DNA of 64,000 nucleotides from a virus: positions 37,211 to 101,210 of IMG/VR virus record IMGVR_UViG_3300043539_001475. One strand, written 5' to 3'. Positions 1 to 64,000 of this stretch are shown here, piece after piece; within the stretch, counting starts at the first letter, position 1; every line of letters begins with the position of its first letter. Below the pieces are notes generated by a model. The model did no database searches and was not told the DNA's origin. It saw only the letters and a list, made by a program, of their open reading frames with translations. Both the position numbers and the translations under genes were made by a program.

Positions 1-1
1 G

Positions 2-409
2 GCTAATGAAGTAGGAGACAAGATTGCAGGTAGTATGGTAGCAAAAGAGAAAATGAAAAAAGGTGGTGATTTTCCAGATTACGGAGAAACAGTAGATGCA
101 AAAGACATTGATTACGATATGAAAAGTTATTTTAATAGGACTAATAAAAAATTAGTGATAACTACTAAAGATAACAAGAAATCGAATGGTTCAGTTACCA
201 AATTCTACAATGATTTAATATTTGTGACAAAAGAAAAACACGATATTCCATTAAAAGATATTCGAAATGTAAAAATTTTGGAAGAAAAAATGGCTAAAGG
301 TGGTGTGACTAATAGAGGTGGTATTATGCTATTAGCTAAACAGATACGAAAAGAAAACGAAAGTTGGAAAGACGCATTAAAGAGAGCTGGAGAGCAATTG
401 AGAAAGTAG
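2..409 (+). CDS. 3' end of a longer protein with M-x-K-G-G motifs (5'-partial)
   Basis: Frame is open from position 2, upstream of the ATG at 35; KMKKGG and KMAKGG motifs; followed by a terminator. Confidence 0.7.
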   Translation, partial: ANEVGDKIAGSMVAKEKMKKGGDFPDYGETVDAKDIDYDMKSYFNRTNKKLVITTKDNKKSNGSVTKFYNDLIFVTKEKHDIPLKDIRNVKILEEKMAKGGVTNRGGIMLLAKQIRKENESWKDALKRAGEQLRK

Positions 410-430
410 TTTTCACGATGTAATCTCAAT

Positions 431-466
431 AAAAAAAGGGCGGTATTAATTTACCACCCTTTTTTT
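431..466. terminator. Intrinsic, probably bidirectional terminator
   Basis: A-run, AGGGCGGTA/TACCACCCT stem, T-run. Confidence 0.8.
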
Positions 467-499
467 ATACATATAAAATAAAATAATAAAAACCTAATC

Positions 500-534
500 T
501 AAATGCCTTGATATTTAATAAATTATTATATTTG
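500..534 (+). promoter_or_regulatory. Bacteroidota-type promoter with upstream TAAATGCCTTGATA box
   Basis: TATATTTG (-7 element) at 527-534; CTTG at 507-510. Confidence 0.55.
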
Positions 535-566
535 CTAATTATATAAACTTTAAAAATAAAATTACT

Positions 567-1091
567 ATGGAAAAAATTAATGAATTACTAGGAAAATTAG
601 AAAACAGAGTTACTCCTGCAATTGCAAAAAGATTGAAAGGATATGAGGGGTTGAATCAAAAGGTTGCTTTAGCCGAAGCAGAACATTTAGAAAATCCAAC
701 TGACGAGTCAGAGGAATCATTAAACGATATTAAAGAATACGTTTCTGAAGTGTTAGATGATTTGATTGAAGATTTGGAAAATTTAGTAGAGGTTAAAAAT
801 AAAAAATCAGAGGAAAAAGCTGAACAACAAAAAGCTGAACAACAAAAAGCTGAACAACAAAAAGCTGAACAACAAAAAGCTGAAGCAGAAAAAGCTGAAG
901 CAGAAAAAGCTAAAGAGGAAAAAGCTCCCGTATCAGTAGAGCCGATAAAAGTAGTAGAAAAAGCAGAAGAGACCAAAACAGAAATTGTTAAGGAAAAGAA
1001 AAGTGGTCTTGGCGTGGTTGGACTAGTAATAGGTGTCGCTTTACTTATTGGTTCTGTCGGAGCATTTAATATAATGAAAACTAATAGATAG
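567..1091 (+). CDS. Acidic coiled protein with (KAEQQ)4 repeat and C-terminal TM helix
   Basis: ORF; 15-bp coding repeat; GLGVVGLVIGVALLIGSVGAF hydrophobic tail. Confidence 0.8.
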   Translation: MEKINELLGKLENRVTPAIAKRLKGYEGLNQKVALAEAEHLENPTDESEESLNDIKEYVSEVLDDLIEDLENLVEVKNKKSEEKAEQQKAEQQKAEQQKAEQQKAEAEKAEAEKAKEEKAPVSVEPIKVVEKAEETKTEIVKEKKSGLGVVGLVIGVALLIGSVGAFNIMKTNR

Positions 1092-1258
1092 TGGATACTA
1101 AAAAGAAAATAATTTTAGGTGTTGTTTTTGTCGTAGTCGCAATAGGCGGATTTGCGCTTACTAAATACCTTACAAGGAATACAAAGCGTTATAAATATAA
1201 TACAATAATACTACCAAAGGAAGACATTAAACCAATGTCATCCGAAGATGTACAATAA
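1091..1258 (+). CDS. 55-aa N-terminal TM protein (not in ORF track)
   Basis: GTG start overlapping previous stop; MDTKKKIILGVVFVVVAIGGFALTKY. Confidence 0.7.
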   Translation: MDTKKKIILGVVFVVVAIGGFALTKYLTRNTKRYKYNTIILPKEDIKPMSSEDVQ

Positions 1259-1263
1259 AAAAT

Positions 1264-1977
1264 ATGGAAAAATTTACAAAATTAGACGATTTTAATATTT
1301 CTGATTTACCGTATAGATTTGTATTTGGTAAAGAAGACTACTCTTTACCTAATGTTAAACAAGCTAACGTAAAAACTCTTATTGATATAAAGACTAATTA
1401 TGGAAAATCCATAGAAAAGTGGTCTAATGTATTTGAGTTAGGTATTCCGATGTTATCTTCTTTTATAGCAGTGGAAAGCTCTGGTAAAATGGTAGGCAAA
1501 AATCAAGCAGGTGCAATAGGATTAACACAAGTTACTTCGGTATTAATTAGGGAATCTATTTCTAAATTTAAAATAATTACAAACGTAAATCTACCTCAGA
1601 TAGCGGAGTCGTCAATAAAACTAAAAGCACCTTTTTTATTATCCCTTACCCCAAATAACCAAAGTCTGTCTGCCTCAGAAACTTCTAAATTAGAGGCTCT
1701 ATTAAAATCAGATAGTGATTTTAATATTCTCATGGGTGCGTTAGGTTTAAGATGGGGGTTAGAAATTACAAAAGCATTAGGGAAGACTTATTTGCAAAAA
1801 GGAATAATTGCTTATAACCAAAGCGCTTATGGTGATATTTCTAGGTATAAAAATAAATATGTAAAAACAATAACCTTGTTTAAAGATAGAGGAATACCTA
1901 AAGAAACTAGAAATTATCTAGTTAAAATTTTAGGCATAGACGGATTCTTAGAGCTATATGCAAAGGAAAATATATAA
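1264..1977 (+). CDS. Lytic transglycosylase (SLT/GH23-like)
   Basis: VESSG catalytic Glu, GAIGLTQV, AYN and ETRNY motifs. Confidence 0.8.
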   Translation: MEKFTKLDDFNISDLPYRFVFGKEDYSLPNVKQANVKTLIDIKTNYGKSIEKWSNVFELGIPMLSSFIAVESSGKMVGKNQAGAIGLTQVTSVLIRESISKFKIITNVNLPQIAESSIKLKAPFLLSLTPNNQSLSASETSKLEALLKSDSDFNILMGALGLRWGLEITKALGKTYLQKGIIAYNQSAYGDISRYKNKYVKTITLFKDRGIPKETRNYLVKILGIDGFLELYAKENI

Positions 1978-1983
1978 AAAAAA

Positions 1984-4323
1984 ATGGTTCAATTTCTGAT
2001 TGTAAGTGGAAGCTTAAAAATAATTGACGGTACTAAAACTGTTGTTTTTATCGCCAAAAAGGATGTGTTTGCTATTAGCCAATCTCTTTATCAAGAAGTT
2101 CCAATTGCTGAAATTTACAACTTAAATATAGGCTATTTAGGATTAGTTTTCACTAGAAAGCTATCTGAATGTTTAGACCCAAATGGAGATGTTTTTACGG
2201 TAGATTCTTTTATAGTATTCGTAGAGACTTATCTGGGTTTTAATTCGGGCGGAATCCCTCAAACTATAAATCTTCAAGAAGTAACGGATAACGGTAATAC
2301 TACTACTAATTCAATAGAAGCAAACTCATTTATAAAAACTGGCGGTACTTCTTCTGAGATATTAATGGCAGACGGCTCTATTGTTACTGCTGGTGCAAAT
2401 ATTAGTATAAGTGGAGGTTTAATATCATCAAGTGGTGGAGGAGGTGCAGGAGGTAGTTCAGTTAATTTTTACTTGAACGGAAGTGTACCAAGTAGCGTAG
2501 CTACTTATTACCAAATAAGCACAACTCCAATTTTGGGAGCAGGAACAAATTTCACTAAAACGGGTAATGGGCTAATTGCCCAATTTTTAACGGATATTGG
2601 GAGTCCAAATAGATTAGATATTCCATCAGGAGCTTGGAACTTTGAAATGTTTTTCAATATGTCATCAAATGGAGGTACTCCTAAATTTTATATAGATTTG
2701 TTGACGTATGACGGAAGTACATTTACAACAATATCTAGTGGTATTTTAAATCCAGAATTTATAAGTGGAGGAACGACAGTTGATTTATATTTAACTTCAT
2801 TAGCAGTGCCACAAACAACTATATCAGCAACCGATAGATTTGCAGTTAGGGTATATATAGTTAATAATTCAGGCGAAAGAACAGCTACACTGCATACTGA
2901 GAACGGCAATCTTTGTGAAATCATTACTACTTTATCTTATGGGATAACTTCTTTAAATGGTCTAACTGTCAATTCGCAGAATTTTGTCACTAGTACAAGC
3001 GGAACTGATTTTAATATAGTTTCAAGTGGAAATACGCATAAATTTGATATGCCTAGTGCAAGCACATCAGCAAGAGGACTTGTTACGGTAAATAACCAAT
3101 CATTTTCAGGACTAAAAACCTTTACGGATAATATTATAGTAAATACAATTAGAGTATGGAGAGGTGATAATAATTCTGCCACTAATATAGGAATTGGTTT
3201 AGATACATTAATTGGTAGTACGGGAAATCAAAATACAGCTATTGGTTATCAAGCATCATCTTCTTTACTATCAGCTAGTAGTTTTGCTACAGCACTTGGC
3301 TATCAAGCCCTAAAAAACATTTTAGGAAATAACAATACTGGAATTGGACATAGCGCAGGCTCATTAATTACTAATGGTTTTCAGAATACATTTATTGGGG
3401 CGCTATCAGGCGCTGTTATTGGGCAATTAATATCTGCTCAAAATAGTACTGCCATAGGTTATAATGCGTTTACAACTAAAAATAATCAAGTTGTTTTAGG
3501 TAATGCACTTGTCACTGAAACTGTATTGCGTGGAAAAATTGATTTAGATAGTGTACCAACAACAAGTGCAGGAACGTATGATATTTTAACAAGAAATATA
3601 TCTACTGGAATTATTGAAAAAATACTGTCAAGTAGTTTACAAATAACATTATCTGCTATTGGTTCAAATCCTAATGAAAATGGGTCTACAATAACTGGTA
3701 CGGTATTAAATTTACAACCCGCAAATGCTTCATTTGGAGGTGTAATCACAACGGGTACACAAACTATTGCAGGAGCAAAAACATTATCTACTGCACCGAA
3801 GCTAAGTTCATTGACTGCTTCTGAAATATTGGCTTTGGACGCTAGTAATAACATTCAATCTTTGGCAGTAGCTACATATCCAAATTTAACTGAATTAAGT
3901 TATGTGAAAGGAGTTACAAGTGCTGTTCAGACACAAATTGATGGGAAATTAACATCTCCAACTTTCATAGATTATTCTGCAACATCTACAGTAGTAGGTT
4001 GGACAACATTCACACAAAAAACAATAAGATATTCGGTAATTGGAAAATTATTGATTGTAGAATACTTTATTAGTGGTATATCTAATGCTACAACAACATC
4101 TTTCACATTACCACTAGCTTCTGCTACTGTAAGTGGTATGATTTGGGCAAATAACAATCAAACACAAAATAATGCAGTCAGTTATATGGGTTATTCAAAT
4201 GTTCTTTCAAATAGTTCAACTGCTACATTTGGTTATTATCCAACTGGCTCAACTATTACTGCAACTTGGACTGCAGGTGGAACAAAGACTATAAGGGGCT
4301 TATTAACAATAGAAATAGCATAA
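1984..4323 (+). CDS. Fibre/spike-like protein with N-terminal 86-aa 'LGF' domain
   Basis: TLQEVTDNGNTTT-type and NTAIG beta-helix repeats; Gly/Ser/Thr-rich; N-terminus homologous to 37436, 37706 and 40009. Confidence 0.7.
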   Translation: MVQFLIVSGSLKIIDGTKTVVFIAKKDVFAISQSLYQEVPIAEIYNLNIGYLGLVFTRKLSECLDPNGDVFTVDSFIVFVETYLGFNSGGIPQTINLQEVTDNGNTTTNSIEANSFIKTGGTSSEILMADGSIVTAGANISISGGLISSSGGGGAGGSSVNFYLNGSVPSSVATYYQISTTPILGAGTNFTKTGNGLIAQFLTDIGSPNRLDIPSGAWNFEMFFNMSSNGGTPKFYIDLLTYDGSTFTTISSGILNPEFISGGTTVDLYLTSLAVPQTTISATDRFAVRVYIVNNSGERTATLHTENGNLCEIITTLSYGITSLNGLTVNSQNFVTSTSGTDFNIVSSGNTHKFDMPSASTSARGLVTVNNQSFSGLKTFTDNIIVNTIRVWRGDNNSATNIGIGLDTLIGSTGNQNTAIGYQASSSLLSASSFATALGYQALKNILGNNNTGIGHSAGSLITNGFQNTFIGALSGAVIGQLISAQNSTAIGYNAFTTKNNQVVLGNALVTETVLRGKIDLDSVPTTSAGTYDILTRNISTGIIEKILSSSLQITLSAIGSNPNENGSTITGTVLNLQPANASFGGVITTGTQTIAGAKTLSTAPKLSSLTASEILALDASNNIQSLAVATYPNLTELSYVKGVTSAVQTQIDGKLTSPTFIDYSATSTVVGWTTFTQKTIRYSVIGKLLIVEYFISGISNATTTSFTLPLASATVSGMIWANNNQTQNNAVSYMGYSNVLSNSSTATFGYYPTGSTITATWTAGGTKTIRGLLTIEIA

Positions 4324-4325
4324 TT

Positions 4326-4646
4326 ATGAACTACTATAGATATAACGAAAATTTTGAATATATAGGGGTAACAGAAACGGAACCTACTGATTCTTTATGG
4401 ACTAATACCGACTATATTGATTCATTTATTAAACCAATGTTTATTAACGGTTCTTGGATTGAAGGGGCTTCTATTGAAGAGTTAGCAGAAGCAAAAATCG
4501 AAGAAAACAAACAAAAGGATTTTGCTTGTTACAATGAACTTTTGAAAACTGATTGGTATTTTATTAGGAAGCAAGATATTGGGGCAGAAATTCCTCAATA
4601 CATAATTGACGAGCGAAATGCAATAAGACAAAAATACGCATACTAA
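4326..4646 (+). CDS. Fibre assembly chaperone-like protein
   Basis: Directly follows the fibre gene; L..TDWY..RK..IG..IP..I...R motif; ATG at 4326 preferred. Confidence 0.55.
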   Translation: MNYYRYNENFEYIGVTETEPTDSLWTNTDYIDSFIKPMFINGSWIEGASIEELAEAKIEENKQKDFACYNELLKTDWYFIRKQDIGAEIPQYIIDERNAIRQKYAY

Positions 4647-4699
4647 TTTAGATAAAATAAATAATAAACAGGTATAATACCTTAATGGCAGAATAAAAA

Positions 4700-4993
4700 A
4701 TGGCTTATAAAATATTACCATATTCCTTTCTACAAGCAATAAAGCTTAATGTAACAATTAAGCCTTCAACTAATATTTTTAAAAAAATTGATGTTTTCAA
4801 GAAGGGTAATAAAGTCGCTAGTATAGGTGCAAGGGGAATGAATGATTACCCTACTTACATGGAAAAAGAAAAAAAAGGATACTACGAAAAGGGGTATGCA
4901 AGTAAAAGACGAAAATTGTATAAAGAAAGACACGAGAAAGACCGACACGTTATTGGAAGTGCTGGATATTATGCAGATAAAATATTATGGTAA
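4700..4993 (+). CDS. DUF5754-like small basic protein
   Basis: KKIDVF, IGARGMNDY, RRKLYKERH, AGYYADKILW motifs. Confidence 0.6.
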   Translation: MAYKILPYSFLQAIKLNVTIKPSTNIFKKIDVFKKGNKVASIGARGMNDYPTYMEKEKKGYYEKGYASKRRKLYKERHEKDRHVIGSAGYYADKILW

Positions 4994-5659
4994 ATGGCAG
5001 ATTATAAAAACATCGTTAGCTTTATAAAAGCAAGAGAGGGCGGTTTAAGTTCCGCCACAACAGATACGGCAAGTAGAAATTCTTCTAACTGTGGAAATGG
5101 CAGTAATATGAAACCTTATCATACAAACAAAGGAGTTACTTGGACAACTTTTACTTCTTTAGCAAGCAAATTAGGTTACAGTGCAACTTGCTCTAATTTC
5201 ATGGCAATGCCAGATAGTATATGGTTGAAAATTTATAGAAGCTCTTATTGGAATCCAATGATGGGAGATAAAATTAAAAATCAGGCTGTTGCAAATGTTT
5301 TTGTGGAAATGGCATGGGGTTCTGGAGTGGGCGGTGCGACAAATGCTTTAAAGAAATTTTTCATTTCTAATTACAATAAAAGCTTTGTGGATGTTAGTGA
5401 AATGGTTAAGTATGTAAATGAGTTAGATTCAGAAGGCAAAAGCTCTGATTTATTTGAAAAATTAAATACTTATAGAAAATCTTTTTATAAAAGTCTTGGT
5501 CAGCCAGCAAATCTTACGGGATGGATAAATAGGTTAAACGCTTTCTATATTGTTAATAAACCTTATGCAATTAGCAAAAAAGAAAAAAAAATCGGAATTT
5601 TGGCAATATTATTAGTTATTATAGGAGGGTTATATTTATATAAAAAATTAAAGAAATAG
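4994..5659 (+). CDS. GH108-like muramidase with C-terminal TM anchor
   Basis: REGG, TNKGVT and GWINR motifs; hydrophobic tail followed by KK. Confidence 0.75.
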   Translation: MADYKNIVSFIKAREGGLSSATTDTASRNSSNCGNGSNMKPYHTNKGVTWTTFTSLASKLGYSATCSNFMAMPDSIWLKIYRSSYWNPMMGDKIKNQAVANVFVEMAWGSGVGGATNALKKFFISNYNKSFVDVSEMVKYVNELDSEGKSSDLFEKLNTYRKSFYKSLGQPANLTGWINRLNAFYIVNKPYAISKKEKKIGILAILLVIIGGLYLYKKLKK

Positions 5660-5661
5660 TT

Positions 5662-5829
5662 ATGTTAGAAAAAAAACAACAACAGGAAAATATCAAAATA
5701 GAAGTAGAGTCACAGCTACATAAACATTTATCAACTATATTTGTAGTTGTAGGCATTATGTCATTTAGTTTAGGAATCATTGTTAATTGGTACACAATAA
5801 AGAGATTAAAATCAGGAGGTCAATCGTGA
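5662..5829 (+). CDS. 55-aa TM protein (not in ORF track)
   Basis: ATG..TGA; IFVVVGIMSFSLGIIVNWY. Confidence 0.65.
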   Translation: MLEKKQQQENIKIEVESQLHKHLSTIFVVVGIMSFSLGIIVNWYTIKRLKSGGQS

Positions 5830-6233
5830 AAATAGATGGCAAAATAATTGATTCTAAAGGCGAAGCATTAGCATTAGCTAGCGTTACTATTCAAGATGGT
5901 ACTCGTGCTAAAAAACTAGGAGTTTCAGCAGACTTGGACGGTAATTTCACTCTAGAAAATGAAATCATAGAGCCAGATTCTGTCTTTATGATTAGCTATA
6001 TAGGGTATGAACCAAAGTTGCTTAAAGCAAGCGAGTTAAATGGTAAAACTGTAAAGTTATTAGAATCATTAGAGGAATTACCAGAATTAACAATAATTGG
6101 CAGACCTAAACCAAATATACCAATAGTGGAAAAAGTAGATTTTAAAAAAAAATCAGTAAAAAACAATCAAGTTTACGCAGGATTAGGTGTGTTAGCAGGA
6201 ATATTGTTAATTATAAAATCAGTAAAAAAATAA
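5826..6233 (+). CDS. CarboxypepD_reg-like beta-sandwich protein with C-terminal TM
   Basis: I.G.I.D..GE.L..ASV, DLDGNF.L and SYIGY motifs typical of Bacteroidota SusC N-terminal domains; GTG start at 5826 preferred. Confidence 0.75.
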   Translation: MKIDGKIIDSKGEALALASVTIQDGTRAKKLGVSADLDGNFTLENEIIEPDSVFMISYIGYEPKLLKASELNGKTVKLLESLEELPELTIIGRPKPNIPIVEKVDFKKKSVKNNQVYAGLGVLAGILLIIKSVKK

Positions 6234-6242
6234 ATAAATAAA

Positions 6243-6593
6243 ATGGAAGGACAAGCACCAGATTTAATGGTAGAAACAATAGTTGCACCATCACCAATAG
6301 CATTAGCTACAACAGTAGCACCAGTAGCACAAGTGACGACACAAGCCCCACAAAATTATGAGGATGGCGGAGTGTTTGAGGGAAGGACAAAATCAAAGTG
6401 GAAAATGGTTGATATTTTTATTATGTCGCTTTGGATTATAGCACCTATTTACATTATTATGTACAATAGAAAAGCAATCAAAAAATTAGACGAACAGCCA
6501 ACTGTCGAAGAGTTTGAAACAATGGTTGGAGATATAGAAGAAGTGAGATATAATCTCAAAAAAGAACTTGGCGATAAATATAAAAATATATAA
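6243..6593 (+). CDS. Membrane protein
   Basis: Internal TM IFIMSLWIIAPIYIIMY; YEDGG motif. Confidence 0.7.
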   Translation: MEGQAPDLMVETIVAPSPIALATTVAPVAQVTTQAPQNYEDGGVFEGRTKSKWKMVDIFIMSLWIIAPIYIIMYNRKAIKKLDEQPTVEEFETMVGDIEEVRYNLKKELGDKYKNI

Positions 6594-6596
6594 ATT

Positions 6597-7202
6597 GTGA
6601 GTAAAATAGCAGTAGATAACGAAAGCATATTTAGTGGAGGTATTGGCGTTCAACTGAATAAAATATTATTAGATTATAATAAAATTACAGAACAAGATTT
6701 AATACAGTTAGAAAAAATTAAAAAACAAAAAATTATTTTAACAAAGGATTTTGTAAATTATAAAGTAGGAGATATTTTGGAAGTTAAATTCTTTCCTAAT
6801 TTATTAAGGAGCGAACCGCCAAGTTTTTTAGTGATAGATGAAAAATTAGGTTCTCCTAAATATGGATTTGGAGGTAGAGGTTCTACTCCTTTTTATGAGA
6901 TTTATAAAGAAAAAGAAAAAGAAAAAATAGCAGATGTAAATTCAAGTCCACAACCAAAGGTGATGCCACAACCAAAGGTGATACCACTGATGTGGCTACC
7001 AGCACCAATAACTGAAGCAGTAAAGCAACAAAATTTAAAAATGCGAGATACTTTAACCGCAGAAGATAAGTTTTACGAAAAATTAGGTATAAAATACCAT
7101 AATACGCACATGTTTGGTCGCCCTTCAAGAAGAAAAGGCAGACTTTTGGTAGCACTAGCTTTAGTAGCAGGATATTTCGCATACAAAAAATTTAAAAAAT
7201 AA
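6597..7202 (+). CDS. C-terminal TM protein
   Basis: Ends LLVALALVAGYFAYKKFKK; shares F.KDF/Y..K.G segment and tail with 7225. Confidence 0.75.
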   Translation: MSKIAVDNESIFSGGIGVQLNKILLDYNKITEQDLIQLEKIKKQKIILTKDFVNYKVGDILEVKFFPNLLRSEPPSFLVIDEKLGSPKYGFGGRGSTPFYEIYKEKEKEKIADVNSSPQPKVMPQPKVIPLMWLPAPITEAVKQQNLKMRDTLTAEDKFYEKLGIKYHNTHMFGRPSRRKGRLLVALALVAGYFAYKKFKK

Positions 7203-7224
7203 AAAAAATTTAAAAATTAAGATT

Positions 7225-7701
7225 ATGAAAATACAATTTATAAAAGATTATACATTAACGGTTGATAATCCGTCTTGCAAAAATGGAATGATAGGTTGTC
7301 AACCAAGTACAACGACAAACTTTAAATTAGGTCAAATTGTTTCGGGTGGAATTAGAGGAGGAAGTTTAGATAGTAAAAATTTCTATATTGATTATGGTAA
7401 TTATACTAATGCAATTCCTCTTGAGTATCTCAAAGTATTAAATGATGACGGAACTCCTTACGGGAATCCAAATAACATGGGCAATAACCAAACAAACCAA
7501 GTTGCACCAAAAAAATTATTTCCTACTACACAAAATACAATTAAAACAATTCAACCAATATCTGTAATAGACCCTAAACTTGCCCAACAAATTAGCGAAC
7601 AAATGGATAAAGAGGATAAAAAACGAAGACAAATAAAATTTGGAATTGTGTTATTAGCAATAGCATTAGGCTATTTCGCATACAAAAAATTTAAAAATTA
7701 A
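7225..7701 (+). CDS. C-terminal TM protein, paralog of 6597
   Basis: Ends IVLLAIALGYFAYKKFKN. Confidence 0.75.
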   Translation: MKIQFIKDYTLTVDNPSCKNGMIGCQPSTTTNFKLGQIVSGGIRGGSLDSKNFYIDYGNYTNAIPLEYLKVLNDDGTPYGNPNNMGNNQTNQVAPKKLFPTTQNTIKTIQPISVIDPKLAQQISEQMDKEDKKRRQIKFGIVLLAIALGYFAYKKFKN

Positions 7702-7705
7702 CATT

Positions 7706-7843
7706 ATGGCAAAAGAAATAAATGGGTATTTCAAAGCAATGTTGGAAGCCAAAAAGGAAAAATCATCATCGTTTACTTATAATGGTAAAACTTATGTAGC
7801 TTCAAAAACAAAAACTGGAATGACAGTATATAAGGCTAAATAA
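7706..7843 (+). CDS. 45-aa basic protein (not in ORF track)
   Basis: MAKEINGYFKAMLEAKKEKSSSFTYNGKTYVASKTKTGMTVYKAK; fills the intergenic gap. Confidence 0.7.
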   Translation: MAKEINGYFKAMLEAKKEKSSSFTYNGKTYVASKTKTGMTVYKAK

Positions 7844-7855
7844 ATTATTTATTAG

Positions 7856-8452
7856 ATGGCAACTTTAACAAAATCAGATTACGATAAGATGACTAATGAA
7901 CAATTAGTTGCTTATTTAGATAAAGTAGATAAAAGCACATTTAATGGCTATGTAGATGCTGATACAAAAGTGAGATATTTTGTAGATAAGTATGGAGAGG
8001 CTTTTATTAATGCAATAAAGGGTACTGGATTATTTTTAAGTGGAATTATGGCACAATCAATTCTTGAGAGTGGTTATGGAAGGAATTTACCCACTGATAA
8101 AAAAACGGGTGCTTTAAGCAATAATTTTGCAGGAATAAAATACAATCCTAATGTTCACGATGCTTTTGTTGTAATTGACACAAACGAATTTGTAAATGGG
8201 AAAAAAGTCCTTTTTAAAGATGTTAAATTTGCTAAATTTACAAATGCAACAGAGGGTATAAAACAGCATTTTAAAGTTTTACTTGCTGATAGGTATAAAA
8301 AAGCTAGGACTAATGCTAAAAGCCCAGAAGAGCAAGTTAAAATGATAATTGAGGCAGGGTATGCAACAGCAAATCCTACCACATACGTCAATCTTTTAAA
8401 AGGCAATATTGCAAGGATTAGAAAATTACTGCCTTTTGGTAAAATCGAATAA
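7856..8452 (+). CDS. GH73 glucosaminidase / FlgJ-like muramidase
   Basis: AQSILESGYG, NNFAGIK and GYAT..Y motifs. Confidence 0.85.
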   Translation: MATLTKSDYDKMTNEQLVAYLDKVDKSTFNGYVDADTKVRYFVDKYGEAFINAIKGTGLFLSGIMAQSILESGYGRNLPTDKKTGALSNNFAGIKYNPNVHDAFVVIDTNEFVNGKKVLFKDVKFAKFTNATEGIKQHFKVLLADRYKKARTNAKSPEEQVKMIIEAGYATANPTTYVNLLKGNIARIRKLLPFGKIE

Positions 8453-8462
8453 TAATTACAAA

Positions 8463-8618
8463 ATGAAAAAAGCATTATCCTATACATTGTTAGCACTTGG
8501 GCTAGGTTTAGTTTCATATTCTACATTCCTAATTATTAAAAAACTTAGTGATGCAAGAATAGACTCTAGAACTGTTACAGTTGAAGAAGCAATGGAAGAA
8601 TTAAAAAAATCAAGATAA
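8463..8618 (+). CDS. Small N-terminal TM protein
   Basis: MKKALSYTLLALGLGLVSYSTFLII; ATG at 8463 preferred. Confidence 0.7.
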   Translation: MKKALSYTLLALGLGLVSYSTFLIIKKLSDARIDSRTVTVEEAMEELKKSR

Positions 8619-8640
8619 AAAAACCAAAAAAACTAACAAC

Positions 8641-8904
8641 ATGAAAAACGGAGGATTAAGAGCAATTTGCATACCTAAAAAAGATATTTCTAAAATGGGC
8701 TTTGACCCAAAGTATTTTAGCTATTATGTAAATATTACTTATACAGAAAAAAATGAGGTGATAACGCTTAAAAATTGCAAAGCAGTTGAAGACTTAGAAG
8801 ACGAAGAAGAAACTCTTTATTTTTCAGAAGGGAATAACACCATATTGCTAATTAGAGCTTCTGATAACCCAAAGGCTATAATTAAAAAAGTATTTTTAAA
8901 TTAA
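8641..8904 (+). CDS. Hypothetical protein
   Basis: ORF in tight operon. Confidence 0.65.
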   Translation: MKNGGLRAICIPKKDISKMGFDPKYFSYYVNITYTEKNEVITLKNCKAVEDLEDEEETLYFSEGNNTILLIRASDNPKAIIKKVFLN

Positions 8905-8916
8905 AAAAATCTAAAT

Positions 8917-9561
8917 ATGGAACTTAACAATGTAACCTATGGAAATCCAACAATCGAACAAAAGCAATCAATAGAAGCAAAATGTTTGGTTGATGACTTA
9001 TTTGAAAAAATAAAAGAAAATATTTGTCCTTTCAATGATTCTGAAATGGTCAAAGACGAGCTTAACGAAATAGTCGATTCTCTTAAATCTATGGAAGATG
9101 AAGAAAATACTATTTATTTAAAAAGGTATAGAGCTTATGATAGGAATTTATTACAAGTAATAATTACCTTATTTAAGCAAAAATCAATAGATGTAGAAGC
9201 TCTTTCTAAAGAAATAGTAGAAGATATAGAAAACCTTATTTTTAAGCTGAAATACCACTACAATAGACCTAGACCAAATCAATTGGCTAACTATTATAAG
9301 CTAAGGCTATTTCCATACAAAAGCTTCTCTGATGATACACCATCATTCCCATCAGGACATACAGTTCAGGCGTATGTTATTCTAAATGTAATTGCTAACA
9401 AATATCCAATCCATTATACTTACTGTAAAGAAATTATTGATGACATAGCTTACAGTAGAATATACATGGGATTACACTATCCTTCAGATAATGATTTTGG
9501 AAAATTAGTCGGAAAAGAAATTTTAAAACATAAAGCGTTTACCGAAAAATACGAGATATAA
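8917..9561 (+). CDS. PAP2 / acid phosphatase-haloperoxidase superfamily protein
   Basis: K...NRPRP, PSFPSGH and SR..MGLHYPSD motifs. Confidence 0.85.
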   Translation: MELNNVTYGNPTIEQKQSIEAKCLVDDLFEKIKENICPFNDSEMVKDELNEIVDSLKSMEDEENTIYLKRYRAYDRNLLQVIITLFKQKSIDVEALSKEIVEDIENLIFKLKYHYNRPRPNQLANYYKLRLFPYKSFSDDTPSFPSGHTVQAYVILNVIANKYPIHYTYCKEIIDDIAYSRIYMGLHYPSDNDFGKLVGKEILKHKAFTEKYEI

Positions 9562-9947
9562 TGAAACATCAAGAATTTGAGTTGCAAGTAGCGATTTCAA
9601 GATACTTGTCGTACCAATATCCAGAAGTTCTTTTTATTTCGGATACAATTGCAAATATGAAATTAACGCCAATGCAATCTGTTAGAAATAAAAAAATTCA
9701 AAAATCTGACTTTAAGACACCTGATTTACTTATCTTAGAGCCGAAAAATGGATTTAGTGGATTATTTATTGAATTAAAGATAGAAACTCCTTTTAAAAAG
9801 GACGGGAATATAAAAGCTAGTGCAAATGACCACCTTAAAGGACAAATGGAATCTTTATGTGAGTTGAGTAAGAAGGGTTATAAGGCTTGCTTTAGTTGGT
9901 CTTTTGAAATGACAAAAAATATAATAGATGAGTACTTAAAAAAATAA
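9561..9947 (+). CDS. VRR-NUC (PD-D/ExK) nuclease
   Basis: E..LQ, PDL and FIELK motifs. Confidence 0.8.
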   Translation: MKHQEFELQVAISRYLSYQYPEVLFISDTIANMKLTPMQSVRNKKIQKSDFKTPDLLILEPKNGFSGLFIELKIETPFKKDGNIKASANDHLKGQMESLCELSKKGYKACFSWSFEMTKNIIDEYLKK

Positions 9948-9952
9948 CGATA

Positions 9953-10405
9953 ATGAACCAAGAAAAAACAAACATTACAGATACATCCCGTATATTACAG
10001 CAGGTAGGCAAAACGCTAAATGTAATAGGTACGGAAAAATTACTTGAAATTTTAATCTATTCAAGAAAAAACAATAATCAAATTACCGAAGAACAAATTA
10101 AGTTTTCCGAACAGATAATTCAGATTACTTGCGATGAGTTTGGCATTAGCTTATTAGAATTTTACTCTTATAAAAGAAAAAATAATAGGCGAAATGCAAT
10201 AGGCGTTTGCGCTCTTTTTTTACAAGATAATTTAGGGCTAGATAATTCCAACATATCGTATATCCTAAAAAAACCACAGAATCTTACTTGCATTTACAAA
10301 AATGAAATTGTATCTTTAAATCCTAGTCATAAGATGGATATAATAATATTAGACAAAATAAAAAATATTAAAAACAAACTAAATACATTAAAAAATGAAC
10401 AATAA
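9953..10405 (+). CDS. DNA-binding protein with DnaA domain IV-like region
   Basis: IIQITCDEFGIS...YKRK....AIGVCALFL....S..L pattern. Confidence 0.5.
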   Translation: MNQEKTNITDTSRILQQVGKTLNVIGTEKLLEILIYSRKNNNQITEEQIKFSEQIIQITCDEFGISLLEFYSYKRKNNRRNAIGVCALFLQDNLGLDNSNISYILKKPQNLTCIYKNEIVSLNPSHKMDIIILDKIKNIKNKLNTLKNEQ

Positions 10406-11573
10406 CCAAGAAACAGAAGAAATTTACGCAGAAGTAGTGGAAACAATTGACAACGACTTTTCTCCACTAGACGCACCAGTTAAACAGCGTAGCTACACAC
10501 AACATAAGATGGATGCGCACCAAGTTATGCCAGAACTTGAAGAGCCTACTTTTCAAGCGCCTAGCTATACTGATTTTGACGAACCTACTGAAAAAGAAAA
10601 AGAGCCAGAGAGACCTTTCAATGAAGCTTATTCTGAATTAGACGGAAAAGAAAAGACTATGGGTGCAGAAATGATGGCAGAAATGACATTAGACATATAT
10701 GAAAAAGGTTGTGGGTTATTAGGTAAAATACCAGAAATAAGCGAGGATAAATTAGACAAGCTAATTTCAGAAGGCGAAATCGATGCTGATTCTAAACTTC
10801 CAACTGAAAATGGTGAAATCCCAATTAAAGAATTTGCAGTAGATTATAACGAAAGTATTAAGGAAGCGTTCCAAGTTAGTGACGAATTTAAGGAAAAGGT
10901 AAAACCGCCATTAATTCGTGTTTTCAAAAAACGTGGAGTAGGAATGACAGATGAGCAGTTATTGGCTTACTACTTTGTAACAGATTTAGGAACAAAAGGA
11001 GTGCAGGCTTTTATGCTTAAAAAGACTGCTAACAGCATTTTGGACAGCTTGAAGGAAAATACAATTGCAATTAGAGAGGGCAATGCACAAAGAGAAAGAG
11101 CAGAAAGAGCAGAACGAACAGAAAGAACAGAAAGAGCAGAAAGGGCAGAAAGAGCAGAAAGAGCAGAAAGGGCGGAAAGAGCAGAAAGAGCAGAAAGAGC
11201 ATCTTCTACAACGCAAAAAACAAATTCAAAACCAATAAAAGTAAATACTACCGATACAGAGCAAACAGACAATGATGATTATGTTGAGGTTACAGTTATA
11301 GACAAACCAAAGACAAAGAGAAAGAATATGACCGACATGCAAAAACAAGTTATGAATTTTTCTGAACCCGAAGAAGAAGGAGTTTATTCTATTTTAACTG
11401 ATAGAGGTGGATTTTCAGATGAAATTGTAATGCCAAATAATATGCCTGTTTTTGGAGATAAAAAGATATTGTCCGAGTTAGAGAGATTGAGCCAAGAACC
11501 AGTTAAGCCAGTTCGTAAAACAAGAGCCAATTCTGTAGATAAAAAAACAACTACTCGAAAATCTAAAAAATAG
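10395..11573 (+). CDS. Acidic protein with (ERA/ERT)n repeat, abutting the ATPase gene
   Basis: ORF; 9-bp coding repeat at about 11090-11200. Confidence 0.75.
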   Translation: MNNNQETEEIYAEVVETIDNDFSPLDAPVKQRSYTQHKMDAHQVMPELEEPTFQAPSYTDFDEPTEKEKEPERPFNEAYSELDGKEKTMGAEMMAEMTLDIYEKGCGLLGKIPEISEDKLDKLISEGEIDADSKLPTENGEIPIKEFAVDYNESIKEAFQVSDEFKEKVKPPLIRVFKKRGVGMTDEQLLAYYFVTDLGTKGVQAFMLKKTANSILDSLKENTIAIREGNAQRERAERAERTERTERAERAERAERAERAERAERAERASSTTQKTNSKPIKVNTTDTEQTDNDDYVEVTVIDKPKTKRKNMTDMQKQVMNFSEPEEEGVYSILTDRGGFSDEIVMPNNMPVFGDKKILSELERLSQEPVKPVRKTRANSVDKKTTTRKSKK

Positions 11574-12392
11574 ATGGAAGAAAGAGAACCAAGATTAGGA
11601 GTAGCAGTTGGCAGAAAGGGTTGTGGCAAAACTTATACTACCAAACAAATGATACAAAAATATGTACAAGGAAACCCCTCGAAAGGGGTTATTCCTCGTA
11701 GGGTATTAGTATTAGATGTTAACGATGAGTTTGAGGACATAAGGGCTATTAGGGTTAGTGATGTTATGCGTTTTTCCGCACACCCAAAAGTAGAAGCTAG
11801 AAGGATAAGACCATTGCATGAAAACGGAGTTAGAATGACACTTACTGAAATTCAAGAGGTGCTATTCAAAATCTTAAACGATTATAGAGGTGGGCTTTTA
11901 TTGATTGAGGATATTAACAGATACATTTCTGATTATTTGCCTAATGACCTTGTGGGGGCTATATGCACCAACAGACATACGGATACAGATATTATTTTGC
12001 ATTTTCAATCGGTAGGAAGGATTTCACCTAAAATATGGCAGAACTTGAATTGGATTAGGTTTCACAAAAATACCGATTCAGTAGATAAACACCGTACAAA
12101 GTTTGAGGACAAATACGAATTATTGAAATTAGTAGAGAACTATGTTAATGCCGAGTATCATGCAGGAGACCAAAGAATTTATATTTATGTAGATATAGAT
12201 GATGAAAAAATAAAGGGAGTTGACCGTAAAAAGTTCGATGCTGTTTTAGACCAATATTTATCTGAAAATTACAGAAAGCTAATTTCCCCAATGTTACAAT
12301 CAAAGGATTTAGGTAAGGGCGCAAAGAAATATACACCTCAAGAAGCGGTGGCAATTCAAAAAGAACGAATAACCAAATATTATTTAACATAA
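11574..12392 (+). CDS. FtsK/HerA-superfamily ATPase, candidate A32/P9-type genome packaging ATPase
   Basis: Walker A GRKGCGKT near the N-terminus, Walker B LLLIED, RH arginine motif, HFQS sensor; compact 272 aa with no nuclease domain. Confidence 0.75.
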   Translation: MEEREPRLGVAVGRKGCGKTYTTKQMIQKYVQGNPSKGVIPRRVLVLDVNDEFEDIRAIRVSDVMRFSAHPKVEARRIRPLHENGVRMTLTEIQEVLFKILNDYRGGLLLIEDINRYISDYLPNDLVGAICTNRHTDTDIILHFQSVGRISPKIWQNLNWIRFHKNTDSVDKHRTKFEDKYELLKLVENYVNAEYHAGDQRIYIYVDIDDEKIKGVDRKKFDAVLDQYLSENYRKLISPMLQSKDLGKGAKKYTPQEAVAIQKERITKYYLT

Positions 12393-12415
12393 AAAAAATG
12401 AGTTAGTAGCTCATT
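12391..12415 (-). terminator. Hairpin terminator with U-run on the - strand
   Basis: A8 then AATGAG/CTCATT stem on +. Confidence 0.55.
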
Positions 12416-12510
12416 ATTTATATTTCGGCTTCCACTCCGACAACACAAATATAAAAAAAAATATTATCTTTACCATAAATAATCAATTTTTTAATTAAAA
12501 AAAAGAAAAA

Positions 12511-12774
12511 ATGGAAAAAAAATTAGAAGAAAAAAAAAGAGGGTTTATTGCAAAATTATTTTGTGAAAAAAACGAACCAAGTTCAAAAAGATTTGTTGGC
12601 ATTATAGGGTCAATAACATTATTTAGTACTTTATTTGCAAACAGCTTTACGCATATAAGCCAAGCACCAAGCGAAGCATTGGTAAACGCAGTAGCATTAT
12701 TGTCTTTTGGTGCATTAGGTATCACTGGGGCAGAAAGAATATTTGGTAAAAAAGAAAATAATAACGAACAATAA
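12511..12774 (+). CDS. Putative holin (2 TM)
   Basis: SSKRF followed by two hydrophobic helices; directly upstream of the endolysin. Confidence 0.6.
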   Translation: MEKKLEEKKRGFIAKLFCEKNEPSSKRFVGIIGSITLFSTLFANSFTHISQAPSEALVNAVALLSFGALGITGAERIFGKKENNNEQ

Positions 12775-12786
12775 AAATTAAAAATT

Positions 12787-13254
12787 ATGAAATTATCAGA
12801 GCATTTGGATTTATCAGAAGTAACAAGAAGTGAAACTGCAAAAAGAAAAGGTATTAGCAACATGCCGACACCAGAGCATTTGGAAAATTTTAAAAAATTG
12901 GCTGAAAATATTTTTGAACCGATTAGAAAACATTTTGGAGTGCCAATTCACATTTCAAGTGGATATAGAAGCAAGGCTTTAAATACTGCTATTGGCGGAA
13001 GTTTAACAAGTCAACATTGCCAAGGTGAGGCTATTGATATTGATATGGATGGTAGTTCTAATGGGGTTACTAACAAAATGGTATTTGACTACATAAAAGC
13101 TAATCTAAATTTTGACCAATTAATTTTTGAGTTTGGAACAAAAGATGCACCTGATTGGGTACACGTTTCATTTGAATCAACTGGAAAACAACGTAAGCAA
13201 ATTTTAAGAGCAATTAAAAGTGGTGGTAAAACTGCATACCAACCTTATGCGTAA
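12787..13254 (+). CDS. Peptidase M15A endolysin
   Basis: SSGYRS..LN..IGG, SQH..G.A.D and WVHVS motifs. Confidence 0.9.
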   Translation: MKLSEHLDLSEVTRSETAKRKGISNMPTPEHLENFKKLAENIFEPIRKHFGVPIHISSGYRSKALNTAIGGSLTSQHCQGEAIDIDMDGSSNGVTNKMVFDYIKANLNFDQLIFEFGTKDAPDWVHVSFESTGKQRKQILRAIKSGGKTAYQPYA

Positions 13255-13278
13255 CATTTAACAGTTTAAATAGATTTA

Positions 13279-14394
13279 ATGAAAAACCTATCAAAAGAAG
13301 AGTTATTGAGCAGATTGGAAGCAATCAATAGGAGCAATGCTATTATTTACTTTGACCTGCATGGTACTATATTAGGTGTCAATGACATTTTTTTAGAAGT
13401 AATGGGTTATGGAATAGGTAATCACGAAGAACTTATTGGAAAACACCATAGCACTTTTGTGTGTCAAGAATACGCAAAATCTCTTGAATATGAGAAGTTT
13501 TGGGACATATTAAGAAGCGGTAAATATTATCAAGGAGAATTTGAACGAAGAAAAAAAGATGGAAGTCTTATCAATCTTCAAGCAACTTATAATCCTATTT
13601 TTGATGATAGTGGCAAGATTACTAAAATAATGAAAATTGCTACTGATGTTAGTGCTATCGTTAGTAGTAAAAAACAGATAGATGCTATCAATAGAAGTAC
13701 AGCTCTTATTACTTTTAATGTTGAAGGAATCATAACAGATGTTAATTCTATATTTTTAGAAGCTATGGGATATAAATCTAATGAAAAAACTAAAATAATT
13801 GGAAAGCATCATAGTATTTTTGTAACTTATCAGTATTCACAGTCTGATGAATATAACAATTTTTGGGAAAATTTAAGAAAAGGTAAGTTTTTTGATGGAA
13901 TTTTTGAAAGGGTAAAAGTAGATGGTTCTACAATTTATTTACAAGCATCTTATAATCCTATCCTTGATAGTAAAGGCAACATTACAGATGTGGTTAAAAT
14001 TGCAACTGATATTACGGAATCTATAAATAGTAAGAAAAAAATAGAGGAACTAACAAATAATTTGAAATTTGAATTGGAAAACTCACAAAAACTTAAAGAT
14101 TCAATAGAAGTCGAAAAAAATATGGCTTTGAATGATTTAGATGTAATGATAAAAAAAAGTCAAAGTGAACTGATAAAAATAATCGTTAAATGTGCTTTAG
14201 CAGTAATAATTGGTGTTGGAATTGTAACTACTATATTATATTGGGTAGCGATTGTAACAAACAAAGAAACTCAAATAATTGGCTCAACTTGGAGTAATAT
14301 GTTTAGTGTTTTATTGACAAACGCATTTTCAATAGTTGGTACAATTATGGGCATTAAATATGCCACTCAAGAAAATAATAATAAAAATAATTAA
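13279..14394 (+). CDS. Tandem PAS/PAC sensor protein with coiled coil and two C-terminal TM helices
   Basis: Two repeats of AINRS.A.I.F...G.I, GKHHS.FV, FW..LR.G, LQA.YNPI.D, K.ATD. Confidence 0.85.
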   Translation: MKNLSKEELLSRLEAINRSNAIIYFDLHGTILGVNDIFLEVMGYGIGNHEELIGKHHSTFVCQEYAKSLEYEKFWDILRSGKYYQGEFERRKKDGSLINLQATYNPIFDDSGKITKIMKIATDVSAIVSSKKQIDAINRSTALITFNVEGIITDVNSIFLEAMGYKSNEKTKIIGKHHSIFVTYQYSQSDEYNNFWENLRKGKFFDGIFERVKVDGSTIYLQASYNPILDSKGNITDVVKIATDITESINSKKKIEELTNNLKFELENSQKLKDSIEVEKNMALNDLDVMIKKSQSELIKIIVKCALAVIIGVGIVTTILYWVAIVTNKETQIIGSTWSNMFSVLLTNAFSIVGTIMGIKYATQENNNKNN

Positions 14395-14399
14395 AAATT

Positions 14400-15050
14400 A
14401 TGATTACAACAATTAACAAAAATAGGATATTTACATGGGTATTACTAATATCTTGCTTGGTACTAGTTTCACAACTATTTCAAAAATGCGAAAGTGAGAA
14501 ATTACAATTAGCTAACGTGGAAGCTCTAAATAGTCAATCTAAAGTTTATAAGCTTAAAAATGGACAATTAGTAACTAGCGTTGAAACTTTATCTTATAGC
14601 AATAGTCAGTTAAAAAACTCTATTGTAATGAAAGATAAAAAAGTTAAAGAGCTAACTAATAAATTTTCTAAAGTTCAATCTCTTACAAAGTATGTTACAA
14701 ACACAAAATTTGATACAATAGAGCTTCGATACAAAGATACCGTACCTTGCGTATTTGAAAGAAAAGATAGTTTATTAAAGGAATGGTATCATATAGCTTA
14801 TAAGTCAAATCAAAAGGGAATTGAAATAACCGAACTATCAATACCAGACAGTGTGATTGTAGTTACTGGAATTAAGAGAAAATGGTTTTTAGGTAAGCAA
14901 ACACAAACCACAGATATAACTCATGCAAACCCATTTGTTCAGACTAACAATGTTCAACACATTGAAGTAGTAACTCAAAAAAAATGGTACGATACTTTCC
15001 TATTTAAAGTCGGATTAGGATTTATAGGCGGAGTTTTAATAACTAAGTAA
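14400..15050 (+). CDS. Spanin-like protein
   Basis: N-terminal hydrophobic helix followed by Cys, coiled coil, DT.P beta region, C-terminal KWY..G..GG helix; last gene of the lysis cassette. Confidence 0.5.
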   Translation: MITTINKNRIFTWVLLISCLVLVSQLFQKCESEKLQLANVEALNSQSKVYKLKNGQLVTSVETLSYSNSQLKNSIVMKDKKVKELTNKFSKVQSLTKYVTNTKFDTIELRYKDTVPCVFERKDSLLKEWYHIAYKSNQKGIEITELSIPDSVIVVTGIKRKWFLGKQTQTTDITHANPFVQTNNVQHIEVVTQKKWYDTFLFKVGLGFIGGVLITK

Positions 15051-15079
15051 GTTACCAAAAAAATAATTAACTACTAAAC

Positions 15080-15105
15080 AGCTATCGGAAACGGTGGCTT
15101 TTTTT
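15080..15105 (+). terminator. Intrinsic terminator
   Basis: AGCTATCG-GAAA-CGGTGGCT then T-run. Confidence 0.85.
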
Positions 15106-15162
15106 GTGCTTTGTAAATTAAAAAAAATCTTTTCAAAAAAATTATTTCAGTTTATTTTTAAA

Positions 15163-15200
15163 TAAATGCCTAGATACTTCTTTCATTTAACATAATTTTG
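15163..15200 (+). promoter_or_regulatory. Promoter for the capsid-candidate transcript
   Basis: TAAATGCCTAGATA box at 15163-15176; TAATTTTG at 15193-15200. Confidence 0.5.
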
Positions 15201-15281
15201 GATTGTAATTATATCTGAATATAATTATCATTTAAAATAAGTTTAGTTACAATCATTCTGAAATGAGAAACGAGATTAAAA

Positions 15282-15344
15282 AGGTTACAAAGATTACAAA
15301 GATTACAAAGATTACAAAGATTACAAAGATTACAAAGATTACAA
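15282..15344. repeat. 9-bp tandem repeat (AGATTACAA)x6 plus one variant
   Basis: Read directly; lies within a 41-codon ORF at 15263-15388. Confidence 0.95.
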
Positions 15345-15483
15345 AAACATTAGCCATCGTAATAGATGGAGTTTTAATAGCTAATTAAATAGATAGAAAA
15401 TTTTTATCTTCAAGGATTAGTTTGCCGAACAAAATTTAAGAGTAAAAAAACACAAAACACAAAACAAATAAAAACATAAAAAA

Positions 15484-16185
15484 ATGTCAGTAAGAAATTA
15501 TTTAGCAAGAGCGCAAAGAAGCGCAATGGAGAATTTTTCTAATGCAGATGGATTTATAGATGATGATTTATCATTCTCTGGTGAAGACTTCTTCAATGCA
15601 CAAGGAAATTCAATGATAGGGCAACAAGCGGCTCAAACGTCTCAACCATATATTATAGATATTACATCTACTTCTGGTTCAGCAGTATCAAATTTTGAAG
15701 TATTAGGGTCTTACCAATACATCAATAACGCAGGTTTTACACCAAACGGAGAATTGACTATTGGGTCAATTACAGTTAGTTCTGGAATTTCAGACATCTC
15801 TTATAGAGAGATGCTATATCAATTTATGAACAATCCTTATTCTGTTGGTTTGACTTATATTCAATCAGCTACGGCTAACCAAGTATTAGAAACTCTTTCA
15901 GTTAACACTAAAGATGCAAATGGTAACTTGGCTCAAAAGACTTTAGTTCCGACTATTGACCCTTACCAACAACAAACTACAATCATTGCAATGAAATATG
16001 CTTATCGTATTGATGGTTTCACAAAAATCATCATCCGTCAAATTCTTGCAAATGCAACTGTAAAACTTTACTTCTACCCAGCAGACAACATAAACCTTGC
16101 TCGTGCTTTAGGAGGACAGTCAGTTAGTAAACAATTTGGTTCTCCAAAAGTTGCTAGTGGACAAACTATTAAGATTGCGCAATAA
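15484..16185 (+). CDS. Candidate major capsid protein (beta-rich, jelly-roll-like)
   Basis: Own promoter and strong terminator; high-expression codons (TTC, AAC, ATC, CGT); no TM; alternating beta pattern; paralog at 46907. Confidence 0.55.
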   Translation: MSVRNYLARAQRSAMENFSNADGFIDDDLSFSGEDFFNAQGNSMIGQQAAQTSQPYIIDITSTSGSAVSNFEVLGSYQYINNAGFTPNGELTIGSITVSSGISDISYREMLYQFMNNPYSVGLTYIQSATANQVLETLSVNTKDANGNLAQKTLVPTIDPYQQQTTIIAMKYAYRIDGFTKIIIRQILANATVKLYFYPADNINLARALGGQSVSKQFGSPKVASGQTIKIAQ

Positions 16186-16221
16186 TTTATGTTATTGAGG
16201 TAATCAAATTAATGTATAATT

Positions 16222-16261
16222 AAAGAGAGCAAGTCTGATTTAGTCAACTTGCTCTCTTTTT
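16222..16261 (+). terminator. Strong intrinsic terminator
   Basis: AAAGAGAGCAAGT/ACTTGCTCTCTTT stem. Confidence 0.9.
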
Positions 16262-16277
16262 ATTTAAAATAAAAAAT

Positions 16278-16760
16278 ATGTCAGATTATAACGATATTGC
16301 ATTAAGAAATCCACAAGGAGCTGTAAGCGTTATATCCTCTTTCGGATATGAAATACTAGACCGAAGTAATTTAGGTCAAAGCTTAAACGAGTTAATAGCT
16401 CAAGAAGGTGAGCCAGCTTTAAGAAAAGTTATGGAAATACACCCAGACAAAGATGTTATTTTAGAATTATTTTCTAATAAAACTACAGAACCAGAAAAAA
16501 ACGGGTGTGGCTGTTCGTCTTGTAATGAAAAAAAATCCGATAAAATATTTGAGCGTAACTCTGAAGGAAATTTTGAAAGATATGAAAACTTCATTAACTT
16601 CAACGGAATACTAGAAGAAGCAAAAAAAACTGCTAGCACAACTGCTAACACAAATGCTAACACAACTTCTAATACTAATATTTTAGCACATCAAACAAAC
16701 AATATATTAATAGTCGCAAGTTTATTTATAGCGACTGTTTTAATTCTAAAAATTAAATAA
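16278..16760 (+). CDS. Putative virion membrane protein (helical N-domain, CGCSSC, FINFNG, C-terminal TM)
   Basis: ORF; hydrophobic C-terminus. Confidence 0.7.
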   Translation: MSDYNDIALRNPQGAVSVISSFGYEILDRSNLGQSLNELIAQEGEPALRKVMEIHPDKDVILELFSNKTTEPEKNGCGCSSCNEKKSDKIFERNSEGNFERYENFINFNGILEEAKKTASTTANTNANTTSNTNILAHQTNNILIVASLFIATVLILKIK

Positions 16761-16761
16761 A

Positions 16762-17529
16762 ATGAACGAACTATCAAATTTAGGGGCAGATGTAATTGTA
16801 AACAGCGTTATAGAAAATAGAGGCGATGTTGTAGACTTACTTTTTAAAAACGGAGCAATAGTGCCTGACGACTTAACTAATTTAGAGTTGTCTCAAATAG
16901 TCACAGAGCTTTTAAAAAATTCAAGTAATTTCCAAAATGAATATTTGGATTTTATAACTAATCTTATAATTTCAAAAAATCAGATTGTAACGAGTAATTA
17001 TAGTAACTTAGATGGTGATTTTTACAATGAAGATGAGATGGGTAATTATAATAACGTAGAAGGAACTTTTTACGATGTAGATGAAATGAGTGATTATAAT
17101 AACTTAGAAGGAACTTTTTACGATGAAGATGAAATGAGTGATTACAGTAATGCTGTAGGTAGCTTTTCAGATACTTTTAGCGTAGCTCCAAGTCCTTTTA
17201 CTCCAAAAAATACAGCTCAGACTAGTCCAAGTACAGGTTCAACAAATACAACAACTACAACGCCAAGAACTGGATTTACGTTAGATAAAGGCTTAGATAT
17301 TATAACCAAAGGTTTAAATGCTTTTTTAACTTTAGATACTAACAAAACAAATAGAGCTTTGGCAGATGCTTCTGTAAAAACTACTCAATCTTCAACGATT
17401 ATTAGTACGCCAGATACATATACAAAAACTAAAAAATCAAATACTACAACGTATGTTATTTTAGCATTAGTGGGTGTTTTAGTAGTTGGTGGTGGAATTA
17501 TGTATGCAGTTAAACGTAAAAATTCTTAA
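16762..17529 (+). CDS. Putative virion membrane protein with four Y-x-N-x-x-G repeats and C-terminal TM
   Basis: 48-bp repeat unit at about 16995-17160; TM YVILALVGVLVVGGGIMYAV. Confidence 0.75.
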   Translation: MNELSNLGADVIVNSVIENRGDVVDLLFKNGAIVPDDLTNLELSQIVTELLKNSSNFQNEYLDFITNLIISKNQIVTSNYSNLDGDFYNEDEMGNYNNVEGTFYDVDEMSDYNNLEGTFYDEDEMSDYSNAVGSFSDTFSVAPSPFTPKNTAQTSPSTGSTNTTTTTPRTGFTLDKGLDIITKGLNAFLTLDTNKTNRALADASVKTTQSSTIISTPDTYTKTKKSNTTTYVILALVGVLVVGGGIMYAVKRKNS

Positions 17530-17531
17530 TT

Positions 17532-17843
17532 ATGTCTTTTTTTACAACAGACGCAGGACGAAACACTATAGGTGCAGGTATAAACAGTTTATTGAGCTTA
17601 GGAGTAACAGCAGTAGGTGCTAATCAAGACAGAAAATTATTAGCAGGTCAAGCAAATATTTCGGCTCAACAAAATCAAACCGCAATAGAAGTCGAGAGAG
17701 AAAGAACAAGACAAGCTCAATTAAACCTCGAAGCTTCAAGGGCTAAAGCTCCAGAATCTGGAAGTAAGGCTCTTTACATTGGATTAGCAATAGGAGGAGT
17801 AGTTATTTTAGGAGGTATTATTTTTGCGGTAACTAGAAAATAG
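17532..17843 (+). CDS. Amphipathic N-helix, Q-rich coil, C-terminal TM protein (pilot/penetration-like)
   Basis: Same architecture as 45563 and 46113. Confidence 0.6.
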   Translation: MSFFTTDAGRNTIGAGINSLLSLGVTAVGANQDRKLLAGQANISAQQNQTAIEVERERTRQAQLNLEASRAKAPESGSKALYIGLAIGGVVILGGIIFAVTRK

Positions 17844-17849
17844 AAAAAA

Positions 17850-18074
17850 ATGGGAGCAGTAAAAGGTTACATGGCAGATGTAAAAAGCATTGTGAGTAAG
17901 GACAAAAGAGATATTCTATTGCATACATCAAAGGCTTCGGTTAACGGAGCTGTCACTGGTCTTGTGCTAGGACTAATGATAGGATATTACAAAAACAAAA
18001 ATGTTTATGTAAGTGGTCTTATAGGAGCCGTAGTTGGCGGTGTTGCCACTGCAATTATTGTATCTAAAAAATAA
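17850..18074 (+). CDS. Glycine-zipper 2-TM protein
   Basis: GAVTGLVLGLMIG and GLIGAVVGG. Confidence 0.7.
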   Translation: MGAVKGYMADVKSIVSKDKRDILLHTSKASVNGAVTGLVLGLMIGYYKNKNVYVSGLIGAVVGGVATAIIVSKK

Positions 18075-18079
18075 AAAAA

Positions 18080-20324
18080 ATGGAAAATAAAACCACAATT
18101 GGTATTGGAGTTGTATTGTTAGCAGGTGTTGGGTATTACTTATACACCAAAAACAAAAAAAATCAAACTCCTTTGGTTAATATGCCAAATAAACCTGCTT
18201 TACCTACTTTTGATAGGGATAAAGCTTCAAGAGAGTGGGCGGAATTGCAGTTTAAAAGAGAAGCTGAGTTTAGGGCTAAAAATAACGGCGTGGTTAAGCA
18301 AGGTGTCTCTTTGGTTACTGATGCAAAAACTGGAAAAATAACTGAGGTAGCTGTGATGAATAAAATTAAATCAGAGCTTAATCTTTACTATGACATGTTA
18401 AAAGTTTTAAATTCTATTACAGATGATTCTGATGCTGAATTTATGTTTAATCAATATAAAACAATCTTTAAATCAGGTGATGATAGGAATTATAAACCAG
18501 ACTTAAATACTCAAATTAGAACGGATTCTATTCTAAAAAAATATCCAAGCGCAAGAATCGATTAATTAAAATAAAAAACAAAAAATGGATAATAAAAAAA
18601 TTATTATAGGAGTTGGTGCAGTTGTTTTATTAGGTGTAGTTTACTACATGATGACAAAAAAGAAAGCGCCATATACAATACAATGGAAAGGAGACCCTAC
18701 TGGGGCTGTTTTTGTAGTTATAAATGGTAAGAAATATGGTTTTATTAGTGGAAAAGCATTTGATGCTTATGGGCGTTCGGAGCCTAAATCAGTTACAAAA
18801 GAAGAAGTAGACGCTATTCCTAGTGGGGGAAGGGTTGACGAACTTGGAAAAGTTGTTCCGAATTAAAAACTGTATATGGAAAAGGTTTGAAAAAAAGGCA
18901 TCAATAAAAATAAAAACATGAAGAAATTAAATTTATTAGGTATATTAGCGATAGGAGGAATTGGTTATTACTTGTTAAAAAACAAAAAATCAAAGCCAAT
19001 TTCTTCATCGTCAGCTCCATATACTAAAGAAATAACTTCGGAAAATAAATTAGTTGAATATCCTGTCAATACCTATGCTAAAATTAATACAGCCCCATCG
19101 CCAATTACAAATTGGAGTGGAAATAATAACATGCCAACTCCAATAAAAGTCGATGTTAGCTCCGTTAGTACAATTAAGCCGAGTACAACTACTGTAAAAA
19201 ATAATTCAAGCGTAAAAATAGAAAATGCGTTATCGCCTCTAGGAATTGCTAATCCAAAAGCATTGCCTAAACTTAGTTTAATTGACGCTGTTAGTAAAAC
19301 AGTATTTGATTTATATCCTAAAGACGGAATTTGGAAAGCAGAACCATGGCAATTAAATAATCCTTTATGGGATAGGTATGGAATTGAAAAAGCAATGAAT
19401 GAAAATCACAGTAATTATATTGGAATGGGAACTAAATTTTTAATTTTAAATCCTTCTAAAAGAAACAAATATACTGCTTATGTAGACCAATTTGGAAATA
19501 TAATTGATGCTGGAAGGACTGCAAATGGCACGGCTATGGCTTCTGCTCTTGCAATTTCACAATATAGAATAAAAAATAACATACCTTTTTAAAAAAATAA
19601 AATAAAATGGAAAATTTATCAAAAAATACAAAAATAATAATCGTATTAGGTCTTTTAGGATTATCTTATTATCTTTGGAATCAGCAGAAAAAAAATAAAA
19701 ACACTAATTTAAAAAAATAATAATTATGAGTCAGATACAAAATCAAAATATGTCAAAAAATGAAAAACAAAAATCTCTTACCAAAACTTTGGTTAGTGTG
19801 GGAGCGAGTGTATTGGTGCTGTTTGCAACCGTTTGGGTTATAGGCATTGCTTGGAAAAAAAGCCAAAACTAATAATTTTAGATTATGGATAAAAAAACAA
19901 TCGGGAGCATTTTAGTAGTCTTAGGGATAGGTGCTTTAACTTATCTATATGTCGGCTACCTTAGACCTAAACAACAAGGAATACAAGACGCATTACGAGA
20001 AAATAAAAAATAACAACAATGGAAGATGAATTATTGGGTAAAAGTGCAAATCAGCTATGGAAAGAAAGCGGAACTACTTTAAGTTTTAAAGATTGGATTC
20101 AAAGAGAAAAAGAAAAGGGAATGTTAATTCCTAATAAATTAATTAATGATTCCATTGCTTTAATTAAGAGTAGGGTTGGCATAAGAGATAGCGAAATTAG
20201 CAATGTTTCTTTAGAACAAGGAACTTCTAAAACAGTTTTAGGATTAAATAAATTGGCTATAATATCAAGTGTTTTAATTATTGGGGGGGCTTTGGCTTAC
20301 AACTTTTATAAAAAAAGAAAGTAA
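18080..20324 (+). other. Run of seven single-TM genes (18080, 18585, 18918, 19607, 19726, 19885, 20019)
   Basis: Each has one hydrophobic helix flanked by K; 19607-19720, 19726-19872 and 19885-20013 are under 60 aa and absent from the ORF track. Confidence 0.75.
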
Positions 20325-20326
20325 AT

Positions 20327-21112
20327 ATGAATTTTAGACTTCAGACAAGATACGATGAGATGTGTTTGGTTATCAATTTAGCCGTAAAAACACCAACAGT
20401 TGTAAGAATAAAAATTTATGACGAAATGAAGCCTAAAATAGTCTTTACAGATAGGTATAAAACTGTTTTTTCAGAAGAAACTTTTTATGTTAGATTGCCC
20501 CTTACATCTGATAACATAGTAATTTCTATTTATGATGATAAAATAGGTAATATGCCAAAGGAACAAGAGAATAATATAATGATTAAAGTAATTGATAAAA
20601 TTCCTTTGGAAAAAAGACTTGATGTAGTTGATGTAAAAAATAGAACCGTTGCTAATTTTATAAATTTCGCTCAGAGGTTTTGTTATAATTCAGCATATTT
20701 AGAATCTAATAAAGCGTACCAATCTGATGATGGAGAGTTTTTAATAGAACTTGAACCATATATAACTGGAAAAAACGGAAATACTTTAACAACGCCAGCA
20801 AGAATCTCTAAAGTAACTGGAAGGATTCAAGTGTCAAAAAAAGAATTTGATACCTATACAGTGCCTATGAAGTTTGCTATTTTGTGCCATGAGTTTTCGC
20901 ATTTTTATTTGAATGAAAATATGGACGATGAGAGCGAAGCAGATATAAATGGTTTGTTAATATATTTAGGATTAGGTTATCCTAGAATTGAGGGATACCA
21001 AGCTTTTTTAGAAGTTTTTAAGGACAGCCCTAACGAGCAGAATAAAAAGCGTTTCGACAGAATTGATGCTTTCATACAAAATTTTGAAAAAAATAAAATG
21101 ATTTTACAATAA
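20327..21112 (+). CDS. Zincin metalloprotease-like protein
   Basis: LCHEFSH (HExxH) with downstream E.EAD. Confidence 0.7.
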   Translation: MNFRLQTRYDEMCLVINLAVKTPTVVRIKIYDEMKPKIVFTDRYKTVFSEETFYVRLPLTSDNIVISIYDDKIGNMPKEQENNIMIKVIDKIPLEKRLDVVDVKNRTVANFINFAQRFCYNSAYLESNKAYQSDDGEFLIELEPYITGKNGNTLTTPARISKVTGRIQVSKKEFDTYTVPMKFAILCHEFSHFYLNENMDDESEADINGLLIYLGLGYPRIEGYQAFLEVFKDSPNEQNKKRFDRIDAFIQNFEKNKMILQ

Positions 21113-21117
21113 AAATT

Positions 21118-21390
21118 ATGAAAACAAAAAATATATTGATTGGTGCGGGGGTTTTAGTGGTTGGTTACTTGCTTTTGAAAAAAAGTAAAAATAATCAGCA
21201 ACCTTTTAATATTCAGACAATAGTAAAAGACCAATCTAAAGCAGTTGTAGGCAGACCTATGACAGAAGATGAGTTGAAAAAGTTTAAATGCGAAATGGAA
21301 TATTCTAAATTAGCAAAGCCAATGGTTATGATGCCTCCAGAATATTGGAGTAAACGGAAAGAAGAATGGATGAAAGCTAATTGTAAATAA
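21118..21390 (+). CDS. N-terminal TM protein with Cys pair
   Basis: ORF; TM; C..C pair similar to a segment in 23677. Confidence 0.7.
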   Translation: MKTKNILIGAGVLVVGYLLLKKSKNNQQPFNIQTIVKDQSKAVVGRPMTEDELKKFKCEMEYSKLAKPMVMMPPEYWSKRKEEWMKANCK

Positions 21391-21398
21391 ATAAAAAC

Positions 21399-21968
21399 AT
21401 GAAAATAGATAACAAAAAATTATTGATTGGTGCAGGTATATTAGCCGTTGGAACTGCAATATACCTATTCTTAAAAAATAAACGCAATAAAAGTCAGGTT
21501 GGAATATTAGATGACGAATCGATAGAAATTGACTATAATAACGCAAGTGGTAAACCCTCTTCTACTGCTAGTGGAATAGCAAGCGGAGTAGAAAAACCTT
21601 TGTCGGTTAACGATTATAATACTAGTATAGAAAAGGCATTAAATGATAAAAAATATCAAAATTACATAGGACAAAAAATATATACTCTAGTTGATAATGT
21701 GAATGTAAGAATGGGTGCAAATGTAAATAATGGTATATTTCATAACAAAGCTGGCACAATACCAAAGAAAAAAACATTTATAGGAAAGGTAGTTACTGCA
21801 AAATTAGGAAATGATAAAAAAATATGGTTTGCGGTAAATGAAGAAAACTCAAATATATTATATAATGTTAAAAAGCATTTTAATTGGAGCATTTATTTAG
21901 AAAGAGACCCTTCTCTACGTTGGTTTAGGTCGGATGTAGTAATTGTTAAATTAGATAAAAATAAATAA
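21399..21968 (+). CDS. N-terminal TM protein with SH3b-like domain
   Basis: NVNVR.GA and W-F motifs; DYNNASG. Confidence 0.55.
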   Translation: MKIDNKKLLIGAGILAVGTAIYLFLKNKRNKSQVGILDDESIEIDYNNASGKPSSTASGIASGVEKPLSVNDYNTSIEKALNDKKYQNYIGQKIYTLVDNVNVRMGANVNNGIFHNKAGTIPKKKTFIGKVVTAKLGNDKKIWFAVNEENSNILYNVKKHFNWSIYLERDPSLRWFRSDVVIVKLDKNK

Positions 21969-21970
21969 AA

Positions 21971-22339
21971 ATGGAAATAGATAAAAAAAAATTATTGATT
22001 GGTGCAGGGGTTTTAGTAATTGGGTACTTAGCTTATAAAAGTATGAAAAATAAGTCTACTATATCTAAAACAGTAGTTGCTCCTACTGTTGATACTATTG
22101 TTAAACCTACTGTTCGTACTGCTGTCGCTTTAACACCAGAGCAAGAAAAAATACAATTATTTGAAAGAGGTGTTTTAAGTTATGAAGGGGGCGTTGCTCC
22201 AAATAAAATGGTTTTAGACAATATTGCAAAAACAAGAAATGATGCGCTTGCTAAAATTAAGAATTTAATGCTAGATGCAGAATTTGCTACTTGGAAAAGC
22301 AAACGTACAATAGATAAAAAAGCTCCTCCAAGACAATAA
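21971..22339 (+). CDS. N-terminal TM protein
   Basis: KKLLIGAGVLVIGYLAYK. Confidence 0.7.
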   Translation: MEIDKKKLLIGAGVLVIGYLAYKSMKNKSTISKTVVAPTVDTIVKPTVRTAVALTPEQEKIQLFERGVLSYEGGVAPNKMVLDNIAKTRNDALAKIKNLMLDAEFATWKSKRTIDKKAPPRQ

Positions 22340-22351
22340 AAAATAAAAAAT

Positions 22352-22648
22352 ATGAACTCAAAAACATTAAAATACGGACTTATTGGTGGGGCGGTTTTAG
22401 TAGCTATATACATCTTTAATAAAAAAAGTTTTAAAGGCACATCACAAGACCCTAATATAGACGAGCCTAGCGCAGTTGCAGACAAGGACAAATATTTGTC
22501 ATTAGGTTCAACTGGTTTGGAAGTTATGTTGCTACAAAAAGCTCTTGGAAATCTTGCAGTAGATGGTATTTTTGGAGTTAAAACACAAGCTAGATTAAAA
22601 GAGGTAAAAGGGCTTAGTTTAATCACACTTAATCAATTAAATAAATAA
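22352..22648 (+). CDS. TM protein with PG_binding_1 peptidoglycan-binding domain
   Basis: LSLGSTGLEVMLLQKAL...VDGIFG.KT. Confidence 0.8.
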   Translation: MNSKTLKYGLIGGAVLVAIYIFNKKSFKGTSQDPNIDEPSAVADKDKYLSLGSTGLEVMLLQKALGNLAVDGIFGVKTQARLKEVKGLSLITLNQLNK

Positions 22649-22651
22649 AAA

Positions 22652-22870
22652 ATGAATCGCAAATCATTTTATATATTAGGAGGTTCGTTAGCCGTTATTA
22701 TTGCCGTTTTGTATTTCACAAAAAACAAGGCTATAATAGTTAAAAAAGAAGAGCGAGTTGTCACTGGGGGTCAATCAGCGACTATACCACCAATGGAAGC
22801 TCCGACTTTAAGAACTCCTCCTTTAGTTGGAGATGTTTGGCTTACTCTCAAAGGAATATTTAATAAATAA
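22652..22870 (+). CDS. Small N-terminal TM protein
   Basis: ORF; TM. Confidence 0.7.
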   Translation: MNRKSFYILGGSLAVIIAVLYFTKNKAIIVKKEERVVTGGQSATIPPMEAPTLRTPPLVGDVWLTLKGIFNK

Positions 22871-22887
22871 CAATTAAAACAATAAAA

Positions 22888-23151
22888 ATGGATGACAAAA
22901 AATTTAAAATAGCAGGATTGTTGATTTTAGCTGTTGGGGCTTATTTCTTATATTCAAGGGTAAAGCTTAATCAAAAAGTTGGAGATGTGGACGCTATTAT
23001 TTCTTCTGGAAATTCTTCTAACAAGCCAGTTTTACTTACGTTCCAAAAAGAATTTCTTTCTGCATGGGCTAGTGCTATAAAACAAAGTATCCCTACGTTT
23101 GTATTTGAGAATAAAACATACAACACTAAAGGCGGAAAAGCAATTAAATAA
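22888..23151 (+). CDS. Small N-terminal TM protein
   Basis: ORF; TM; F.F.NKTY tail as in 7706. Confidence 0.7.
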   Translation: MDDKKFKIAGLLILAVGAYFLYSRVKLNQKVGDVDAIISSGNSSNKPVLLTFQKEFLSAWASAIKQSIPTFVFENKTYNTKGGKAIK

Positions 23152-23162
23152 AAAATATAAAA

Positions 23163-23672
23163 ATGGAATCTAAATTTATATCAAAAGCAGGTGATTTTAT
23201 TGCTAATAATAAAAAGCCATTAATATATGTGGGAGGTGCTATTGCAATTGTTGTAATAGGGTATTCCATTATTAGAAAATTGCAAGGTGGTATTGGCTCA
23301 TTTCTAAAAGACAAAAGTGTCGGAGCAAAAGACTTTGTGCCAGTTCAGGTAGATGTTGCAAAATCTACAATTTCAGATGCCATTGCTAATAACTATGCAA
23401 ATCAATTGTTTAACGCTATGGATGGTTTTGGAACTAATTCAAGTGCAATTTACGAGATTATAAATAAGCTACAGCAAAAGGAAGATTTTAGAAAAGTGTA
23501 CAACTCTTTTGGAAGAAAAAGTTACTACATAGACGGAAGTCCTACTGCAAGCGCTTATATTTTTGGTTACAAAAACCTAGATTTAATCGAATGGTTGGAT
23601 AAAGAAGTTGGGTACTCGAATCCATTAACATACAACTTAGTTAAAAAAACAATTAAAAACGCAAATTTATAA
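23163..23672 (+). CDS. TM-anchored annexin-repeat-like protein
   Basis: ANQLFNAMDGFGTN..AIYEII...F.KVYNSF...LDLIEWLDKE. Confidence 0.65.
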   Translation: MESKFISKAGDFIANNKKPLIYVGGAIAIVVIGYSIIRKLQGGIGSFLKDKSVGAKDFVPVQVDVAKSTISDAIANNYANQLFNAMDGFGTNSSAIYEIINKLQQKEDFRKVYNSFGRKSYYIDGSPTASAYIFGYKNLDLIEWLDKEVGYSNPLTYNLVKKTIKNANL

Positions 23673-23676
23673 AAAA

Positions 23677-24570
23677 ATGAGAAAAACATTAGCAAAAAAA
23701 ATGCCTTCTAAAGCATCTTCACCAACTAGCGGTGTTTTATTTAAACCATCAAAAGTTTTAGGTGTAAAAGTTCCAAGACCAGAAAAAAATAAAATTCAGC
23801 CAAGAATTTTAGGCGGAAAAATTGCACGACCATCCTCAAAATTAGTTGCGGATATTTCTTTAGGGCTAACACCTAAAAAGTCAAATGCAAATTTACCTAG
23901 CACAAGTTTAGCATCTTTATCTGATTGCGAACAAAAAGCAAGGCAAAAAATGTCGAATATGAGATTCATATCAGCTAAAGCTATGAGTGATTACAAAACA
24001 GACTTTATAGCTAAATGTATGGGCGTAAAAACAGTACTGCCAGTACCGCAAAGTATTCCACAAAAAGAACAAGAAAATAAATATTCGCAGATGTTAAGTA
24101 TGATACCTAATGAGTTTGTAATTAAGTCAAGTGGCTATAATACATCTTACTATAAAGGCAAATCTAATATTCATACAAAATTAAGCGCTACAACGGTTGG
24201 GATTGGTACTGGTTCTCCAATACAAATTTCTAATGAAGAATTTATAGATGCTTACAGTCAATTTTTGAAACAACCAAAAGTAATGATGCCGATAATGCCA
24301 TCAGCGCCATCAGCGCTATCAGCGCCATCAGCGCCATCAGCGCCATCAGAAATAACATCAGATTCAGAGTTAGAGCAAGAGCAAGAGTTAGAAACTATTA
24401 CTCCTAGTAATTCTGCTGATACTGTTGCTCCTATTAATCCTACTAATAATGGCACATCCAACATTCAAGTTAATAGTGCGCCTAAAACAAAAAAAACTAA
24501 TTACTTATTGTATTTTGTTTTGGCTATTTCTAGCGTAATAGTTTTAAAAAAATTTTTAAAAAAAAAATAA
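23677..24570 (+). CDS. Low-complexity C-terminal TM protein with ADISLGL motif
   Basis: ORF; (SAP)n 9-bp repeat at about 24298-24348. Confidence 0.7.
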   Translation: MRKTLAKKMPSKASSPTSGVLFKPSKVLGVKVPRPEKNKIQPRILGGKIARPSSKLVADISLGLTPKKSNANLPSTSLASLSDCEQKARQKMSNMRFISAKAMSDYKTDFIAKCMGVKTVLPVPQSIPQKEQENKYSQMLSMIPNEFVIKSSGYNTSYYKGKSNIHTKLSATTVGIGTGSPIQISNEEFIDAYSQFLKQPKVMMPIMPSAPSALSAPSAPSAPSEITSDSELEQEQELETITPSNSADTVAPINPTNNGTSNIQVNSAPKTKKTNYLLYFVLAISSVIVLKKFLKKK

Positions 24571-24571
24571 T

Positions 24572-24703
24572 ATGAAAAGCTCAACAATTTTATTAGTCGT
24601 TGGTGGATTAGCAATAGGTTATTTATATTTAGAAAATAAAAAACCACAATCTACCGTATCAAAAAAAGTCAAGCAAATCAATCAAAAGCTAAAACAACTT
24701 TAA
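24572..24703 (+). CDS. Array member 1 (43 aa, truncated; not in ORF track)
   Basis: [24 protein letters not shown]. Confidence 0.7.
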
Positions 24704-24713
24704 AAAAAATAAG

Positions 24714-25895
24714 ATGAAAAATTCAACAATTTTATTAGGCGTAGGTGGATTAGCAATAGCGTATTTTTATTTAAAAAATAAAAAACCACTATCTACTACA
24801 TCGACAACTCAAACAAATGAACCAACAGGTTCAACAGGTTCAACAGGTTCAACAGGTTCAACAGGTTCAACAGGTTCAACAGGTTCAACAGGTTCAACAA
24901 GTTCAACAGGGTCAACAGGGTCAACAGGGTCAACAGGGTCAACAGGGTCAACAGGGTCAACAGGGTCAACAGGGTCAACAGGGTCAACAGGGTCAACAGG
25001 GTCAACAGGGTCAACAGCATTAGTGGAAGAAATGGAAGAAATGGAACCAACGGTACAAACATCACCAACGGTACAAATACCTCCAACGGTACAAATACCT
25101 CCAACGGTACAAACATCACCAACGGTACAAATACCTCCAACGGTACAAATATCTCCAACGGTACAAACATTACCAACGGTACAAACATCACCAACGGTAC
25201 AAACATTACCAACGGTACAAATACCTCCAATAATTATACCTTCTGTGGCTGATATTTCTTTAGGATTACAACCTATAACTACAACTACAAAACCTACAGT
25301 AGACACGGTTGTATCGGCATTTGCAGAAACGCAAACTGAAAACTATAAAAAAGCAAGAGAATTGTCAAGAAATATTAGCGCTCTTTTAATTAAAGTTGAT
25401 TTATACAAAACTAAGAAAACTAAAAATAAAATCAGAAACGAAATATCAGATAAAACAAAGCAAGCAAATGCTTTGGGGTACAAAATATTGCCTTACGGTG
25501 AAATTGTAGCATTGAACGCTGTTGCAGATATTTCTTTAGGATTAAAACCAACAACCGCTAACACACCAAGTTTTTTGACAAGAATTTTAGGAGGAACACT
25601 TACACCAAGTGCTTTAACTCAAGCAAGTAGTATGTCAACTCCAGCAAGTAGTGTGAAAACTCTACCAAGTTTTTTAGGAGGAGGACGAAGTATTACACCA
25701 AGTGTTTTAACTCAAGCAAGTAGTATGTCAACTCCAGCAAGTAGTGTATCAACTCCAATAAATAGTATAAAAATTTTCGGAGGAAGAGTAATTCCAGTAA
25801 GCCCAACAAGTAGTGTAAAAACTCCGCCAATTTTTTTAGGGGGGCGAACAAGCGCAACAACAAATAGTTTTCTGTCAAAATTAAAAAGAAGATAA
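24714..25895 (+). CDS. Array member 2 (TM, GST and PTVQ repeats, NY..AK/NALGYK domain)
   Basis: ORF; shared motifs. Confidence 0.85.
24823..25230. repeat. Coding tandem repeats: 9-bp CAACAGG(T/G)T x about 22, then 18-bp PTVQ(T/I)x units
   Basis: Read directly; two homogeneous blocks (GGTT then GGGT). Confidence 0.95.
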
Positions 25896-25896
25896 T

Positions 25897-26823
25897 ATGA
25901 AAAGTTCAACAATATTAGGGGTTGGGATAATATCAGTAGTTGGTGTGGGTGCGTATTTTTATTTAAAAAATAAAAAACCACTATCGACAACATCGACAAC
26001 AGGGTCAACAGGGTCAACAGGGTCAACAGGGTCAACAGGGTCAACAGGGTCAACAGGGTCAACAGGGTCAACAGCATTAGTGGAAGAAATGGAAGAAATG
26101 GAACCAACGGTACAAACATCACCAACGGTACAAACATCGCCAACGGTACAAACATCGCCAACGGTACAAACATCGCCAACAATTACACCTTCTGTGGCTG
26201 ATATTTCTTTAGGATTACAACCTATAACTACAACTACAAAACCTACAGTAGACACGGTTGTATCGGCATTTGCAGAAACGCAAACTGAAAACTATAAAAA
26301 AGCAAGAGAATTGTCAAGAAATATTAGCGCTCTTTTAATTAAAGTTGATTTATACAAAACTAAGAAAACTAAAAATAAAATCAGAAACGAAATATCAGAT
26401 AAAACAAAGCAAGCAAATGCTTTGGGGTACAAAATATTGCCTTACGGTGAAATTGTAGCATTGAACGCTGTTGCAGATATTTCTTTAGGATTAAAACCAA
26501 CAACCGCTAACACACCAAGTTTTTTGACAAAAATTCTTGGACGAACACTTACACCAAGTGTTTTAACTCAAGCAAGTAGTATGTCAACTCCAGCAAGTAG
26601 TGTGAAAACTCTACCAAGTTTTTTAGGAGGAGGACGAAGTATTACACCAAGTGTTTTAACTCAAGCAAGTAGTGTATCAACTCCAATAAATAGTATAAAA
26701 ATTTTCGGAGGAAGAGTAATTCCAGTAAGCCCAACAAGTAGTGTAAAAACTCCGCCAATTTTTTTAGGAGGACGAACAAGCGCAACAACAAATACTTTTC
26801 TGTCAAAAGTAAAAAGAAGATAA
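25897..26823 (+). CDS. Array member 3 (near-duplicate of member 2 with fewer repeats)
   Basis: Long near-identical DNA with 25000-25895. Confidence 0.85.
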   Translation: MKSSTILGVGIISVVGVGAYFYLKNKKPLSTTSTTGSTGSTGSTGSTGSTGSTGSTGSTALVEEMEEMEPTVQTSPTVQTSPTVQTSPTVQTSPTITPSVADISLGLQPITTTTKPTVDTVVSAFAETQTENYKKARELSRNISALLIKVDLYKTKKTKNKIRNEISDKTKQANALGYKILPYGEIVALNAVADISLGLKPTTANTPSFLTKILGRTLTPSVLTQASSMSTPASSVKTLPSFLGGGRSITPSVLTQASSVSTPINSIKIFGGRVIPVSPTSSVKTPPIFLGGRTSATTNTFLSKVKRR

Positions 26824-26824
26824 T

Positions 26825-27157
26825 ATGAAAAGTTCAACAGTATTAGGAATTGGCTTATTAGCAGTACTCGGAGTAGGGGCTTATATTTATTTAAAAAATA
26901 AAAAAGCAACCAAATCAAGTGTAACTTTACCTAGCACAAAAAACACATCAAATACAACAGGCGTTAAAACTTCTTTGTCGGATGATTCTTTAGGATTAAA
27001 ACCAACTCCAACAAATATTGCAAAAACTTCTGTGTCGGATGCTTCTTTAGGATTAGAACCAACCCCAACAAGTAGTGTAAAAACTCGACCAATTTTTTTA
27101 GGGGGGCAAACAAATCCAGCAATAAGTATGATAATGTCAAAAGTAAAAAGAAGATAA
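26825..27157 (+). CDS. Array member 4 (lacks the NALGYK domain)
   Basis: MKSSTVLGIGLLAVLGVGAYIYLK; two D.SLGL motifs; SKVKRR end. Confidence 0.85.
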   Translation: MKSSTVLGIGLLAVLGVGAYIYLKNKKATKSSVTLPSTKNTSNTTGVKTSLSDDSLGLKPTPTNIAKTSVSDASLGLEPTPTSSVKTRPIFLGGQTNPAISMIMSKVKRR

Positions 27158-27158
27158 T

Positions 27159-27629
27159 ATGAAAAGCTCAACAATATTAGGTCTTGGGATAATATCAGTA
27201 ATTGGGGTGGGTACTTATATTTACTTAAAAAGTGGTAAAATACCATTTTTAGATAAATTTTTAGGAGAACTTTCTCCAACAAGCGGTAAAGTAAATAACA
27301 CGGGAAGTACAACAGCTACAACAGGCAGTACAACAACTCCAACAAGCAATAAACCAACAAATACAGCTTCTGTAGCTGATATTTCTTTAGGATTACAGCC
27401 TAAACCTACAGTAGATACAGTTGTTTCAGCATTTTCAGAAACACAAACTGAAAACTATAAAAAAGCAAGAGAATTGTCAAGAAATATTAGCGCTCTTTTA
27501 ATTAAAGTTGATTTATACAAAACTAAGAAAACTAAAAATAAAATCAGAAACGAAATATCAGATAAAACAAAGCAAGCAAATGCTTTGGGTTACAAAATAT
27601 TGCCTTACGGTGAAATCGAAAAAATGTAA
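27159..27629 (+). CDS. Array member 5
   Basis: N-part as member 8; C-domain identical to members 2 and 3. Confidence 0.85.
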   Translation: MKSSTILGLGIISVIGVGTYIYLKSGKIPFLDKFLGELSPTSGKVNNTGSTTATTGSTTTPTSNKPTNTASVADISLGLQPKPTVDTVVSAFSETQTENYKKARELSRNISALLIKVDLYKTKKTKNKIRNEISDKTKQANALGYKILPYGEIEKM

Positions 27630-27640
27630 ATTAAAATAAT

Positions 27641-28168
27641 ATGAAAAGTTCAACAGTATTAGGAATTGGCTTATTAGCAGTACTCGGAGTAGGGGCTTAT
27701 ATTTATTTAAAACGTAAAAAAGAAACCACATCAAGTGTAACTGCACCTAGCACAAAAAAAACATCACCAACGGTACAAACATCGCCAACGGTACAAACAT
27801 CGCCAACAATTACACCTTCTGTGGCGGATGCTTCTTTGGGTTTACAACCTAAAGCAACAATAGATACTGTTGTTTCAGCATTTTCAGAAACACAAACTGA
27901 AAACTATAAAAAAGCTAAAGTAATATCTAAAGAAATTGAAGTTTTGACTAATACTTTAAGAAATTTAGAAATTGATAAGAAAAAAGAAAGTTCTAAGCCT
28001 TTTACAACGGGAAATTATATGGCTGGCGTGAGGGCTAATGCTGGTAAAAATGTGGCTAGTATTATATTTGCAATTAGAAGTGTTCAAAAACAAATGTCAG
28101 AAAAAACAGCTCAAGCAAATGCTTTAGGTTACAAAATATTACCTTATGGCGAAATCGAAAAAATGTAA
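27641..28168 (+). CDS. Array member 6
   Basis: Conserved ends, unique centre. Confidence 0.85.
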   Translation: MKSSTVLGIGLLAVLGVGAYIYLKRKKETTSSVTAPSTKKTSPTVQTSPTVQTSPTITPSVADASLGLQPKATIDTVVSAFSETQTENYKKAKVISKEIEVLTNTLRNLEIDKKKESSKPFTTGNYMAGVRANAGKNVASIIFAIRSVQKQMSEKTAQANALGYKILPYGEIEKM

Positions 28169-28179
28169 ATTAAAATAAT

Positions 28180-28671
28180 ATGAAAAGTTCAACAGTATTA
28201 GGAATTGGATTATTAGCAGTACTCGGAGTAGGGGCTTATATTTATTTAAAAAATAAAAAAGCAACCACATCAAGTGTAACTGTACCTAGCACAAAAAAAA
28301 CATCAAATACAACAAGCGTTACACCTTCTGTGGCGGATGCTTCTTTGGGTTTACAACCTAAAGCAACAATAGATACTGTTGTTTCAGCATTTTCAGAAAC
28401 ACAAACTGAAAACTATAAAAAAGCTAAAGTAATATCCAAAGAGGTTGAAGTTTTGAATAATAGATTAAGAACTTTAAACAGTGATTATGCAAGAGAGAGA
28501 AGTAAACCTTTTATAATAGGAAATAGCATGACTGGTTTTAGACCTGATAACAAATCAGCTCAAATTAAATTACAAATTAATTCTGTTGAAAAACAAATGT
28601 CAGAAAAAACAGCTCAAGCAAATGCTTTAGGTTACAAAATATTACCTTATGGCGAAATCGAAAAAATGTAA
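28180..28671 (+). CDS. Array member 7
   Basis: Conserved ends, unique centre. Confidence 0.85.
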   Translation: MKSSTVLGIGLLAVLGVGAYIYLKNKKATTSSVTVPSTKKTSNTTSVTPSVADASLGLQPKATIDTVVSAFSETQTENYKKAKVISKEVEVLNNRLRTLNSDYARERSKPFIIGNSMTGFRPDNKSAQIKLQINSVEKQMSEKTAQANALGYKILPYGEIEKM

Positions 28672-28710
28672 ATTAAAATAATGTAAATTAAAATAATGTA
28701 AATTAAAATA
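28666..28710. repeat. 15-bp junction repeat (ATGTAAATTAAAATA)x3; also x2 at 29265-29294
   Basis: Read directly. Confidence 0.95.
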
Positions 28711-28712
28711 AT

Positions 28713-29270
28713 ATGAAAAGTTCAACAGTATTAGGAATTGGCTTATTAGCAGTACTCGGAGTAGGGACTTATATTTACTTAAAAAGTGGTAAAATACCAT
28801 TTTTAGATAAATTTTCAGGAGAACTTTCTCCAACAAGCGGTAAAGTAAATAACACGGGAAGTACAACAGCCCCAACAAATGGTACAAAAAATCCAAGAAA
28901 AGGTTTTTTGACAAAAATTCTTGGACGAACACGTCCAAAAGCAAGCACACCATCCATAGCTGATACTTCTTTAGGGTTACAGCCTAAAGCTACAATAGAT
29001 ACTGTTATATCTATTGTTTCAGAAACACAAACTGAAAACTATAAAAAAGCTAAAGTGCTATCTAAAGATATTGAAGTTTTGATGGTAGAATTGAAAAATG
29101 CAGAAAATGAATTAAAAAGTTTTGATTACAAACCTATGACTACTTTTGAAACAAAAGCTCGTAAAAGGGAAGACATTGCGATAATTAAAAAACGAATGTC
29201 AGAAAAAACATCTCAAGCAAATGCTTTAGGTTACAAAATATTACCTTATGGCGAAATCGAAAAAATGTAA
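28713..29270 (+). CDS. Array member 8
   Basis: Conserved ends, unique centre. Confidence 0.85.
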   Translation: MKSSTVLGIGLLAVLGVGTYIYLKSGKIPFLDKFSGELSPTSGKVNNTGSTTAPTNGTKNPRKGFLTKILGRTRPKASTPSIADTSLGLQPKATIDTVISIVSETQTENYKKAKVLSKDIEVLMVELKNAENELKSFDYKPMTTFETKARKREDIAIIKKRMSEKTSQANALGYKILPYGEIEKM

Positions 29271-29296
29271 ATTAAAATAATGTAAATTAAAATAAT

Positions 29297-29716
29297 ATGA
29301 AAAGTTCAACAGTATTAGGAATTGGCTTATTAGCAGTACTCGGAGTAGGGGCTTATATTTATTTAAAACGTAAAAAAGCAACCGAATCAAGTGTAACTGT
29401 ACCTAGCACAAAAAACACATCAAATACAACAAGCGTTACACCTTCTGTGGCTGATGCTTCTTTAGGTTTGCCTACAAAAGTAACTGCTAGTGCAGAAGAG
29501 CAAAAAAACTATTTGGAAGCAAAAGACTTGGCTAGGATTTTATTACTAGATAATGCGAAGGTATTTGATAATGAGTTTAAATTATTAATTACAAAATATG
29601 GAATTAAATGGAATCCTATGTTGAGGCTTACGAGTATTTGGAGTAAAGCTCAAACTAAAAGAATAAACGCATTAGGCTACAAAGTGTTGCCTAACTACGA
29701 TATTGAAAAAATGTAA
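29297..29716 (+). CDS. Array member 9
   Basis: Ends NALGYKVLPNYDIEKM. Confidence 0.85.
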   Translation: MKSSTVLGIGLLAVLGVGAYIYLKRKKATESSVTVPSTKNTSNTTSVTPSVADASLGLPTKVTASAEEQKNYLEAKDLARILLLDNAKVFDNEFKLLITKYGIKWNPMLRLTSIWSKAQTKRINALGYKVLPNYDIEKM

Positions 29717-29723
29717 ATAAAAT

Positions 29724-30095
29724 ATGGCTCTTAATAAATATACACAACAAGAATTTTCAGATTGTATATTACTCGATGCAAAATTGCGTAAGAGTATAAT
29801 TATTGTTGCTGATTTGCAAAAAAAGAAACTTTCAGGAGGATTTAGTGCAATGGACAATCTTTTATTGAATCAAGAAATTGAGTTAAAAAATAAAAGGGAA
29901 ATGGAATTTTCTAAATCATCTTGTGCAAATAAAATTGAGTACAAAAGATTATTAGAAACTGGTCAAATTACTACTGAAATGGCTAAAAAGCAAGAAGATG
30001 ACATTTTGCCTAAAAATAACAATGAGCAGTACATTTACATTGGAATAGGAGTAGTTGTATTAATAACAAGTTTATATTTAATATTAAAGAAATAA
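29724..30095 (+). CDS. Cys-pair helical protein with C-terminal TM (paralog of 62814)
   Basis: CI.LD..L, SC..KIE..RL.ET and YI.IG..VLIT shared with 62814. Confidence 0.8.
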   Translation: MALNKYTQQEFSDCILLDAKLRKSIIIVADLQKKKLSGGFSAMDNLLLNQEIELKNKREMEFSKSSCANKIEYKRLLETGQITTEMAKKQEDDILPKNNNEQYIYIGIGVVVLITSLYLILKK

Positions 30096-30472
30096 TGGCA
30101 GTATCATCAAAAGATTTAGCTAAAGAATTTCCATACACCGAAGATTGTGAGTTATTGGCAAAACAAATTGATTTGCTTGTAATAAACAAAGAATATTGGA
30201 GTAGGCAATCTAATAATTCAGAAGCAGACGCTACAAATAATTATTTATCAGCTAAAAGAAAGTGGTATAATGTCTACGGGTGTCTTTCTAAAGTAAACGC
30301 TATAAAAATGAAAGATGTTAGCGGTGTTTTTAATGCTTTTGGCGAAGAAGACAAATTAAGAATAGAAAAACAAATAGCTTCAGAAGTAAAAAAAAGGAAC
30401 ATTATCGGATTATCAGTGTTAATGGTATCTTTGCTTATGATAATTATTTTAAGTGAGATTAGAAAAAAATAA
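30095..30472 (+). CDS. Cys-pair helical protein with C-terminal TM (paralog of 63368)
   Basis: C..K, D..RI...I and R..IG.SVL shared with 63368. Confidence 0.8.
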   Translation: MAVSSKDLAKEFPYTEDCELLAKQIDLLVINKEYWSRQSNNSEADATNNYLSAKRKWYNVYGCLSKVNAIKMKDVSGVFNAFGEEDKLRIEKQIASEVKKRNIIGLSVLMVSLLMIIILSEIRKK

Positions 30473-30476
30473 TAAT

Positions 30477-31091
30477 ATGAAAAATTCAACAATATTAGGA
30501 ATTGGCTTATTATCAGTAGTTGGAGTAGGTGCTTATATTTATCTAAAAGGTAAAAAAACAACAAATATAACAAGCGGTGCATCCTCTGTAGTAAATAGTT
30601 CTTTAGGATTGTCTACTGCATCAACAAATCCTACAACTGAAAATACAAAATTATTGCAGGATTTGGGTGTAATAATAACACCCACAACTGTAACTTTAAA
30701 TATTAAGCCAAACGAAGGTGTTCCTTTGCTTACAACCGAAAAGATACAAAACGCCTTGTCGGCTTTAGGTATAGACCCAACAAAGTCTATTTCTAAAGAA
30801 TTGACTCTTCCTAACTATGTTGAAGCTAAAAAAATAGCTAGTGACATGAAGATAATTAATGATGGAGCAGGTGCAATTGACCCATATAGAAATCCTACAA
30901 AATGGATTTACCCAAAAGAAATATTAAACAAATTTTCTAGTTTAGCAGGACAAACGGTAACTTCAACCGCATCATATCGTAATCCCCCTGAGCTTAAACC
31001 TAGTCGTTCAGAGTTATTAGCAAATATGACCAAAAAAGTAAACGCATTAGGCTACAAAGTGTTGCCTAACTACGATATTGAAAAAATGTAA
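30477..31091 (+). CDS. Array member 10
   Basis: ATG at 30477 (MKNSTILGIG); ends NALGYKVLPNYDIEKM. Confidence 0.85.
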   Translation: MKNSTILGIGLLSVVGVGAYIYLKGKKTTNITSGASSVVNSSLGLSTASTNPTTENTKLLQDLGVIITPTTVTLNIKPNEGVPLLTTEKIQNALSALGIDPTKSISKELTLPNYVEAKKIASDMKIINDGAGAIDPYRNPTKWIYPKEILNKFSSLAGQTVTSTASYRNPPELKPSRSELLANMTKKVNALGYKVLPNYDIEKM

Positions 31092-31094
31092 ATT

Positions 31095-31289
31095 ATGCCA
31101 GCAGGAAAAATATACGATACAGACGAAACAACTAGAATAAAAGATTTTCTAAATATTCAGACTAAAGAATTGAAAGCTTTAGAATCAGAAAAATCGGTTA
31201 CAGATAAAACTGTAATTCGTTATGCTATAGTCATCTCTGGTGCTGTAATTGTTTTGTTAGCAGTAAAGTTTTTAACAAGAAAAAAATAA
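31095..31289 (+). CDS. Small C-terminal TM protein
   Basis: DET..I...ESEK.V resembles the 62814 tail. Confidence 0.7.
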   Translation: MPAGKIYDTDETTRIKDFLNIQTKELKALESEKSVTDKTVIRYAIVISGAVIVLLAVKFLTRKK

Positions 31290-31290
31290 A

Positions 31291-31827
31291 ATGGGAAAAT
31301 CGACAACATTAGGAATTGGATTATTAGCAGTACTCGGAGCAGGTGCTTATATTTATCTAAAAAATAAAAAAGCAACCACGCCAAGTGGAATTATTGATAA
31401 CACAACAAATAAAACTGGAATTGTAACGCCTCCAAAAAAAGGTTTATTACCAAGTTTTTTAGGAGGAACACCTCCAAAAGCAAGCACACCATCAATAGCT
31501 GATACGTCTTTAGGATTACAGCCTACAACTACAACAGCTACAATAGACGAAACTAAAACAAATAATTATATTATTGCTAAAAATCTTTCATTAGAAATAA
31601 TGGATTTGCAAAAAAAGATTAACAATTTATCTATTGATTTTCAAAAAATATTTCCTAAAAGTCGAATGGAAATGGACATGTATCAAAATATGGAAGTTGA
31701 CAGAGAGAGAAAAACAAAAGTTGATTTGCCAAAGATGGTAATGACTAGAGATATGCAGAAAAAATCATCAGAAGCAAACGCTTTGGGTTACAAAATATTG
31801 CCTTACGGTTTAATTGAAAAAATGTAA
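31291..31827 (+). CDS. Array member 11
   Basis: IDETKTNNYI.AK to [16 protein letters not shown]. Confidence 0.85.
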   Translation: MGKSTTLGIGLLAVLGAGAYIYLKNKKATTPSGIIDNTTNKTGIVTPPKKGLLPSFLGGTPPKASTPSIADTSLGLQPTTTTATIDETKTNNYIIAKNLSLEIMDLQKKINNLSIDFQKIFPKSRMEMDMYQNMEVDRERKTKVDLPKMVMTRDMQKKSSEANALGYKILPYGLIEKM

Positions 31828-31832
31828 ATAAA

Positions 31833-32366
31833 ATGGAAAAATCAACAGCATTGGGAATTGGCTTATTAGCAGTAGTGGGAGTAGGCGCTTATGTTTATTT
31901 AAAAAGAAAAAAATCAACTACAACTACAACTACAACCACCTCATCTTCTGCGGTAGATAGCTCTTTAGGACTACCTGCCGTAACTACAACTACTTCGGTA
32001 GTAGATACTGCAACTGGTGCGACTAAAACAACTAAAACAGATACAACAAGCGGAACTGCTGTAACTACTGTAACAAATGTAATAGACGAGACTAAAACTA
32101 ATAATTACATCATGGCAAAAAAGATTTCAGAGGAAATAGCAAGTTTGCAAGATGAAATCAATAAATTAGAATTAGAATTTACTAAATGGTCTAAAGATTT
32201 TAGATTTCGTGGGGTAGGAAGTCGAACAGCTTATATAAATTCACAACGGGTTGATATGGTTACTAAACCTATTTATGGTATAAAAATAAAAATGCAAAAC
32301 CTAACACCTCAAGCAAACGCTTTGGGTTACAAAATATTGCCTTACGGTTTAATTGAAAAAATGTAA
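31833..32366 (+). CDS. Array member 12
   Basis: IDETKTNNYI.AK to [16 protein letters not shown]. Confidence 0.85.
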   Translation: MEKSTALGIGLLAVVGVGAYVYLKRKKSTTTTTTTTSSSAVDSSLGLPAVTTTTSVVDTATGATKTTKTDTTSGTAVTTVTNVIDETKTNNYIMAKKISEEIASLQDEINKLELEFTKWSKDFRFRGVGSRTAYINSQRVDMVTKPIYGIKIKMQNLTPQANALGYKILPYGLIEKM

Positions 32367-32377
32367 ATTAAAATAAC

Positions 32378-32941
32378 ATGAAAAAATCTTTGTTAATAAT
32401 AGGTGGATTTGGTGTAATTGGTTTTGCACTATATCGTTATTTTAAGTATCAGGTAGAGTTAGCTTTGCAATATGACTACAATGTTAAAAACCTTAATGTT
32501 GTAAGTGTAGATGAAAACAAAGTTAACGTAACGGTTGATTTTGATATTACTAACAAATCTAGCTTTGAGATAATATTAAATAGCTATGATTTAGAATTTT
32601 ACTTTAAAGATGTACCGTTTGGAACCTCTTTTTCTGCAAATCCTATAAAAATCATGCCTAACAGTAAGTTTACAGTAAAAGCTAATGGGATTATTGATGC
32701 AAATGCAGTAAAGTCTTCTGCGTTAGCCTTAGCTTCTGATATATGGGCTAGGAAGCCAATAAATATACAACTTAAAGGAAAAATGAAAATTAAATTTTTA
32801 GGTATTAACACTACCCTTAATTTTGACAAAGAAAGTTTCGAATATTCAGCAGACTTGTTGAAAGATTACGGACTAGATAAGCCTTTGCATAATTTAGCAG
32901 TAAAATATCCAAAATTAGGTAGCGTATTAAGAATAAAATAA
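32378..32941 (+). CDS. LEA_2/WHy-like beta-sandwich protein with N-terminal TM
   Basis: F.ITN.S.F.I.L....E.Y....FG..I.I.PN pattern. Confidence 0.65.
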   Translation: MKKSLLIIGGFGVIGFALYRYFKYQVELALQYDYNVKNLNVVSVDENKVNVTVDFDITNKSSFEIILNSYDLEFYFKDVPFGTSFSANPIKIMPNSKFTVKANGIIDANAVKSSALALASDIWARKPINIQLKGKMKIKFLGINTTLNFDKESFEYSADLLKDYGLDKPLHNLAVKYPKLGSVLRIK

Positions 32942-32976
32942 TTATTTTTACCGATAAAAACTTAAACAAACAAACT

Positions 32977-33387
32977 ATGGTAGTTGGAATGGTAAAAAAA
33001 ATTATGTTAACTGGCATAGACAAGTATGCGAAAATATACGATGCTACATCAGTACAAGTTCAGATAAAAGTTACAAATCAGGTTGAAGGAACAGTCAACT
33101 ATGAAATGTGCAAAGAATTTAAGTCAATTGATAAAATTAGATTTTTAGATATATTGGATAAAAAAATAGACATATTTCAATATGAAAGTTTGGCAAATCC
33201 TTTTTTAAAAAAATCTTTGATTCAGTTTTCGATAGAGGTAGATGACGATATTGACAATGTGAGCTGTTATATAGTTCAGTATTTAGATAAGGAGGGAGGT
33301 AAACAAATTGGTCTTAAATTTTTTAATGGAAGTAAAAATATTAAAAACATATCCTTAGTTAAGCATTTAGAGCAATTAGGGCTTTAA
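32977..33387 (+). CDS. Hypothetical protein
   Basis: ORF. Confidence 0.7.
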   Translation: MVVGMVKKIMLTGIDKYAKIYDATSVQVQIKVTNQVEGTVNYEMCKEFKSIDKIRFLDILDKKIDIFQYESLANPFLKKSLIQFSIEVDDDIDNVSCYIVQYLDKEGGKQIGLKFFNGSKNIKNISLVKHLEQLGL

Positions 33388-33400
33388 AAAAATTTTAAGA

Positions 33401-33706
33401 ATGGCATTAGAAAAAACTGAAAAAAATAAAAGCAAAGAAATAAATGTTAGTTCATCAGATATAGAATGGATTAAAAGTACTCTAACACAAATGAGTTCTA
33501 AAATGCAAGAAGTTGATGCTTCTTTAATAAAGCTTAATCAAACAGTAATAGGCGATAAACTTTATGGTCAAACTGGTTTAGTTGAAAAAGTAGAACAACA
33601 TGAAAATTATATAGAAAAAGACAAAGAGTTTAAATCAAAAATTATCGGTGGAGGAATAGCTGTTGCTTTTTTATGGGGTCTACTGCTAAAATTATTAAAA
33701 ATATAA
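33401..33706 (+). CDS. Coiled-coil protein with C-terminal TM
   Basis: GL..KV...E motif; hydrophobic tail. Confidence 0.7.
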   Translation: MALEKTEKNKSKEINVSSSDIEWIKSTLTQMSSKMQEVDASLIKLNQTVIGDKLYGQTGLVEKVEQHENYIEKDKEFKSKIIGGGIAVAFLWGLLLKLLKI

Positions 33707-33718
33707 AATAAAAAAAAA

Positions 33719-36700
33719 ATGGGAAATGTAACTAAATCACAAGCAAATAATATAAGAACGCCAGACGGTAACAGTCTAGCTGTTTTTGTTGACGGAGTAA
33801 GCGGAATAATAAAGGTAAAAGATATAATGGGTAACATTCAACCGTTATCTGATTATATAAGTGGTGGTGGCGGAGGAGGATGTAGCCCTTTTCAATACGA
33901 TGCTAACGCAACGGGTATAGAGCCAATACTAGGCACTAATAATGCTTCGGGTTGTTTTGCTACTATTGGAGGAGGTGGCACTAATAATGCTTCTGGATGT
34001 TTTTCTGCAATTGTTGGAGGTAGTAACAATACTGCTACTGCAAATTGCTCAACAGTTGGTGGGGGGTCTCTCAATACAGCTACTGGAACCTGCTCTACTG
34101 TTAGCGGAGGTCGATGTAATAGTGCTTTAAATGCTAGTGCAACAGCTGGAGGAGGTTTTAGAAATATCGCTTGTGGTCAAGGGTCAATAATTGGAGGTGG
34201 TGTTTGTAATACTGCTTTTGGATTTTGCTCAACAATAGGAGGTGGGGAATCTAATACTGCTAATGGATATTGCTCAACAATAGGTGGTGGTATTTGTAAT
34301 GTTACTAACGGATATGGTTCAACTGTGGCTGGGGGTAGTTTTAATAAGGCTTTTAGTCAAGACGTAACAGTTGGAGGGGGGCAATCTAATATTGCTTGCG
34401 CTAGTAAATCAACAATTGCGGGAGGTTATACCAATACTATTTGCCTTGGAGCTGATAATTCAGCAATAGGCGGAGGTTCAACTAATATTGTTTCTGCAAC
34501 TGCTTCTTCTTCGACAATTGGTGGTGGTTGTGGTAATACTGCTTCTAATGTTTGGTCAACACTAGGTGGTGGTTATAGTAATACTGCTTCTAACATTAAA
34601 TCAACAGTTGGTGGGGGTGGAAATAATACTGCTTCTGGTTATAGTTCAACAGTTGTTGGAGGTTGTCAAAATACAGCTTCTGGCTGTAATTCAGCTGTTG
34701 CAGGTGGACAATATAACCTTTCTTCTGGTATTAAATCAACAGTTGGTGGAGGTAGCAATAATACTGCTTCTGCAAATTGCTCAATAGTTGCAGGTGGTTG
34801 TACTAATACTGCTTCTGGATGTTGGTCAGGAATAGTTGGAGGTCGTAGAAACACTTCTTGTGGAAATTATTCGATTGTTTCAGGTGGTTATTGCAACACA
34901 GCTAACGGAGTACTCTCTTTTATAGGTAGTGGAAAATGTAACAGAATATTCCCTTCTGCAAATCTTGGCGGTAGTGCAAGATATGGAGATGTAATAGCAG
35001 GGGGTTGTAAAAATACCATTAATACTAATACTTATGCTACTACTTACTCGCCTGTTGGAGGAAGTACAATTTCTGGAGGGGTTTGTAATGTCATAACGCC
35101 TTACCAAGGAAGTGTGACAATTAGTGGCGGTACTAATAATATAGCGCAATGTGATTTAACAACAGTTGGAGGTGGTGTGCAGAATACTGCTTCTGGATGT
35201 TATTCTGTAATTGGTGGCGGTTCTGGCAATACTACATCTCAAAAAGGTTCAGTCATTTCTGGAGGTCAAGGTAATACTGCATCAAATTATTTTGCATCTT
35301 CACTTGGAGGTAAGTCAAATATTGTTAGTGGTACATACTCTTCAATTGTAGGAGGTAAGATAAATGTTAATTCAGGCTATCAGTCGTCAATTTTAGGAGG
35401 AACTTACAATGTTATGTGCGGTACTCAATCAGTAATAGGTGGTGGTTTTTGCAACATTAATTCAGGTACAACCTCAACAATTGGTGGTGGTAATACTAAC
35501 AATGCTTCTAATACAGACACAACAATTGGCGGAGGTTCAAATAATACTGCTTCTGCTTGCCGTTCAACAATTGGCGGAGGTGCTTTTAATACTGCTTCTG
35601 CAACTGTTTCAACCGTAGGAGCTGGTTGTTGCAACATAACAAATTCAAGGTTTTCATTTATTGGAGGAGGACAAAGAAATATAATTCAATCGCCAACAAA
35701 CGAATGTTGTTCTCTTGGAGTTACAATAGGCGGTGGTATTGGTCATAATACAAATGGCGGAACTTTTAACGCTACTACTGGGATTTTAAGTGGCGCAATT
35801 ACTTGTTGTAATGCTGGTAAATTATCTACAATTGGAGGTGGTTTTAGAAATAAAGCTATTGGTTCTTGTTCAACAGTTGGAGGAGGCTTAAGCAATGTTG
35901 CTTCTACTGACTCAACCATTGGAGGTGGTTTTTGTAACAATGCTTCTAATAGTAGTTCAACAATTGGAGGAGGTGGTACTAACACTGCATCGGGAGTTTC
36001 TTCAACAGTTGGTGGTGGTGGTCAATGCTACAATAATGGGGGTTTTTATGGCACTGGAAATATTGCTTCTGGTACGTCATCAACAGTTAGTGGTGGTCAG
36101 GGAAATACTGCATCGGGAATTGCTTCAAAAGTTGGTGGGGGTTGTTATAATACTGCTTCTGGATGTTATTCTGTAATCGGGGGTGGTTGTTTAAATACTG
36201 CTTCTGTTTCTCTATCAACGGTTGGAGGAGGCTCAAGCAATATTGCTTGTAGTACAGCAACAGTTGGGGGTGGTTTTAGTAATACTGCGTGTGGCGATGT
36301 TTCAACAATTAGTGGGGGTTGTTATAACAATGCTTCTGCTTCTTATTCAACAATTGGTGGAGGTCGGCAAAATACTGCTTGTGGAAATGCTTCGTCAATT
36401 GGAGGGGGTTGTTATAATACTGCTTCTGCTTGCCGTTCAACAATTGGTGGAGGTGCTTTTAATACTGCTTCTGCAACTGTTTCAACCGTAGGAGCTGGTT
36501 GTTGCAACATAACAAATTCAAGGTTTTCATTTATTGGAGGAGGACAAAGAAATATAATTCAATCGCCAACAAACGAATGTTGTTCTCTTGGAGTTACAAT
36601 AGGCGGTGGTGTTGGTCATAATACTACTGGAGGAACTTTTAATGCCTCTACGGGAGATTTAACTGGCGCAATTACTTGTTGTAATGCTGGTAAATTATCT

Positions 36701-37420
36701 ACAATTGCAGGTGGTTTTAGAAATAAAGCTACTGGTTGTTTGTCAACAGTTGGAGGTGGTGCATCTAATACTTCCTCTAATTATCACTCAACCGTTGGAG
36801 GTGGTTTTAGTAACAATGCTTCTAATAATAGTTCAACAATTGGAGGAGGTGGTATTAACACTGCATCGGGAGTTTCTTCAACAGTTGGTGGTGGTGGTCA
36901 ATTCTACAGTAGTGGGGGTACTTATGGCGCTCCAAATATTGCTTCTGGTACGTCATCAACAGTTAGTGGTGGTCAGGGAAATACTGCATCGGGAATTGCT
37001 TCAAAAGTTGGTGGTGGTTATAGTAATACTGCTTCTGGATGTTATTCTGTAATCGGGGGTGGTTGTACAAATACTGCTTCTGTTTCTCTATCAACGGTTG
37101 GAGGAGGCTCAAGCAATACTGCTTCTGGTTTAGCAACAATTGGGGGTGGTTTTGGAAATCTTGCGTCTGGCTGTATTTCAACAATTAGTGGGGGTTGTTA
37201 TAATACTGCTTCTGGAATTAGTTCTAGTATCTTAGGAGGTGAATCAAATAGCACAAACACTTGTGCTTGTGCAATGATTGTAGGCTCTAATATTACAGCA
37301 AACAGAGCTTGTGCTACATTTGTAAATAATCTTTCTATTACAAACATCCCAACATCATCAGCAGGTTTACCTACTGGTTCTGTATGGAGTAATTCAGGAA
37401 TTTTGACAATAGTTCCGTAA
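33719..37420 (+). CDS. Gly/Ser/Cys-rich beta-solenoid fibre protein 1
   Basis: About 14-aa ST(V/I)GGG..N.ASG repeats; IPTSSAGLP.GSVW C-terminal cap. Confidence 0.8.
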   Translation: MGNVTKSQANNIRTPDGNSLAVFVDGVSGIIKVKDIMGNIQPLSDYISGGGGGGCSPFQYDANATGIEPILGTNNASGCFATIGGGGTNNASGCFSAIVGGSNNTATANCSTVGGGSLNTATGTCSTVSGGRCNSALNASATAGGGFRNIACGQGSIIGGGVCNTAFGFCSTIGGGESNTANGYCSTIGGGICNVTNGYGSTVAGGSFNKAFSQDVTVGGGQSNIACASKSTIAGGYTNTICLGADNSAIGGGSTNIVSATASSSTIGGGCGNTASNVWSTLGGGYSNTASNIKSTVGGGGNNTASGYSSTVVGGCQNTASGCNSAVAGGQYNLSSGIKSTVGGGSNNTASANCSIVAGGCTNTASGCWSGIVGGRRNTSCGNYSIVSGGYCNTANGVLSFIGSGKCNRIFPSANLGGSARYGDVIAGGCKNTINTNTYATTYSPVGGSTISGGVCNVITPYQGSVTISGGTNNIAQCDLTTVGGGVQNTASGCYSVIGGGSGNTTSQKGSVISGGQGNTASNYFASSLGGKSNIVSGTYSSIVGGKINVNSGYQSSILGGTYNVMCGTQSVIGGGFCNINSGTTSTIGGGNTNNASNTDTTIGGGSNNTASACRSTIGGGAFNTASATVSTVGAGCCNITNSRFSFIGGGQRNIIQSPTNECCSLGVTIGGGIGHNTNGGTFNATTGILSGAITCCNAGKLSTIGGGFRNKAIGSCSTVGGGLSNVASTDSTIGGGFCNNASNSSSTIGGGGTNTASGVSSTVGGGGQCYNNGGFYGTGNIASGTSSTVSGGQGNTASGIASKVGGGCYNTASGCYSVIGGGCLNTASVSLSTVGGGSSNIACSTATVGGGFSNTACGDVSTISGGCYNNASASYSTIGGGRQNTACGNASSIGGGCYNTASACRSTIGGGAFNTASATVSTVGAGCCNITNSRFSFIGGGQRNIIQSPTNECCSLGVTIGGGVGHNTTGGTFNASTGDLTGAITCCNAGKLSTIAGGFRNKATGCLSTVGGGASNTSSNYHSTVGGGFSNNASNNSSTIGGGGINTASGVSSTVGGGGQFYSSGGTYGAPNIASGTSSTVSGGQGNTASGIASKVGGGYSNTASGCYSVIGGGCTNTASVSLSTVGGGSSNTASGLATIGGGFGNLASGCISTISGGCYNTASGISSSILGGESNSTNTCACAMIVGSNITANRACATFVNNLSITNIPTSSAGLPTGSVWSNSGILTIVP

Positions 37421-37435
37421 ATAAAAACATAAAAA

Positions 37436-37696
37436 ATGAATAAACTAGAAATAGTAGTTGGAAGTTTGCAAATATCAAATGGAGGTGTAATAATACTTGT
37501 TATTCCAAAAGATGCGTGTGCTATTGATACGTTAGCTTTACAAAATACAATTCCTATTGCTTCAATTTTTAATAAATATTTAGCGAACTTTACATCAGTA
37601 TTTAATCAGCCTTTATCAAATTGTGTTGATTCAACTAATACTGTATTTACACAAAGTACTTTTATTGCTTTTGCCGAAGCTAATTTAGGGTTTTAA
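37436..37696 (+). CDS. Stand-alone 86-aa fibre adaptor ('LGF') domain
   Basis: Homologous to the N-termini of 1984, 37706 and 40009; ends FAEANLGF. Confidence 0.8.
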   Translation: MNKLEIVVGSLQISNGGVIILVIPKDACAIDTLALQNTIPIASIFNKYLANFTSVFNQPLSNCVDSTNTVFTQSTFIAFAEANLGF

Positions 37697-37705
37697 AAAA
37701 AAATA

Positions 37706-39997
37706 ATGATAAAATTACAAATAGTAGATGGTAGTTTACAAATATCAATAAATGGCTCTATAATATTAGTTGCCCCGAAAAACTCTTGTGCAATAGACGT
37801 TTTGACTCTATATGAATCAATACCTTATGTTTCTATTTACAATAAATATTTAGGAACGTCAACAAGTGTTTTTAATCAGCCTTTATCCAACTGCGAAGAT
37901 TCGTTAGGAACTCCTTTTGACGTAAATAGCTTTATTGCATTTGCAGAAGCAAACTTAGGTTTCGATACTTCAGGAGGTGGAGGTGGGGGCAGTCCTTTTC
38001 AATACGATGCTAACGCAACGGGTATAGAGCCAATACTAGGCACTAATAATGCTTCGGGGTCTTACGCTACTATTGGAGGGGGTCAATGTAATATTGCTTC
38101 GGGTGATGGTGCAAAAATAGGAGGTGGTTGTTGTAATACTGCTTCAGCAGAATATTCAACAGTTGGAGGTGGTCGTTTTATCATTTCTTCTGGAGAATAT
38201 TCAACAGTTGGAGGTGGTTGTTATAATACTGCTTTAGGAAATTGTTCAACAGTTGGGGGTGGTTTTTGTAATACTGCTTCTGCACAATCTTCAACAGTTG
38301 GTGGGGGTTATCGCAATACTGCTTCTTGTTATGAATCAACAATTGGTGGTGGTTGTTGTAACACTGCCTCTGCTTGTAATTCAACAGTTAGTGGAGGTTT
38401 TTGTAATACTGCTTCTGGTCTTAAAGCAGTGATTTCTGGAGGAGATTATAATACTGCTTCTGGAGATAGGTCAACAGTTGGAGGTGGGTGTGGAAATACT
38501 GCTTCGGGATATTCATCAGTAATTGGTGGTGGTGGAAGTAACAATACCGCTTCGGGTGTTCAGTCAGTAATTGGTGGGGGTGGAAATAATATTGCTTCTG
38601 ATTGTTTCGCAACAGTTGGTGGGGGTCGTCAAAATACTGCTTCGGGCGGAGAATCAACAGTTGGAGGAGGTAATTCAAATACTGCTTCTGGAATTTTATC
38701 AACAATTGGTGGAGGCATACGAAACACTGCTTCTTATTATTATTCAACAGTTGGAGGTGGATTATGCAACAATGCTTCTTGTATCGTTTCAACAATTGGA
38801 GGTGGTAAATATAATATTTCTTCTGCACAGTATTCAACAGTTGGAGGAGGTAATTCAAATACTGCTTCTGGAGATAGGTCAACAGTTGGAGGTGGGTGTG
38901 GAAATACTGCTTCGGGATATTCATCAGTAATTGGTGGTGGTAGATGTAACACTGCTAGTGGTGGATGTTCAATAATTGGCGGAGGTTGTTTAAATACTAC
39001 TTCGGGATGCCTTGCTACTATTGGAGGCGGTCAATCTAACACTGCTAGTGGTGGATGTTCAACAATTGCAGGTGGTATTTCAAACACTGCTTGTGGTATA
39101 TATTCTTTTATAGGTAGTGGTAAATCCAACCAAATATTTCCTTCTGCAAACTATTGCAGTTTTGCGCCACTGGTAAGTGATGTAATTAGCGGAGGATGTA
39201 ATAACATAATTAACACTAATACTAATATTGGCACTTATTCCGCTACTGGCGGAAATACAATTGGTGGCGGTATGAATAATACTGTAACTCCTTATAATGG
39301 ATTTGTAACAATTTCAGGTGGTCAGTCAAATACTGCTTCTGGAGCTTCTTCAACAGTTGGAGGAGGGCAAGGTAATAATCTTTCTGGAAGTGCATCAGTA
39401 ATTGGAGGCGGATATACTAATTGTGTTTCTGGAAGTTGTTCATTTCTTGGAGGAGGGCAAGGTAATAATCTTTCTGGAAGTTTTTCAGTAATTGGAGGGG
39501 GTTTCGTTAATGTTGCTTCTTATGGTTTTACAACAGTTGGAGGTGGTTATGCTAACACTTCTTCTGGCGGTAAGTCAACAGTTGGTGGAGGCGGTACTAA
39601 TATTGTTTCTGGCTATATTTCAACTATTGGAGGAGGGTGTGTTAATGTTGCTTCTGGAAATTGTGCTACAATTGGAGGTGGTAGATACAATACTGCTTCT
39701 GGTTATTGTTCAACCATTGGAGGTGGAGGTACTAATACTGCTTCGGGATGCAATTCAACAGTTGGAGGTGGTTATTTTAATACTGCTAGTGGAACTTCTT
39801 CTAGTATTTTAGGAGGTCAAGCAAATTCTACAAACGCTTGTGCTTGCGCAATGATTGTAGGTTCTAATATTACAGCAGATAGAGTTTGTGCAACATTTGT
39901 AAATAACTTATCAATTAAAAATATACCAACATCATCTGCTGGATTGCCAAGTGGTTCCGTTTGGAGAAGTGGCACTTCGCTTTGCATAGTGATTTAA
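37706..39997 (+). CDS. Gly/Ser/Cys-rich fibre protein 2
   Basis: LGF domain, repeats and same C-cap. Confidence 0.8.
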   Translation: MIKLQIVDGSLQISINGSIILVAPKNSCAIDVLTLYESIPYVSIYNKYLGTSTSVFNQPLSNCEDSLGTPFDVNSFIAFAEANLGFDTSGGGGGGSPFQYDANATGIEPILGTNNASGSYATIGGGQCNIASGDGAKIGGGCCNTASAEYSTVGGGRFIISSGEYSTVGGGCYNTALGNCSTVGGGFCNTASAQSSTVGGGYRNTASCYESTIGGGCCNTASACNSTVSGGFCNTASGLKAVISGGDYNTASGDRSTVGGGCGNTASGYSSVIGGGGSNNTASGVQSVIGGGGNNIASDCFATVGGGRQNTASGGESTVGGGNSNTASGILSTIGGGIRNTASYYYSTVGGGLCNNASCIVSTIGGGKYNISSAQYSTVGGGNSNTASGDRSTVGGGCGNTASGYSSVIGGGRCNTASGGCSIIGGGCLNTTSGCLATIGGGQSNTASGGCSTIAGGISNTACGIYSFIGSGKSNQIFPSANYCSFAPLVSDVISGGCNNIINTNTNIGTYSATGGNTIGGGMNNTVTPYNGFVTISGGQSNTASGASSTVGGGQGNNLSGSASVIGGGYTNCVSGSCSFLGGGQGNNLSGSFSVIGGGFVNVASYGFTTVGGGYANTSSGGKSTVGGGGTNIVSGYISTIGGGCVNVASGNCATIGGGRYNTASGYCSTIGGGGTNTASGCNSTVGGGYFNTASGTSSSILGGQANSTNACACAMIVGSNITADRVCATFVNNLSIKNIPTSSAGLPSGSVWRSGTSLCIVI

Positions 39998-40008
39998 AAA
40001 AAATAATA

Positions 40009-42843
40009 ATGATAAAATTACAAATAGTAGATGGTAGTTTACAAATATCAATAAATGGTTCTATAATATTAGTTGCCCCGAAAAACTCTTGTGCAATAGA
40101 CGTTTTGACTCTATATGAATCAATACCTTATGTTTCTATTTACAATAAATATTTAGGAACGTCAACAAGTGTTTTTAATCAGCCTTTATCCAACTGCGAA
40201 GATTCGTTAGGAACTCCTTTTGATGTAAATAGCTTTATTGCATTTGCAGAAGCAAATTTAGGTTTCGATACTTCTGGAGGTGGAGGAAGTAGTCCTTTTG
40301 AATATAATGCTAACGCAACGGGTATAGAGCCAATACTAGGCACTAATAATGCTTCGGGAACTTACGCTACAATTGGGGGTGGTATAAATAATACTTCCTC
40401 TGGTTGTTGTTCAACAGTTGGAGGTGGTTTTTTAAATACTGCTTCTGGTTATTGTTCAACCATTGGAGGTGGAGCTATTAATAATGCTTCGGGATGCAAT
40501 TCAACAGTTGCAGGCGGAACTTCAAACCAAGTCATTACTAATTATTCTGCAATTGGTGGTGGTAAATATAATACTATCACTTGTAGTAGCTTTTCTGTAA
40601 TTGGAGGTGGTTGTGGAAATAGCGCTCGTGGTCAATATTCTTTTATAGGTGGAGGTATTGGAAATGTTGCAAGTGCTGGTTATGGAAGTCTTGTAAGTGG
40701 TGGTTATTTTAATACTGCATCAAATGTTGCTTCGGTTGTAAGTGGTGGTTATTGCAACATTGCATCTGGAAATACATCAACAGTAAGTGGAGGATATTGT
40801 AATCAAGCAACTGGTTATTTTAGTTCAATAGGTGGTGGACATACAAATACTTCAAGTGGATGCCATTCTTTTATAGGAGCTGGAGATTTTAATATTGCAA
40901 GTGCTGATAAATCTTTTATTGGTGGAGGTTATTTAAACACGGCTTCTGGTTGTATTTCAACAATTGGTGGTGGGCGTGAAAATACTGCTTCTGCAAGTTC
41001 GTCAACAGTTGGAGCTGGTTATTGCAACATAACAAATTCAAGGTTTTCATTTATTGGAGGAGGTCAAAGAAATATAATTCAATCGCCTACAAACGAATGT
41101 TGCTCTCTTGGAGTAACAATAGGAGGTGGTATTGGTCATAATACAACTGGCGGAACTTTTAACGCTACTACTGGATATTTAAGTGGTGCAATTACTTGTT
41201 GTAATGCTGGTAGATTATCTACAATAGGTGGTGGGTATAGAAATAAAGCTTCTTGCGCTTTTTCAACAGTTGGGGGGGGGTGTTTTAATACTGCTTCTGG
41301 TAGTGCTTCAAAAATTGGGGGCGGTTGTGCAAATACTGCTTGTGGCATAAGGGCTACAATTGGTGGAGGATTTTGCAATACTGCTTGTGGACTTAGTTCA
41401 ACAGTTGGAGGAGGACAATGTAATACTGCTACTGATTATGCGACAGTTGGAGGGGGTCATTTTAATCGTGCTTGTGCTTCTTTATCAACAGTTGGAGGTG
41501 GTTGTTTAAATACTGCTTCTGGCGGTAATTCAGTTGTTGCAGGTGGACAATGCAATACTGCTTCTGGTCAATGTTCAACAGTTGGAGGTGGTTATAGAAG
41601 TCGTGCTTCTGGTGGTTGTTCAGCAGTTGTTGGGGGATATTATAATATAGCTTCTGGAAGTTGTTCATTTGCTGGAGGTGGTAGAAATAATACGGCTTCT
41701 GGTAGCCTTTCAACAGCAGGAGGAGGTTGTTGCAACATAACAAATTCAAGATTTTCAGTTATATCTGGAGGGCAAAGAAACATAATTCAATCGCCTACAA
41801 ACGAATGTTGTTCTCTTGGAGTAACAATAGGAGGTGGTATTGGTCATAATACAACTGGCGGAACTTTTAACGCTACTACTGGGGATTTAACTGGCGCAAT
41901 TACTTGTTGTAACGCTGGTAGATTATCAACTATTGGGGGTGGTTTTAGAAATAGAGTTGCTGGAAATTTTTCAACCGTTGGGGGTGGTTGTTGTAATACC
42001 GTTTCAGGATATAGTTCAACAGTTGGAGGAGGTATTGTAAATACTACTTCTGGATATTTTTCAACAGTTGGAGGAGGACAAAGTAATAGTGCTTCTGGTG
42101 CTATATCAACAATTGGAGGTGGTTTTGCAAATATTGCTTCTAATTGCTATTCAACGATTGGTGGAGGTCAAATTAATTTAGCTTCTGGTTCTTATTCAAC
42201 AGTTGGAGGAGGTCGTCAGAACACTGCTTCTAATTGCTATTCAACAGTTGGAGGTGGTCAATTAAATACTGCTTGTGGCATAAGGTCAACAGTTGGAGGT
42301 GGTCGTTCCAATATTGCTTCTGAAAGTTCTTCAACAATTGCTGGAGGTATTAGTAATACTGCTTCTGGAGGTTCATCAACAGTTGGAGGTGGAGATGCAA
42401 ATACTGCTTCTGCAACTTTTTCAACAATTGGAGGAGGTCGTTGTAATACTGCTTCTGGTGCTTATTCAACAGTTGGGGGTGGTCAAAGTAATATTGCTTC
42501 TGCAACAAGGTCAACAATTAGTGGCGGTTGTAGAAATTGTTCCTCTGCTTTATATTCAACAGTGGGAGGTGGTTTTACAAACTGTGCTTCTGGACTTAAT
42601 TCAACAGTTGGAGGAGGTCTTTGTAATACCGCTTCTGGAGATAGTTCGGGTATTTTAGCTGGTATGTCAAATTCCACAAACACTTGTGCTTGTGCTATGA
42701 TTGTAGGTTCTAATATTACGGCAGACAGAGCTTGTGCAACATTTGTAAATAACTTGTCAATAAAATCTATCCCAACATCATCAGCAGGTTTGCCTAGTGG
42801 TTCTGTGTGGAATAATAGTGGTGTATTAAATATTGTGACATAA
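40009..42843 (+). CDS. Gly/Ser/Cys-rich fibre protein 3
   Basis: ATG at 40009; first about 270 bp nearly identical to the 37706 gene. Confidence 0.8.
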   Translation: MIKLQIVDGSLQISINGSIILVAPKNSCAIDVLTLYESIPYVSIYNKYLGTSTSVFNQPLSNCEDSLGTPFDVNSFIAFAEANLGFDTSGGGGSSPFEYNANATGIEPILGTNNASGTYATIGGGINNTSSGCCSTVGGGFLNTASGYCSTIGGGAINNASGCNSTVAGGTSNQVITNYSAIGGGKYNTITCSSFSVIGGGCGNSARGQYSFIGGGIGNVASAGYGSLVSGGYFNTASNVASVVSGGYCNIASGNTSTVSGGYCNQATGYFSSIGGGHTNTSSGCHSFIGAGDFNIASADKSFIGGGYLNTASGCISTIGGGRENTASASSSTVGAGYCNITNSRFSFIGGGQRNIIQSPTNECCSLGVTIGGGIGHNTTGGTFNATTGYLSGAITCCNAGRLSTIGGGYRNKASCAFSTVGGGCFNTASGSASKIGGGCANTACGIRATIGGGFCNTACGLSSTVGGGQCNTATDYATVGGGHFNRACASLSTVGGGCLNTASGGNSVVAGGQCNTASGQCSTVGGGYRSRASGGCSAVVGGYYNIASGSCSFAGGGRNNTASGSLSTAGGGCCNITNSRFSVISGGQRNIIQSPTNECCSLGVTIGGGIGHNTTGGTFNATTGDLTGAITCCNAGRLSTIGGGFRNRVAGNFSTVGGGCCNTVSGYSSTVGGGIVNTTSGYFSTVGGGQSNSASGAISTIGGGFANIASNCYSTIGGGQINLASGSYSTVGGGRQNTASNCYSTVGGGQLNTACGIRSTVGGGRSNIASESSSTIAGGISNTASGGSSTVGGGDANTASATFSTIGGGRCNTASGAYSTVGGGQSNIASATRSTISGGCRNCSSALYSTVGGGFTNCASGLNSTVGGGLCNTASGDSSGILAGMSNSTNTCACAMIVGSNITADRACATFVNNLSIKSIPTSSAGLPSGSVWNNSGVLNIVT

Positions 42844-42879
42844 AATAAAAATAAATAAAAATAAATAAAAAAATATATA

Positions 42880-42887
42880 TATATTTG
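42880..42887 (+). promoter_or_regulatory. Bacteroidota -7 element upstream of the modification module
   Basis: TATATTTG. Confidence 0.5.
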
Positions 42888-42940
42888 TATTCTGATTGAT
42901 TTAATTAAAAATTAAAAACTAAAAACTAAAAATAAAAAAA

Positions 42941-43246
42941 ATGGAAAATTTCACAATTCACATCTTCGGTTACGGAGAAACACAAATAAATTCAAAAGAT
43001 TTATCTGTAAAAACAGCAACTGCTGACTTAACTAATGTAACTCCATTAGTAGATGCTATATGGGCTAAAAAGCCAGCAGACAGCACAATAGAGAAAAAAT
43101 TTCATGCAATCAACATATTTGGATATGATGATGTGAGATGGTTGCAAAAAGACGGATTTGATGTAAAGGAAGATGCAGATTTAAAACCTTTAATCGATGC
43201 TTTGATTGCAGAACTTCAAATTGTAAAAGACAATCTTCCTGCATAA
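42941..43246 (+). CDS. Hypothetical protein
   Basis: ORF; internal IHIFGYGE/INIFGYDD repeat. Confidence 0.7.
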   Translation: MENFTIHIFGYGETQINSKDLSVKTATADLTNVTPLVDAIWAKKPADSTIEKKFHAINIFGYDDVRWLQKDGFDVKEDADLKPLIDALIAELQIVKDNLPA

Positions 43247-43305
43247 GGAAGATGTGTCTTTAGGGCTATAAAAAAAAACCAAGAAAACTAAACAAATTAT
43301 AAAAT

Positions 43306-44124
43306 ATGGAAAAGCGTTTTTTCTTTAATTCATCATTGCCTAGAGCTGGCTCAACACTTCTTCAGTCAATAATTGGAGACAATCCTGATTTTTATGTAAC
43401 TCCTACTTCGGGGTTTTTAGAATTAATCTATGGAGCAAAGGGGAATTATAATGCTTCTCCAGAATTTAAAGCTCAAGACCCTAAACAAATGGACGATGCT
43501 TTTTTGTCTTTTTGTCGTTCGGGAATGGAGGGTTATTTCTCTAGCTTAACTAACAAGCCTTACATTTTAGATAAAAATAGAGGTTGGGGTATAAGTTATG
43601 GATTAGCGAATAAATTCTATCCAAACCCAAAAATAGTATGTATGGTTCGGGATTTACGAGCTGTATTTGCTTCTATGGAAAAAAACTTCAGAAAAAATCC
43701 AACAAAGGAAAATCACGTTCAAAATCCTAGTCAATTGGTAGGTACTACTTTGAAAAAAAGAGTAGATATATGGGCTGATGGTATGCCAGTAGGCATATCT
43801 CTAGACCGACTGAGAGATATGATTGACCAAGGAATCCACAACAATATTTTATTCATTCGATACGAGGATTTAATGGAAAATCCAGAAAACGAAATAAGAC
43901 GATTTTATGAGTTTGTAGGACTTCCTTACTACGAGCATCAATTTGTAAATATAACTCAACACACACACGAAAACGATGCTATTCATGGCATATACGGAGA
44001 CCATAAGATTAGACCAAAATTTGAAAAGCTTCCAAATGATTACGAAGATATTTTAGGTTTTGAGATTTGTCAATCAATAAAAAATTCATATCCGTGGTTT
44101 TATAGATATTTTAATTATCTTTAG
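43306..44124 (+). CDS. PAPS-dependent sulfotransferase
   Basis: SLPRAGSTLL 5'-PSB loop, VRD....S, RYEDL. Confidence 0.85.
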   Translation: MEKRFFFNSSLPRAGSTLLQSIIGDNPDFYVTPTSGFLELIYGAKGNYNASPEFKAQDPKQMDDAFLSFCRSGMEGYFSSLTNKPYILDKNRGWGISYGLANKFYPNPKIVCMVRDLRAVFASMEKNFRKNPTKENHVQNPSQLVGTTLKKRVDIWADGMPVGISLDRLRDMIDQGIHNNILFIRYEDLMENPENEIRRFYEFVGLPYYEHQFVNITQHTHENDAIHGIYGDHKIRPKFEKLPNDYEDILGFEICQSIKNSYPWFYRYFNYL

Positions 44125-44157
44125 AAATAATTTCAAGAAAACTAACAACGACAAAAG

Positions 44158-44622
44158 ATGATTTACAATATTTGTGGACAACCACATTCAGGCAAAACAA
44201 CCCTAGCCAATTATCTTAAAAAAGTATTAGAAGTAAACAACCCTAAAAAAAAGGTGTTCATTGTAGATGGTGATGTGTTACGAAAAATACTCAACAACAA
44301 GGATTATTCTGAAAAGGGAAGAATGGATAATATTCAACAAGCATATTCTATTGCCAAATACCTAAATGAAACCGATAATTTTGATGTTATTTTAGCTCTA
44401 GTATCGCCTTTCAAAGACCAAAGAGACCAATTTAGATTTGTTACCGATTGTATTGAGATATTTGTACACACAACAAACATAAGGGGGAGAGAAAATTTTC
44501 ACGTTGAAAACTATGAAAAGCCTAACTTTGACTACATAGATATTGACACAACCGATGTAGATGAACTAACATCCGTAAATGAATTAATGGAAAAAATAAC
44601 ACAACATAACAAAAAAAAATAA
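44158..44622 (+). CDS. cysC: Adenylylsulfate (APS) kinase-like protein
   Basis: G.PHSGKTTLA, DGD.LR, Y....R..NI, VSP....R, YE.P. Confidence 0.75.
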   Translation: MIYNICGQPHSGKTTLANYLKKVLEVNNPKKKVFIVDGDVLRKILNNKDYSEKGRMDNIQQAYSIAKYLNETDNFDVILALVSPFKDQRDQFRFVTDCIEIFVHTTNIRGRENFHVENYEKPNFDYIDIDTTDVDELTSVNELMEKITQHNKKK

Positions 44623-44623
44623 G

Positions 44624-45493
44624 ATGAACGTAATATTTCAAATTCAAGGTGGGCTTGGTAAAAGTGTAGCAGGAACAGCAGTTTTAAAAGCAATTAAGAA
44701 AAAATACTCAAAGGCAAATATAATAGTGGTTACAGAATATCCGCAAGTTTTTATAAACAACCCAAATGCTAATAGGGTTTTGAACTCAAATCAAACGAAT
44801 GGGCTATATAAAAGCTACATTGAAAAAAAAGACGTAAAAGTATTTTTTGCAGACCCTTATCATCAAAATGATTTCATTACCGAAAATAAACACCTTATTC
44901 AAATATGGTGTGAAATGTATGGACTTGAGTACAAAGGCGAAATGCCTGAAATATTTTTATCAAAAGGAGAAAAAGAATATTTTGCACCATTCTACAAATT
45001 AGATAAACCAATAATGGCTATCCAACCAAATGGAGGAGGCTTTGGACAGCCTTTGAAGTACAGTTGGACTAGAGATATTCCTTCTTACGTTGTAAATGAG
45101 GTTGTAAGCTATTTTAAAAATGATTATTCTATTTTACACATTAAGAGAGAAGACCAATTGATATATGAAAATACCATTGGAGCAATGGATGACTGGAGAA
45201 GTATTGCCATAATGCTAACGATGTCCGCAAAAAGATTGCTTATTGATAGTAGCTCTATGCACATAGCCACAGCCCTTAACCTACCTAGCGTAGTAACTTG
45301 GGTTGGAACTAATCCAAAAGTTTTTGGATATGGGATGCACACAAATATAGTTGCTAACGATTTTACAAAAGAAATAAACATAGAGCATAATGCTTATTCT
45401 AAAAATTTATTATTCGAAGATATTTCTACATTTCCTTATAACTCATTTGAAGAAGTTTTTAATGTTGACGAAATAATAACTAATTTAAGATAA
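44624..45493 (+). CDS. GT9-like glycosyltransferase
   Basis: GGLG, NNP, IDSS.MH.A.AL..P.V..W motifs. Confidence 0.75.
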   Translation: MNVIFQIQGGLGKSVAGTAVLKAIKKKYSKANIIVVTEYPQVFINNPNANRVLNSNQTNGLYKSYIEKKDVKVFFADPYHQNDFITENKHLIQIWCEMYGLEYKGEMPEIFLSKGEKEYFAPFYKLDKPIMAIQPNGGGFGQPLKYSWTRDIPSYVVNEVVSYFKNDYSILHIKREDQLIYENTIGAMDDWRSIAIMLTMSAKRLLIDSSSMHIATALNLPSVVTWVGTNPKVFGYGMHTNIVANDFTKEINIEHNAYSKNLLFEDISTFPYNSFEEVFNVDEIITNLR

Positions 45494-45562
45494 AATACTT
45501 AAAAAAAAATTATTAATAATATTTTTTTGTAAGTTTGTTGTTAATTATAAAAGTTTTCTTAA

Positions 45563-46111
45563 ATGGAAAAATTAACAGAATCCGAACAAAAAATAGCAGA
45601 GTTCATATACTATTACCCAGATGTTGTGGTTAAAATTCTAAATGACCATGGATATAACATCGACATGGATACTGCGACACTTCATAAAATAAACGAATTA
45701 ACTTACAAAGCGCTTATTATTGATAATAATGTTGAATTTGCATTATCTTTTGATAATGCAATGGCTAACGATGGATACTTAAATATAGCGCCATTGGTAA
45801 TAGCTGGTGTTTTTTCATTAGCGACTAGTTTGTTAGGCGGTTCTATGGCATCAAAGGAAGCTGAAAGAAACAGACAACTTCAAAAAAATATTGCATTAGC
45901 TGGTTTTGCTCAAAATGAGTTATTATCCATGGAGAAGATTAGGTCTGAATCCGAAACGGCAAGAACAAGAATATTAGTCAATAGTTTAGAATCATACCGT
46001 ACAACTCTTCAAAAAGAAGGAACCGCTAGAATAAATGATACTTGGCTTTATGTAACTGGTTTGGGTATAGGCATTGGAATTATTTATGGAATTTATTTAT
46101 TAGCTGATTAA
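45563..46111 (+). CDS. Putative virion membrane protein (helical N-domain, YLN, amphipathic helix, C-terminal TM)
   Basis: N-domain resembles 16762; TAAGTTTG promoter element at 45530-45537. Confidence 0.7.
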   Translation: MEKLTESEQKIAEFIYYYPDVVVKILNDHGYNIDMDTATLHKINELTYKALIIDNNVEFALSFDNAMANDGYLNIAPLVIAGVFSLATSLLGGSMASKEAERNRQLQKNIALAGFAQNELLSMEKIRSESETARTRILVNSLESYRTTLQKEGTARINDTWLYVTGLGIGIGIIYGIYLLAD

Positions 46112-46112
46112 T

Positions 46113-46496
46113 ATGGGAACGATACCAACAGGAGGCGCAAGTACGGCAGGAGGATTAAGTACTGGTGCGCAATTAGGAGGCGCTTTTATAAGCGCAGGAA
46201 TACAAGCTATTGTTGGAGGAGCTTTTGCAAAGGCTGATGCTAAAAAGCAAAGAGCAATGGAAGCCGAGTTAGGTAGATTGTCTTTGTCTCAACAGAAAGA
46301 TTTAGAAGAAAGATTGCAAAATATTCAAGGAGAGTTAGCGAAGCAAGAAATAATTTATAAATATTTAGCAGTTCAGAATAATGACGAAATGCTATCTAAA
46401 CAACAAGGTAGAAGATACCTTTCCTATTCTATTTTAGGAGGTGGAATATTGGCATTGGCTGTAGTAGTATTACTTATAAAAAATAAAAAAAAGTAA
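46113..46496 (+). CDS. Gly-rich amphipathic N-helix, coil, C-terminal TM protein
   Basis: ORF. Confidence 0.7.
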   Translation: MGTIPTGGASTAGGLSTGAQLGGAFISAGIQAIVGGAFAKADAKKQRAMEAELGRLSLSQQKDLEERLQNIQGELAKQEIIYKYLAVQNNDEMLSKQQGRRYLSYSILGGGILALAVVVLLIKNKKK

Positions 46497-46499
46497 AAA

Positions 46500-46904
46500 A
46501 TGGATAACGAGACAAAAACTCTATTTTTATCAATAGCAGTAGCATTAGGATTGTTATGGTTGCTAAAGCCAAAAGGAACAAATATAATAGGAAAAGAAAA
46601 ACATAAGGATGCTGACAGAAACGACAGTAATAACAGTAATAACAGTAATAACAGTAATAAAAGTAATGATAAGTATGCAGAGCCTAAAATCGCATCTGAA
46701 TCAACTAAAAAGGAAAAGGACAATGCAGTAATTGCATTACAAGCTATGAGAGAAGCTATTAAAAATAAAGAGCCAAAAAGAGAACTTGATAAACTTAATG
46801 CTATGATTTCACAAGACTATGGAGTTAAAGTTTTATTAAATAAAAAAACACTTAAATTAAGAGCTATGTCTAAACAAGGCAAAGTTCTAGCAGAAGAAAA
46901 TTAA
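46500..46904 (+). CDS. N-terminal TM protein with (SNN)n repeat
   Basis: 9-bp repeat at about 46624-46670. Confidence 0.7.
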   Translation: MDNETKTLFLSIAVALGLLWLLKPKGTNIIGKEKHKDADRNDSNNSNNSNNSNKSNDKYAEPKIASESTKKEKDNAVIALQAMREAIKNKEPKRELDKLNAMISQDYGVKVLLNKKTLKLRAMSKQGKVLAEEN

Positions 46905-46906
46905 TT

Positions 46907-47350
46907 ATGGCAGGAATATATTCACCAATAGTCACGATATTTCCTGATGGAGTGGTTACAGTAGCAAGCACAGATGATACTAGTTATAGTCAGATAACTC
47001 AATCTGCGGGTAGTTTTATTTATGCAATCGATAAAATTTATATGAGCGCAAACAGTGGCTCTCAATTAATAGAGCCTTTGGTATTTACACAGTACGATGT
47101 TAATGGAAATATTGAGAGTCGTAATCAAATTCAAACAATTGACCCATATCAATATCAGAACTCTATTTTTTTAAATTTTAATCAAAAAAATATATATTTG
47201 AACGGTAGAAATAACTTTACTTTTAATATTTTACCTAATGAAAATATTTTATTGGTTTTTTCAAGTGAAGAACTTTCTAATAAAGATTTCTTAGAACCAA
47301 CCAATTTCTTTAATGATGACTTTTTTAGTGATTATACAGAAATAGTTTAA
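46907..47350 (+). CDS. Paralog of the capsid candidate (minor capsid-like)
   Basis: TV.S....SY, Y.V/I...Y, Q..E, D.NGN and TIDPYQ.Q shared with 15484. Confidence 0.65.
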   Translation: MAGIYSPIVTIFPDGVVTVASTDDTSYSQITQSAGSFIYAIDKIYMSANSGSQLIEPLVFTQYDVNGNIESRNQIQTIDPYQYQNSIFLNFNQKNIYLNGRNNFTFNILPNENILLVFSSEELSNKDFLEPTNFFNDDFFSDYTEIV

Positions 47351-47392
47351 CTATACGATTTTCAATTTAAAAATAAAGTAAAATTAAAAAAT

Positions 47393-48586
47393 ATGTCAAC
47401 TCAAATAAGTTTAAGTGTTACAAATAATACTTCCCTTGCTCAGCCTGTTAACATTATGGGAACACTAGTTCCTCAAGGGTTTTCCAACGATTCTAATAAA
47501 TTATACGAATACAATTTGGCTACAGAATCTTTTTCAAGCCTTACATCAATATCTATACTTATCGCAACGAGTCCAAACCCTACATTTATTGCTTACAATG
47601 CAATAGTAAAATCCAATGATGTTGCTGGTGTGGTAAGCGCTTTAAATAGTTTAAATAAAGGCGTTTTTCTAAACAATGGAACTACGGTTTATGTTTCTGG
47701 TAACGATTATTATAGTTATGGTAGTTTAGTAATTAACTCGTCAATTTCAACTTCTACAATTTTAGGAACTACTGGAAATAACCCTTCGGGAATAACAATT
47801 GACCCATTAGGAAATATTTATACAGCAAATGGAATAAGTAACAATGTAACTAAAATTACACCTCTTGGGGTATCTACAATTTTAGGAACGACTGGCGCAC
47901 AGCCCGTTGGAATAACAATAGATAGCTCAGGAAATATTTATACGAGTAATGGTTCTGATAATGTGAGTAAAATAACACCTTTGGGAGTATCAACTATACT
48001 AGGGGTATCAGCAGGCTCTCCTACGGGAATAACTATTGATTCTTTAGGAAATATTTATACATCAAATGGAGGGAGTAACAGAGTAATTAAAATTACGCCA
48101 CTAGGAGTATCTACAACCTTAGCAATCCTAACTGGTCAAGCCCCAGTTGCAATAACAATTGATTCATCTGGAAATATATATACTGCAAACTACTTTACTA
48201 ATATAGTAAGCAAAATAACACCACTTGGAGTAGCTACAACATTAGGAACGACTGGCATAACCCCAGTTGCAATAACAATTGATTCGTCTGGAAATATATA
48301 TACTGCAAATCAATCGAGTGATAATGTAAGCAAAATTACGCCACTTGGGGTATCTACAATATTAGGAACTACTGGCTCTGCTCCAAGCGGAATAACTATT
48401 GATTCTTTAGGAAATATTTATACTGCAAATCAAGGGAGTAATAATGTAAGCAAAATCACACCGCTTGGGGTATCTACAATTTTAAATGTAACTGGTTCGC
48501 AACCACAAGGAATAACTATTGACGTATATGGTAATATTTATACTTCAAATCAAGGGAGTGATAATGTAAGCAAAATAACTCCATAA
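47393..48586 (+). CDS. NHL-repeat beta-propeller protein
   Basis: Seven P.(G/A)ITID..GNIYT.N....V.KITP repeats. Confidence 0.85.
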   Translation: MSTQISLSVTNNTSLAQPVNIMGTLVPQGFSNDSNKLYEYNLATESFSSLTSISILIATSPNPTFIAYNAIVKSNDVAGVVSALNSLNKGVFLNNGTTVYVSGNDYYSYGSLVINSSISTSTILGTTGNNPSGITIDPLGNIYTANGISNNVTKITPLGVSTILGTTGAQPVGITIDSSGNIYTSNGSDNVSKITPLGVSTILGVSAGSPTGITIDSLGNIYTSNGGSNRVIKITPLGVSTTLAILTGQAPVAITIDSSGNIYTANYFTNIVSKITPLGVATTLGTTGITPVAITIDSSGNIYTANQSSDNVSKITPLGVSTILGTTGSAPSGITIDSLGNIYTANQGSNNVSKITPLGVSTILNVTGSQPQGITIDVYGNIYTSNQGSDNVSKITP

Positions 48587-48602
48587 TACTACCCTACTAA
48601 AA

Positions 48603-48713
48603 ATAAAAAAGCGACTACACATAATGCAGTCGCTTTTTTTTACTAGAAAAATTAAAATTATCAATCCCCATTGACTAATTACAAATCTAAAAAAATATTT
48701 TCAGTTGTGCAAA
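48603..48713 (-). ncRNA. Candidate small RNA (about 75 nt) with its own promoter
   Basis: TTTG-20 nt-TAGATTTG promoter (48713-48682); TCAAT-GGGG-ATTGA hairpin; terminator. Confidence 0.45.
48605..48641. terminator. Bidirectional terminator between the convergent blocks
   Basis: A6-GCGACT...AGTCGC-T8. Confidence 0.9.
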
Positions 48714-48718
48714 TTTTT

Positions 48719-49588
48719 TTATGTAAAATTTGTAGTAACATTTGGCAAAGAATGTATGCCATTGTGTGCAGTTACGCCAGTAAGTGTCGAAATACTAGTA
48801 CCGTTGTTTTGCAGTAGCTTTTGATATATGCTACTCTTATCCTTTATAACAGTACCTTGAACAAATCTTACCGTGTCATTCTCGTCCATTATAAGATAAC
48901 CTCCGCCCTCAATATTATCGTCCATTGATACTGCTTTCTTTAACCTATCGTCCTCTTTAGGCATTAGCTTAGCCAACTGCTTCAAAACTGTCTTTTTAGC
49001 CATCCATTGCTCTGAATCCTTCTTGTCGTTGAAGTATAAATCGTTTTTGTATTTTGACATATTAGCAATCTGTTGAATCTCTAGTTTAGACATAACTTTA
49101 AAGACAACATCATCGTTTACTTTGGCACAAGCGTAGATATATTTCAGCGTAGAAGAGTTTCTAACAGCAGAATGATTAGGAGTATGGTATAGCTTTGGCT
49201 CAAGACCTAGTTCGTATTCGAAGTCGTCTTCTTCATAGACTATTTCACACCATATTTTCTTTACTTTGTCAGAACGCAATAATAACGTCAATAAGCCCTT
49301 ATAACCTAAAACGGCAGTTATGCTATCGTTATAAGGAATAAAGTAAAATTCGCCTATCATTTGGCTTGGATTAAGACCAATTTCAGCACAATGCAATATA
49401 CTAGCAAATAGCGAAGCAGGATTTTTCAAAAACACATCTTGAAGCTTAGGAGAGCGTTTTAGTTCGCTAATTACAATTTGTTTAAATTTAGCAGGACTTA
49501 ACGAACTACCTTCTAGTAATTCTACAAGGTTTTTTTGTTCGTACTTTTCGATTGTAGTTGTGAAGCTACTGATTAATTCTTTGCTCAT
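48719..49588 (-). CDS. recT: RecT-family single-strand annealing protein
   Basis: GLNP, Y.IPY, GYKG...L..RS, VYE.D.F, MA.KTV.K.L.K..P. Confidence 0.9.
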   Translation of the reverse strand: MSKELISSFTTTIEKYEQKNLVELLEGSSLSPAKFKQIVISELKRSPKLQDVFLKNPASLFASILHCAEIGLNPSQMIGEFYFIPYNDSITAVLGYKGLLTLLLRSDKVKKIWCEIVYEEDDFEYELGLEPKLYHTPNHSAVRNSSTLKYIYACAKVNDDVVFKVMSKLEIQQIANMSKYKNDLYFNDKKDSEQWMAKKTVLKQLAKLMPKEDDRLKKAVSMDDNIEGGGYLIMDENDTVRFVQGTVIKDKSSIYQKLLQNNGTSISTLTGVTAHNGIHSLPNVTTNFT

Positions 49589-49589
49589 C

Positions 49590-49811
49590 TTATAAGTTGT
49601 TTAAGTTTAGGTATTCGGATTTTTTATTTTCAAGTTCGTTTATTTCAATTGCAATCCTTTCTAACTCATCTAAGATATTTTGGAATTTTCTTGAGTTTAT
49701 AGTGTAATTTTTAGCTTCCTTCAGCAAAAATTTTCTCAAGTTAACTCTGTAAATATTTACTTCGTGAATTTCTAGGTTAATCTTAGTTAGCGAATACTCT
49801 TCTGGATTCAT
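49590..49811 (-). CDS. Small coiled-coil protein
   Basis: ORF. Confidence 0.65.
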   Translation of the reverse strand: MNPEEYSLTKINLEIHEVNIYRVNLRKFLLKEAKNYTINSRKFQNILDELERIAIEINELENKKSEYLNLNNL

Positions 49812-49822
49812 TTTGTAGTAGT

Positions 49823-50608
49823 TTAATAAACTATTTCGTCAATGTGGGGCATTTCTACTCTGCTAGAGCAATTATCTCTTATGAAGCACTCATTGCATCG
49901 TATAAGAGAAGGTTTAGCCTTGAAAACCTTTTCTATTGGCTTTTGTAATTCGCCCTTTACCCACTCAACAGTTGACAAATGCGTAGCAATAGTGTTTTCC
50001 TCAACGTGAACCTTTATTATCTTTACATCATGCGTAGCTTTGGTAGAAAATATAAAGAAGAAAAAATCAATATCATCAGGCTCACATTCTAATTCTTTAG
50101 ACAAAAGAATCTTGTATTGAACTGGCTGTAGCATTAGATTATGCTTTTCAGTCAATGAATCAAGGTTCCAACCTAATTCATTCCATTTGTCATCCATAAG
50201 CCCACTGTACTTGGTATCAATGATACAAATCCTATCGTTCCACTTGGCTACAATATCGAAAATACCAGTCATACCATCTTGCGTACACACTTTGCCTATT
50301 TCAATTATTTCAATTCCGTAATTTTTTACAATTTTCTTGAAGAACTCGGCACTGTCTATTGCTCTTTGGTACTGCTCTGAAACCATTTCTTTTTTTGTTC
50401 CTGCATATACTATCTTGGCTTGTGGAATATGACCGTCACGAGGTATAGAGCCAGTAGCCATATACTCAAAAAAATTACCGTATTCCATTGCATCGCTTGA
50501 AGGAAATCTAACACCATCAATATACTTTGCTTTAGTCTGAAGACCGCAAACTTCACCGTTCTTATATTTTGCAAATTCTTTTAGAAAGCTTTGGGAAATG
50601 TTTATCAT
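49823..50608 (-). CDS. Cas4/AddB-like PD-(D/E)xK exonuclease
   Basis: S.S, N-terminal Cys, G.FD, IID.K, Q...Y, C-terminal C..C.....C; adjacent to recT. Confidence 0.8.
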   Translation of the reverse strand: MINISQSFLKEFAKYKNGEVCGLQTKAKYIDGVRFPSSDAMEYGNFFEYMATGSIPRDGHIPQAKIVYAGTKKEMVSEQYQRAIDSAEFFKKIVKNYGIEIIEIGKVCTQDGMTGIFDIVAKWNDRICIIDTKYSGLMDDKWNELGWNLDSLTEKHNLMLQPVQYKILLSKELECEPDDIDFFFFIFSTKATHDVKIIKVHVEENTIATHLSTVEWVKGELQKPIEKVFKAKPSLIRCNECFIRDNCSSRVEMPHIDEIVY

Positions 50609-50672
50609 TTTAAAATCGGATTTATTTATAAATTAATTGCTTTTGTTATAGCATCGTTTTAATGTGCTATAA

Positions 50673-50984
50673 TTATTTCCAACTATAACCGCAGTTCTTG
50701 ACTAATTTCAAATCATCTTTATTAGCAGGGAAAACTCTACAATTTGTTAGTCTTACTTTGTAAATTCCGCAACTAGTTTCGCAAAGAAAAGGACACGTAT
50801 ATCCAAGTTTACAGCAAGCTGAACCTTTTTTACCATCAAGCGTTTCACAAAGTTCTGGGGTGCATTGCCCCTTTCTTCCCTTCTGTTTTCCAATAAAACT
50901 ATTTAAAAGTCTGCCAGCTTTTGTTTTTGTCATAAATATTATTATCCGTGATAAATAATTGACATTTGATTTTTTTTCTTCCAT
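50673..50984 (-). CDS. YkgJ-like cysteine cluster protein
   Basis: ACC, CPFL, C.IY..R...CR.FP. Confidence 0.7.
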   Translation of the reverse strand: MEEKKSNVNYLSRIIIFMTKTKAGRLLNSFIGKQKGRKGQCTPELCETLDGKKGSACCKLGYTCPFLCETSCGIYKVRLTNCRVFPANKDDLKLVKNCGYSWK

Positions 50985-51293
50985 CTACTTATTTGTATTC
51001 ATCGATTCAAACTGTGTATTTTCCATCCAACCATCGGATGAATGTACTTTTCCAACCCATGTATAACCTACTTTTTTTCTAGTCTTTTTGGATATTCCTA
51101 TAATAGGAGTTTCTACTCTAATATCTTCTAGTTTCTTGAAGTCAATATCCACTTTAGGCTTCATAGCAAGCTCTCTTAACATGTCGTCAGCAGTAGCTTT
51201 ATTTTCGGCTTCCATGATGATTGGTTTGTCAACATTTTTAAAATAATATTTGTAAAACCTCGTCTTTTCCATAAAAGAAAAATATATATTCAT
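50985..51293 (-). CDS. Hypothetical protein
   Basis: ORF. Confidence 0.65.
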   Translation of the reverse strand: MNIYFSFMEKTRFYKYYFKNVDKPIIMEAENKATADDMLRELAMKPKVDIDFKKLEDIRVETPIIGISKKTRKKVGYTWVGKVHSSDGWMENTQFESMNTNK

Positions 51294-51439
51294 TATGATT
51301 TAGAATATTGTAGTAAAATATAATGCAATTACTAATTGAATTAGTTATTTTTGATGCAAACATCTTATGTCCATAGTAAGTTGTATAAGTTTTCTTGGTA
51401 TGAGAGCGAGAGTTGTTACTCGCTCTCTTTTTTTTCGCC

Positions 51440-51739
51440 CTATTCGTAAGGTAGGTCGTCAAATTCATTCATATTGTTTATAAAGATTGCATCTCCACAA
51501 ACATAATCGCTCGGATATATGGATTCCGATTTGTGAGCCATTTCAGTGGCAATAGAGTTCATAGAAAGATTTTTGTTCTTGCCTTCTTCGTCTATCAATA
51601 GCATCTCACCATCTTCTAAGTAAATAACCTCTACTGGACTACTGTATCCCTCGTTGCAAATTAGGTTCCTTGCGCCAATAAAAGACGTAAATTCTACTTG
51701 TCTTTTTTCGCCTTCTGTTGTAATAATTGTTGCTCTCAT
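51440..51739 (-). CDS. DUF3846-like protein
   Basis: IDEEGK...L..N..AT and V.GDA; promoter TACATTTG at 51770-51763. Confidence 0.7.
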   Translation of the reverse strand: MRATIITTEGEKRQVEFTSFIGARNLICNEGYSSPVEVIYLEDGEMLLIDEEGKNKNLSMNSIATEMAHKSESIYPSDYVCGDAIFINNMNEFDDLPYE

Positions 51740-51811
51740 AGTTAATTTAAAATTTATACGAACAAATGTAAGTAAAAAGTTTTCGGTACAATAAAAAAAG
51801 TATGTTTTTTT

Positions 51812-52132
51812 TTAATCTTTTTTGTCTACTAGAAACCAATTCGGAAGTTTCTTTTTTCTAATCTTGTATTGAGTACCTCTTAATAATTCGTTTTCCTTTT
51901 GAATCATCTTTCTTTCTCTGGTTATGCTTTCGAAACAAGGAAGTTTATTGAATCCTAAATCTGTAAGCAGTTGTAAGGCACTCATTTCGTTTATTTTTTC
52001 TTTACCTATAAAATTAAAGCAGTAAGTGGCTATAAGACGATTGTCGTTATCTCTTAATAGAGGATTAGTCTCTAATAAAAAAGTTACCCTGTCTTTTATC
52101 GATTTAAAATCACTGAATTGTTTTGGCTTCAT
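51812..52132 (-). CDS. Conserved phage protein
   Basis: L...P..RDND..L and ESITR.R...Q. Confidence 0.7.
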   Translation of the reverse strand: MKPKQFSDFKSIKDRVTFLLETNPLLRDNDNRLIATYCFNFIGKEKINEMSALQLLTDLGFNKLPCFESITRERKMIQKENELLRGTQYKIRKKKLPNWFLVDKKD

Positions 52133-52134
52133 CT

Positions 52135-52578
52135 TTAAATAATTTTTACGATTTTAGGATATTTTTCTTCAAATTGTTCATAGGCAACAAAGGCTGATAC
52201 AAATTGGTCAAATGCAAACTGTAACTTTGGGTTATCCCAATCATCTGAAACATATTCAGAAAAACTCTTTGTTAGGTTAATTGGAATTGCGTTATTGACA
52301 GAACATCTCTTTAGTTGCTTATCAGTACAGCCGAGAACCATAGCGTTTGTTATATTGGTCATAAATAAGCGCATATATTTTTCATCGTTTAATCGTTTGT
52401 CGTCTATAGAATCCTTTATTTTGATAATTAAAGTTCCTAATAGCACCTGCTTGAAGTTTCTATCGTTCAAAATGTCCATTGATTCCATTGCAAATTCACT
52501 AGAGCCGTCAATTTTTGAACCGTTTATTAAAAACTCTTCCATTAGCTTTTCTGCGTCATCTTTTGAAATACCTACCAT
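52135..52578 (-). CDS. Hypothetical protein
   Basis: ORF. Confidence 0.65.
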   Translation of the reverse strand: MVGISKDDAEKLMEEFLINGSKIDGSSEFAMESMDILNDRNFKQVLLGTLIIKIKDSIDDKRLNDEKYMRLFMTNITNAMVLGCTDKQLKRCSVNNAIPINLTKSFSEYVSDDWDNPKLQFAFDQFVSAFVAYEQFEEKYPKIVKII

Positions 52579-52874
52579 ATTTTTTTTACTTTATAAATGA
52601 ATGGAGTTGTAGTTGAAAAATCTGTTATGTTGATTATTGCGCCAAAAATTTCACGCATCTTTTCCCTATCATTAGCAACTGGAGTACCCTTGAAATACCA
52701 AAAATATTGACCACCTATAATGGCTCCAAACTTGTAGAAATTACCGCTTGGTATTTTATTGTATTTCTTTGAATCATTCAGTATATTAATTACTATACCG
52801 TCCTCTTTAAAGGTAAATAAATTGTATTTTTTTTTGTTTTCTAATTCTGAAAAAGGGGTTGTTGTTAAGTTCAT
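52572..52874 (-). CDS. Hypothetical protein
   Basis: ORF; promoter TATATTTG at 52901-52894. Confidence 0.65.
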   Translation of the reverse strand: MNLTTTPFSELENKKKYNLFTFKEDGIVINILNDSKKYNKIPSGNFYKFGAIIGGQYFWYFKGTPVANDREKMREIFGAIINITDFSTTTPFIYKVKKIW

Positions 52875-52963
52875 CTTGATTTTTTTATTTGAACAAATAT
52901 AGTAAAAAAATATTAAAACAAAATAAAAGTATTATATAAAATATAATAATTTATATTGAATAA

Positions 52964-53707
52964 CTATTCTTTAATCGTGAAGCTATCCATACTACTGTAA
53001 ACCAACTGTTTAAATAGCATCTCTCTTTCTTCAAAATAGTCGTGTACTATTTTTCTATTGGCTTCTGTATCTCGGTAGTATATGCAATCTGTTTTATAGC
53101 AGTCAAATTCATCGCCTAACATAATCGATATTTCGTGCATCATGTAGTAGCAGGAATACCTAATATCGTGATATATAGATTGAAGCTGTGGGTCATTTTT
53201 TCTTGTAACAACCGTTTCGTAATATTCCCCTTGAACAAACCTTTGAAAAGATTTTTCGCTACCCAAAACAGATAGTGAAGCAAGCCTAATAGCCTTTGCT
53301 TTTTCATCTAATGCTCTATCGTATGTTTTCTTGGATATATAGCCTTTAACATAAGCAATTCTCCAAAAAGCATGGTCTAAATCAGTTCCAGTCAATATTC
53401 CTTTTTCGTGGTCGTATTCGAAATTCCAAACGGTAACTTTCTTTTTTGGGGAAACATCGATAATTGGATTTTTATTTAGGTATTTTTTAGCATCAGTTTG
53501 CACCAAATTAAATAGGTACATAAACTTGCTTGGAAAATTTTTGTTTTCTGTTTGGTATAGGGTATGCTTTCCGTCAAAAACTAATTCATTGCACTCGCTA
53601 CCAATTCTAATTAGAAAATCGCTCTTGCAATTTTTAAGCATTTTTAACTTTCGGTCAATCCGTACCCTTTTGTATTGTCGGGGAAAATCTTTTAAATTTA
53701 GTTCCAT
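52964..53707 (-). CDS. Minimal family-B-like polymerase palm protein
   Basis: DLDHAFW (motif A-like), K..RLASL..LG (B-like), YKTDCIYY (C-like); no exonuclease domain. Confidence 0.5.
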   Translation of the reverse strand: MELNLKDFPRQYKRVRIDRKLKMLKNCKSDFLIRIGSECNELVFDGKHTLYQTENKNFPSKFMYLFNLVQTDAKKYLNKNPIIDVSPKKKVTVWNFEYDHEKGILTGTDLDHAFWRIAYVKGYISKKTYDRALDEKAKAIRLASLSVLGSEKSFQRFVQGEYYETVVTRKNDPQLQSIYHDIRYSCYYMMHEISIMLGDEFDCYKTDCIYYRDTEANRKIVHDYFEEREMLFKQLVYSSMDSFTIKE

Positions 53708-53718
53708 AGCAGTTGTTG

Positions 53719-54651
53719 TTAAATTTTACCACCTTTTTCAAATTTGTTTAATATTTGTTGTTGTCTTTCTTGGTATTGTTTTTTGGTAATTAAGCCATCT
53801 TTAAAGTCTTCTCTTAAAATTTCAAGAGTTCGGTTGAGAGCTTTATATCTTTCAGCATCTAATTCAGTTTTGCCTAATGGTTGTTCAGCCCCCTTTTTAG
53901 GTTCCACTTGCTTTGGTCTTTCCATACCTACAACCTTCTTCTTCCTGCTCATAGCTTGCTTTGATGCTTCATCAAGCTTTCTAGCTTCATCTATTTTTGC
54001 TTGTAACTCAGGCGACAAGTCTTTTTCCTTTACATCCATGTCAACCTCTACGCTTCCCAAGTCGGCACTTGAACCTAACCTTGTTATAAGAATATAAGCA
54101 TTACACGGGTTGTTTATCTCGGATATTTCATTAGAAATTATAATCCTTTTAAAGATTATGGAATCATCTCCAGAAGGTAAATTTAGCTTGCGCATATCAG
54201 AAATAAGTTTCTTAATATCAGATTCGGCTAATTGATATTTTTTAATCAGCCCCGTTGAAATTAAACCATCTACTTCTACTGCTATTTTAAGATTACCGTC
54301 AAATCCAATCTCACCATTACCTCCAAATATTCTATCGTGTAGATAGTAAAATCCAACATCGTCTGTTTGGTCATTGGTTACTTGATTTATGTTGAAGCAT
54401 ACTTCAGCTTTTTTAGATGTTGTAACAGTAGAGATAGGCATTGCTTTACTCTCAATTATAGCTATAACATCTTTATCTACATCGGTAACTTTAATTTTTC
54501 TAAAAGCTTTTCCCTTGTACTTTTTAAACAGATTAGCGGAAGTCCACTTCTGACATTCATTCCACGTCCATCCAAGTTTACGCTTTTTAGATAACTTATA
54601 AACACGTTTGGCTATTAAGTTAAATATCTTTAGGGAAAAGTTTTTCTTCAT
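53719..54651 (-). CDS. Hypothetical protein ending FEKGGKI
   Basis: ORF. Confidence 0.7.
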   Translation of the reverse strand: MKKNFSLKIFNLIAKRVYKLSKKRKLGWTWNECQKWTSANLFKKYKGKAFRKIKVTDVDKDVIAIIESKAMPISTVTTSKKAEVCFNINQVTNDQTDDVGFYYLHDRIFGGNGEIGFDGNLKIAVEVDGLISTGLIKKYQLAESDIKKLISDMRKLNLPSGDDSIIFKRIIISNEISEINNPCNAYILITRLGSSADLGSVEVDMDVKEKDLSPELQAKIDEARKLDEASKQAMSRKKKVVGMERPKQVEPKKGAEQPLGKTELDAERYKALNRTLEILREDFKDGLITKKQYQERQQQILNKFEKGGKI

Positions 54652-54663
54652 TTTAGATTTCTC

Positions 54664-54951
54664 TTAAATAGTTTTAGGTGCTTTTTTGTATTTCTTTATT
54701 GAGGATAAGGAAACATTGAAGTGCTTAACTGCTTCTGATATAGAGTGGTCTTTGCAAAATTCAAAAATTTGAGATTTTAATTCGATTGATAGTGGGTAAA
54801 GTTTCTTTCCAATATCTACCAACTCGTTTTTTTTGCAAATGTAGTTTATACTACCCCTTGAGCAATTTAGTCTTCTTTGTATTTCTCTATAAGACAATCC
54901 CTCGTGTCTCATCTGCAATACTTTCGGTTTTAAGTTTCTACTGCTAGCCAT
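54664..54951 (-). CDS. Double HTH DNA-binding protein
   Basis: GLSYREI...LNCS.GSI.Y and SI.EA..HF.VS. Confidence 0.75.
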   Translation of the reverse strand: MASSRNLKPKVLQMRHEGLSYREIQRRLNCSRGSINYICKKNELVDIGKKLYPLSIELKSQIFEFCKDHSISEAVKHFNVSLSSIKKYKKAPKTI

Positions 54952-55069
54952 AATTAGTGTTTAAGTTATTGGTACAAATATAAATAATAAAAGTCAAAAA
55001 AAAGTGCGACTAGGCACTTGATTTTGTGTTGTGATTTTTTAATAGTAATATAATTAATTACTAAATTTC

Positions 55070-55366
55070 CTAAGACCTAAATGAAGTTGGCATCGGATTA
55101 TCTTTTAGCCAACCACTAAAGCTTGGAACATTAGCAGTAGCTTGTTGAGCTAACATTTCCTTAAAAAAATTACTAGGTTCTGTAGCAGGCGTTATGGTAG
55201 GTTTGGTAATGTTTTTATTGGCTGTATCTTCTTCATTGCCCAATACTACACTTGTATTTCCAATGACAATTGGTTTTTTGAAGAAAGAGTAAACGAAAAA
55301 TCCAACTGCTCCTATTGCAATTGCTCCTCCCAAATACATTGCTATTTTTTTATTTTCTGGTGTCAT
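55070..55366 (-). CDS. N-terminal TM protein
   Basis: YLGGAIAIGAVGFFVYSFFKK. Confidence 0.7.
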   Translation of the reverse strand: MTPENKKIAMYLGGAIAIGAVGFFVYSFFKKPIVIGNTSVVLGNEEDTANKNITKPTITPATEPSNFFKEMLAQQATANVPSFSGWLKDNPMPTSFRS

Positions 55367-55499
55367 AACGATTTATCTTAAATTAAGACGTAAAAATAAA
55401 AGATTAATATGATAAAATCTAAATAATTTATCGAAATAAAAGAAATCAAACCTAAAATAAAAGTATAAAGATTGTTTTTCGTGATAAATATTAATCTTT

Positions 55500-56219
55500 T
55501 TACCGTTTAAATTCGGTTATTGAAATTCCATCTAAACTATTAAAAAAGTCGTTCACATCGGTTTTGGTTTCTTCGGGATTAAGAACTCTTTTTGGTAAGC
55601 AAACCGAAGCTACTTTAATACCGTTATTTTTTTGCTGTTTTACAAAAATTTGCTCCTTTGTCTGCGCAAGAGGTAAAATTTCTTCAAAAGTTGGGTGAGT
55701 GTAATCTTTAGGGTTTGGTATAAAACCTAATTCGTAAGCTTTTGTTATTTCGTTTTCCATAATTTATTTTGATTTAATAATTATTTCGTCATCATCGTCA
55801 TATTCATAACAATCGGTGCAATAGTGTTTATCTTGTATTTCTTCCCAACCACTTTCATCAGCCAAATCGTTTAAAGCGCATACTTCACTCCAAGCAGAAT
55901 ATTCAGTACCTTCATTAACATCTTTACCACAACAATCACAAACCATTGTGTACATTTTTACTTCTTTTATCATAGCTTACTTGTTTTTAAATTTTTCAAA
56001 CCACTCTATCAAATACTGTTTTTGACTTAACTCTCCTTTGTAATTGTAATTCCAATCAAAGCAAAAATCATTTATAATTTTAAATAATTCATCCTCTGTA
56101 TAGCCTTGTTGTTGCTTTTCAATTTCTCTAGCTTTTTTGACTATTTCTATCTGATTTAAAGTCGGGTTTCTTAATTCAAATAATTGGTCAATTATCCATC
56201 CTACTGCTGACTGTTTCAT
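55500..56219 (-). other. Three small phage genes (55500-55760; 55764-55973 Zn-finger; 55977-56219)
   Basis: Tightly packed ORFs; CDCC..HYCTDC in the middle gene. Confidence 0.65.
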
Positions 56220-56225
56220 AATTGT

Positions 56226-56609
56226 TTAATTAAAAAATTCTATTGAATCCGTGTAGGTTTCGTTTGTAAATAATCTAAGTACAGTTGCGAATAATTGTAA
56301 TCCTACGGACTTGCCAGTATCCTTAACTATACACTTAACAAGTTGATATGAAGAACCACCCGTGGTCTTTCCCGTTTCTATTTTACCTGAACTGTAAAGT
56401 AACATCTTGCTATCGGGCAAGTATATCCCAATATCGTTAGTACCGTTTTCATTATACACTACTGTTACATTCGAATACTGAAGCTCTCCAACAACATCGT
56501 TAGTTGTTATTATAAACTTCGTATATTTTTCAGTAAAAACTCCCTTTTCTTCTTGGGCTGACATTGATAAGCTCAATGACAATAAAGCTCCTAATAGTAA
56601 TTTTTTCAT
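56226..56609 (-). CDS. Secreted beta-rich protein
   Basis: Signal peptide MKKLLLGALLSLSLSMSAQ. Confidence 0.7.
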   Translation of the reverse strand: MKKLLLGALLSLSLSMSAQEEKGVFTEKYTKFIITTNDVVGELQYSNVTVVYNENGTNDIGIYLPDSKMLLYSSGKIETGKTTGGSSYQLVKCIVKDTGKSVGLQLFATVLRLFTNETYTDSIEFFN

Positions 56610-56624
56610 GGTTTTTTTAAGTTT

Positions 56625-57236
56625 TTAAAATAACGTTAGTGGTTTTGTTTTTGGTTTAGCATTTTTTAATCTTCCGTTTATTATTGGAATGTAATCATCT
56701 TCACGCTCTATTAATATATAATCTCTGTTGGTGTTTTTACAAGCAACTCCAGTACTACCGCTACCCGCAAATGGGTCAAGAATAACAGCCCCTTCTCTAC
56801 TAACTAGCTTTACTAAATATTCCATAAGAGCAATCGGCTTTACTGTTGGATGGTTGTTTTTATTTGGATTTCTATTTTCTGGATTTCTGCCATTATTCAA
56901 TAATCCTTCTTCGCTATGAAAACCACCATAATTAACTCTTTCTTTATCTAGCAAACCATCACAACCCGCATTACGTTCTGACTTGCTCGCTTTGGCACAA
57001 TAAAAAAATCGACTTGCATTTCCTTCGCTTGAATCGTGAATTTGCTTTGTACTTCCTGAAGGTGCGCCTAAACTATTACCGTTATTTTGATATTTATAGG
57101 CTTTTTTCATTGCACCACTTTTCGTATTGGGAAACATCGATACTACTTCTTCTGAACCGTAATTAGGAAGTTTATTAAATAATCCTTGTAAATCAATCGG
57201 CATTTTATTATATAATGTTTGTTCAATTGTTATCAT
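56625..57236 (-). CDS. N4/N6 DNA methyltransferase, C-terminal part
   Basis: SRFFYCAKAS, NNHPTVKP, LDPFAGSGSTG; ATG at 57236 preferred. Confidence 0.85.
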   Translation of the reverse strand: MITIEQTLYNKMPIDLQGLFNKLPNYGSEEVVSMFPNTKSGAMKKAYKYQNNGNSLGAPSGSTKQIHDSSEGNASRFFYCAKASKSERNAGCDGLLDKERVNYGGFHSEEGLLNNGRNPENRNPNKNNHPTVKPIALMEYLVKLVSREGAVILDPFAGSGSTGVACKNTNRDYILIEREDDYIPIINGRLKNAKPKTKPLTLF

Positions 57237-57271
57237 TGTATTTTCTATTTTCAAGTTTATAATGGCATTTT

Positions 57272-58150
57272 CTAGGTGTTCTCATTTAGCCATTTATATA
57301 ATTTATATATCTGTTCTTTAGTTAAATTATCTTTGCAGGTGTATTCATTTTCGGGATAAGATAAAATTAAATTTGCAGGGAAACGACCTATAGGATTTGA
57401 TGGGGTTGCCTTGTCTTCTGCAAATGCTGAATATATCTTATCAGGACTATCAGAATAGTTAGTTGTTGGATTTTTAGATGCTTTATTATCCATAATTTCC
57501 TTATCTTCTTGAGAGCTTTCAACTCGACTACCATCAATATCAATTCCTCCAGTTCCCCATTTCAAGACATTTAAAGCAACTGTTTTTTCGGATAAAGGCT
57601 TTCTTGCCATAGTTATTGGCTCTAATGCTGGTTTTAAAGCTGTACCCCAACCTTCCCATTCAGAGTTTCCTTTGGTTAATTTTTCTACTCCATATCCAAA
57701 TTGTTTTTCATTATTTCTATTTGCTTCATCTGCTAAATAACCACTACCATTTAGTTTCGCTTTCTGAACATCGCCACGTTTTATTTCCCCAACAACTTCC
57801 CTTTCATTTCCTTGCAAGGCATCAACAGCTTTTCCAATATTCAAACTTTTAGGGAAGCCCGAACCGTAAACCCAAGCTATCATATCCCTAATTTCAAATC
57901 CCGCATCTTCTATTCTTACAGCCATACGATGTTGCGTTCTAGTTCCTGCAAAAGCTAATAAGTAACCTCCATGCTTTAAAACTCTCAAACACTCTTTCCA
58001 TATCTCTTCACTAGGAACGTCATAATCCCATTTCTTACCCATAAATGATAGTCCATAAGGAGGGTCTGTTACAATTGCATCTACTGAATTATCTTCGAGC
58101 TTTTTAAGCTCTTCTAAACAATCCCCGTGCATGATTTTTTCTAACTTCAT
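57272..58150 (-). CDS. N4/N6 DNA methyltransferase, N-terminal part
   Basis: GDC, VTDPPYG, RVLK.GG, GSGFPKS, ALKPA.EP, RFPAN. Confidence 0.9.
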   Translation of the reverse strand: MKLEKIMHGDCLEELKKLEDNSVDAIVTDPPYGLSFMGKKWDYDVPSEEIWKECLRVLKHGGYLLAFAGTRTQHRMAVRIEDAGFEIRDMIAWVYGSGFPKSLNIGKAVDALQGNEREVVGEIKRGDVQKAKLNGSGYLADEANRNNEKQFGYGVEKLTKGNSEWEGWGTALKPALEPITMARKPLSEKTVALNVLKWGTGGIDIDGSRVESSQEDKEIMDNKASKNPTTNYSDSPDKIYSAFAEDKATPSNPIGRFPANLILSYPENEYTCKDNLTKEQIYKLYKWLNENT

Positions 58151-58362
58151 TTTTTATAGTTTTTTAAAAATATTAATTCTCCGTTAATTCCTTTTCTTAT
58201 GATGATGTAGTTGTCTTTGTAGAGCTGATTAAGTATTGGTTTTAGTTGTACAATAGTTATATCTAGGCATTTACTTATATGGTTTAGGCTAGTACCGCTA
58301 CTGTTGTTACTTAAAGATTGTCTATTTAATATTAACTCCTTGGCTTGGTCGTACAGCTCCAT
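58147..58362 (-). CDS. Small winged-HTH-like protein
   Basis: Helix-turn-helix spacing then RKGING wing. Confidence 0.55.
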   Translation of the reverse strand: MELYDQAKELILNRQSLSNNSSGTSLNHISKCLDITIVQLKPILNQLYKDNYIIIRKGINGELIFLKNYKK

Positions 58363-58809
58363 TTATTTAAGTAGTTCTTGATTTTGATAAATATTTCCGA
58401 TAACTTCGTATTCATATCCCCAATGTTTTCTAATTTTTTGAATGTTTGACTTATAGGCTAACGCAAACCGACTACATTCACTATCCCATATTATTTCACA
58501 AACATCAGTAACATATTTATGAGAGCTTGGTATTTGCCAATTTCCTTGAGAACGAGTAAAATTCACTATGTCTCCTTCATAAACATCAACCCCATTTTTA
58601 TCTTTTAGTCCTATGAACTGCATAATTTTTAAATCATCCCATTTTTTATCATCTTTATTAAATAAAAAAGACTCAAAAACACCTACCCATTCCCCAAATA
58701 ATACACATTCTCCCGTTAGGCTAAATCCACCTAAATTTTTATACTCATAACGTAATAGCCATTTTTTATTTAAGTCATCCCATGCCCTAAATTTTATTTC
58801 TCTCACCAT
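58363..58809 (-). CDS. YopX-family protein
   Basis: REIKFRAWD, MQF.GLKDKNG...YEGDIV, EVIGNIY. Confidence 0.9.
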   Translation of the reverse strand: MVREIKFRAWDDLNKKWLLRYEYKNLGGFSLTGECVLFGEWVGVFESFLFNKDDKKWDDLKIMQFIGLKDKNGVDVYEGDIVNFTRSQGNWQIPSSHKYVTDVCEIIWDSECSRFALAYKSNIQKIRKHWGYEYEVIGNIYQNQELLK

Positions 58810-58815
58810 TTTATT

Positions 58816-58938
58816 TTAAACGCTTAAATGACTAATTACTATCCACCAAAATATTAAAGCAAACAAAACCTGCGCAATCAAAATCCAACCGTACATTGGA
58901 TAGTCTTTTTCGATTAATTTATACTCTTTCTTGGTCAT
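58816..58938 (-). CDS. 40-aa TM protein (not in ORF track)
   Basis: MTKKEYKLIEKDYPMYGWILIAQVLFALIFWWIVISHLSV. Confidence 0.55.
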   Translation of the reverse strand: MTKKEYKLIEKDYPMYGWILIAQVLFALIFWWIVISHLSV

Positions 58939-59138
58939 GGCGTGTTTATATTTCTGTAATCTGTGTATGGGTACATTTTACCGCTAAATGATTCTGCGTA
59001 ATCGCAATCTGTGCATTGATGTGGGTATATTGGAGGGTATGATGCAAGAACACTGCCAACTGGTCTTAGATAACCGTCCTTGCATTTAGGACACTTGTAG
59101 TCAATCCTTACGGTTTTAACTTCTTTAATTTCTTCCAT
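58935..59138 (-). CDS. Zn-ribbon protein
   Basis: CPKC..CTDC. Confidence 0.7.
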   Translation of the reverse strand: MEEIKEVKTVRIDYKCPKCKDGYLRPVGSVLASYPPIYPHQCTDCDYAESFSGKMYPYTDYRNINTP

Positions 59139-59162
59139 AGTTTTTTGTTGTTAATTGGTTTG

Positions 59163-59518
59163 TGGAGGCGGGGAGATTCGAACTCCCGTCCAAACAACTT
59201 TGGTTATTACAATTTATACAGCTTTTTTTGATACGATTTTAAAGTTGTAGTATCATTCAACTAGGGTCTACTGTTAAAAGTAAACAAACCACCACCTGAT
59301 TTAATCTAATCAGGAAATCCTTTTAATGTTTAGGCTACTAATTGTAGTTCTTCAACATTAGGGTTAATCAATGAAAAAACTTTGCTCATGTTAGCGTTAA
59401 CTTGGTCAACATCTAACGAAATTACTTTGTTGTCATTTATTAAATTCACCTTAGTTTACAGTTATCTCTCTGGCTGATTGTAATAATTAGTGGTTGTCTG
59501 TCAAATCCAGTCGCCCCC
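59163..59518 (-). ncRNA. ssrA: tmRNA (356 nt)
   Basis: 5' GGGGGCGACTGGATTTGAC; 3' GACGGGAGTTCGAATCTCCCCGCCTCCA; acceptor stem with G3-U70; ATAAAT-GAC resume site; tag ORF 59434-59330. Confidence 0.93.
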
Positions 59519-59530
59519 TTTTTTAAAAAT

Positions 59531-59560
59531 ACCAAAGCGGATTTTTAAGTCCGCTAAGGT
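59531..59560 (-). terminator. Hairpin between the DUF932 gene and the tmRNA 5' end
   Basis: AGCGGA/TCCGCT stem. Confidence 0.55.
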
Positions 59561-59574
59561 ATTAAATTTAATTC

Positions 59575-60483
59575 TTAAATAGAAACTGAAACGGGTTTTG
59601 GTAAAGAATCTACGATGATGTTGTAGGCATTTAAGTTCTTTCTGTAACCGCTACCAATCATCACGTTTTCAAGACTTTTCCCATCCTTTACATCTTGGTG
59701 GTTAGTCTTCCATGTAACAGCATTGAATAAGCCCCATAAGGTATGTCCGTGAGAGTTTAATTCGCTATCCAAAATCTCTTTGAACTTGGATATTTCGTTA
59801 ACCTTTCTAGTTGAAAATTCAGAAGTTTCCTTATCGAAATCAACTACGTCAAAGTCAAACAAATCAGCTATAACCCTTTTGGTAACAGCAGTACTAATTT
59901 TAACGTCAGCCATCCTTTTGTAGTTATCCATAAGACCACATTCAATTCTTAAAATATCGTTGATTTTCTTTCTTGCTAATTCTATTCTTGAAGAAGCAGA
60001 AGCAGTGTGTCTAAATCTAGTTACATCCTTCATAGCAAGGTGAAATGTGTTTTGACAAACCACAACCTTATTAGTAAAGCCAAATCCAATAGAAGAACTA
60101 CCATCGTGACTATTAAGACCAGTAACGTATCTTTCAATCGTGTCGTTAGCTACAATAGTGTCAGGCAATTGAGCTTGATAATAAACCTTTTTACCGTTAT
60201 ACAAGGAACCACCTCTAAACTTTTCAGTAATGTCCATAGAAGCTTCAATAATGTTTTCAGCTAATGCAGAATTTTGCATTGTTTGATACTGTTTTCCAAC
60301 AGTTCCTAGCCAAAGGTTATTATCATTACGATAGATACCAAAGCTTTCAGTAGGATAGCCGTCATCACATTTTAAAGGCTTTTTGGTTACGCTCCAATTG
60401 GTTTGAGTAGCATTTAATAAGTCAAATGTTTTATTAAACACTTGCTCTTTAGTTTCATTAGGGATTTCATTCATAGTTTCCAT
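59575..60483 (-). CDS. DUF932 (phage/plasmid-like) protein
   Basis: LG.VG..Y...QN, NSHDGS, VVC.NT, RHT, TLWGLFNAVT. Confidence 0.85.
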   Translation of the reverse strand: METMNEIPNETKEQVFNKTFDLLNATQTNWSVTKKPLKCDDGYPTESFGIYRNDNNLWLGTVGKQYQTMQNSALAENIIEASMDITEKFRGGSLYNGKKVYYQAQLPDTIVANDTIERYVTGLNSHDGSSSIGFGFTNKVVVCQNTFHLAMKDVTRFRHTASASSRIELARKKINDILRIECGLMDNYKRMADVKISTAVTKRVIADLFDFDVVDFDKETSEFSTRKVNEISKFKEILDSELNSHGHTLWGLFNAVTWKTNHQDVKDGKSLENVMIGSGYRKNLNAYNIIVDSLPKPVSVSI

Positions 60484-60521
60484 AGTTTTAAAATTTTGTT
60501 GTTAGTTTAAATTTTCTTTAG

Positions 60522-60563
60522 CAAAGATAAAAAAGTATTTTGGTTCTACAAGTTTTTGGTTCG
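60522..60563 (-). promoter_or_regulatory. Early promoter with GAACCAAAA direct repeat (copy 1)
   Basis: CTTG-19 nt-TATCTTTG; 26 bp identical to 62308-62333. Confidence 0.7.
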
Positions 60564-60588
60564 TTTTTTTTATTTATTTTTGATTTAA

Positions 60589-61029
60589 TTACTCTCCTTT
60601 AAATTTAAGTTTATATTTATCCATTAATTGTTGTAATTCACAAAGTGACATTACACCAATATGACGAAATTTATAAATTTCTAATCTTCTAAATTCAGAA
60701 ACTTGACCTAAATACATAATATCAGCAACTCTTAAAGAGTTTTTAAGTCGATTAGACATATCAATTTCTTCTATAGTTATTGCATTAGCATTAATAAAAT
60801 GTCTATCTATTTTTTCGTTAATCGCTTCTGCAATAAACCTACCCATTTCATCTTGAAAATCATTTGCTTCATTCACATCTTTACAAAGTTTTAGAATACT
60901 TCTATAACCACATATTGTAGCAATTAATTCAGTATTTGTATTTTTATCGTTTTTCCCCCAAATGCAATTTCCTCCCAAATGTATATTGTAATCAACTTTA
61001 CCTATAAAATTTACGACTCTATTTTCCAT
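60589..61029 (-). CDS. Protein with RNA polymerase alpha-CTD-like domain
   Basis: IEEIDMSNRLKNSL..A.I..LG........KFRHIG..SL.EL. Confidence 0.75.
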   Translation of the reverse strand: MENRVVNFIGKVDYNIHLGGNCIWGKNDKNTNTELIATICGYRSILKLCKDVNEANDFQDEMGRFIAEAINEKIDRHFINANAITIEEIDMSNRLKNSLRVADIMYLGQVSEFRRLEIYKFRHIGVMSLCELQQLMDKYKLKFKGE

Positions 61030-61031
61030 AA

Positions 61032-61655
61032 TTATTCTTGATTATAAGTTAACATATAAAATTCCGATTTAGCTATTTGCTTGTAGCCGTTTTTTTTGTA
61101 AAAATTAATTACTTTTTTCATTTTTAAGTCAAAATCTTTTGGCTTATAATCTTCCTTTGATTTTTTATTAAACTCTAAAGGGAATGGTATAACTGCAATA
61201 TAATCAACATCAAACTTGTCATGTAATTCTTTTAAGACCATTGAGCCAATACCCGAACCTTGATAGTCGTTAAATATATTTAATTTTTCTAAATAAGCAA
61301 CCTTGTCGTATAATAATCCACAATCAAATTTTTTAAGAAAAAAAGCTTTGTATAAGTCTGAATTATAATATCTATTAAATATAAATTTTGAATTGGAAAT
61401 AACTTCAAAAAGATTAAAAATTTGCCCATCACTATCTATAATATCTGAAAAGTCAAAATCTAAGTCATAGGGATAATTCGCATACTTACAAAAATCTAAA
61501 ATCTTTATATGACCTTCTCCCACTTTATATTCAACACCATCATCATCCTCATCATAAATGTTAAAAAAAATATCATCGATAAAGTCTTCTGGCATATAAT
61601 CATGGTGTTTACCAAAAAATACTGAGTGTTGATAATTAATTCTAAAATAAGCCAT
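61032..61655 (-). CDS. GNAT-fold acetyltransferase-like protein
   Basis: YQGSGIG and FY.K.GY. Confidence 0.7.
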   Translation of the reverse strand: MAYFRINYQHSVFFGKHHDYMPEDFIDDIFFNIYDEDDDGVEYKVGEGHIKILDFCKYANYPYDLDFDFSDIIDSDGQIFNLFEVISNSKFIFNRYYNSDLYKAFFLKKFDCGLLYDKVAYLEKLNIFNDYQGSGIGSMVLKELHDKFDVDYIAVIPFPLEFNKKSKEDYKPKDFDLKMKKVINFYKKNGYKQIAKSEFYMLTYNQE

Positions 61656-61657
61656 AA

Positions 61658-62062
61658 TTATTCTTGATTTTTAATTGTTAGTTCTTTTCCAGTTAATGCA
61701 AAGTATAGGTTTTGAAGTTGGTGGACATTTTTGAACAAACTTAAATCTGGACAAAACCCAAAGTCGTTTTTTTTCAAGTGGATAGCTAAGCTAAAATCAT
61801 TATCATCATCATAATAATTCAATATGAAACCATTGATTTCTAAATTATATTCGACCCCATCGTAAATATCACTGTTAAATACTTTTTTTTCAAATCCAAA
61901 ATTCAACAACCATCCTTCTGTTAGTGGGATAGGGTTTAAGTCAGAAATAAATCCAATATCTCCACATTTAAAAGCAACTTCTACTTCTAATATTTGTGAT
62001 ATTTTCGCTATTTCAAAATTCCAATTAACCAAATTACCTAATCTTAATTCGTTTGCTTTCAT
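61658..62062 (-). CDS. Conserved Bacteroidota-phage protein
   Basis: ELR.GN, PIPLTE.WL..FGF, VHQLQNLY.ALTG.EL; ATG at 62062 preferred. Confidence 0.8.
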   Translation of the reverse strand: MKANELRLGNLVNWNFEIAKISQILEVEVAFKCGDIGFISDLNPIPLTEGWLLNFGFEKKVFNSDIYDGVEYNLEINGFILNYYDDDNDFSLAIHLKKNDFGFCPDLSLFKNVHQLQNLYFALTGKELTIKNQE

Positions 62063-62070
62063 AGTTGTTA

Positions 62071-62253
62071 TTATTTTCGCTCTGAAGCTTTCATTATTAT
62101 TTGCATGACTAGAAATATCCAACTAAGTAATAATGAAAATATTACTATAATTGGTTGAAAACCTCCGCAAAACAAATTATCTTTGTTTTCAAATTTCCAA
62201 AAAATGTAATTTATTATAGCTCCTAAAAGCCAAAAAAGCATGAATGTACCCAT
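62071..62253 (-). CDS. Small 2-TM protein
   Basis: ORF directly downstream of promoter copy 2. Confidence 0.65.
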   Translation of the reverse strand: MGTFMLFWLLGAIINYIFWKFENKDNLFCGGFQPIIVIFSLLLSWIFLVMQIIMKASERK

Positions 62254-62292
62254 AGGTTTAAAATTTTATTTTTAGTTTGTTTTTTATTTCGT

Positions 62293-62389
62293 CAAAGTTA
62301 AAAAGTTTTTTGGTTCTACAAGTTTTTGGTTCGCTTTTTTTTGTTAAAATTTACTTAAATCTTTTTTATAAATATTTTATTTATATTTG
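62293..62389. promoter_or_regulatory. Divergent promoters
   Basis: - strand CTTG-18 nt-TAACTTTG with the repeated box; + strand TATATTTG at 62382-62389. Confidence 0.65.
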
Positions 62390-62411
62390 CCTAAATAATA
62401 AACAATTAAAA

Positions 62412-62777
62412 ATGGGAAATATAAAAAAAATAGGGATATTTGTAGGTGTAGCTGGCGCTATTGCAGTCGGTTATTATTTATTAAAAAAAACAAAACCTAA
62501 AGTAGCAGAAAAACAACTTTCTCAGTTAAATGCAAATGAGAAGAGTTCAATACAAAAAGATTTATCTGTCGCAAATTCAACTAAAACTGAAGGAAGTGGT
62601 CGAACATCTGTTGCGGATACCTCTTTAGGATTACAGCCTACTGTAACAAATACAACGAGAAATTCAACCGTAAATCCAACTTACACACCAACAAGTACTA
62701 CAACTTCAACAAGAAGCACATCGAGTACAACTCCTAGGGCTACTAATTCAACGATAAGAGTAGGTGGAAGAAGATAG
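62412..62777 (+). CDS. Orphan relative of the array genes (N-TM, SVADTSLGLQP)
   Basis: ATG at 62412 preferred. Confidence 0.75.
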   Translation: MGNIKKIGIFVGVAGAIAVGYYLLKKTKPKVAEKQLSQLNANEKSSIQKDLSVANSTKTEGSGRTSVADTSLGLQPTVTNTTRNSTVNPTYTPTSTTTSTRSTSSTTPRATNSTIRVGGRR

Positions 62778-62813
62778 CTTCAAATATAATATTGGTAAAT
62801 AAAAAATTAAAAA

Positions 62814-63371
62814 ATGGCAACAACAAGAAGGGTAATGGCGGTTGGTACAAGAGGAGGAGTATCATCATCAACAAGAAGTCCTGCAATGGTTCTTAATATG
62901 CTTAACCCAGTAACAAACAAACCTTTTACTGATAGAGGGGCAGGAGATATAAGTGAGTGGTTTATTTATGACCAAATTACTAAACCATATTTAGACAATG
63001 ATTATAAAACTGGTGTAGTACAAGTTAGGTCTAATAATTGCATTGACCTAGATATAGATTTAAAAAGAATAACTGAAGAAATAGCAAAATACACCAAAAT
63101 CCAAGCAGGATTTCCGCAAGAAGGAACTAAAATAGAAATTGAATTTTTAGCTTATGCAAAAAATTTAATTTCAACCAAGTTTAATGGTTATAGCTGTTTG
63201 GATAAAATAGAGGAGACCAGACTTGATGAAACTGCAAAAATAGCTACCATAACGTCAATAGAATCTGAAAAAACAGTTTTAGGAAAGTCAGATTTAGAAA
63301 CTAAGATTTACATATTAATAGGGTCTGCCGTTTTAATAACCACAGTATTAATTCTAACTAATGAAAAATGA
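62814..63371 (+). CDS. Paralog of 29724
   Basis: Shared Cys pair and tail. Confidence 0.8.
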   Translation: MATTRRVMAVGTRGGVSSSTRSPAMVLNMLNPVTNKPFTDRGAGDISEWFIYDQITKPYLDNDYKTGVVQVRSNNCIDLDIDLKRITEEIAKYTKIQAGFPQEGTKIEIEFLAYAKNLISTKFNGYSCLDKIEETRLDETAKIATITSIESEKTVLGKSDLETKIYILIGSAVLITTVLILTNEK

Positions 63372-63829
63372 TAAAATTATCTGAATGTCAATCATCGAGA
63401 AATGAGTGGGAAAGACATGGAACTAATCCACCAAAAGAATTACAAATATATGTGCAGAATATTAAAAAAAAATATCAAGATGCGGGTTGCGGTAAAGATG
63501 TTTTATTAGAAAAATGTAAGTGGCAGGAAGCATATATTCAAAATATAAGAAACTCAATAGAAGAGTTTACATATCAAAATAACCCATCTCGTGTACAAGC
63601 CTCTTCCAAAAGTTTAGCAGAAGCAGAAGCAGAACTTAAAAAATTAGATTGTGCTAAAAAAATAGAAGAAAATAAACAAGTAGCTGTTAAAAGCACAATA
63701 AATAAATACTCGGCTCTTGATGAAGAAAGAATACAAGCTGAAATTAAATATCAGACTAATGTTAGAATATTTATAGGTGCTAGTGTTTTAGTTTTAGCCT
63801 TAACAATAATATTAGTTAATAGGAAATAA
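63368..63829 (+). CDS. Paralog of 30095
   Basis: Shared C-terminal half; four Cys. Confidence 0.8.
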   Translation: MIKLSECQSSRNEWERHGTNPPKELQIYVQNIKKKYQDAGCGKDVLLEKCKWQEAYIQNIRNSIEEFTYQNNPSRVQASSKSLAEAEAELKKLDCAKKIEENKQVAVKSTINKYSALDEERIQAEIKYQTNVRIFIGASVLVLALTIILVNRK

Positions 63830-63900
63830 TGTTAAAAAATAAAATTAATTTCATCTTATCCCCTTAATCTCCCCCCTTCCAATACCCCAAATCCACAAAA

Positions 63901-63960
63901 AATACCTCAAAATACCTCAAAATACCTCAAAATACCTCAAAAAACTTCAAAAACCATCAA
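63901..63960. repeat. 10-bp tandem repeat (AATACCTCAA)x4 plus two degenerate copies
   Basis: Read directly; within a C-rich, G-poor non-coding tract. Confidence 0.95.
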
Positions 63961-64000
63961 AAAAGTTTTTCCCACGAAGTTCCCAAAAATGATTGTAACG

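Follow-up and report, generated by a model that had tools for sequence, protein, structure and literature searches.

The adenovirus protease (AVP, adenain), a cysteine protease whose cofactors are a peptide and DNA, processes several virion precursors, cutting after the second Gly of (M/I/L)-x-G-G-x or before the last Gly of (M/I/L)-x-G-x-G. The prohead proteases of tailed phages are serine enzymes of the herpesvirus-assemblin type that operate in HK97-fold capsids, act on consensus sites and are recruited through capsid-targeting or delta domains (T4 gp21, with L/I-x-E; phiKZ gp175; HK97). Coat proteins of nodaviruses, tetraviruses, reoviruses and picornaviruses cleave themselves by the Asn peptide lyase route, and members of the M48 peptidase family act on membrane or envelope proteins. 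As for the capsid-membrane linkers of internal-membrane phages such as PRD1 and PM2, we know of no shared linear motif. The words 'protease', 'proteolytic' and 'cleavage' are absent from the main text of a review of membrane-containing phages (PMC6356626).

The locus described here lies in a window of 64,000 nt (IMGVR_UViG_3300043539_001475:37211-101210), the stretch of DNA that was analysed, which belongs to the 101,210-bp genome of an uncultured bacterial virus; coordinates below are window positions. It resembles the adenovirus system in having one virus-encoded protease gene, here a candidate, within a jelly-roll-type morphogenesis system, and in the recurrence of a short consensus with hydrophobic and Gly or small positions in several proteins that we infer to be virion components, membrane-active ones included. 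Unlike AVP, however, the enzyme is a zincin, the motif is a different one, and the system is known from sequence and models. The prohead systems offer a possible parallel in that an N-terminal extension of the shell protein recruits the protease and is removed after assembly, while many head proteins share one short site; yet the 118 ORFs of this genome that were scanned yielded no HK97 capsid, portal or large terminase family. The small membrane proteins of the locus also recall PRD1 P16 and P30 and the PM2 P3/P6 linkers, which need registration with a jelly-roll shell.

An earlier note on this DNA had proposed that a motif of the form (F/Y)-x-N-(A/L/V/F)-x-G is shared by the capsid candidate and several neighbours, and translation of each place located all nine of its instances, on the + strand: FSNADG (motif 1; nt 15535-15552, aa 18-23) and FFNAQG (motif 2; nt 15589-15606, aa 36-41) in ORF 15484-16185; FINFNG (nt 16590-16607) in ORF 16278-16760; YSNLDG, YNNVEG, YNNLEG and YSNAVG (nt 16999-17160) in ORF 16762-17529; YNNASG (nt 21534-21551) in ORF 21399-21968; and YLNIAP (nt 45776-45793) in ORF 45563-46111. 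The last of these is present but, with its final Gly missing, lies outside the proposed pattern, and since YLNIAP, YVNVAP and YNNAVG occupy the three orthologous sites, it is a marginal variant. The 48-bp tandem repeat behind the run of four (16992-17144, 3.2 copies, 86% matches) was likewise found, as was the acidic character of the capsid candidate's N-arm (seven D/E and no K/R in residues 16-45). There are 10 matches in the whole proteome (31,812 aa), where shuffled sequences give 3.2, with 10 or more in 5 of 2000 shuffles. The block of 12 ORFs (1944 aa) holds eight against 0.19 expected, a number reached in none of 2000 shuffles, with the pattern set after the fact and four of these matches derived from one repeat; 4 of its 12 proteins carry the motif, against 0.19 expected.

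Homologues in 74 related viral loci carry the motif at matching positions, where it forms a conserved island within variable linkers. The first 38 of these loci gave 216 matches against 38.4 expected, a count that kinship among the loci inflates. When 360 permutations of the pattern were compared on the 1623 distinct members of the families in the related loci, the forward version ranked first, matching 237 members against a permutation mean of 48.9 and a maximum of 202, the runner-up patterns overlapping the same sites. The fuller consensus reads [ED]-x-[FY]-x-[N/G]-[A/V/F/M]-x-G, and its acidic residue at position -2 is kept across families. Some ten unrelated small membrane-protein families share the motif, anchored at either end and without detectable homology to one another; among individual families, fam14 has it in 40 of 41 members, fam48 in 8 of 10 and fam74 in 5 of 7. 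The soluble core proteins of the 10395 family (0 of 56) and PAP2 (0 of 55) lack it. Some loose matches are glycine-zipper membrane helices.

In the jelly-roll protein, motif 1 was present in 35 of 35 distinct close homologues, and 59 distinct sequences have N (49) or G (10) at the third position, followed by A (47) or V (9), then D (54) and G (57). The Asn is thus not obligatory: whole clades have Gly in its place, both in motif 1 (FIGVDG) and in the family of the 16278 protein (F-x-G-A-D-G, with Gly in 7 of 59 instances), and in motif 2 and the repeats of the 16762 family it gives way to Ser, Gly, Arg or Lys. These replacements argue against Asn-specific chemistry, and the Asn-specific propeptide removal of the earlier note finds no support. 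The flavours of the motif also co-vary between proteins: one clade combines FFRADG in the jelly-roll arm with YF[RK][AM]SG repeats in its 16762-family protein. We conclude that the jelly-roll N-arm and the membrane-protein linkers have in common a signal that is real, conserved and portable, and that is likely to be functionally read.

The capsid candidate (15484..16185, + strand, 233 aa) has a predicted fold of generic jelly-roll type. Its N-arm consists of a helix (aa 3-16) followed by motifs 1 and 2, and a beta-sandwich begins at about TSQPYI (aa 52). In the AF2 model (pLDDT 59.9, pTM 0.61), the arm is disordered, with pLDDT <50 for aa 1-53, and the sandwich (aa 55-200), modelled at low confidence, gave generic jelly-roll structural matches alone, the best with a Z of 6.0. 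Arm residues 14-41 are conserved in 59 distinct sequences. The family is large, with 699 representatives at 50% identity, and its distant members hold arrays of aromatic-x-x-A-D-G units in their arms. A small paralogue of 147 aa (46907..47350, + strand; E 1.7e-8 in a sequence search) matches aa 94-169 and has no N-arm. The 15484 product is a likely candidate for the shell protein.

The membrane proteins with the motif differ in architecture. The 160-aa protein at 16278..16760 (+ strand) is tail-anchored by its sequence, with a conserved N-domain, a Cys cluster, FINFNG, a variable linker and a C-terminal membrane helix; 55 of 56 distinct members of its family have the motif, whose columns (G 0.95, N 0.82, aromatic 1.0) stand between flanking columns of low occupancy. 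Next to it, a tail-anchored protein of 255 aa (16762..17529, + strand) holds the four copies generated by the 48-bp repeat; 18 of 22 homologues have a motif in the equivalent position, and its copy number in the family varies from 1 to 4. The earlier note had seen a similar helical N-domain in these two proteins and in the 45563 product, a likeness that found no support, with a profile comparison of the 16278 and 16762 families giving a probability of 3% (E 0.014) and pairwise BLAST finding nothing significant. Farther along, an N-terminally anchored protein of 189 aa (21399..21968, + strand) has YNNASG about 20 residues past its membrane helix, and just 3 of 9 homologues keep the motif at about aa 42-47. 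The window's copy of a small tail-anchored protein (20019..20324, + strand) is without the motif, which 18 of 52 distinct members of its family have at about aa 40-45. In the two-helix membrane protein at 45563..46111 (+ strand), YLNIAP directly precedes the first predicted membrane helix.

The HExxH protein to which the earlier note assigned the role of protease (20327..21112, + strand, 261 aa) is predicted with confidence to be an M48-like zincin (AF2 pLDDT 90.7, pTM 0.90), composed of a beta-sandwich (aa 1-96) and a peptidase domain (aa 109-255). Its HEFSH (nt 20888-20902) belongs to an HEF[S/A]H element (aa 188-192) that is invariant in sets of 31 and 21 distinct sequences and lies in a predicted helix (179-195); it is followed by E202-x-E204-A-D206, in which E202, E204, A205 and D206 are invariant, at the start of another predicted helix (202-215) that would supply the candidate third metal ligand. 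In gluzincins, this ligand is a Glu on a signature helix of the E-x-x-A-D type. The best structural match of aa 109-255 was BepA (6sar; Z 8.7 over 121 aa, rmsd 4.2), followed by 3c37 (Z 6.8), Ste24 (4il3, Z 6.5) and ZMPSTE24 (6bh8, Z 6.4), all moderate values. The order of an HExxH helix and a Glu-bearing helix with E-x-E-A-D is shared with M48 peptidases (BepA, HtpX, Ste24/ZMPSTE24, Oma1) and soluble minigluzincins, but, unlike M48 enzymes, the viral protein has no membrane helix, carries an added N-terminal beta-sandwich, and has a much shorter spacing (10-12 residues) between HExxH and the Glu helix. Searches were silent in several respects: Foldseek gave no match at E <=0.001, Pfam, PHROG and NCBIfam no family at the thresholds used, the Pfam Peptidase_M48 family no match at E <=0.01, and a profile of 21 zincin sequences no PDB chain at E <=10.

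This is the only HExxH ORF among the 144 ORFs of at least 50 aa in the whole 101,210-bp genome, and no other protease family was matched in the block, so that it is, as proposed, the only protease-like gene there; an M15 cell-wall peptidase is encoded outside the block, at 12787-13254. The zincin family comprises 1117 clusters at 90%. Its gene was found in 67 of the 74 related loci (33 of the first 38 and 34 of the further 36), and of the seven loci without it, five reach <3 kb downstream of the jelly-roll gene, one (L050) is cut and another (L078) comes from a different part of its genome. Wherever found, the zincin gene stands in a constant order with the jelly-roll gene and those for the 16278-like and 16762-like proteins, and it belongs to the core of the jelly-roll/membrane-protein module. 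By itself, a shared neighbourhood is weak evidence that two genes encode an enzyme and its substrate.

A modelled complex of the zincin with the jelly-roll N-arm had an ipSAE of 0.69 (0.56, 0.71 and 0.69 in separate runs; 0.01 for the best of three controls). Of 157 solved complexes, 116 attain the mark used, as do 2 of 215 mismatched pairs; the present score, being obtained with ESMFold2, shallow custom alignments and zinc included, lies beyond that calibration, and it involves a partner of uncertain fold. The partner pLDDT was at least 49, and the runs shared at least 41% of contacts. Arm residues 2-4, 6-8, 10-11, 14-16 and 18-22 line the modelled interface, among them the invariant Y6, L7, A10, A14, E16 and N20, opposite a zincin surface that takes in the invariant R43, R220, F231 and N239. 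The model thus supports binding of the zincin to the arm. Its confident contacts join the arm helix to an exosite, and the catalytic residues (188-192 and 202-206) are absent from them. As the membrane proteins are without the arm helix that forms the main contact, the model ties the zincin to the arm and not to the motif.

Taken together, the motif can be viewed as a portable short linear signal in disordered segments, carried by the jelly-roll N-arm and by many unrelated single-pass membrane proteins, that one viral partner would read during particle assembly. The module's M48-like zinc peptidase is the likeliest reader. In a first step, which the model supports, the amphipathic helix conserved in the arm (aa 3-16) would dock on an exosite formed by the C-terminal helices and beta-sandwich of the zincin; this docking may carry the enzyme into the assembling particle, where it would cut the motif, both within the arm and in the linkers of membrane proteins close by. 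The predicted cut falls between the small residue (N, G or S) and the hydrophobic residue that follows, a position that fits the preference of gluzincins for a hydrophobic P1', and the Asn side chain would not be the feature recognized. To the statement that the zincin both reads and cuts the motif we assign a probability of roughly 0.45. The varying copy number in the 16762 family suits multivalent binding at least as well as cutting.

Indeed, the motif might serve docking or tethering without any cleavage, by binding a common pocket on the jelly-roll shell or another assembly hub, so that it brings the membrane proteins into register with the shell or directs them to the particle membrane, while the zincin has some other task (entry, exit or quality control) or merely rides on the arm. 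N/G and G are residues favouring tight turns, and their places in the motif suggest a fixed bound shape presenting two hydrophobic positions; copy numbers of 1 to 4, like the aromatic-x-x-A-D-G arrays of distant arms, look like multivalent binding; the positive-inside rule would put the motif on the same membrane face for both types of anchoring; and the confident contacts of the complex model avoid the catalytic site. No receptor pocket has been identified for such docking, however, the jelly-roll model leaves the arm unplaced, and the constant presence in the same block of a zincin with a complete metal site is left unexplained. We regard this alternative as a serious one, albeit on balance unlikely.

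Far less probable is that the motif has no shared reader and no common function, being a linker or turn element that recurs through descent, domain shuffling and the composition of N-, G- and aromatic-rich linkers. Its excess in this genome alone is modest, with 39 of 359 permuted pattern versions scoring equally well, some loose matches are the glycine-zipper helices, and the relatedness of the loci swells the counts. Against it stand the conservation island inside otherwise unalignable linkers, the occurrence of the motif in oppositely anchored families with no detectable homology, the acidic residue kept at -2 across families and the co-variation of flavours between proteins of a clade. A modification sequon, read by a viral glycosyl- or sulfotransferase, is very improbable. 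Many instances do have the form N-x-S/T (of the 59 in the 16278 family, 22 have S and 15 have T at position 5), the genome encodes glycosyltransferases, a sulfotransferase and an APS kinase, and Tyr in the acidic context of the 16762 repeats resembles sulfation sites; but FSNADG of the jelly-roll protein, the best-conserved instance, lacks S/T, and since changes of Asn to Gly and of Tyr to Phe are tolerated, what the instances share can be neither N-glycosylation nor Tyr sulfation. Finally, Asn-dependent self-cleavage that would free membrane-active peptides with no protease, as in coats of non-enveloped particles where Asn also precedes a hydrophobic residue, is suggested by the N-A, N-V, N-L and N-F pairs, which resemble known self-cleaving capsid sites, and by the nearness of the motifs to membrane-anchored or amphipathic parts, but has hardly any likelihood, given that whole clades carry Gly, Ser, Arg or Lys for Asn and that many unrelated proteins have the sites in disordered linkers, with no folded capsid domain to give catalytic groups.

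If the zincin does read the signal, a simple sequence rule would predict particle components in a very large group of uncultured viruses. Cutting would give the first indication that phages with a membrane mature by proteolysis and the first maturation-protease system in membrane-containing prokaryotic viruses, which in function would parallel the adenovirus protease but use another catalytic class; a docking peptide would instead show how membrane proteins register with a jelly-roll shell. Cloned genes alone suffice to put the hypothesis to the test, with no need for virus culture. More tentatively, these bacterial viruses may represent a new lineage, large (about 50-100 kb), membrane-lined and apparently without tails, that has a combined zip-code and cut-site system, in which the arm helix would recruit an M48-like zincin that processes the arm and at least ten membrane-protein families at one eight-residue signal. 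Tailless internal-membrane phages of the Varidnaviria type, with which the present virus can be compared only tentatively, have a vertical jelly-roll major capsid protein, an FtsK/HerA-type packaging ATPase and many small virion membrane proteins, but no head genes of tailed phages. The module also includes a P-loop ATPase, a candidate packaging ATPase (11574..12392, + strand), present in 38 of 38 loci; its AAA_22 and DUF87/HerA matches are weak and below curated cut-offs (DUF87 in 12 of 19 members), and its best PDB sequence matches have E values of 0.008-0.03. In a run of about 20 consecutive small ORFs, each product has one predicted membrane helix, and tail-fibre-like collagen proteins are present in the genome.

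The instances of (F/Y)-x-N-(A/L/V/F)-x-G named in the earlier note, which took the motif for a virion maturation code with a zincin as protease, were each recovered at their positions, as was the 48-bp repeat (16992-17144, 3.2 copies) within the gene for 16762, a tail-anchored membrane protein. YLNIAP in 45563, a two-helix membrane protein, had been counted among them but departs from the pattern; at the orthologous sites the sequences are YVNVAP and YNNAVG. The block of 12 ORFs that includes the jelly-roll gene holds eight matches in 1944 aa versus 0.19 in shuffles, and none of 2000 shuffles attains eight, a comparison to be read with the facts that four of the eight belong to one repeat and that the pattern was set post hoc. 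When this genome alone is considered, 39 of 359 permuted patterns score equally well.

What settles the motif as real is its conservation in homologues at matching sites of the 15484, 16278 and 16762 families. Across 38 related viral loci, none of the 35 distinct sequences of the jelly-roll protein 15484 lacks motif 1, and in the family of the tail-anchored membrane protein 16278 the motif is kept down to 30% identity, the two seeming exceptions having YSNADG slightly upstream. It stands at the corresponding site in 18 of 22 homologues of 16762, and the 38 loci together yield 216 matches where 38.4 were expected. A second set comprised 36 further locus records, with five duplicate contigs of the first set; in 34 of these 36 the order 10395-like, jelly-roll, 16278-like, 16762-like and zincin gene is the same, the exceptions being one cut contig and one record from another part of a genome. 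When 3028 ORFs were clustered into families, the forward pattern was found in 237 of 1623 distinct members, ranking first of 360 permutations (mean 48.9, maximum 202). These matches are concentrated in the jelly-roll family (57/64), the 16278 family (55/56), an 83-aa N-anchored family that does not occur in the window (40/41) and the 16762 family (41/85); several further families of small membrane proteins, whether anchored at the N or the C terminus, have the motif as well. The motif was not found in the families of 10395 (0/56) and the PAP2 lipid phosphatase (0/55), nor, in its strict form, in that of the zincin. Part of the loose matches are glycine-rich membrane helices and hence false.

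The alignment of the 16278 family shows motif columns that are fully occupied (aromatic 1.0, N 0.82, G 0.95), next to columns whose occupancy drops to as little as 0.04. The position two residues before the aromatic one is acidic in 43 of 59 instances in this family; among 59 sequences of the jelly-roll protein, 55 have E there. Just 5' of the motif, residues 77-82 of 16278 (16506-16523) form a C-G-C-x-S-C cluster that is conserved in the family, with C at 0.70, 0.73 and 0.45 among 56 sequences. Homologues in two related loci (L079 and L081) of the gene after 45563 (46113-46496) carry YLNADG or FLNAGG at the N-terminus; the copy in the window lacks it.

The proposed protease, 20327 (20327..21112, plus strand, 261 aa), is indeed the sole HExxH ORF among 144, and its description as protease-like is upheld by a predicted M48-like zincin fold and invariant metal-site residues. 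Its model (pLDDT 90.7) shows a beta-sandwich (aa 1-96) and, at aa 109-255, a second domain for which the closest structural matches are M48 peptidases, namely BepA (Z 8.7), 3c37 (Z 6.8), Ste24 (Z 6.5) and ZMPSTE24 (Z 6.4). H188, E189, H192, E202, E204, A205 and D206 are invariant. The protein has no sequence profile match, and its 1117 relatives are all unnamed.

To relate this enzyme to the shell candidate, 20327 with zinc was modelled together with residues 1-60 of 15484, which include its N-terminal arm (a helix followed by motif 1, FSNADG, and motif 2, FFNAQG), along with three controls. The complex scored 0.69 (runs 0.56, 0.71 and 0.69) versus 0.01 for the best control; by the tool's own statement its score mark is attained by 116 of 157 solved complexes and 2 of 215 mismatched pairs, and the self-made alignments and added zinc place the present model outside that calibration. 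The pLDDT of the partner does not fall below 49, and the runs have 41% or more of their contacts in common. On the arm, the predicted interface takes in the helix (residues 2-16) and motif 1 (18-22), and on the zincin residues 28, 43-46, 51-54 and 220-247, including the invariant Y6, L7, A10, A14, E16 and N20 of the arm and R43, R220, F231 and N239 of the zincin. Such an interface could act as a docking site that would bring the zincin to the shell protein; some prohead proteases are recruited likewise, by docking to the shell protein. The catalytic residues lie outside the confident contacts, and the complex model supports a link between zincin and arm, not entry of the motif into the active site. 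The main rival explanation, that the motif is itself a docking peptide and is not cleaved, is somewhat unlikely in our view. The observation made in the earlier note is confirmed and extended, and its interpretation is partly supported: sequence comparison and modelling support a signal common to several proteins and a genuine zincin bound to the arm. That the zincin reads this signal and probably cuts it is a reading to which we assign slightly less than even odds (about 0.45).

The Asn specificity suggested for that cleavage is not supported, Asn being dispensable and replaced by G, S or R in clades. The jelly-roll arm of one whole clade has FIGVDG, the 16278 family of another has F-x-G-A-D-G, and the Asn position of arm motif 2 is divided among N (22), G (13), S (10) and R (6). 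One clade has FFRADG in the arm and, in its proteins of the 16762 family, repeats of YF[RK][AM]SG; such co-variation between different proteins indicates a common reader. Since Asn is replaceable, chemistry that requires its side chain is ruled out, and with it, as a function shared by all instances, both Asn-lyase-type self-cleavage and N-glycosylation. An EF-hand-like calcium loop for N-A-D-G-F-I-D was rejected by eye, given the aromatic residue at position 1.

The jelly-roll protein (15484..16185, plus strand, 233 aa) yielded a mediocre model (pLDDT 59.9), with a disordered arm followed by a beta-sandwich that has generic jelly-roll matches only (best Z 6.0 in the VIA wide search), so that its candidate 'capsid' label draws on the type of fold, the position of the gene, conservation and the size of the family. 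Foldseek gave no PDB match at E 0.001 or below, and BFVD contained a single unnamed match (2.2e-4); in the ESM Atlas the best score was 0.81, to unnamed clusters. The wider family numbers 699 representatives at E 0.001 or below, and the arms of 125 full-length ones comprise a helix K-Y-F-x-x-A-x-x-x-A-N-E, an aromatic-x-[N/S/G]-x-[D/N]-G unit, acidic aromatic repeats and often x-L-N-A-x-G, 10-15 residues ahead of the first strand; 51 of the 125 match the pattern in its strict form. An alignment of 62 distant representatives contained no stretch conserved enough for scanning, and three single ones (P0024, P0049 and P0088) had no confirmed locus among viral contigs. A 147-aa paralogue at 46907-47350 lacks the arm. 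One relative has two tandem jelly-roll gene copies (L034, 9267-10693), and another encodes a 397-aa paralogue (L078, 9824-11017) in which a hydrophobic L-F-F-I-P-K-K N-terminus replaces the acidic arm. The 392-aa ORF at 10395-11573 was considered as a double jelly-roll capsid protein and dropped, its consensus sequence being acidic and Pro-rich with no family match. The 430-bp gap 5' of the jelly-roll gene contains 8.1 copies (95% matches) of the 9-bp unit AGATTACAA at 15273-15345, which may be a regulatory array.

The parent viral record (101,210 bp, of which the window spans bases 37211-101210) is rated complete by CheckV. Pfam and PHROGs scans of 118 ORFs across the genome gave no match to an HK97-type capsid, portal, prohead protease or large terminase family. 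The region 5' of the motif block encodes several cell-wall hydrolases, a PAP2 lipid phosphatase, the 392-aa protein without family match and a 272-aa P-loop ATPase (11574..12392, plus strand) with weak HerA/DUF87 matches (12 of 19 family members, all under the curated cut-off). On the 3' side of 15484, about 20 small ORFs stand one after another, and in most of them a single membrane helix is predicted. The arrangement is suggestive of a tailless, membrane-lined virus of large size. Collagen-like tail-fibre proteins are encoded as well. No cultured relatives emerged among 50,697 phage records from megablast of 10000-30000 or tblastn of the jelly-roll protein and the ATPase, and the listings and abstracts of a limited selection of literature contained no paper on this virus group, the motif or a phage zincin maturation protease.

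The PAP2 gene (8917-9561) belongs to the core of the module, with 55 distinct homologues in related loci. Three large ORFs at 33719-42843 (1233, 763 and 960 aa) have UspA1-like repeats and a G+C content of 0.38-0.40 versus about 0.30 elsewhere in the window, and ARAGORN predicts a minus-strand tmRNA gene at 59162-59518. Sulfotransferase, APS-kinase-like and heptosyltransferase-like genes (43306-45493) adjoin the second jelly-roll module (45563-47350), and the virion or host surface may be sulfated or glycosylated. One related locus (L042) encodes a 1933-aa polyvalent protein with Zeta-toxin-like kinase, DUF5824 and ART-PolyVal regions (122-5923; genome 19122-24923) and a 2575-aa ORF without family match (10892-18619; genome 29892-37619).

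As to the small membrane proteins, the similarity earlier perceived among the N-domains of 16278, 16762 and 45563 was not borne out, BLASTP being not significant and the hhalign probability 3%. Between 18080 and 23151, at least eight adjacent small ORFs begin with a near-identical anchor, M-x-x-K-K-L-L-I-G-A-G-V-L-V-x-G-Y-L, followed by a K-rich stretch and unrelated C-terminal parts; this common N-terminus looks like a shared signal-anchor cassette.

Follow-up and report, generated by a model that had tools for sequence, protein, structure and literature searches.

Introduction

The MGF110/360/505 genes of ASFV and the poxvirus K3L "genomic accordion" are tandem paralogs whose copy number differs between close isolates through homologous recombination, and the multigene families of large eukaryotic DNA viruses, some of which consist of small membrane or secretory proteins, are thought to serve interaction with the host. 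Mosaic surface lipoproteins with cleaved signal peptides, and often with phase variation, make up the Erp and Mlp families of the Borrelia cp32 prophage and the Mycoplasma Vlp and Vsa families. PRD1 P16, PM2 P3 and P6 and the minor capsid proteins of PBCV-1 are membrane-anchored, single-copy and conserved; we know of no 12-member mosaic family among the minor proteins of internal-membrane viruses. The lactococcal exclusion proteins of the Sie2009 type (Sie2009/Ltp) also carry an N-terminal anchor, and each is encoded by one gene that is expressed either early or by the prophage.

The uncultured lake virus IMGVR_UViG_3300043539_001475 (101 kb; CheckV completeness 100%) encodes a previously undescribed family of small membrane-anchored proteins with constant ends and a differing middle, which we analyzed in a stretch of 64,000 nucleotides (positions 37,211 to 101,210 of the record; hereafter, the window). 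A first-pass annotation had described these genes as a 12-paralog array and had seen in them an accordion-like diversification system, lacking a reverse transcriptase or site-specific recombinase, that displays variable helical-hairpin tips on the virion or host membrane, with putative roles in receptor range, superinfection exclusion or decoy. Our results uphold the accordion-like change, the variable tips and the lack of such enzymes, but not the existence of a dedicated diversification system.

Results

Analysis of the ORFs and their translations does return 12 members, all on the + strand, at positions 24572-32366 of the window (Table 1). The array takes up 7.8 kb, or ~8% of the virus genome, and sits in a co-directional late/structural block with the capsid gene on one side and fibre-like giant proteins on the other; no + strand terminator was predicted from the capsid gene to the array, and 36 of the 77 + strand ORFs in 1-48600 encode a single TM helix. 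The abundant 233-aa protein yields a jelly-roll model (pLDDT 85.6) whose matches to capsid or penton proteins of PR772, phiCjT23, FLiP, PM2 and PBCV-1 are weak (Z 5-6.7, under the tool's trust level), a 272-aa ATPase has weak HerA/AAA matches, and no Terminase_6N, HK97-capsid or portal match was found in Pfam. On these models the virus looks like a jelly-roll, membrane-containing type, although, the capsid fold matches being weak, its membrane-containing nature is itself something that we infer. The host is a bacterium, probably one of the Bacteroidota.

Table 1. Positions in the window of the array members and of other features discussed in the text
Feature	Position	Strand	Length	Description
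Jelly-roll protein	15484-16185	+	233 aa	Probable capsid protein; same co-directional gene block as array
Upstream C-anchored protein	23677-24570	+	297 aa	Short motifs ILGG and ADISLGL in common with array stalks
m0	24572-24703	+	43 aa	Head only, truncated (translation)
m1	24714-25895	+	393 aa	Head, repeat stalk, hairpin domain, fused m3-like tail
m2	25897-26823	+	308 aa	Recent tandem duplicate of m1
m3	26825-27157	+	110 aa	Head and motif-only stalk (2x DxSLGL, FLGG, KRR end), without hairpin domain
m4	27159-27629	+	156 aa	Mosaic with IEKM tail
m5	27641-28168	+	175 aa	Member modelled by AlphaFold2
m6	28180-28671	+	163 aa	Closest paralog of m5; missing from contig L003
15-bp junction repeat (AAATAATGTAAATTA)	28661-28712	+		x3.5, between m6 and m7
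m7	28713-29270	+	185 aa	m3/5/6/8-group head, m4-like stalk, unique centre, m5/m6-identical tail
m8	29297-29716	+	139 aa	Head shared with m5 (99% identity), centre unique, VLPNYDIEKM-type tail shared with m9 (98% identity)
t1	29724-30095	+	123 aa	Interleaved, C-terminally anchored, unrelated to array family
t2	30095-30472	+	125 aa	Interleaved, C-terminally anchored, unrelated to array family
m9	30477-31091	+	204 aa	Stalk and centre both long; orthologs in L006, L008, L014-L016, L018
t3	31095-31289	+	64 aa	Interleaved, C-terminally anchored, unrelated to array family; kept across relatives
m10	31291-31827	+	178 aa	
m11	31833-32366	+	177 aa	Tail shared with m10 (100% identity)
RecT-type annealing protein	48719-49588	-		PF03837 (E 2.7e-30); phrog_148 (E 3e-51)
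Exonuclease	49823-50608	-		Adjacent to RecT; phrog_69 (E 4e-5)

A full member is built of four parts: a Gly-rich membrane helix at the N-terminus with a Lys cluster behind it, both present in every member of the array; a Ser/Thr/Pro stalk, disordered and 32-171 residues long, with a DxSLGL motif; a basic antiparallel helical hairpin (pI 9.1-9.8); and a C-terminal beta-hairpin. Stalk and basic hairpin are present in most members, and motif counts place (D/N)x(S/T)LGL in 11/12, NY..A(K/R) and NALGYK(I/V)LP in 10/12 and the terminal IEKM in the eight previously reported (m4-m11). The AlphaFold2 model of m5, based on a 37-sequence alignment, comprises a TM helix (residues 6-26), a disordered stretch (27-64), a helical hairpin (87-117/132-161; pLDDT above 90 in both helices) and the C-terminal beta-hairpin. 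The alignment is invariant at several positions of the head (G16, G18, Y20, Y22, K27) and of the hairpin base (Y89, A92, N160, L162-K165, L167, I172, K174), where NY..AK starts helix 1 and NALGYK(I/V)LP..IEKM closes helix 2; beyond the base, the outer two thirds of the hairpin can vary freely, with centres of 35-69 residues that all read as basic helical hairpins. Taken together, model and column conservation agree with the notion of variable hairpin tips set upon a conserved base. Since the Lys cluster follows the TM helix, the domain is predicted to lie on the cytoplasmic (capsid-facing) side, which fits poorly with the long mucin-like stalks, as these usually project from an outer surface. 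The proposed surface display, on virion or cell, is putative, as is the location in the virion, which is suggested by gene position and by the richness of the module in membrane proteins.

Self-BLAST and module-wise identity matrices confirm that modules have been swapped at the DNA level. The genes are mosaics, since the nearest relatives of the head, the stalk, the centre and the tail do not agree: m4 (member 5 of the first-pass annotation, which saw in it the head of member 8 joined to the domain of members 2 and 3) joins a stalk like that of m7 (87% nt) to a centre 100% identical to those of m1 and m2, and the tail sharing noted for members 9/10 and 11/12 amounts to 98% (m8/m9) and 100% (m10/m11) identity. 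That the centres are unrelated between members is true of several (those of m7 and m8 are unique) but not of m1, m2 and m4, which have one common centre, nor of m5 and m6, whose centres are 74% identical at the nucleotide level within frames of 100% identity. Alternative sub-segments occur among orthologs in the centre of m11. Heads cluster by genome and not by centre type (83-99% identity inside one genome versus 51-81% between same-centre orthologs), thereby pointing to concerted evolution. Both m1 and m2 have lost the IEKM stop and are fused to an m3-like tail, which in m1 carries DISLGL and FLGG motifs and a KRR end; the two genes are 93.6% identical over 823 bp (25155-25977 versus 26104-26905; self-BLAST), and the stalk repeats of m1, (GST)x22 and (PTVQxx)x10 (9-bp unit x21.7, 18-bp unit x9.8), are shorter in m2 (9-bp x8.7, 18-bp x4.3). 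The stub m0 is the remnant of a partial duplication of a junction plus head, the region 24560-24654 being 89% identical to 24702-24796 (self-BLAST).

The repeats of the array are its gene junctions (self-BLAST). Because members abut with spacers of 1-41 nt, tail codons, spacer and head codons form a direct repeat of 85-100% identity; the 15-bp unit AAATAATGTAAATTA recurs x2.5 at 29260-29296 and once at the other IEKM junctions, and no inverted repeats or attC-like hairpins were found at any member junction. The RecT and exonuclease genes pointed out earlier are supported by Pfam and PHROG matches (Table 1) and may drive recombination of the array. The whole 101-kb genome contains neither a reverse transcriptase nor a site-specific recombinase, with no match to RVT_1, Phage_integrase or YqaJ.

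Pooled over six independent ortholog pairs, dN/dS is 0.05 in the tail (dS 0.57), 0.30 in frame N and 0.81 in the centre (Fisher's test, p = 3e-7). Strong purifying selection acts on the tail and keeps the hairpin base constant, and the centre evolves near neutrality. Centre values above 1, which are confounded by recombination between alleles, occur in only some pairs, several others giving 0.24-0.57, and a centre dN/dS of ~0.8 can equally reflect relaxed constraint or a selected variable contact.

In related metagenome contigs the members number 3 to 4 or more, and chimeras and an extra member are found; these contigs are short-read assemblies over repeats of 60-250 identical bases, so that some variants, L003 especially, could be misassemblies. 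In L003, m5 is joined straight to m7, without m6. Contig L005 is identical to the window from m6 to m10 (28350-31535; 100% over 3186 bp) and then runs into an extra chimeric member in which, as in Logan contigs, the head and stalk of m10 occur a second time; L007 matches 30778-31834 at 99% identity. Lake metagenome runs of 2016, 2020 and 2024 contain a matching joint together with loose ends that carry alternative centres. Only 2 members precede the t1/t2 pair in L006, and L016 has 3 members in total; t1 and t2, which match no Pfam or PHROG family, are kept in both, and t1-like genes are present in L020-L027. The accordion-like change is thereby borne out as gain, loss, chimerism and gene conversion between conserved gene junctions.

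Distant IMG/VR relatives carry N-anchored genes with an L..LGY...L.K(I/L) tail that match the array family (hhalign probability 98.1%, E 8.6e-14), and copy number runs from 1-3 in these relatives through 3 to 4 or more in closer ones to 12 in the window genome. No member of the family occurs in 185,579 prokaryote genomes, so that the family is purely viral, and the presence of at least one member in every relative examined suggests a core role.

Discussion

We lean, with some reserve, toward a joint reading in which an ancestral virus membrane protein underwent lineage-specific, recombination-driven amplification and its descendants are made late and reside in the membrane of a jelly-roll virus. 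The starting point would have been an ancestral family of single-pass membrane proteins, specific to viruses and amplified in one lineage, with homologous recombination between junction repeats driving the changes in the array: unequal crossing-over would add, delete and fuse members, gene conversion would homogenise heads and tails in each genome and leave the centres to their own lineages, and the virus's own RecT and exonuclease may help, no dedicated mutator or site-specific recombinase being involved. Less certainly, the members would be made along with the structural genes and sit in the lipid membrane of a particle of the jelly-roll-capsid, FtsK/HerA-ATPase type, where the conserved anchor and C-terminal tail would make constant contacts and the variable tips a strain-specific one, either to the host or to other parts of the virion.

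Misassembly of a repeat-rich region in a mixed population is a very improbable origin for the array or for a large share of its copies. Logan contigs do break at nearly all junctions, the 12-copy count and the m0-m5 order derive from the window's own record, no independent contig spanning m0-m5 or the whole array, and L003 and L005 contradict the window; yet L005 and L007 also reproduce long parts of it, the unique centre or stalk sequence of each member is found at 99% identity or more in runs from 2016-2024, and arrays belonging to this family recur in independent relatives. By contig depth, the additional member of L005 seems to be present at roughly single-copy level in three runs, and the window may therefore be one member short. 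The framing of variable centres by constant sequence also recalls cassette systems, but a dedicated machine acting on the array, whether by DGR-like mutagenic retrohoming or by integron-like or invertase-driven cassette exchange, is extremely improbable in a genome of 100% CheckV completeness with no reverse transcriptase or tyrosine recombinase, whose junctions lack inverted repeats and attC-like hairpins and whose centres are unrelated sequences and not point-mutated copies of one template. Nothing marks a dedicated system of diversification, and ordinary homologous recombination in a multigene family reads best.

The members could instead act outside the virion, being inserted during infection into the cytoplasmic membrane of the host, where they might, for example, exclude superinfecting phages, interfere with host defences at the membrane or control lysis; the variable tips would then track variable host or competitor targets. 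We consider this unlikely but deserving of weight: small N-anchored proteins with polymorphic C-terminal domains are also seen among known exclusion proteins, the family is purely viral and accessory in copy number (1-12 across relatives) and some centres show dN/dS above 1, whereas the array lies inside the late/structural block with no predicted terminator ahead, the family's occurrence in every relative speaks for a core role, and no family with a role in exclusion or lysis was matched in PHROG or Pfam, the best hit being an Rz-like spanin (E 0.069). It is likewise improbable that the expansion reflects dosage or is nearly neutral, the anchor and hairpin base being what matters and the centre a drifting, low-constraint spacer whose variability has no function. 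The near-neutral pooled centre dN/dS, centre lengths that vary while all remain basic helical hairpins, the threefold occurrence of one centre (m1, m2, m4), the domainless m3 and the stub m0 would all suit such drift; however, distinct centre types stay recognisable as orthologs even between genomes in which divergence or conversion has altered the heads, the lower dN/dS of several centre pairs indicates purifying selection on particular types, and ~8% of the genome is a high price for drift.

Compared with the described systems, the array resembles diversity-generating retroelements in that a variable region is framed by constant sequence, but it has no reverse transcriptase, template repeat or adenine-specific pattern, and its centres are unrelated. 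Proteins of the Sie2009 type are of similar size (~110-200 aa), are likewise anchored in the membrane at the N-terminus and are polymorphic from phage to phage; the array, in contrast, has twelve genes in a late structural block, and PHROG and Pfam searches detected no homology to phage superinfection-exclusion proteins. Like the loci of the PRD1, PM2 and PBCV-1 minor proteins, the array encodes small single-pass membrane proteins in a structural module with a jelly-roll capsid and an FtsK/HerA-type ATPase, and docking on the capsid by way of a conserved extramembrane end is conceivable, although no sequence or fold similarity to these proteins was found. The Erp/Mlp and Vlp/Vsa families share with it a constant N-terminal membrane-targeting head before a variable, recombining remainder, the many paralogs and internal tandem repeats that change in number; unlike theirs, the head of the array proteins is an uncleaved TM helix, the C-terminal tail is strictly conserved and the members are apparently co-transcribed. 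Finally, ASFV MGF and poxvirus K3L likewise form tandem paralog arrays of variable copy number in large dsDNA viruses, but here the proteins are unrelated, the host is a bacterium (probably one of the Bacteroidota), the conserved blocks are the gene junctions and the concerted evolution of the ends is demonstrable.

Results

Composition of the array and anatomy of its members

The source record is linear, 101,210 bp long and 100% complete according to CheckV, and the window is its right-hand 64 kb; open reading frames and their translations place in it twelve genes of a single family (m0 to m11), which are tightly packed with spacers of 1-41 nt and interleaved with three genes of another kind (t1 to t3; see table). 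Aligning eight window members with 29 metagenomic homologs reveals invariant columns in the membrane head (G16, G18, Y20, Y22 and K27 in m5 numbering) and in two short frames, namely NY..A(K) and the final 16 residues, NALGYK(I/V)L....I.K(M). The AlphaFold2 model of m5 built with this alignment contains a transmembrane helix (6-26) and a disordered stalk (27-64). The DxSLGL motif forms a short helix; next come two long antiparallel helices (87-117 and 132-161), both above pLDDT 90, which make up a hairpin, and the chain ends in a small beta-hairpin. It is at the base of the helical hairpin that the conserved frames come together, with the variable centre forming its distal part and loop; the variable helical tip proposed in the first-pass annotation holds. 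All member domains are basic (pI 9.1-9.8), and the stalks span 32-171 residues, 43-68% of which are Ser, Thr, Pro or Gly.

The family itself is undescribed, and the virus lineage that carries it is unusual, abundant and uncultured. Pfam, PHROG and the PDB yielded no counterpart, and the literature searched mentions neither the family nor a phage with an array of this kind; GenBank phage searches with the array DNA, m5 and a neighbouring 392-aa protein gave no match, scanning IMG/VR with the family alignment gave no relative, and the same alignment found the family in none of 185,579 prokaryote genomes (GTDB). A longer fused form (414-2000 aa) was not found either, which is weak evidence. Searches with the m5 model (Foldseek against the PDB and BFVD, a structural search of the ESM Atlas, and a sequence-profile search of the PDB) returned only generic coiled coils and helical hairpins, among them prefoldin beta, Pat1 and DotF (E 0.15), and give no functional lead. 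Beyond the stalk repeats of m1 and m2, Pfam and PHROG had no family match for the array members. These (GST)n repeats match only collagen-like and tail-fibre low-complexity models (tail-fibre PHROGs at E 1e-16 to 1e-5; PF01391 at 33.9 bits for m1), all of these matches being confined to the repeat at about residues 37-115; G-S-T is formally Gly-X-Y, the repeat is missing from ten of the twelve members, and we read the similarity as probably one of low complexity.

Short motifs, (A)DxSLGL and (F/I)(L/F)GG, recur in the stalks or C-terminal extensions of m1-m3, m7 and m10 and in an upstream 297-aa protein; a basic SK(L/V)KRR closes m1-m3. The shared motifs could be docking or processing sites. 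Reading FLGG/ILGG as adenain-type Gly-Gly cleavage sites was considered and kept as an observation. Interpreting the LGY tail as a truncated PG_binding_1 motif was dropped after the domain failed to match, both in eight relatives that bear the tail (E up to 1) and in the array members (E up to 0.1).

Locations of the array genes and of other features (window coordinates unless a related locus, L, is named)
Feature	Location	Strand	Remarks
Array	24572-32366	+	twelve genes of one family
m0		+	43 aa; stub, head only
m1, m2		+	393 aa, 308 aa; long members
m3		+	110 aa; without hairpin domain
m4-m11		+	139-204 aa; standard form
t1, t2	29724-30472		interleaved in array; C-terminally anchored, unrelated to family
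t3	31095-31289		as t1 and t2
Extra chimeric member	L005 2942-3541		between t3 and m10, versus window 31289-31291
Longer member	L013 3-752		
Short-motif stretches	25500-25895, 26450-26823, 26960-27157, 23800-23900		
LEA_2-domain gene	32378-32941		PF03168; downstream of array, conserved
Tandem N-anchored pairs	L021 5262-6154; L025 8540-9590; L027 5244-6107		identical heads, different bodies
RecT	48719-49588		
Exonuclease	49823-50608		
Single-TM proteins with shared anchor signature	567-48600	+	about 36
PAP2 phosphatase-family protein	8917-9561		E 2.7e-12
M15 peptidase	12787-13254		
PAS-domain protein	13279-14394		
DUF6549 protein	14400-15050		
Jelly-roll protein	15484-16185	+	233 aa
Gly/Ser/Asn-rich repeat proteins	33719-42843		1233, 763 and 960 aa
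Sulfotransferase	43306-44124		PF13469, E 9e-19
Giant proteins	L002 106-4923; L019 393-8120		1605 and 2575 aa; genome 20.1-37.6 kb

Mosaicism and gene conversion

Self-BLAST of the array identifies the gene junction as the repeated unit: the tail codons, the spacer and the head codons that follow recur with 85-100% identity. The centres do not match one another. Identity matrices drawn up module by module are incongruent: the closest heads are those of m3, m5, m6, m7 and m8 (94-99%); stalks pair m4 with m7 (87%), m5 with m6 (97%) and m6 with m8 (93%); the centres of m1, m2 and m4 are 100% identical and the rest unrelated; and tails are shared by m5, m6 and m7, by m8 and m9 (98%) and by m10 and m11. 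Unrelated centres have 59-75% nucleotide identity, which is noise level, and the only near-identical pair with point differences, m5/m6, differs throughout. Heads group by genome rather than by centre type, those of L006 (a syntenic contig), of L016 (a more distant relative) and of the window each being alike, whereas orthologs with the same centre have heads only 51-81% identical, a combination that is the signature of gene conversion. Short units also differ in number: a 9-bp GST unit is present 21.7 times in m1 and 8.7 times in m2, an 18-bp PTVQ unit in 9.8, 4.3 and 2.7 copies, and a 15-bp spacer unit in 1, 2.5 and 3.5 copies.

Variation among related genomes

The family comprises 65 clusters at 90% identity, all of them metagenomic and mostly from fresh water. 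Among the sixteen JGI loci retrieved, L005 is 100% identical to window 28350-31535 and then carries an extra chimeric member that combines the head and stalk of m10 and the Thr-rich segment of m11 with a different centre; after it comes a further m10-like head. L003 joins m5 straight to m7; L006, a 29-kb contig whose jelly-roll protein is about 90% identical to that of the window, has two members ahead of the t1/t2 pair and two or more behind it; and L016 has three in total. In a longer member in L013 the hairpin domain is preceded by a (TTP)n repeat and a globular segment that contains Cys; the N-terminus of this member is lost at the contig end.

At least 17 lake-water runs from 2016-2024 contain half or more of the array's sampled words. 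Logan contigs from four runs were mapped to the array from m3 onwards, and the L005-type joint (31526 to 31982) was recovered in runs of 2016, 2020 and 2024; loose ends run into alternative centres, one of which reads HIESLLIKIK, as does the L005 centre. The joint is flanked by only 21 bases, and all variant contigs are short-read assemblies across repeats, so that single variants may be misassemblies, L003 above all; the overall picture is that the locus differs between co-occurring genomes. In each of three runs the joint contig is about as deep as the unique t1-t2-m9 contig, which puts the extra member at about single-copy depth and hints that the window assembly may have dropped or collapsed one member. 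Depth served as evidence at this point only, and with caution. The array accounts for the fragmentation of short-read assemblies in this region and, being traceable in lake metagenomes from 2016 to 2024, would allow turnover rates to be measured with long reads.

Equivalent modules in nine IMG/VR relatives retrieved through the LEA_2 gene encode one to three N-anchored proteins in which a Ser/Thr stalk and a helical region precede a related C-terminal tail, L..LGY......L.K(I/L), and profile-profile comparison with the family alignment matches them over the full length (98.1% probability, E 8.6e-14). The family is thus old in this virus group and amplified in the lineage of the window. In two of these genomes the N-anchored genes form tandem pairs with identical heads; head homogenisation looks like a general feature of the group.

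Selection on the modules

Pooling six independent ortholog pairs (Nei-Gojobori) gave dN/dS of 0.05 for the tail (last 16 codons; dS 0.57), 0.30 for the NY..AK frame, 0.54 for the head, 0.52 for the stalk and 0.81 for the centre, with a significant contrast between centre and frames (Fisher p = 3e-7). The tail peptide is therefore strongly constrained as protein and is not merely a substrate for recombination. The centre is near neutral when pooled, with dN/dS above 1 in four pairs and 0.24-0.57 in others; m11 orthologs combine alternative sub-segments differently, and such inter-allele recombination raises some of the values that exceed 1. At this locus nature offers a clean example of gene ends that undergo concerted evolution next to centres that evolve independently.

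Discussion

Direct repeats at the borders, incongruent modules, homogenisation within genomes and copy-number differences among relatives are all found here, and the array follows a known evolutionary pattern, that of a tandem multigene family in which unequal crossing-over and gene conversion are at work. The mosaic array reported in the first-pass annotation is fully real and far beyond chance, and its description as accordion-like is borne out by the self-BLAST, the module matrices and the contig comparison, which reveal members gained and lost, chimeras and junction repeats. The further notions of a dedicated diversification system and of display for receptor range, superinfection exclusion or decoy are not supported; general homologous recombination between the junction repeats suffices for everything observed.

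Two specialised mechanisms were weighed and rejected. Against a diversity-generating retroelement, the reverse transcriptase model PF00078, which matched control genomes, has no match in the whole 101-kb genome, confirming the absence first claimed for the vicinity, and the centres are either identical or unrelated, with no adenine-biased pair of template and variable repeats. Against an integron-like or other site-specific cassette system, no inverted repeats were found at the member junctions and PF00589 is without a match in the whole genome, so that the claimed lack of a site-specific recombinase holds for the tyrosine type. RecT and an exonuclease are encoded, as had been stated, and YqaJ nuclease had no match in the genome; the viral RecT may contribute to recombination of the array.

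What the proteins do is a separate matter. Altogether 36 of the 77 + strand ORFs in 1-48600 encode a single N- or C-terminal transmembrane helix, the Lys/Arg cluster always following the helix. The jelly-roll protein of the same co-directional block (1898 clusters at 90% identity and 566 at 50%), whose virus group is very abundant in fresh water, is confidently modelled as a jelly roll (pLDDT 85.6) with weak best matches (Z 5-6.7) that include penton or capsid proteins of PR772, phiCjT23, FLiP, PM2, PRD1 and PBCV-1; a 272-aa ATPase has weak HerA/AAA matches, three Pfam models for tailed-phage hallmarks had no match, and no terminator was predicted on the + strand between the gene of the jelly-roll protein, the putative capsid gene, and the array. 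On these grounds we hold it about as likely as not that the members are made late and belong to the lipid membrane of the particle. Rz-type i-spanins were also considered and rejected: the best PHROG match (phrog_739, E 0.069) concerns one member only, the array is 10 kb from the lysis cassette (12.5-15 kb), and the lipoprotein partner is absent.

By the positive-inside rule the member domain would face the cytoplasm and the capsid; projection from a free surface would suit the long, mucin-like stalks better. Co-folding the jelly-roll protein with member domain residues 66-175 scored 0.00, which argues neither for nor against binding. The single-TM proteins share an anchor signature at either terminus, comprising a Gly-rich helix, an aromatic residue and the Lys/Arg cluster on the C-terminal side. 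If all these helices have the same polarity, the soluble domains of N-anchored and C-anchored proteins lie on opposite faces, and one class would have to translocate a large domain with no signal peptide.

Several neighbours deserve mention in their own right. Some representatives of the jelly-roll protein, about 400 aa long, contain two matched stretches and may have the jelly roll twice in tandem. Behind the array come three large Gly/Ser/Asn-rich repeat proteins, probable fibres or spikes with weak matches to UspA1-type adhesin repeats. The M15 peptidase and the DUF6549 protein flank a protein that has a pair of PAS domains and, at its C-terminus, two transmembrane helices, and together these genes look like a lysis cassette. 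The sulfotransferase and the PAP2 protein, both among structural genes, may serve lipid or glycan modification. Of two giant proteins, the 1605-aa one is, as its DUF5661, DUF5824 and ART-PolyVal domains indicate, a "polyvalent protein", a type that phages and conjugative elements deliver along with DNA; the 2575-aa one has no Pfam match.

Should the members be virion-membrane proteins, they would, to our knowledge, be the first multigene, recombining membrane-protein family in a bacterial virus, and would offer a handle on host adaptation in such viruses without tail fibres. An unlikely proposal is that a tailless virus with a membrane encodes in the array a repertoire of contact modules that can stand in for one another. 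The common anchor and docking tail would let members occupy equivalent positions in the particle's membrane layer, the differing hairpin tips would decide which host strains are entered or which host factor is engaged, and RecT-driven shuffling at the constant junctions would generate new combinations in natural populations. Such a repertoire would be a recombination-based counterpart of diversification by tail fibres or by diversity-generating retroelements.

Follow-up and report, generated by a model that had tools for sequence, protein, structure and literature searches.

A phage lineage of tmRNAs with long tags that keep a conserved internal peptide core

The tmRNA gene and its surroundings

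The source record is an IMG/VR virus of 101,210 bp (IMGVR_UViG_3300043539_001475), an uncultured phage with a CheckV completeness of 100%. The stretch of DNA analyzed here (the window) covers 64,000 nucleotides, bases 37211-101210 of this record. On its minus strand it carries a one-piece tmRNA gene of 356 nt (59163..59518, from the 5' G to the discriminator A), delimited by ARAGORN, Rfam RF00023 and folding. Its upstream neighbor on the same strand encodes a DUF932 protein (59575..60483), assigned by domain and PHROG matches (phrog_1221), and its downstream neighbor, also on the minus strand, is a 67-aa ORF (58935..59138) matching phrog_9369, a family with no assigned function. A terminator-like hairpin with a U-rich tail (59536..59555, minus strand) ends 17 nt upstream of the tmRNA 5' end and probably terminates the transcript of the DUF932 gene. 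A look-up of sequencing runs for the phi14:2 homologue listed none of RNA, which speaks neither for nor against expression. No sigma-70-like promoter was found upstream of the tmRNA. Also, the Bacteroidota TAnnTTTG motif was present in just 4 of 76 regions upstream of related phage tmRNAs, and no k-mer was common to these regions.

An earlier interpretation of this DNA from its letters only (hereafter the sequence-only reading) had described both flanks as viral, and the genes adjoining the tmRNA are indeed phage-like (DUF932, YopX, DNA methylases, PHROG families). The same reading had noted the absence of smpB from the window, which was found to extend to the whole record, as no SmpB was detected anywhere in the 101,210 bp. 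Neither ClpP (PF00574), for which Bacteroides controls matched, nor a tyrosine integrase (PF00589) was detected in the virus record. RtcB was also searched for and not found in the virus; the search for T4 Rnl1 (T4-type RNA ligase) matched no control genome and is therefore uninformative. Besides the tmRNA, the tRNA content is limited to one tRNA-Gln, located about 79 kb away.

ARAGORN detected a single tmRNA in the window (59162-59518, minus strand), and Rfam RF00023 matched 59160-59518 on the same strand over the full model (1-374) with 82.6 bits (E 1.6e-30), for a gathering score of 47. These are two of the checks that the sequence-only reading had proposed, and both call the tmRNA. The acceptor stem, GGGGGCG/CGCCUCC, comprises 7 bp and includes the G3-U70 alanine identity pair; its 5' strand lies at 59512..59518 (minus strand) and was assigned from the sequence and from family covariation. 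The 3' part of the domain (59163..59187, minus strand) was assigned from the sequence, Rfam and family pairs, and consists of the T-arm GGGAG-UUCGAAU-CUCCC with its loop UUCGAAU (59171-59187), the 3' acceptor strand (59164-59170) and the discriminator A (59163). The discriminator is followed by CAA, therefore CCA is not encoded in the tmRNA gene. The intact alanyl acceptor stem, the T-arm and the lack of an encoded CCA, all put forward earlier, can thus be read directly in the sequence, and together with the T-loop, the discriminator A and the lack of an anticodon arm they make up a tRNA-like domain.

The window tmRNA folds more stably than shuffled sequences (z = -3.9), and its minimum-energy structure includes the acceptor stem, a long helix 2 and the T-arm. 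Outside the tag frame the RNA measures 251 nt, for a median total of 397 nt in host tmRNAs, which have a 30-nt tag frame. The PK2-PK4 region is shortened to 106 nt with three hairpins predicted by folding (59224..59329, minus strand), and the confidence of the Rfam alignment is low across it. PK2-PK4 elements are variable among tmRNAs. The PK1 region is present and nearly invariant across the family of related RNAs, which leaves no covariation; the Rfam consensus pairs are flagged there as non-canonical, and hand assignment gave no convincing pseudoknot pairs. Since PK1 lacks the Rfam consensus pairs and the PK2-PK4 region is shortened, activity on host ribosomes is assumed in what follows.

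A phage lineage of tmRNAs

The PK1 region of the window tmRNA contains a nearly invariant family signature, GAGATAACTG-T-AAACTAAGGTGAA (59445..59468, minus strand), recognized by family alignment and pattern scans. We defined the lineage by the signature GATAACTG(N0-12)AAACTAAGGTGAA, a tag of at least 24 aa and a Q-x-x-A-N-M core with V at +3, and the window tmRNA presents all three features. Scans with the PK1-signature patterns retrieved 38 + 103 = 141 viral contigs, a sample biased toward conserved members, as these were retrieved by sequence pattern. The tags closest to that of the window are 85-88% identical (L028, L183, L007, L206). In 185,579 bacterial and archaeal species, with one genome each, the same patterns gave three hits. 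Two of these, in a Pirellulaceae MAG and a Smithella MAG, have off-family spacing, and the sole bacterial family member lies on a 4.9-kb contig binned in a Flavobacteriales MAG from Lake Mendota. The generic Bacteroidota 5' end GGGGnnGACTGGnTTTGACAG was present at at least 120 bacterial loci, many of them in Flavobacteriaceae. Among sequenced phages, BLAST matched Cellulophaga phages only, i.e., phi14:2 (Crassvirales, Steigviridae) and phi38:1, phi40:1 and Calle_1-3 (Pervagoviridae).

Selection acts on the tRNA-like domain of the family at the RNA level, as the stem pairs remain canonical through many compensatory pair types. In 79 distinct full-length family RNAs, canonical pairing is complete (100%) at the seven positions of the acceptor stem and 99-100% at the five of the T-arm, and the variable stem positions show between two and six types of pair. 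The G3-U pair was found in 78 of these 79 RNAs, and the 3' ends read A-C followed by variable bases, never CCA. BLAST likeness to host tmRNAs is confined to the 3' 33-35 nt. The phage RNA is therefore a Bacteroidota-type tmRNA that diverged into a viral line of its own, instead of one captured recently from a host or left over as an att fragment.

These data also bear on the idea that the gene is a host ssrA copy, or an att-site remnant left by a temperate phage, without a function of its own. tmRNA genes are common integration sites, and phages may carry ssrA fragments (PMC9004378, PMC11590407). However, the window gene is full length, the record contains no tyrosine integrase, the PK1 signature is absent from bacterial chromosomes, likeness to host tmRNAs is restricted to the short 3' segment, and the gene is conserved with compensatory changes in the 79 distinct RNAs. 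This origin is therefore extremely improbable, and we rejected the prophage att-site or ssrA fragment as a candidate.

No SmpB, and no ClpP above cut-off, was detected in 44 large virus records bearing a family member, 33 of them at least 90% complete. As there is no viral SmpB, the host must supply this protein and, apparently, any protease as well. A linked partner gene was not found either: no ORF cluster (at least 50 aa) occurred in more than 42 of 142 family loci, and none of the neighbor genes of the window recurs at any other family locus. A homologue of the 1233-aa protein of the window is missing in 4 of the 5 genomes with the most similar tags. The neighbors differ between loci, so the gene sits in unrelated genomic backgrounds, where the tag core is still retained.

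The tag and its conserved core

Translation of 59330-59446 on the minus strand gave an open frame ending in ...EELQLVA-stop. The tag reading frame proper, defined by translation and family alignment, comprises 34 codons (59333..59434, minus strand), and with the charged Ala the added peptide has 35 residues. Upstream, the open frame is bounded by a TGA located four codons before the resume codon GAC (Asp; 59432..59434, minus strand), and it closes with the stop TAA (59330..59332, minus strand) after the C-terminal ...ELQLVA. The 34-residue tag put forward by the sequence-only reading is backed by the Rfam alignment, by family comparison and by the resume context of the hosts. The RF00023 alignment sets GAC on the consensus resume codon, and the homologous codon in 102 distinct relatives is GGC (53), GGA (28) or GAC (21), always 9-13 nt after the PK1 signature (102/102). 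In the window the context reads UAAAU then GAC (59439-59432). Its U(-5) and A(-4), at 59438..59439 on the minus strand, are the equivalents of E. coli U85 and A86 according to family and host context; A86 is nearly universally conserved and dominates the choice of frame in E. coli (PMC2481249). The U(-5)A(-4) pair precedes the resume codon in 100 of the 102 family members and in 70 of 73 host-type Bacteroidota tmRNAs. Also, the heptamers TTTAAAC, TTTAAAT, ATTAAAT and ATTAATT are common to the family and to host Bacteroidota tmRNAs, where they stand before GGC.

The tag called by ARAGORN is shorter, with 26 residues starting from a GUU eight codons after GAC. Resumption at this GUU, which is preceded by U(-5)A(-4) as well, or at another codon would reduce the tag to 26 aa or less. 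Against this reading, the starts chosen by ARAGORN are non-homologous between relatives and give tags of 8-32 residues, while the G/D codon stands at a fixed distance from PK1 in all 102 relatives and aligns with the host codon and the Rfam consensus. Moreover, several relatives have an in-frame stop two codons upstream of the G/D codon, which brackets the start. We consider a later start highly improbable and rejected the GUU call, which Rfam, family and host context place eight codons too late. Even a 26-aa reading retains the conserved tag core.

The encoded tags of the 102 distinct relatives range from 24 to 49 residues, with a median of 35. The length of the window tag was first described as exceptional. 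This holds with respect to the hosts, whose tags are 3-4 times shorter, but not within its own phage family, where 34 residues are ordinary. Host-type tags read GENNYALAA in 57 of the 104 matches listed and are otherwise one-residue variants, mostly of 9 aa. The commonest tmRNA tag length overall is 10 aa (PMC11915505). The window tag is also longer than the 27-aa Mycoplasma tag and the 25-aa Bxz1 tag.

In their layout the family tags combine host-like ends with an inserted middle of about 25 residues, which holds a conserved helix. Their first residue is G or D and the second N or K, in a host-like resume context, and the stop codon is TAA in 82 sequences and TAG in 18. A hydrophobic AA or VA terminus is kept in 101 of the 102 tags: AA in 95 and VA in 6, including the window and phi14:2, with GV in the Calle/phi38:1 type. 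The sequence-only reading had taken the non-AA ending of the window tag as a sign of altered proteolysis, a weak claim, as 95 of the 102 relatives end in AA and as ClpX recognizes a terminal LVA, which in E. coli makes a degron equal to YALAA (PMC10862746). The same study screened degrons in E. coli and obtained the strongest enrichment for FKLVA, whose kinetics with ClpXP resemble those of YALAA. The ...QLVA terminus of the window does not point to an escape from proteolysis, so that any redirection of proteolysis would have to come from the internal module.

The conserved core, QVNANMSKVFSLIN, occupies tag residues 11-24 (59363..59404, minus strand) and was delimited from codon tables, pN/pS and AlphaFold2. 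Except for one variant, every member has an ungapped core Q-[VI]-x-A-N-M-x-x-V-[FH]-[SN]-[LI]-[LI]-x; its Q, A, N and M do not vary across the aligned family tags, with V at +3 after ANM. The codons used for the invariant or conservatively replaced residues do vary. Ala is encoded by GCT, GCA, GCC and GCG, Asn by AAC (47) and AAT (36), Val by GTA, GTT and GTG, Ser by TCT, TCA and AGC, and Leu by TTA, TTG, CTT and CTA. Mean column entropy peaks at third codon positions (1.19 vs 0.84 and 0.65), and pairwise pN/pS is 0.47 in the tag frame, for 0.85 and 1.11 in the other two frames of the same alignment. Because of this synonymous codon turnover and of the lower in-frame pN/pS, we conclude that the tag core is selected as a peptide. 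The only AUG lies downstream of conserved residues that show synonymous changes, and in the window no canonical start precedes these residues. Ordinary initiation therefore cannot explain their conservation, and trans-translation resumption can.

AlphaFold2, run on 71 aligned tags, predicted two helices, one at residues 9-23 (mean pLDDT 92 over residues 11-20) and a short one at the C-terminus. With 0.36, the core has a hydrophobic moment only modestly above that of shuffled sequences (0.22 +/- 0.12), 13% of which reach 0.36, and a strongly amphipathic helix was thus rejected. When a profile built from the tags was run against 1.84 billion protein representatives, 77 hits were obtained, all of them ORFs of 28-94 aa, matched nearly always at their C-terminus. 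Those inspected were miscalled ORFs reading through the 5' region of a tmRNA. The ESM Atlas look-up of the tag returned only uninformative scores below 0.9, to tiny viral ORFs. As the profile hits are miscalled ORFs over tmRNAs, the helical module appears, within these 1.84 billion representatives, to exist only in these tmRNA tags.

Possible roles of the tag and comparison with known systems

According to textbooks, the tag of a tmRNA is a short degron, and when a phage carries a tmRNA it is usually set aside as surplus rescue capacity. Phage tmRNAs themselves are by no means new: mycobacteriophages and Bacillus phage G appear in the list of Hudson et al. (2014) (PMC4131195), 402 of 18,146 phage genomes contain tmRNAs according to Buchholz et al. 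(2022) (PMC9004378), and huge phages also carry them (PMC7162821). Our literature search found no paper describing the conserved extended tag of this lineage, and in the accessible supplements of the tmRNA-database paper neither Cellulophaga nor the motif is present. A tag 3-4 times as long as that of the hosts is kept in over 100 distinct phage tmRNAs, which come from at least two named virus families and sit in unrelated neighborhoods, and the conservation of its core at the amino-acid level argues for a job of the peptide during infection.

We hypothesize, with moderate confidence, that the locus encodes a functional phage tmRNA with a two-part tag, in which the internal module is a recognition element specified by the phage that steers the tagged chains. 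Once expressed, as we infer it to be, the RNA would follow the established tmRNA pathway: host AlaRS would charge it via G3-U70, and host SmpB and EF-Tu would bring it to stalled ribosomes. Translation would resume at GAC (59434-59432), add the 35-residue tag and end with release at the TAA. The C-terminus, ...L-V-A or ...A-V-A-A, would then offer a degron of the kind that ClpX-type proteases recognize. The module of about 25 residues, with its core Q-[VI]-x-A-N-M-x-x-V-[FH]-[SN]-[LI]-[LI], most likely acts as a second recognition element. The SspB-binding half of the E. coli tag provides an analogy for such a two-part tag. The extended Mycoplasma tag directed to Lon offers a second one and a precedent for a long tag tuned to another protease (PMC8403727). 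The module would let the phage choose the handler of the released proteins, which could be an adaptor, a host protease such as Lon or FtsH, or a phage factor. At the same time, the phage RNA would add rescue capacity during infection and compete with host tmRNA for SmpB. The tag thus probably does more than mark proteins for destruction, and the internal core conserved in more than 100 phage tmRNAs suggests a modified fate for tagged proteins. More specifically, the module might be a handle placed on every stalled-ribosome product, with a dedicated reader that would be a non-ClpXP host adaptor or protease, or a phage protein. We put this forward tentatively, with somewhat less than an even chance of being right. 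If true, unrelated phage families would take over the output of host trans-translation, beyond supplementing it, and this would be a new level at which phages control the protein quality control of their hosts.

The main gain for the phage could instead be extra rescue capacity against host anti-phage RNases (anticodon nucleases, mRNA interferases, CRISPR-associated RNases), the length of the tag being secondary. Such a role, which the sequence-only reading had combined with altered proteolysis, agrees with the fact that a phage tmRNA without SmpB can only work through host trans-translation, and phage tmRNAs, which are widespread, are usually explained as upkeep of the hijacked translation (PMC9004378, PMC7162821). 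Nevertheless, no sequence feature ties this tmRNA to RNase defense, RtcB was not found in the virus, and peptide-level selection on the 25-residue module is left unexplained; we regard this role as the main one as unlikely. The same selection weighs against a pure decoy, in which the RNA would draw SmpB from host tmRNA and shut down host tagging, with the peptide being incidental. The TLD-only tmRNA of phage DS6A does inhibit host tmRNA when expressed in E. coli (PMC4131195, PMC11915505), and the phages of the family have no SmpB. A decoy, however, needs no purifying selection on its tag, whereas here selection acts in frame and none of the full-length family loci recovered has an interrupted tag frame, which makes this explanation very unlikely.

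It is also conceivable that the module is not a degron element and that it stabilizes, relocates or repurposes the tagged chains, for example through helix-driven multimerization or by signaling to a phage regulator that times lysis. The conserved core, predicted to be helical and confined to these tags, would suit such a function. With 24-49 aa, much of the tag leaves the ribosome before release, and some phages use tmRNA activity as a physiological signal (PMC7162821). The canonical hydrophobic AA or VA degron terminus kept in 101 of the 102 tags argues in the other direction, as does the fact that no partner gene was found, and we consider a non-degron role quite unlikely. The preferred reading, a degron end combined with a steering module, raises the question of which factor reads the tag. 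Cultured models exist in Cellulophaga baltica with phi38:1 or phi14:2 and in Cellulophaga sp. with Calle. Our data also have practical consequences for annotation. ARAGORN shortens these tags in an inconsistent manner, gene calling creates spurious small "proteins" from them (77 clusters in the representative library), and some GenBank records label the tmRNA region as hypothetical proteins.

Compared with the SsrA RNAs of Bacteroidota, and of Flavobacteriaceae in particular, the phage RNA has the same type of 5' end, GGGGnnGACUGGnUUUGACAG, and shares G3-U70, the T-arm and the long P2 helix. Both use the same resume context (UUUAAAC or UUUAAAU before a codon starting with G) and a hydrophobic, Ala-rich C-terminus. 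In contrast, the host tag has 9 encoded residues, versus 34 in the window, the host RNAs are devoid of the phage PK1-region sequence, and the phage PK2-4 region is shorter. The closest relatives among cultured phages are Cellulophaga phages Calle_1-3, phi38:1, phi40:1 and phi14:2, which present the same PK1 signature, a long tag and the Q..ANM..V core. The Calle/phi38:1 tag is only 29% identical to that of the window, and the gene neighborhoods and virus families differ. The tmRNA is annotated in the Calle record, and the corresponding region in the phi14:2, phi38:1 and phi40:1 records is annotated as hypothetical proteins. The Calle paper only counts "one tmRNA" (PMC8776804), and the tag is not discussed in the papers on these phages.

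A long tag is also known from Mycoplasma, where, according to PMC8403727, which cites Gur and Sauer (2008) and Ge and Karzai (2009) on this point, the ssrA tag has 27 aa instead of the usual 10-14 and its extra residues are thought to be read by Lon. However, the Mycoplasma tag is cellular and belongs to a lineage without ClpXP, whereas the RNA described here is viral and its presumed host phylum, Bacteroidota, has ClpP. The two tag sequences are unrelated, so that the likeness is a functional analogy only, and we did not assign the phage tag to a Mycoplasma-type class of Lon-specific tags. Among viruses, the Bxz1-group mycobacteriophages and Bacillus phage G also encode one-piece tmRNAs whose tags are unlike typical bacterial ones (PMC4131195). 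The Bxz1 tag has 25 aa and ends in LV, and the phage G tag has 13 aa and ends in ELQVA. These lineages and their tags are unrelated to those described here and the tags are shorter than 34 aa. Also, their tmRNA genes are located in tRNA clusters, unlike that of the window, whose only accompanying tRNA gene is the distant tRNA-Gln.

RNA architecture and a variant without the ANM core

The PK1-region sequence of the window tmRNA (59445-59468, minus strand) turned out to be near-invariant over about 100 distinct phage tmRNAs, and it does not form the PK1 pairs of the Rfam consensus. The usual site of pseudoknots 2-4 (59224-59329, minus strand) comprises 106 nt only. Across the family this PK2-4 spacer ranged between 31 and 194 nt (median 103); many of the family tmRNAs are therefore very compact, and the tag frame occupies about 30% of the RNA.

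A single variant of the family, found at locus L013 (2430-2793, minus strand) and in truncated form at L030, lacks the otherwise invariant ANM core of the tag. Its open frame of 49 residues retained only "...MMVVH..." and the IAA end, and frameshifting indels are possibly the cause of this core loss. The L013 variant tmRNA is adjoined by a cluster of nine tRNA genes.

Tag frames annotated as proteins

The tag profile matched 77 clusters (50% identity; representatives P0002-P0078) of "proteins" that are 28-94 aa long and come from public protein collections. The members inspected were miscalled reading frames across tmRNAs of the phage long-tag family. In Cellulophaga phage phi14:2, GenBank places four small hypothetical proteins (gp011-gp014) over a tmRNA of 469-470 nt, which was called by ARAGORN (L003:3001-3470, KC821624.1; L231:2893-3361) and scored below the gathering score of Rfam RF00023. 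Based on homology, the phi14:2 tag would consist of 38 residues with an AMVA terminus, rather than the 11 residues proposed by ARAGORN.

A family member in a Flavobacteriales bin

Only one family member was detected in the bacterial genome collection searched. This locus, L267 (JBIPLT010000239.1), is a 4.9-kb contig of a Flavobacteriales MAG from Lake Mendota, and it shares its IMG dataset number with the viral contig L004. L267 is probably phage DNA that was binned together with its host, and this binning hints at a freshwater Flavobacteriales host.

Neighbouring genes and the tag terminus

Two genes upstream of the window tmRNA, a 146-aa phage protein is encoded (60589-61029, minus strand) with a match at E 5e-9 to PF03118, the C-terminal domain of the alpha subunit of bacterial RNA polymerase; this protein may be a transcription-hijacking factor. 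At 56625-58150 (minus strand), two neighbouring ORFs match a single N6/N4 DNA methylase family (PF01555), the ORF at 57272-58150 over its N-terminal half and the ORF at 56625-57254 over its C-terminal half; the pair may represent a split or frameshifted methyltransferase gene.

The tag of the Bacillus phage G tmRNA (L271:1501-1809) terminates in ...NNELQVA, which resembles the ...EELQLVA of the window tag. However, despite these similar ends, the two tmRNAs are unrelated as RNAs, and the E-L-Q-(L)-V-A terminus could have been reached by convergence.
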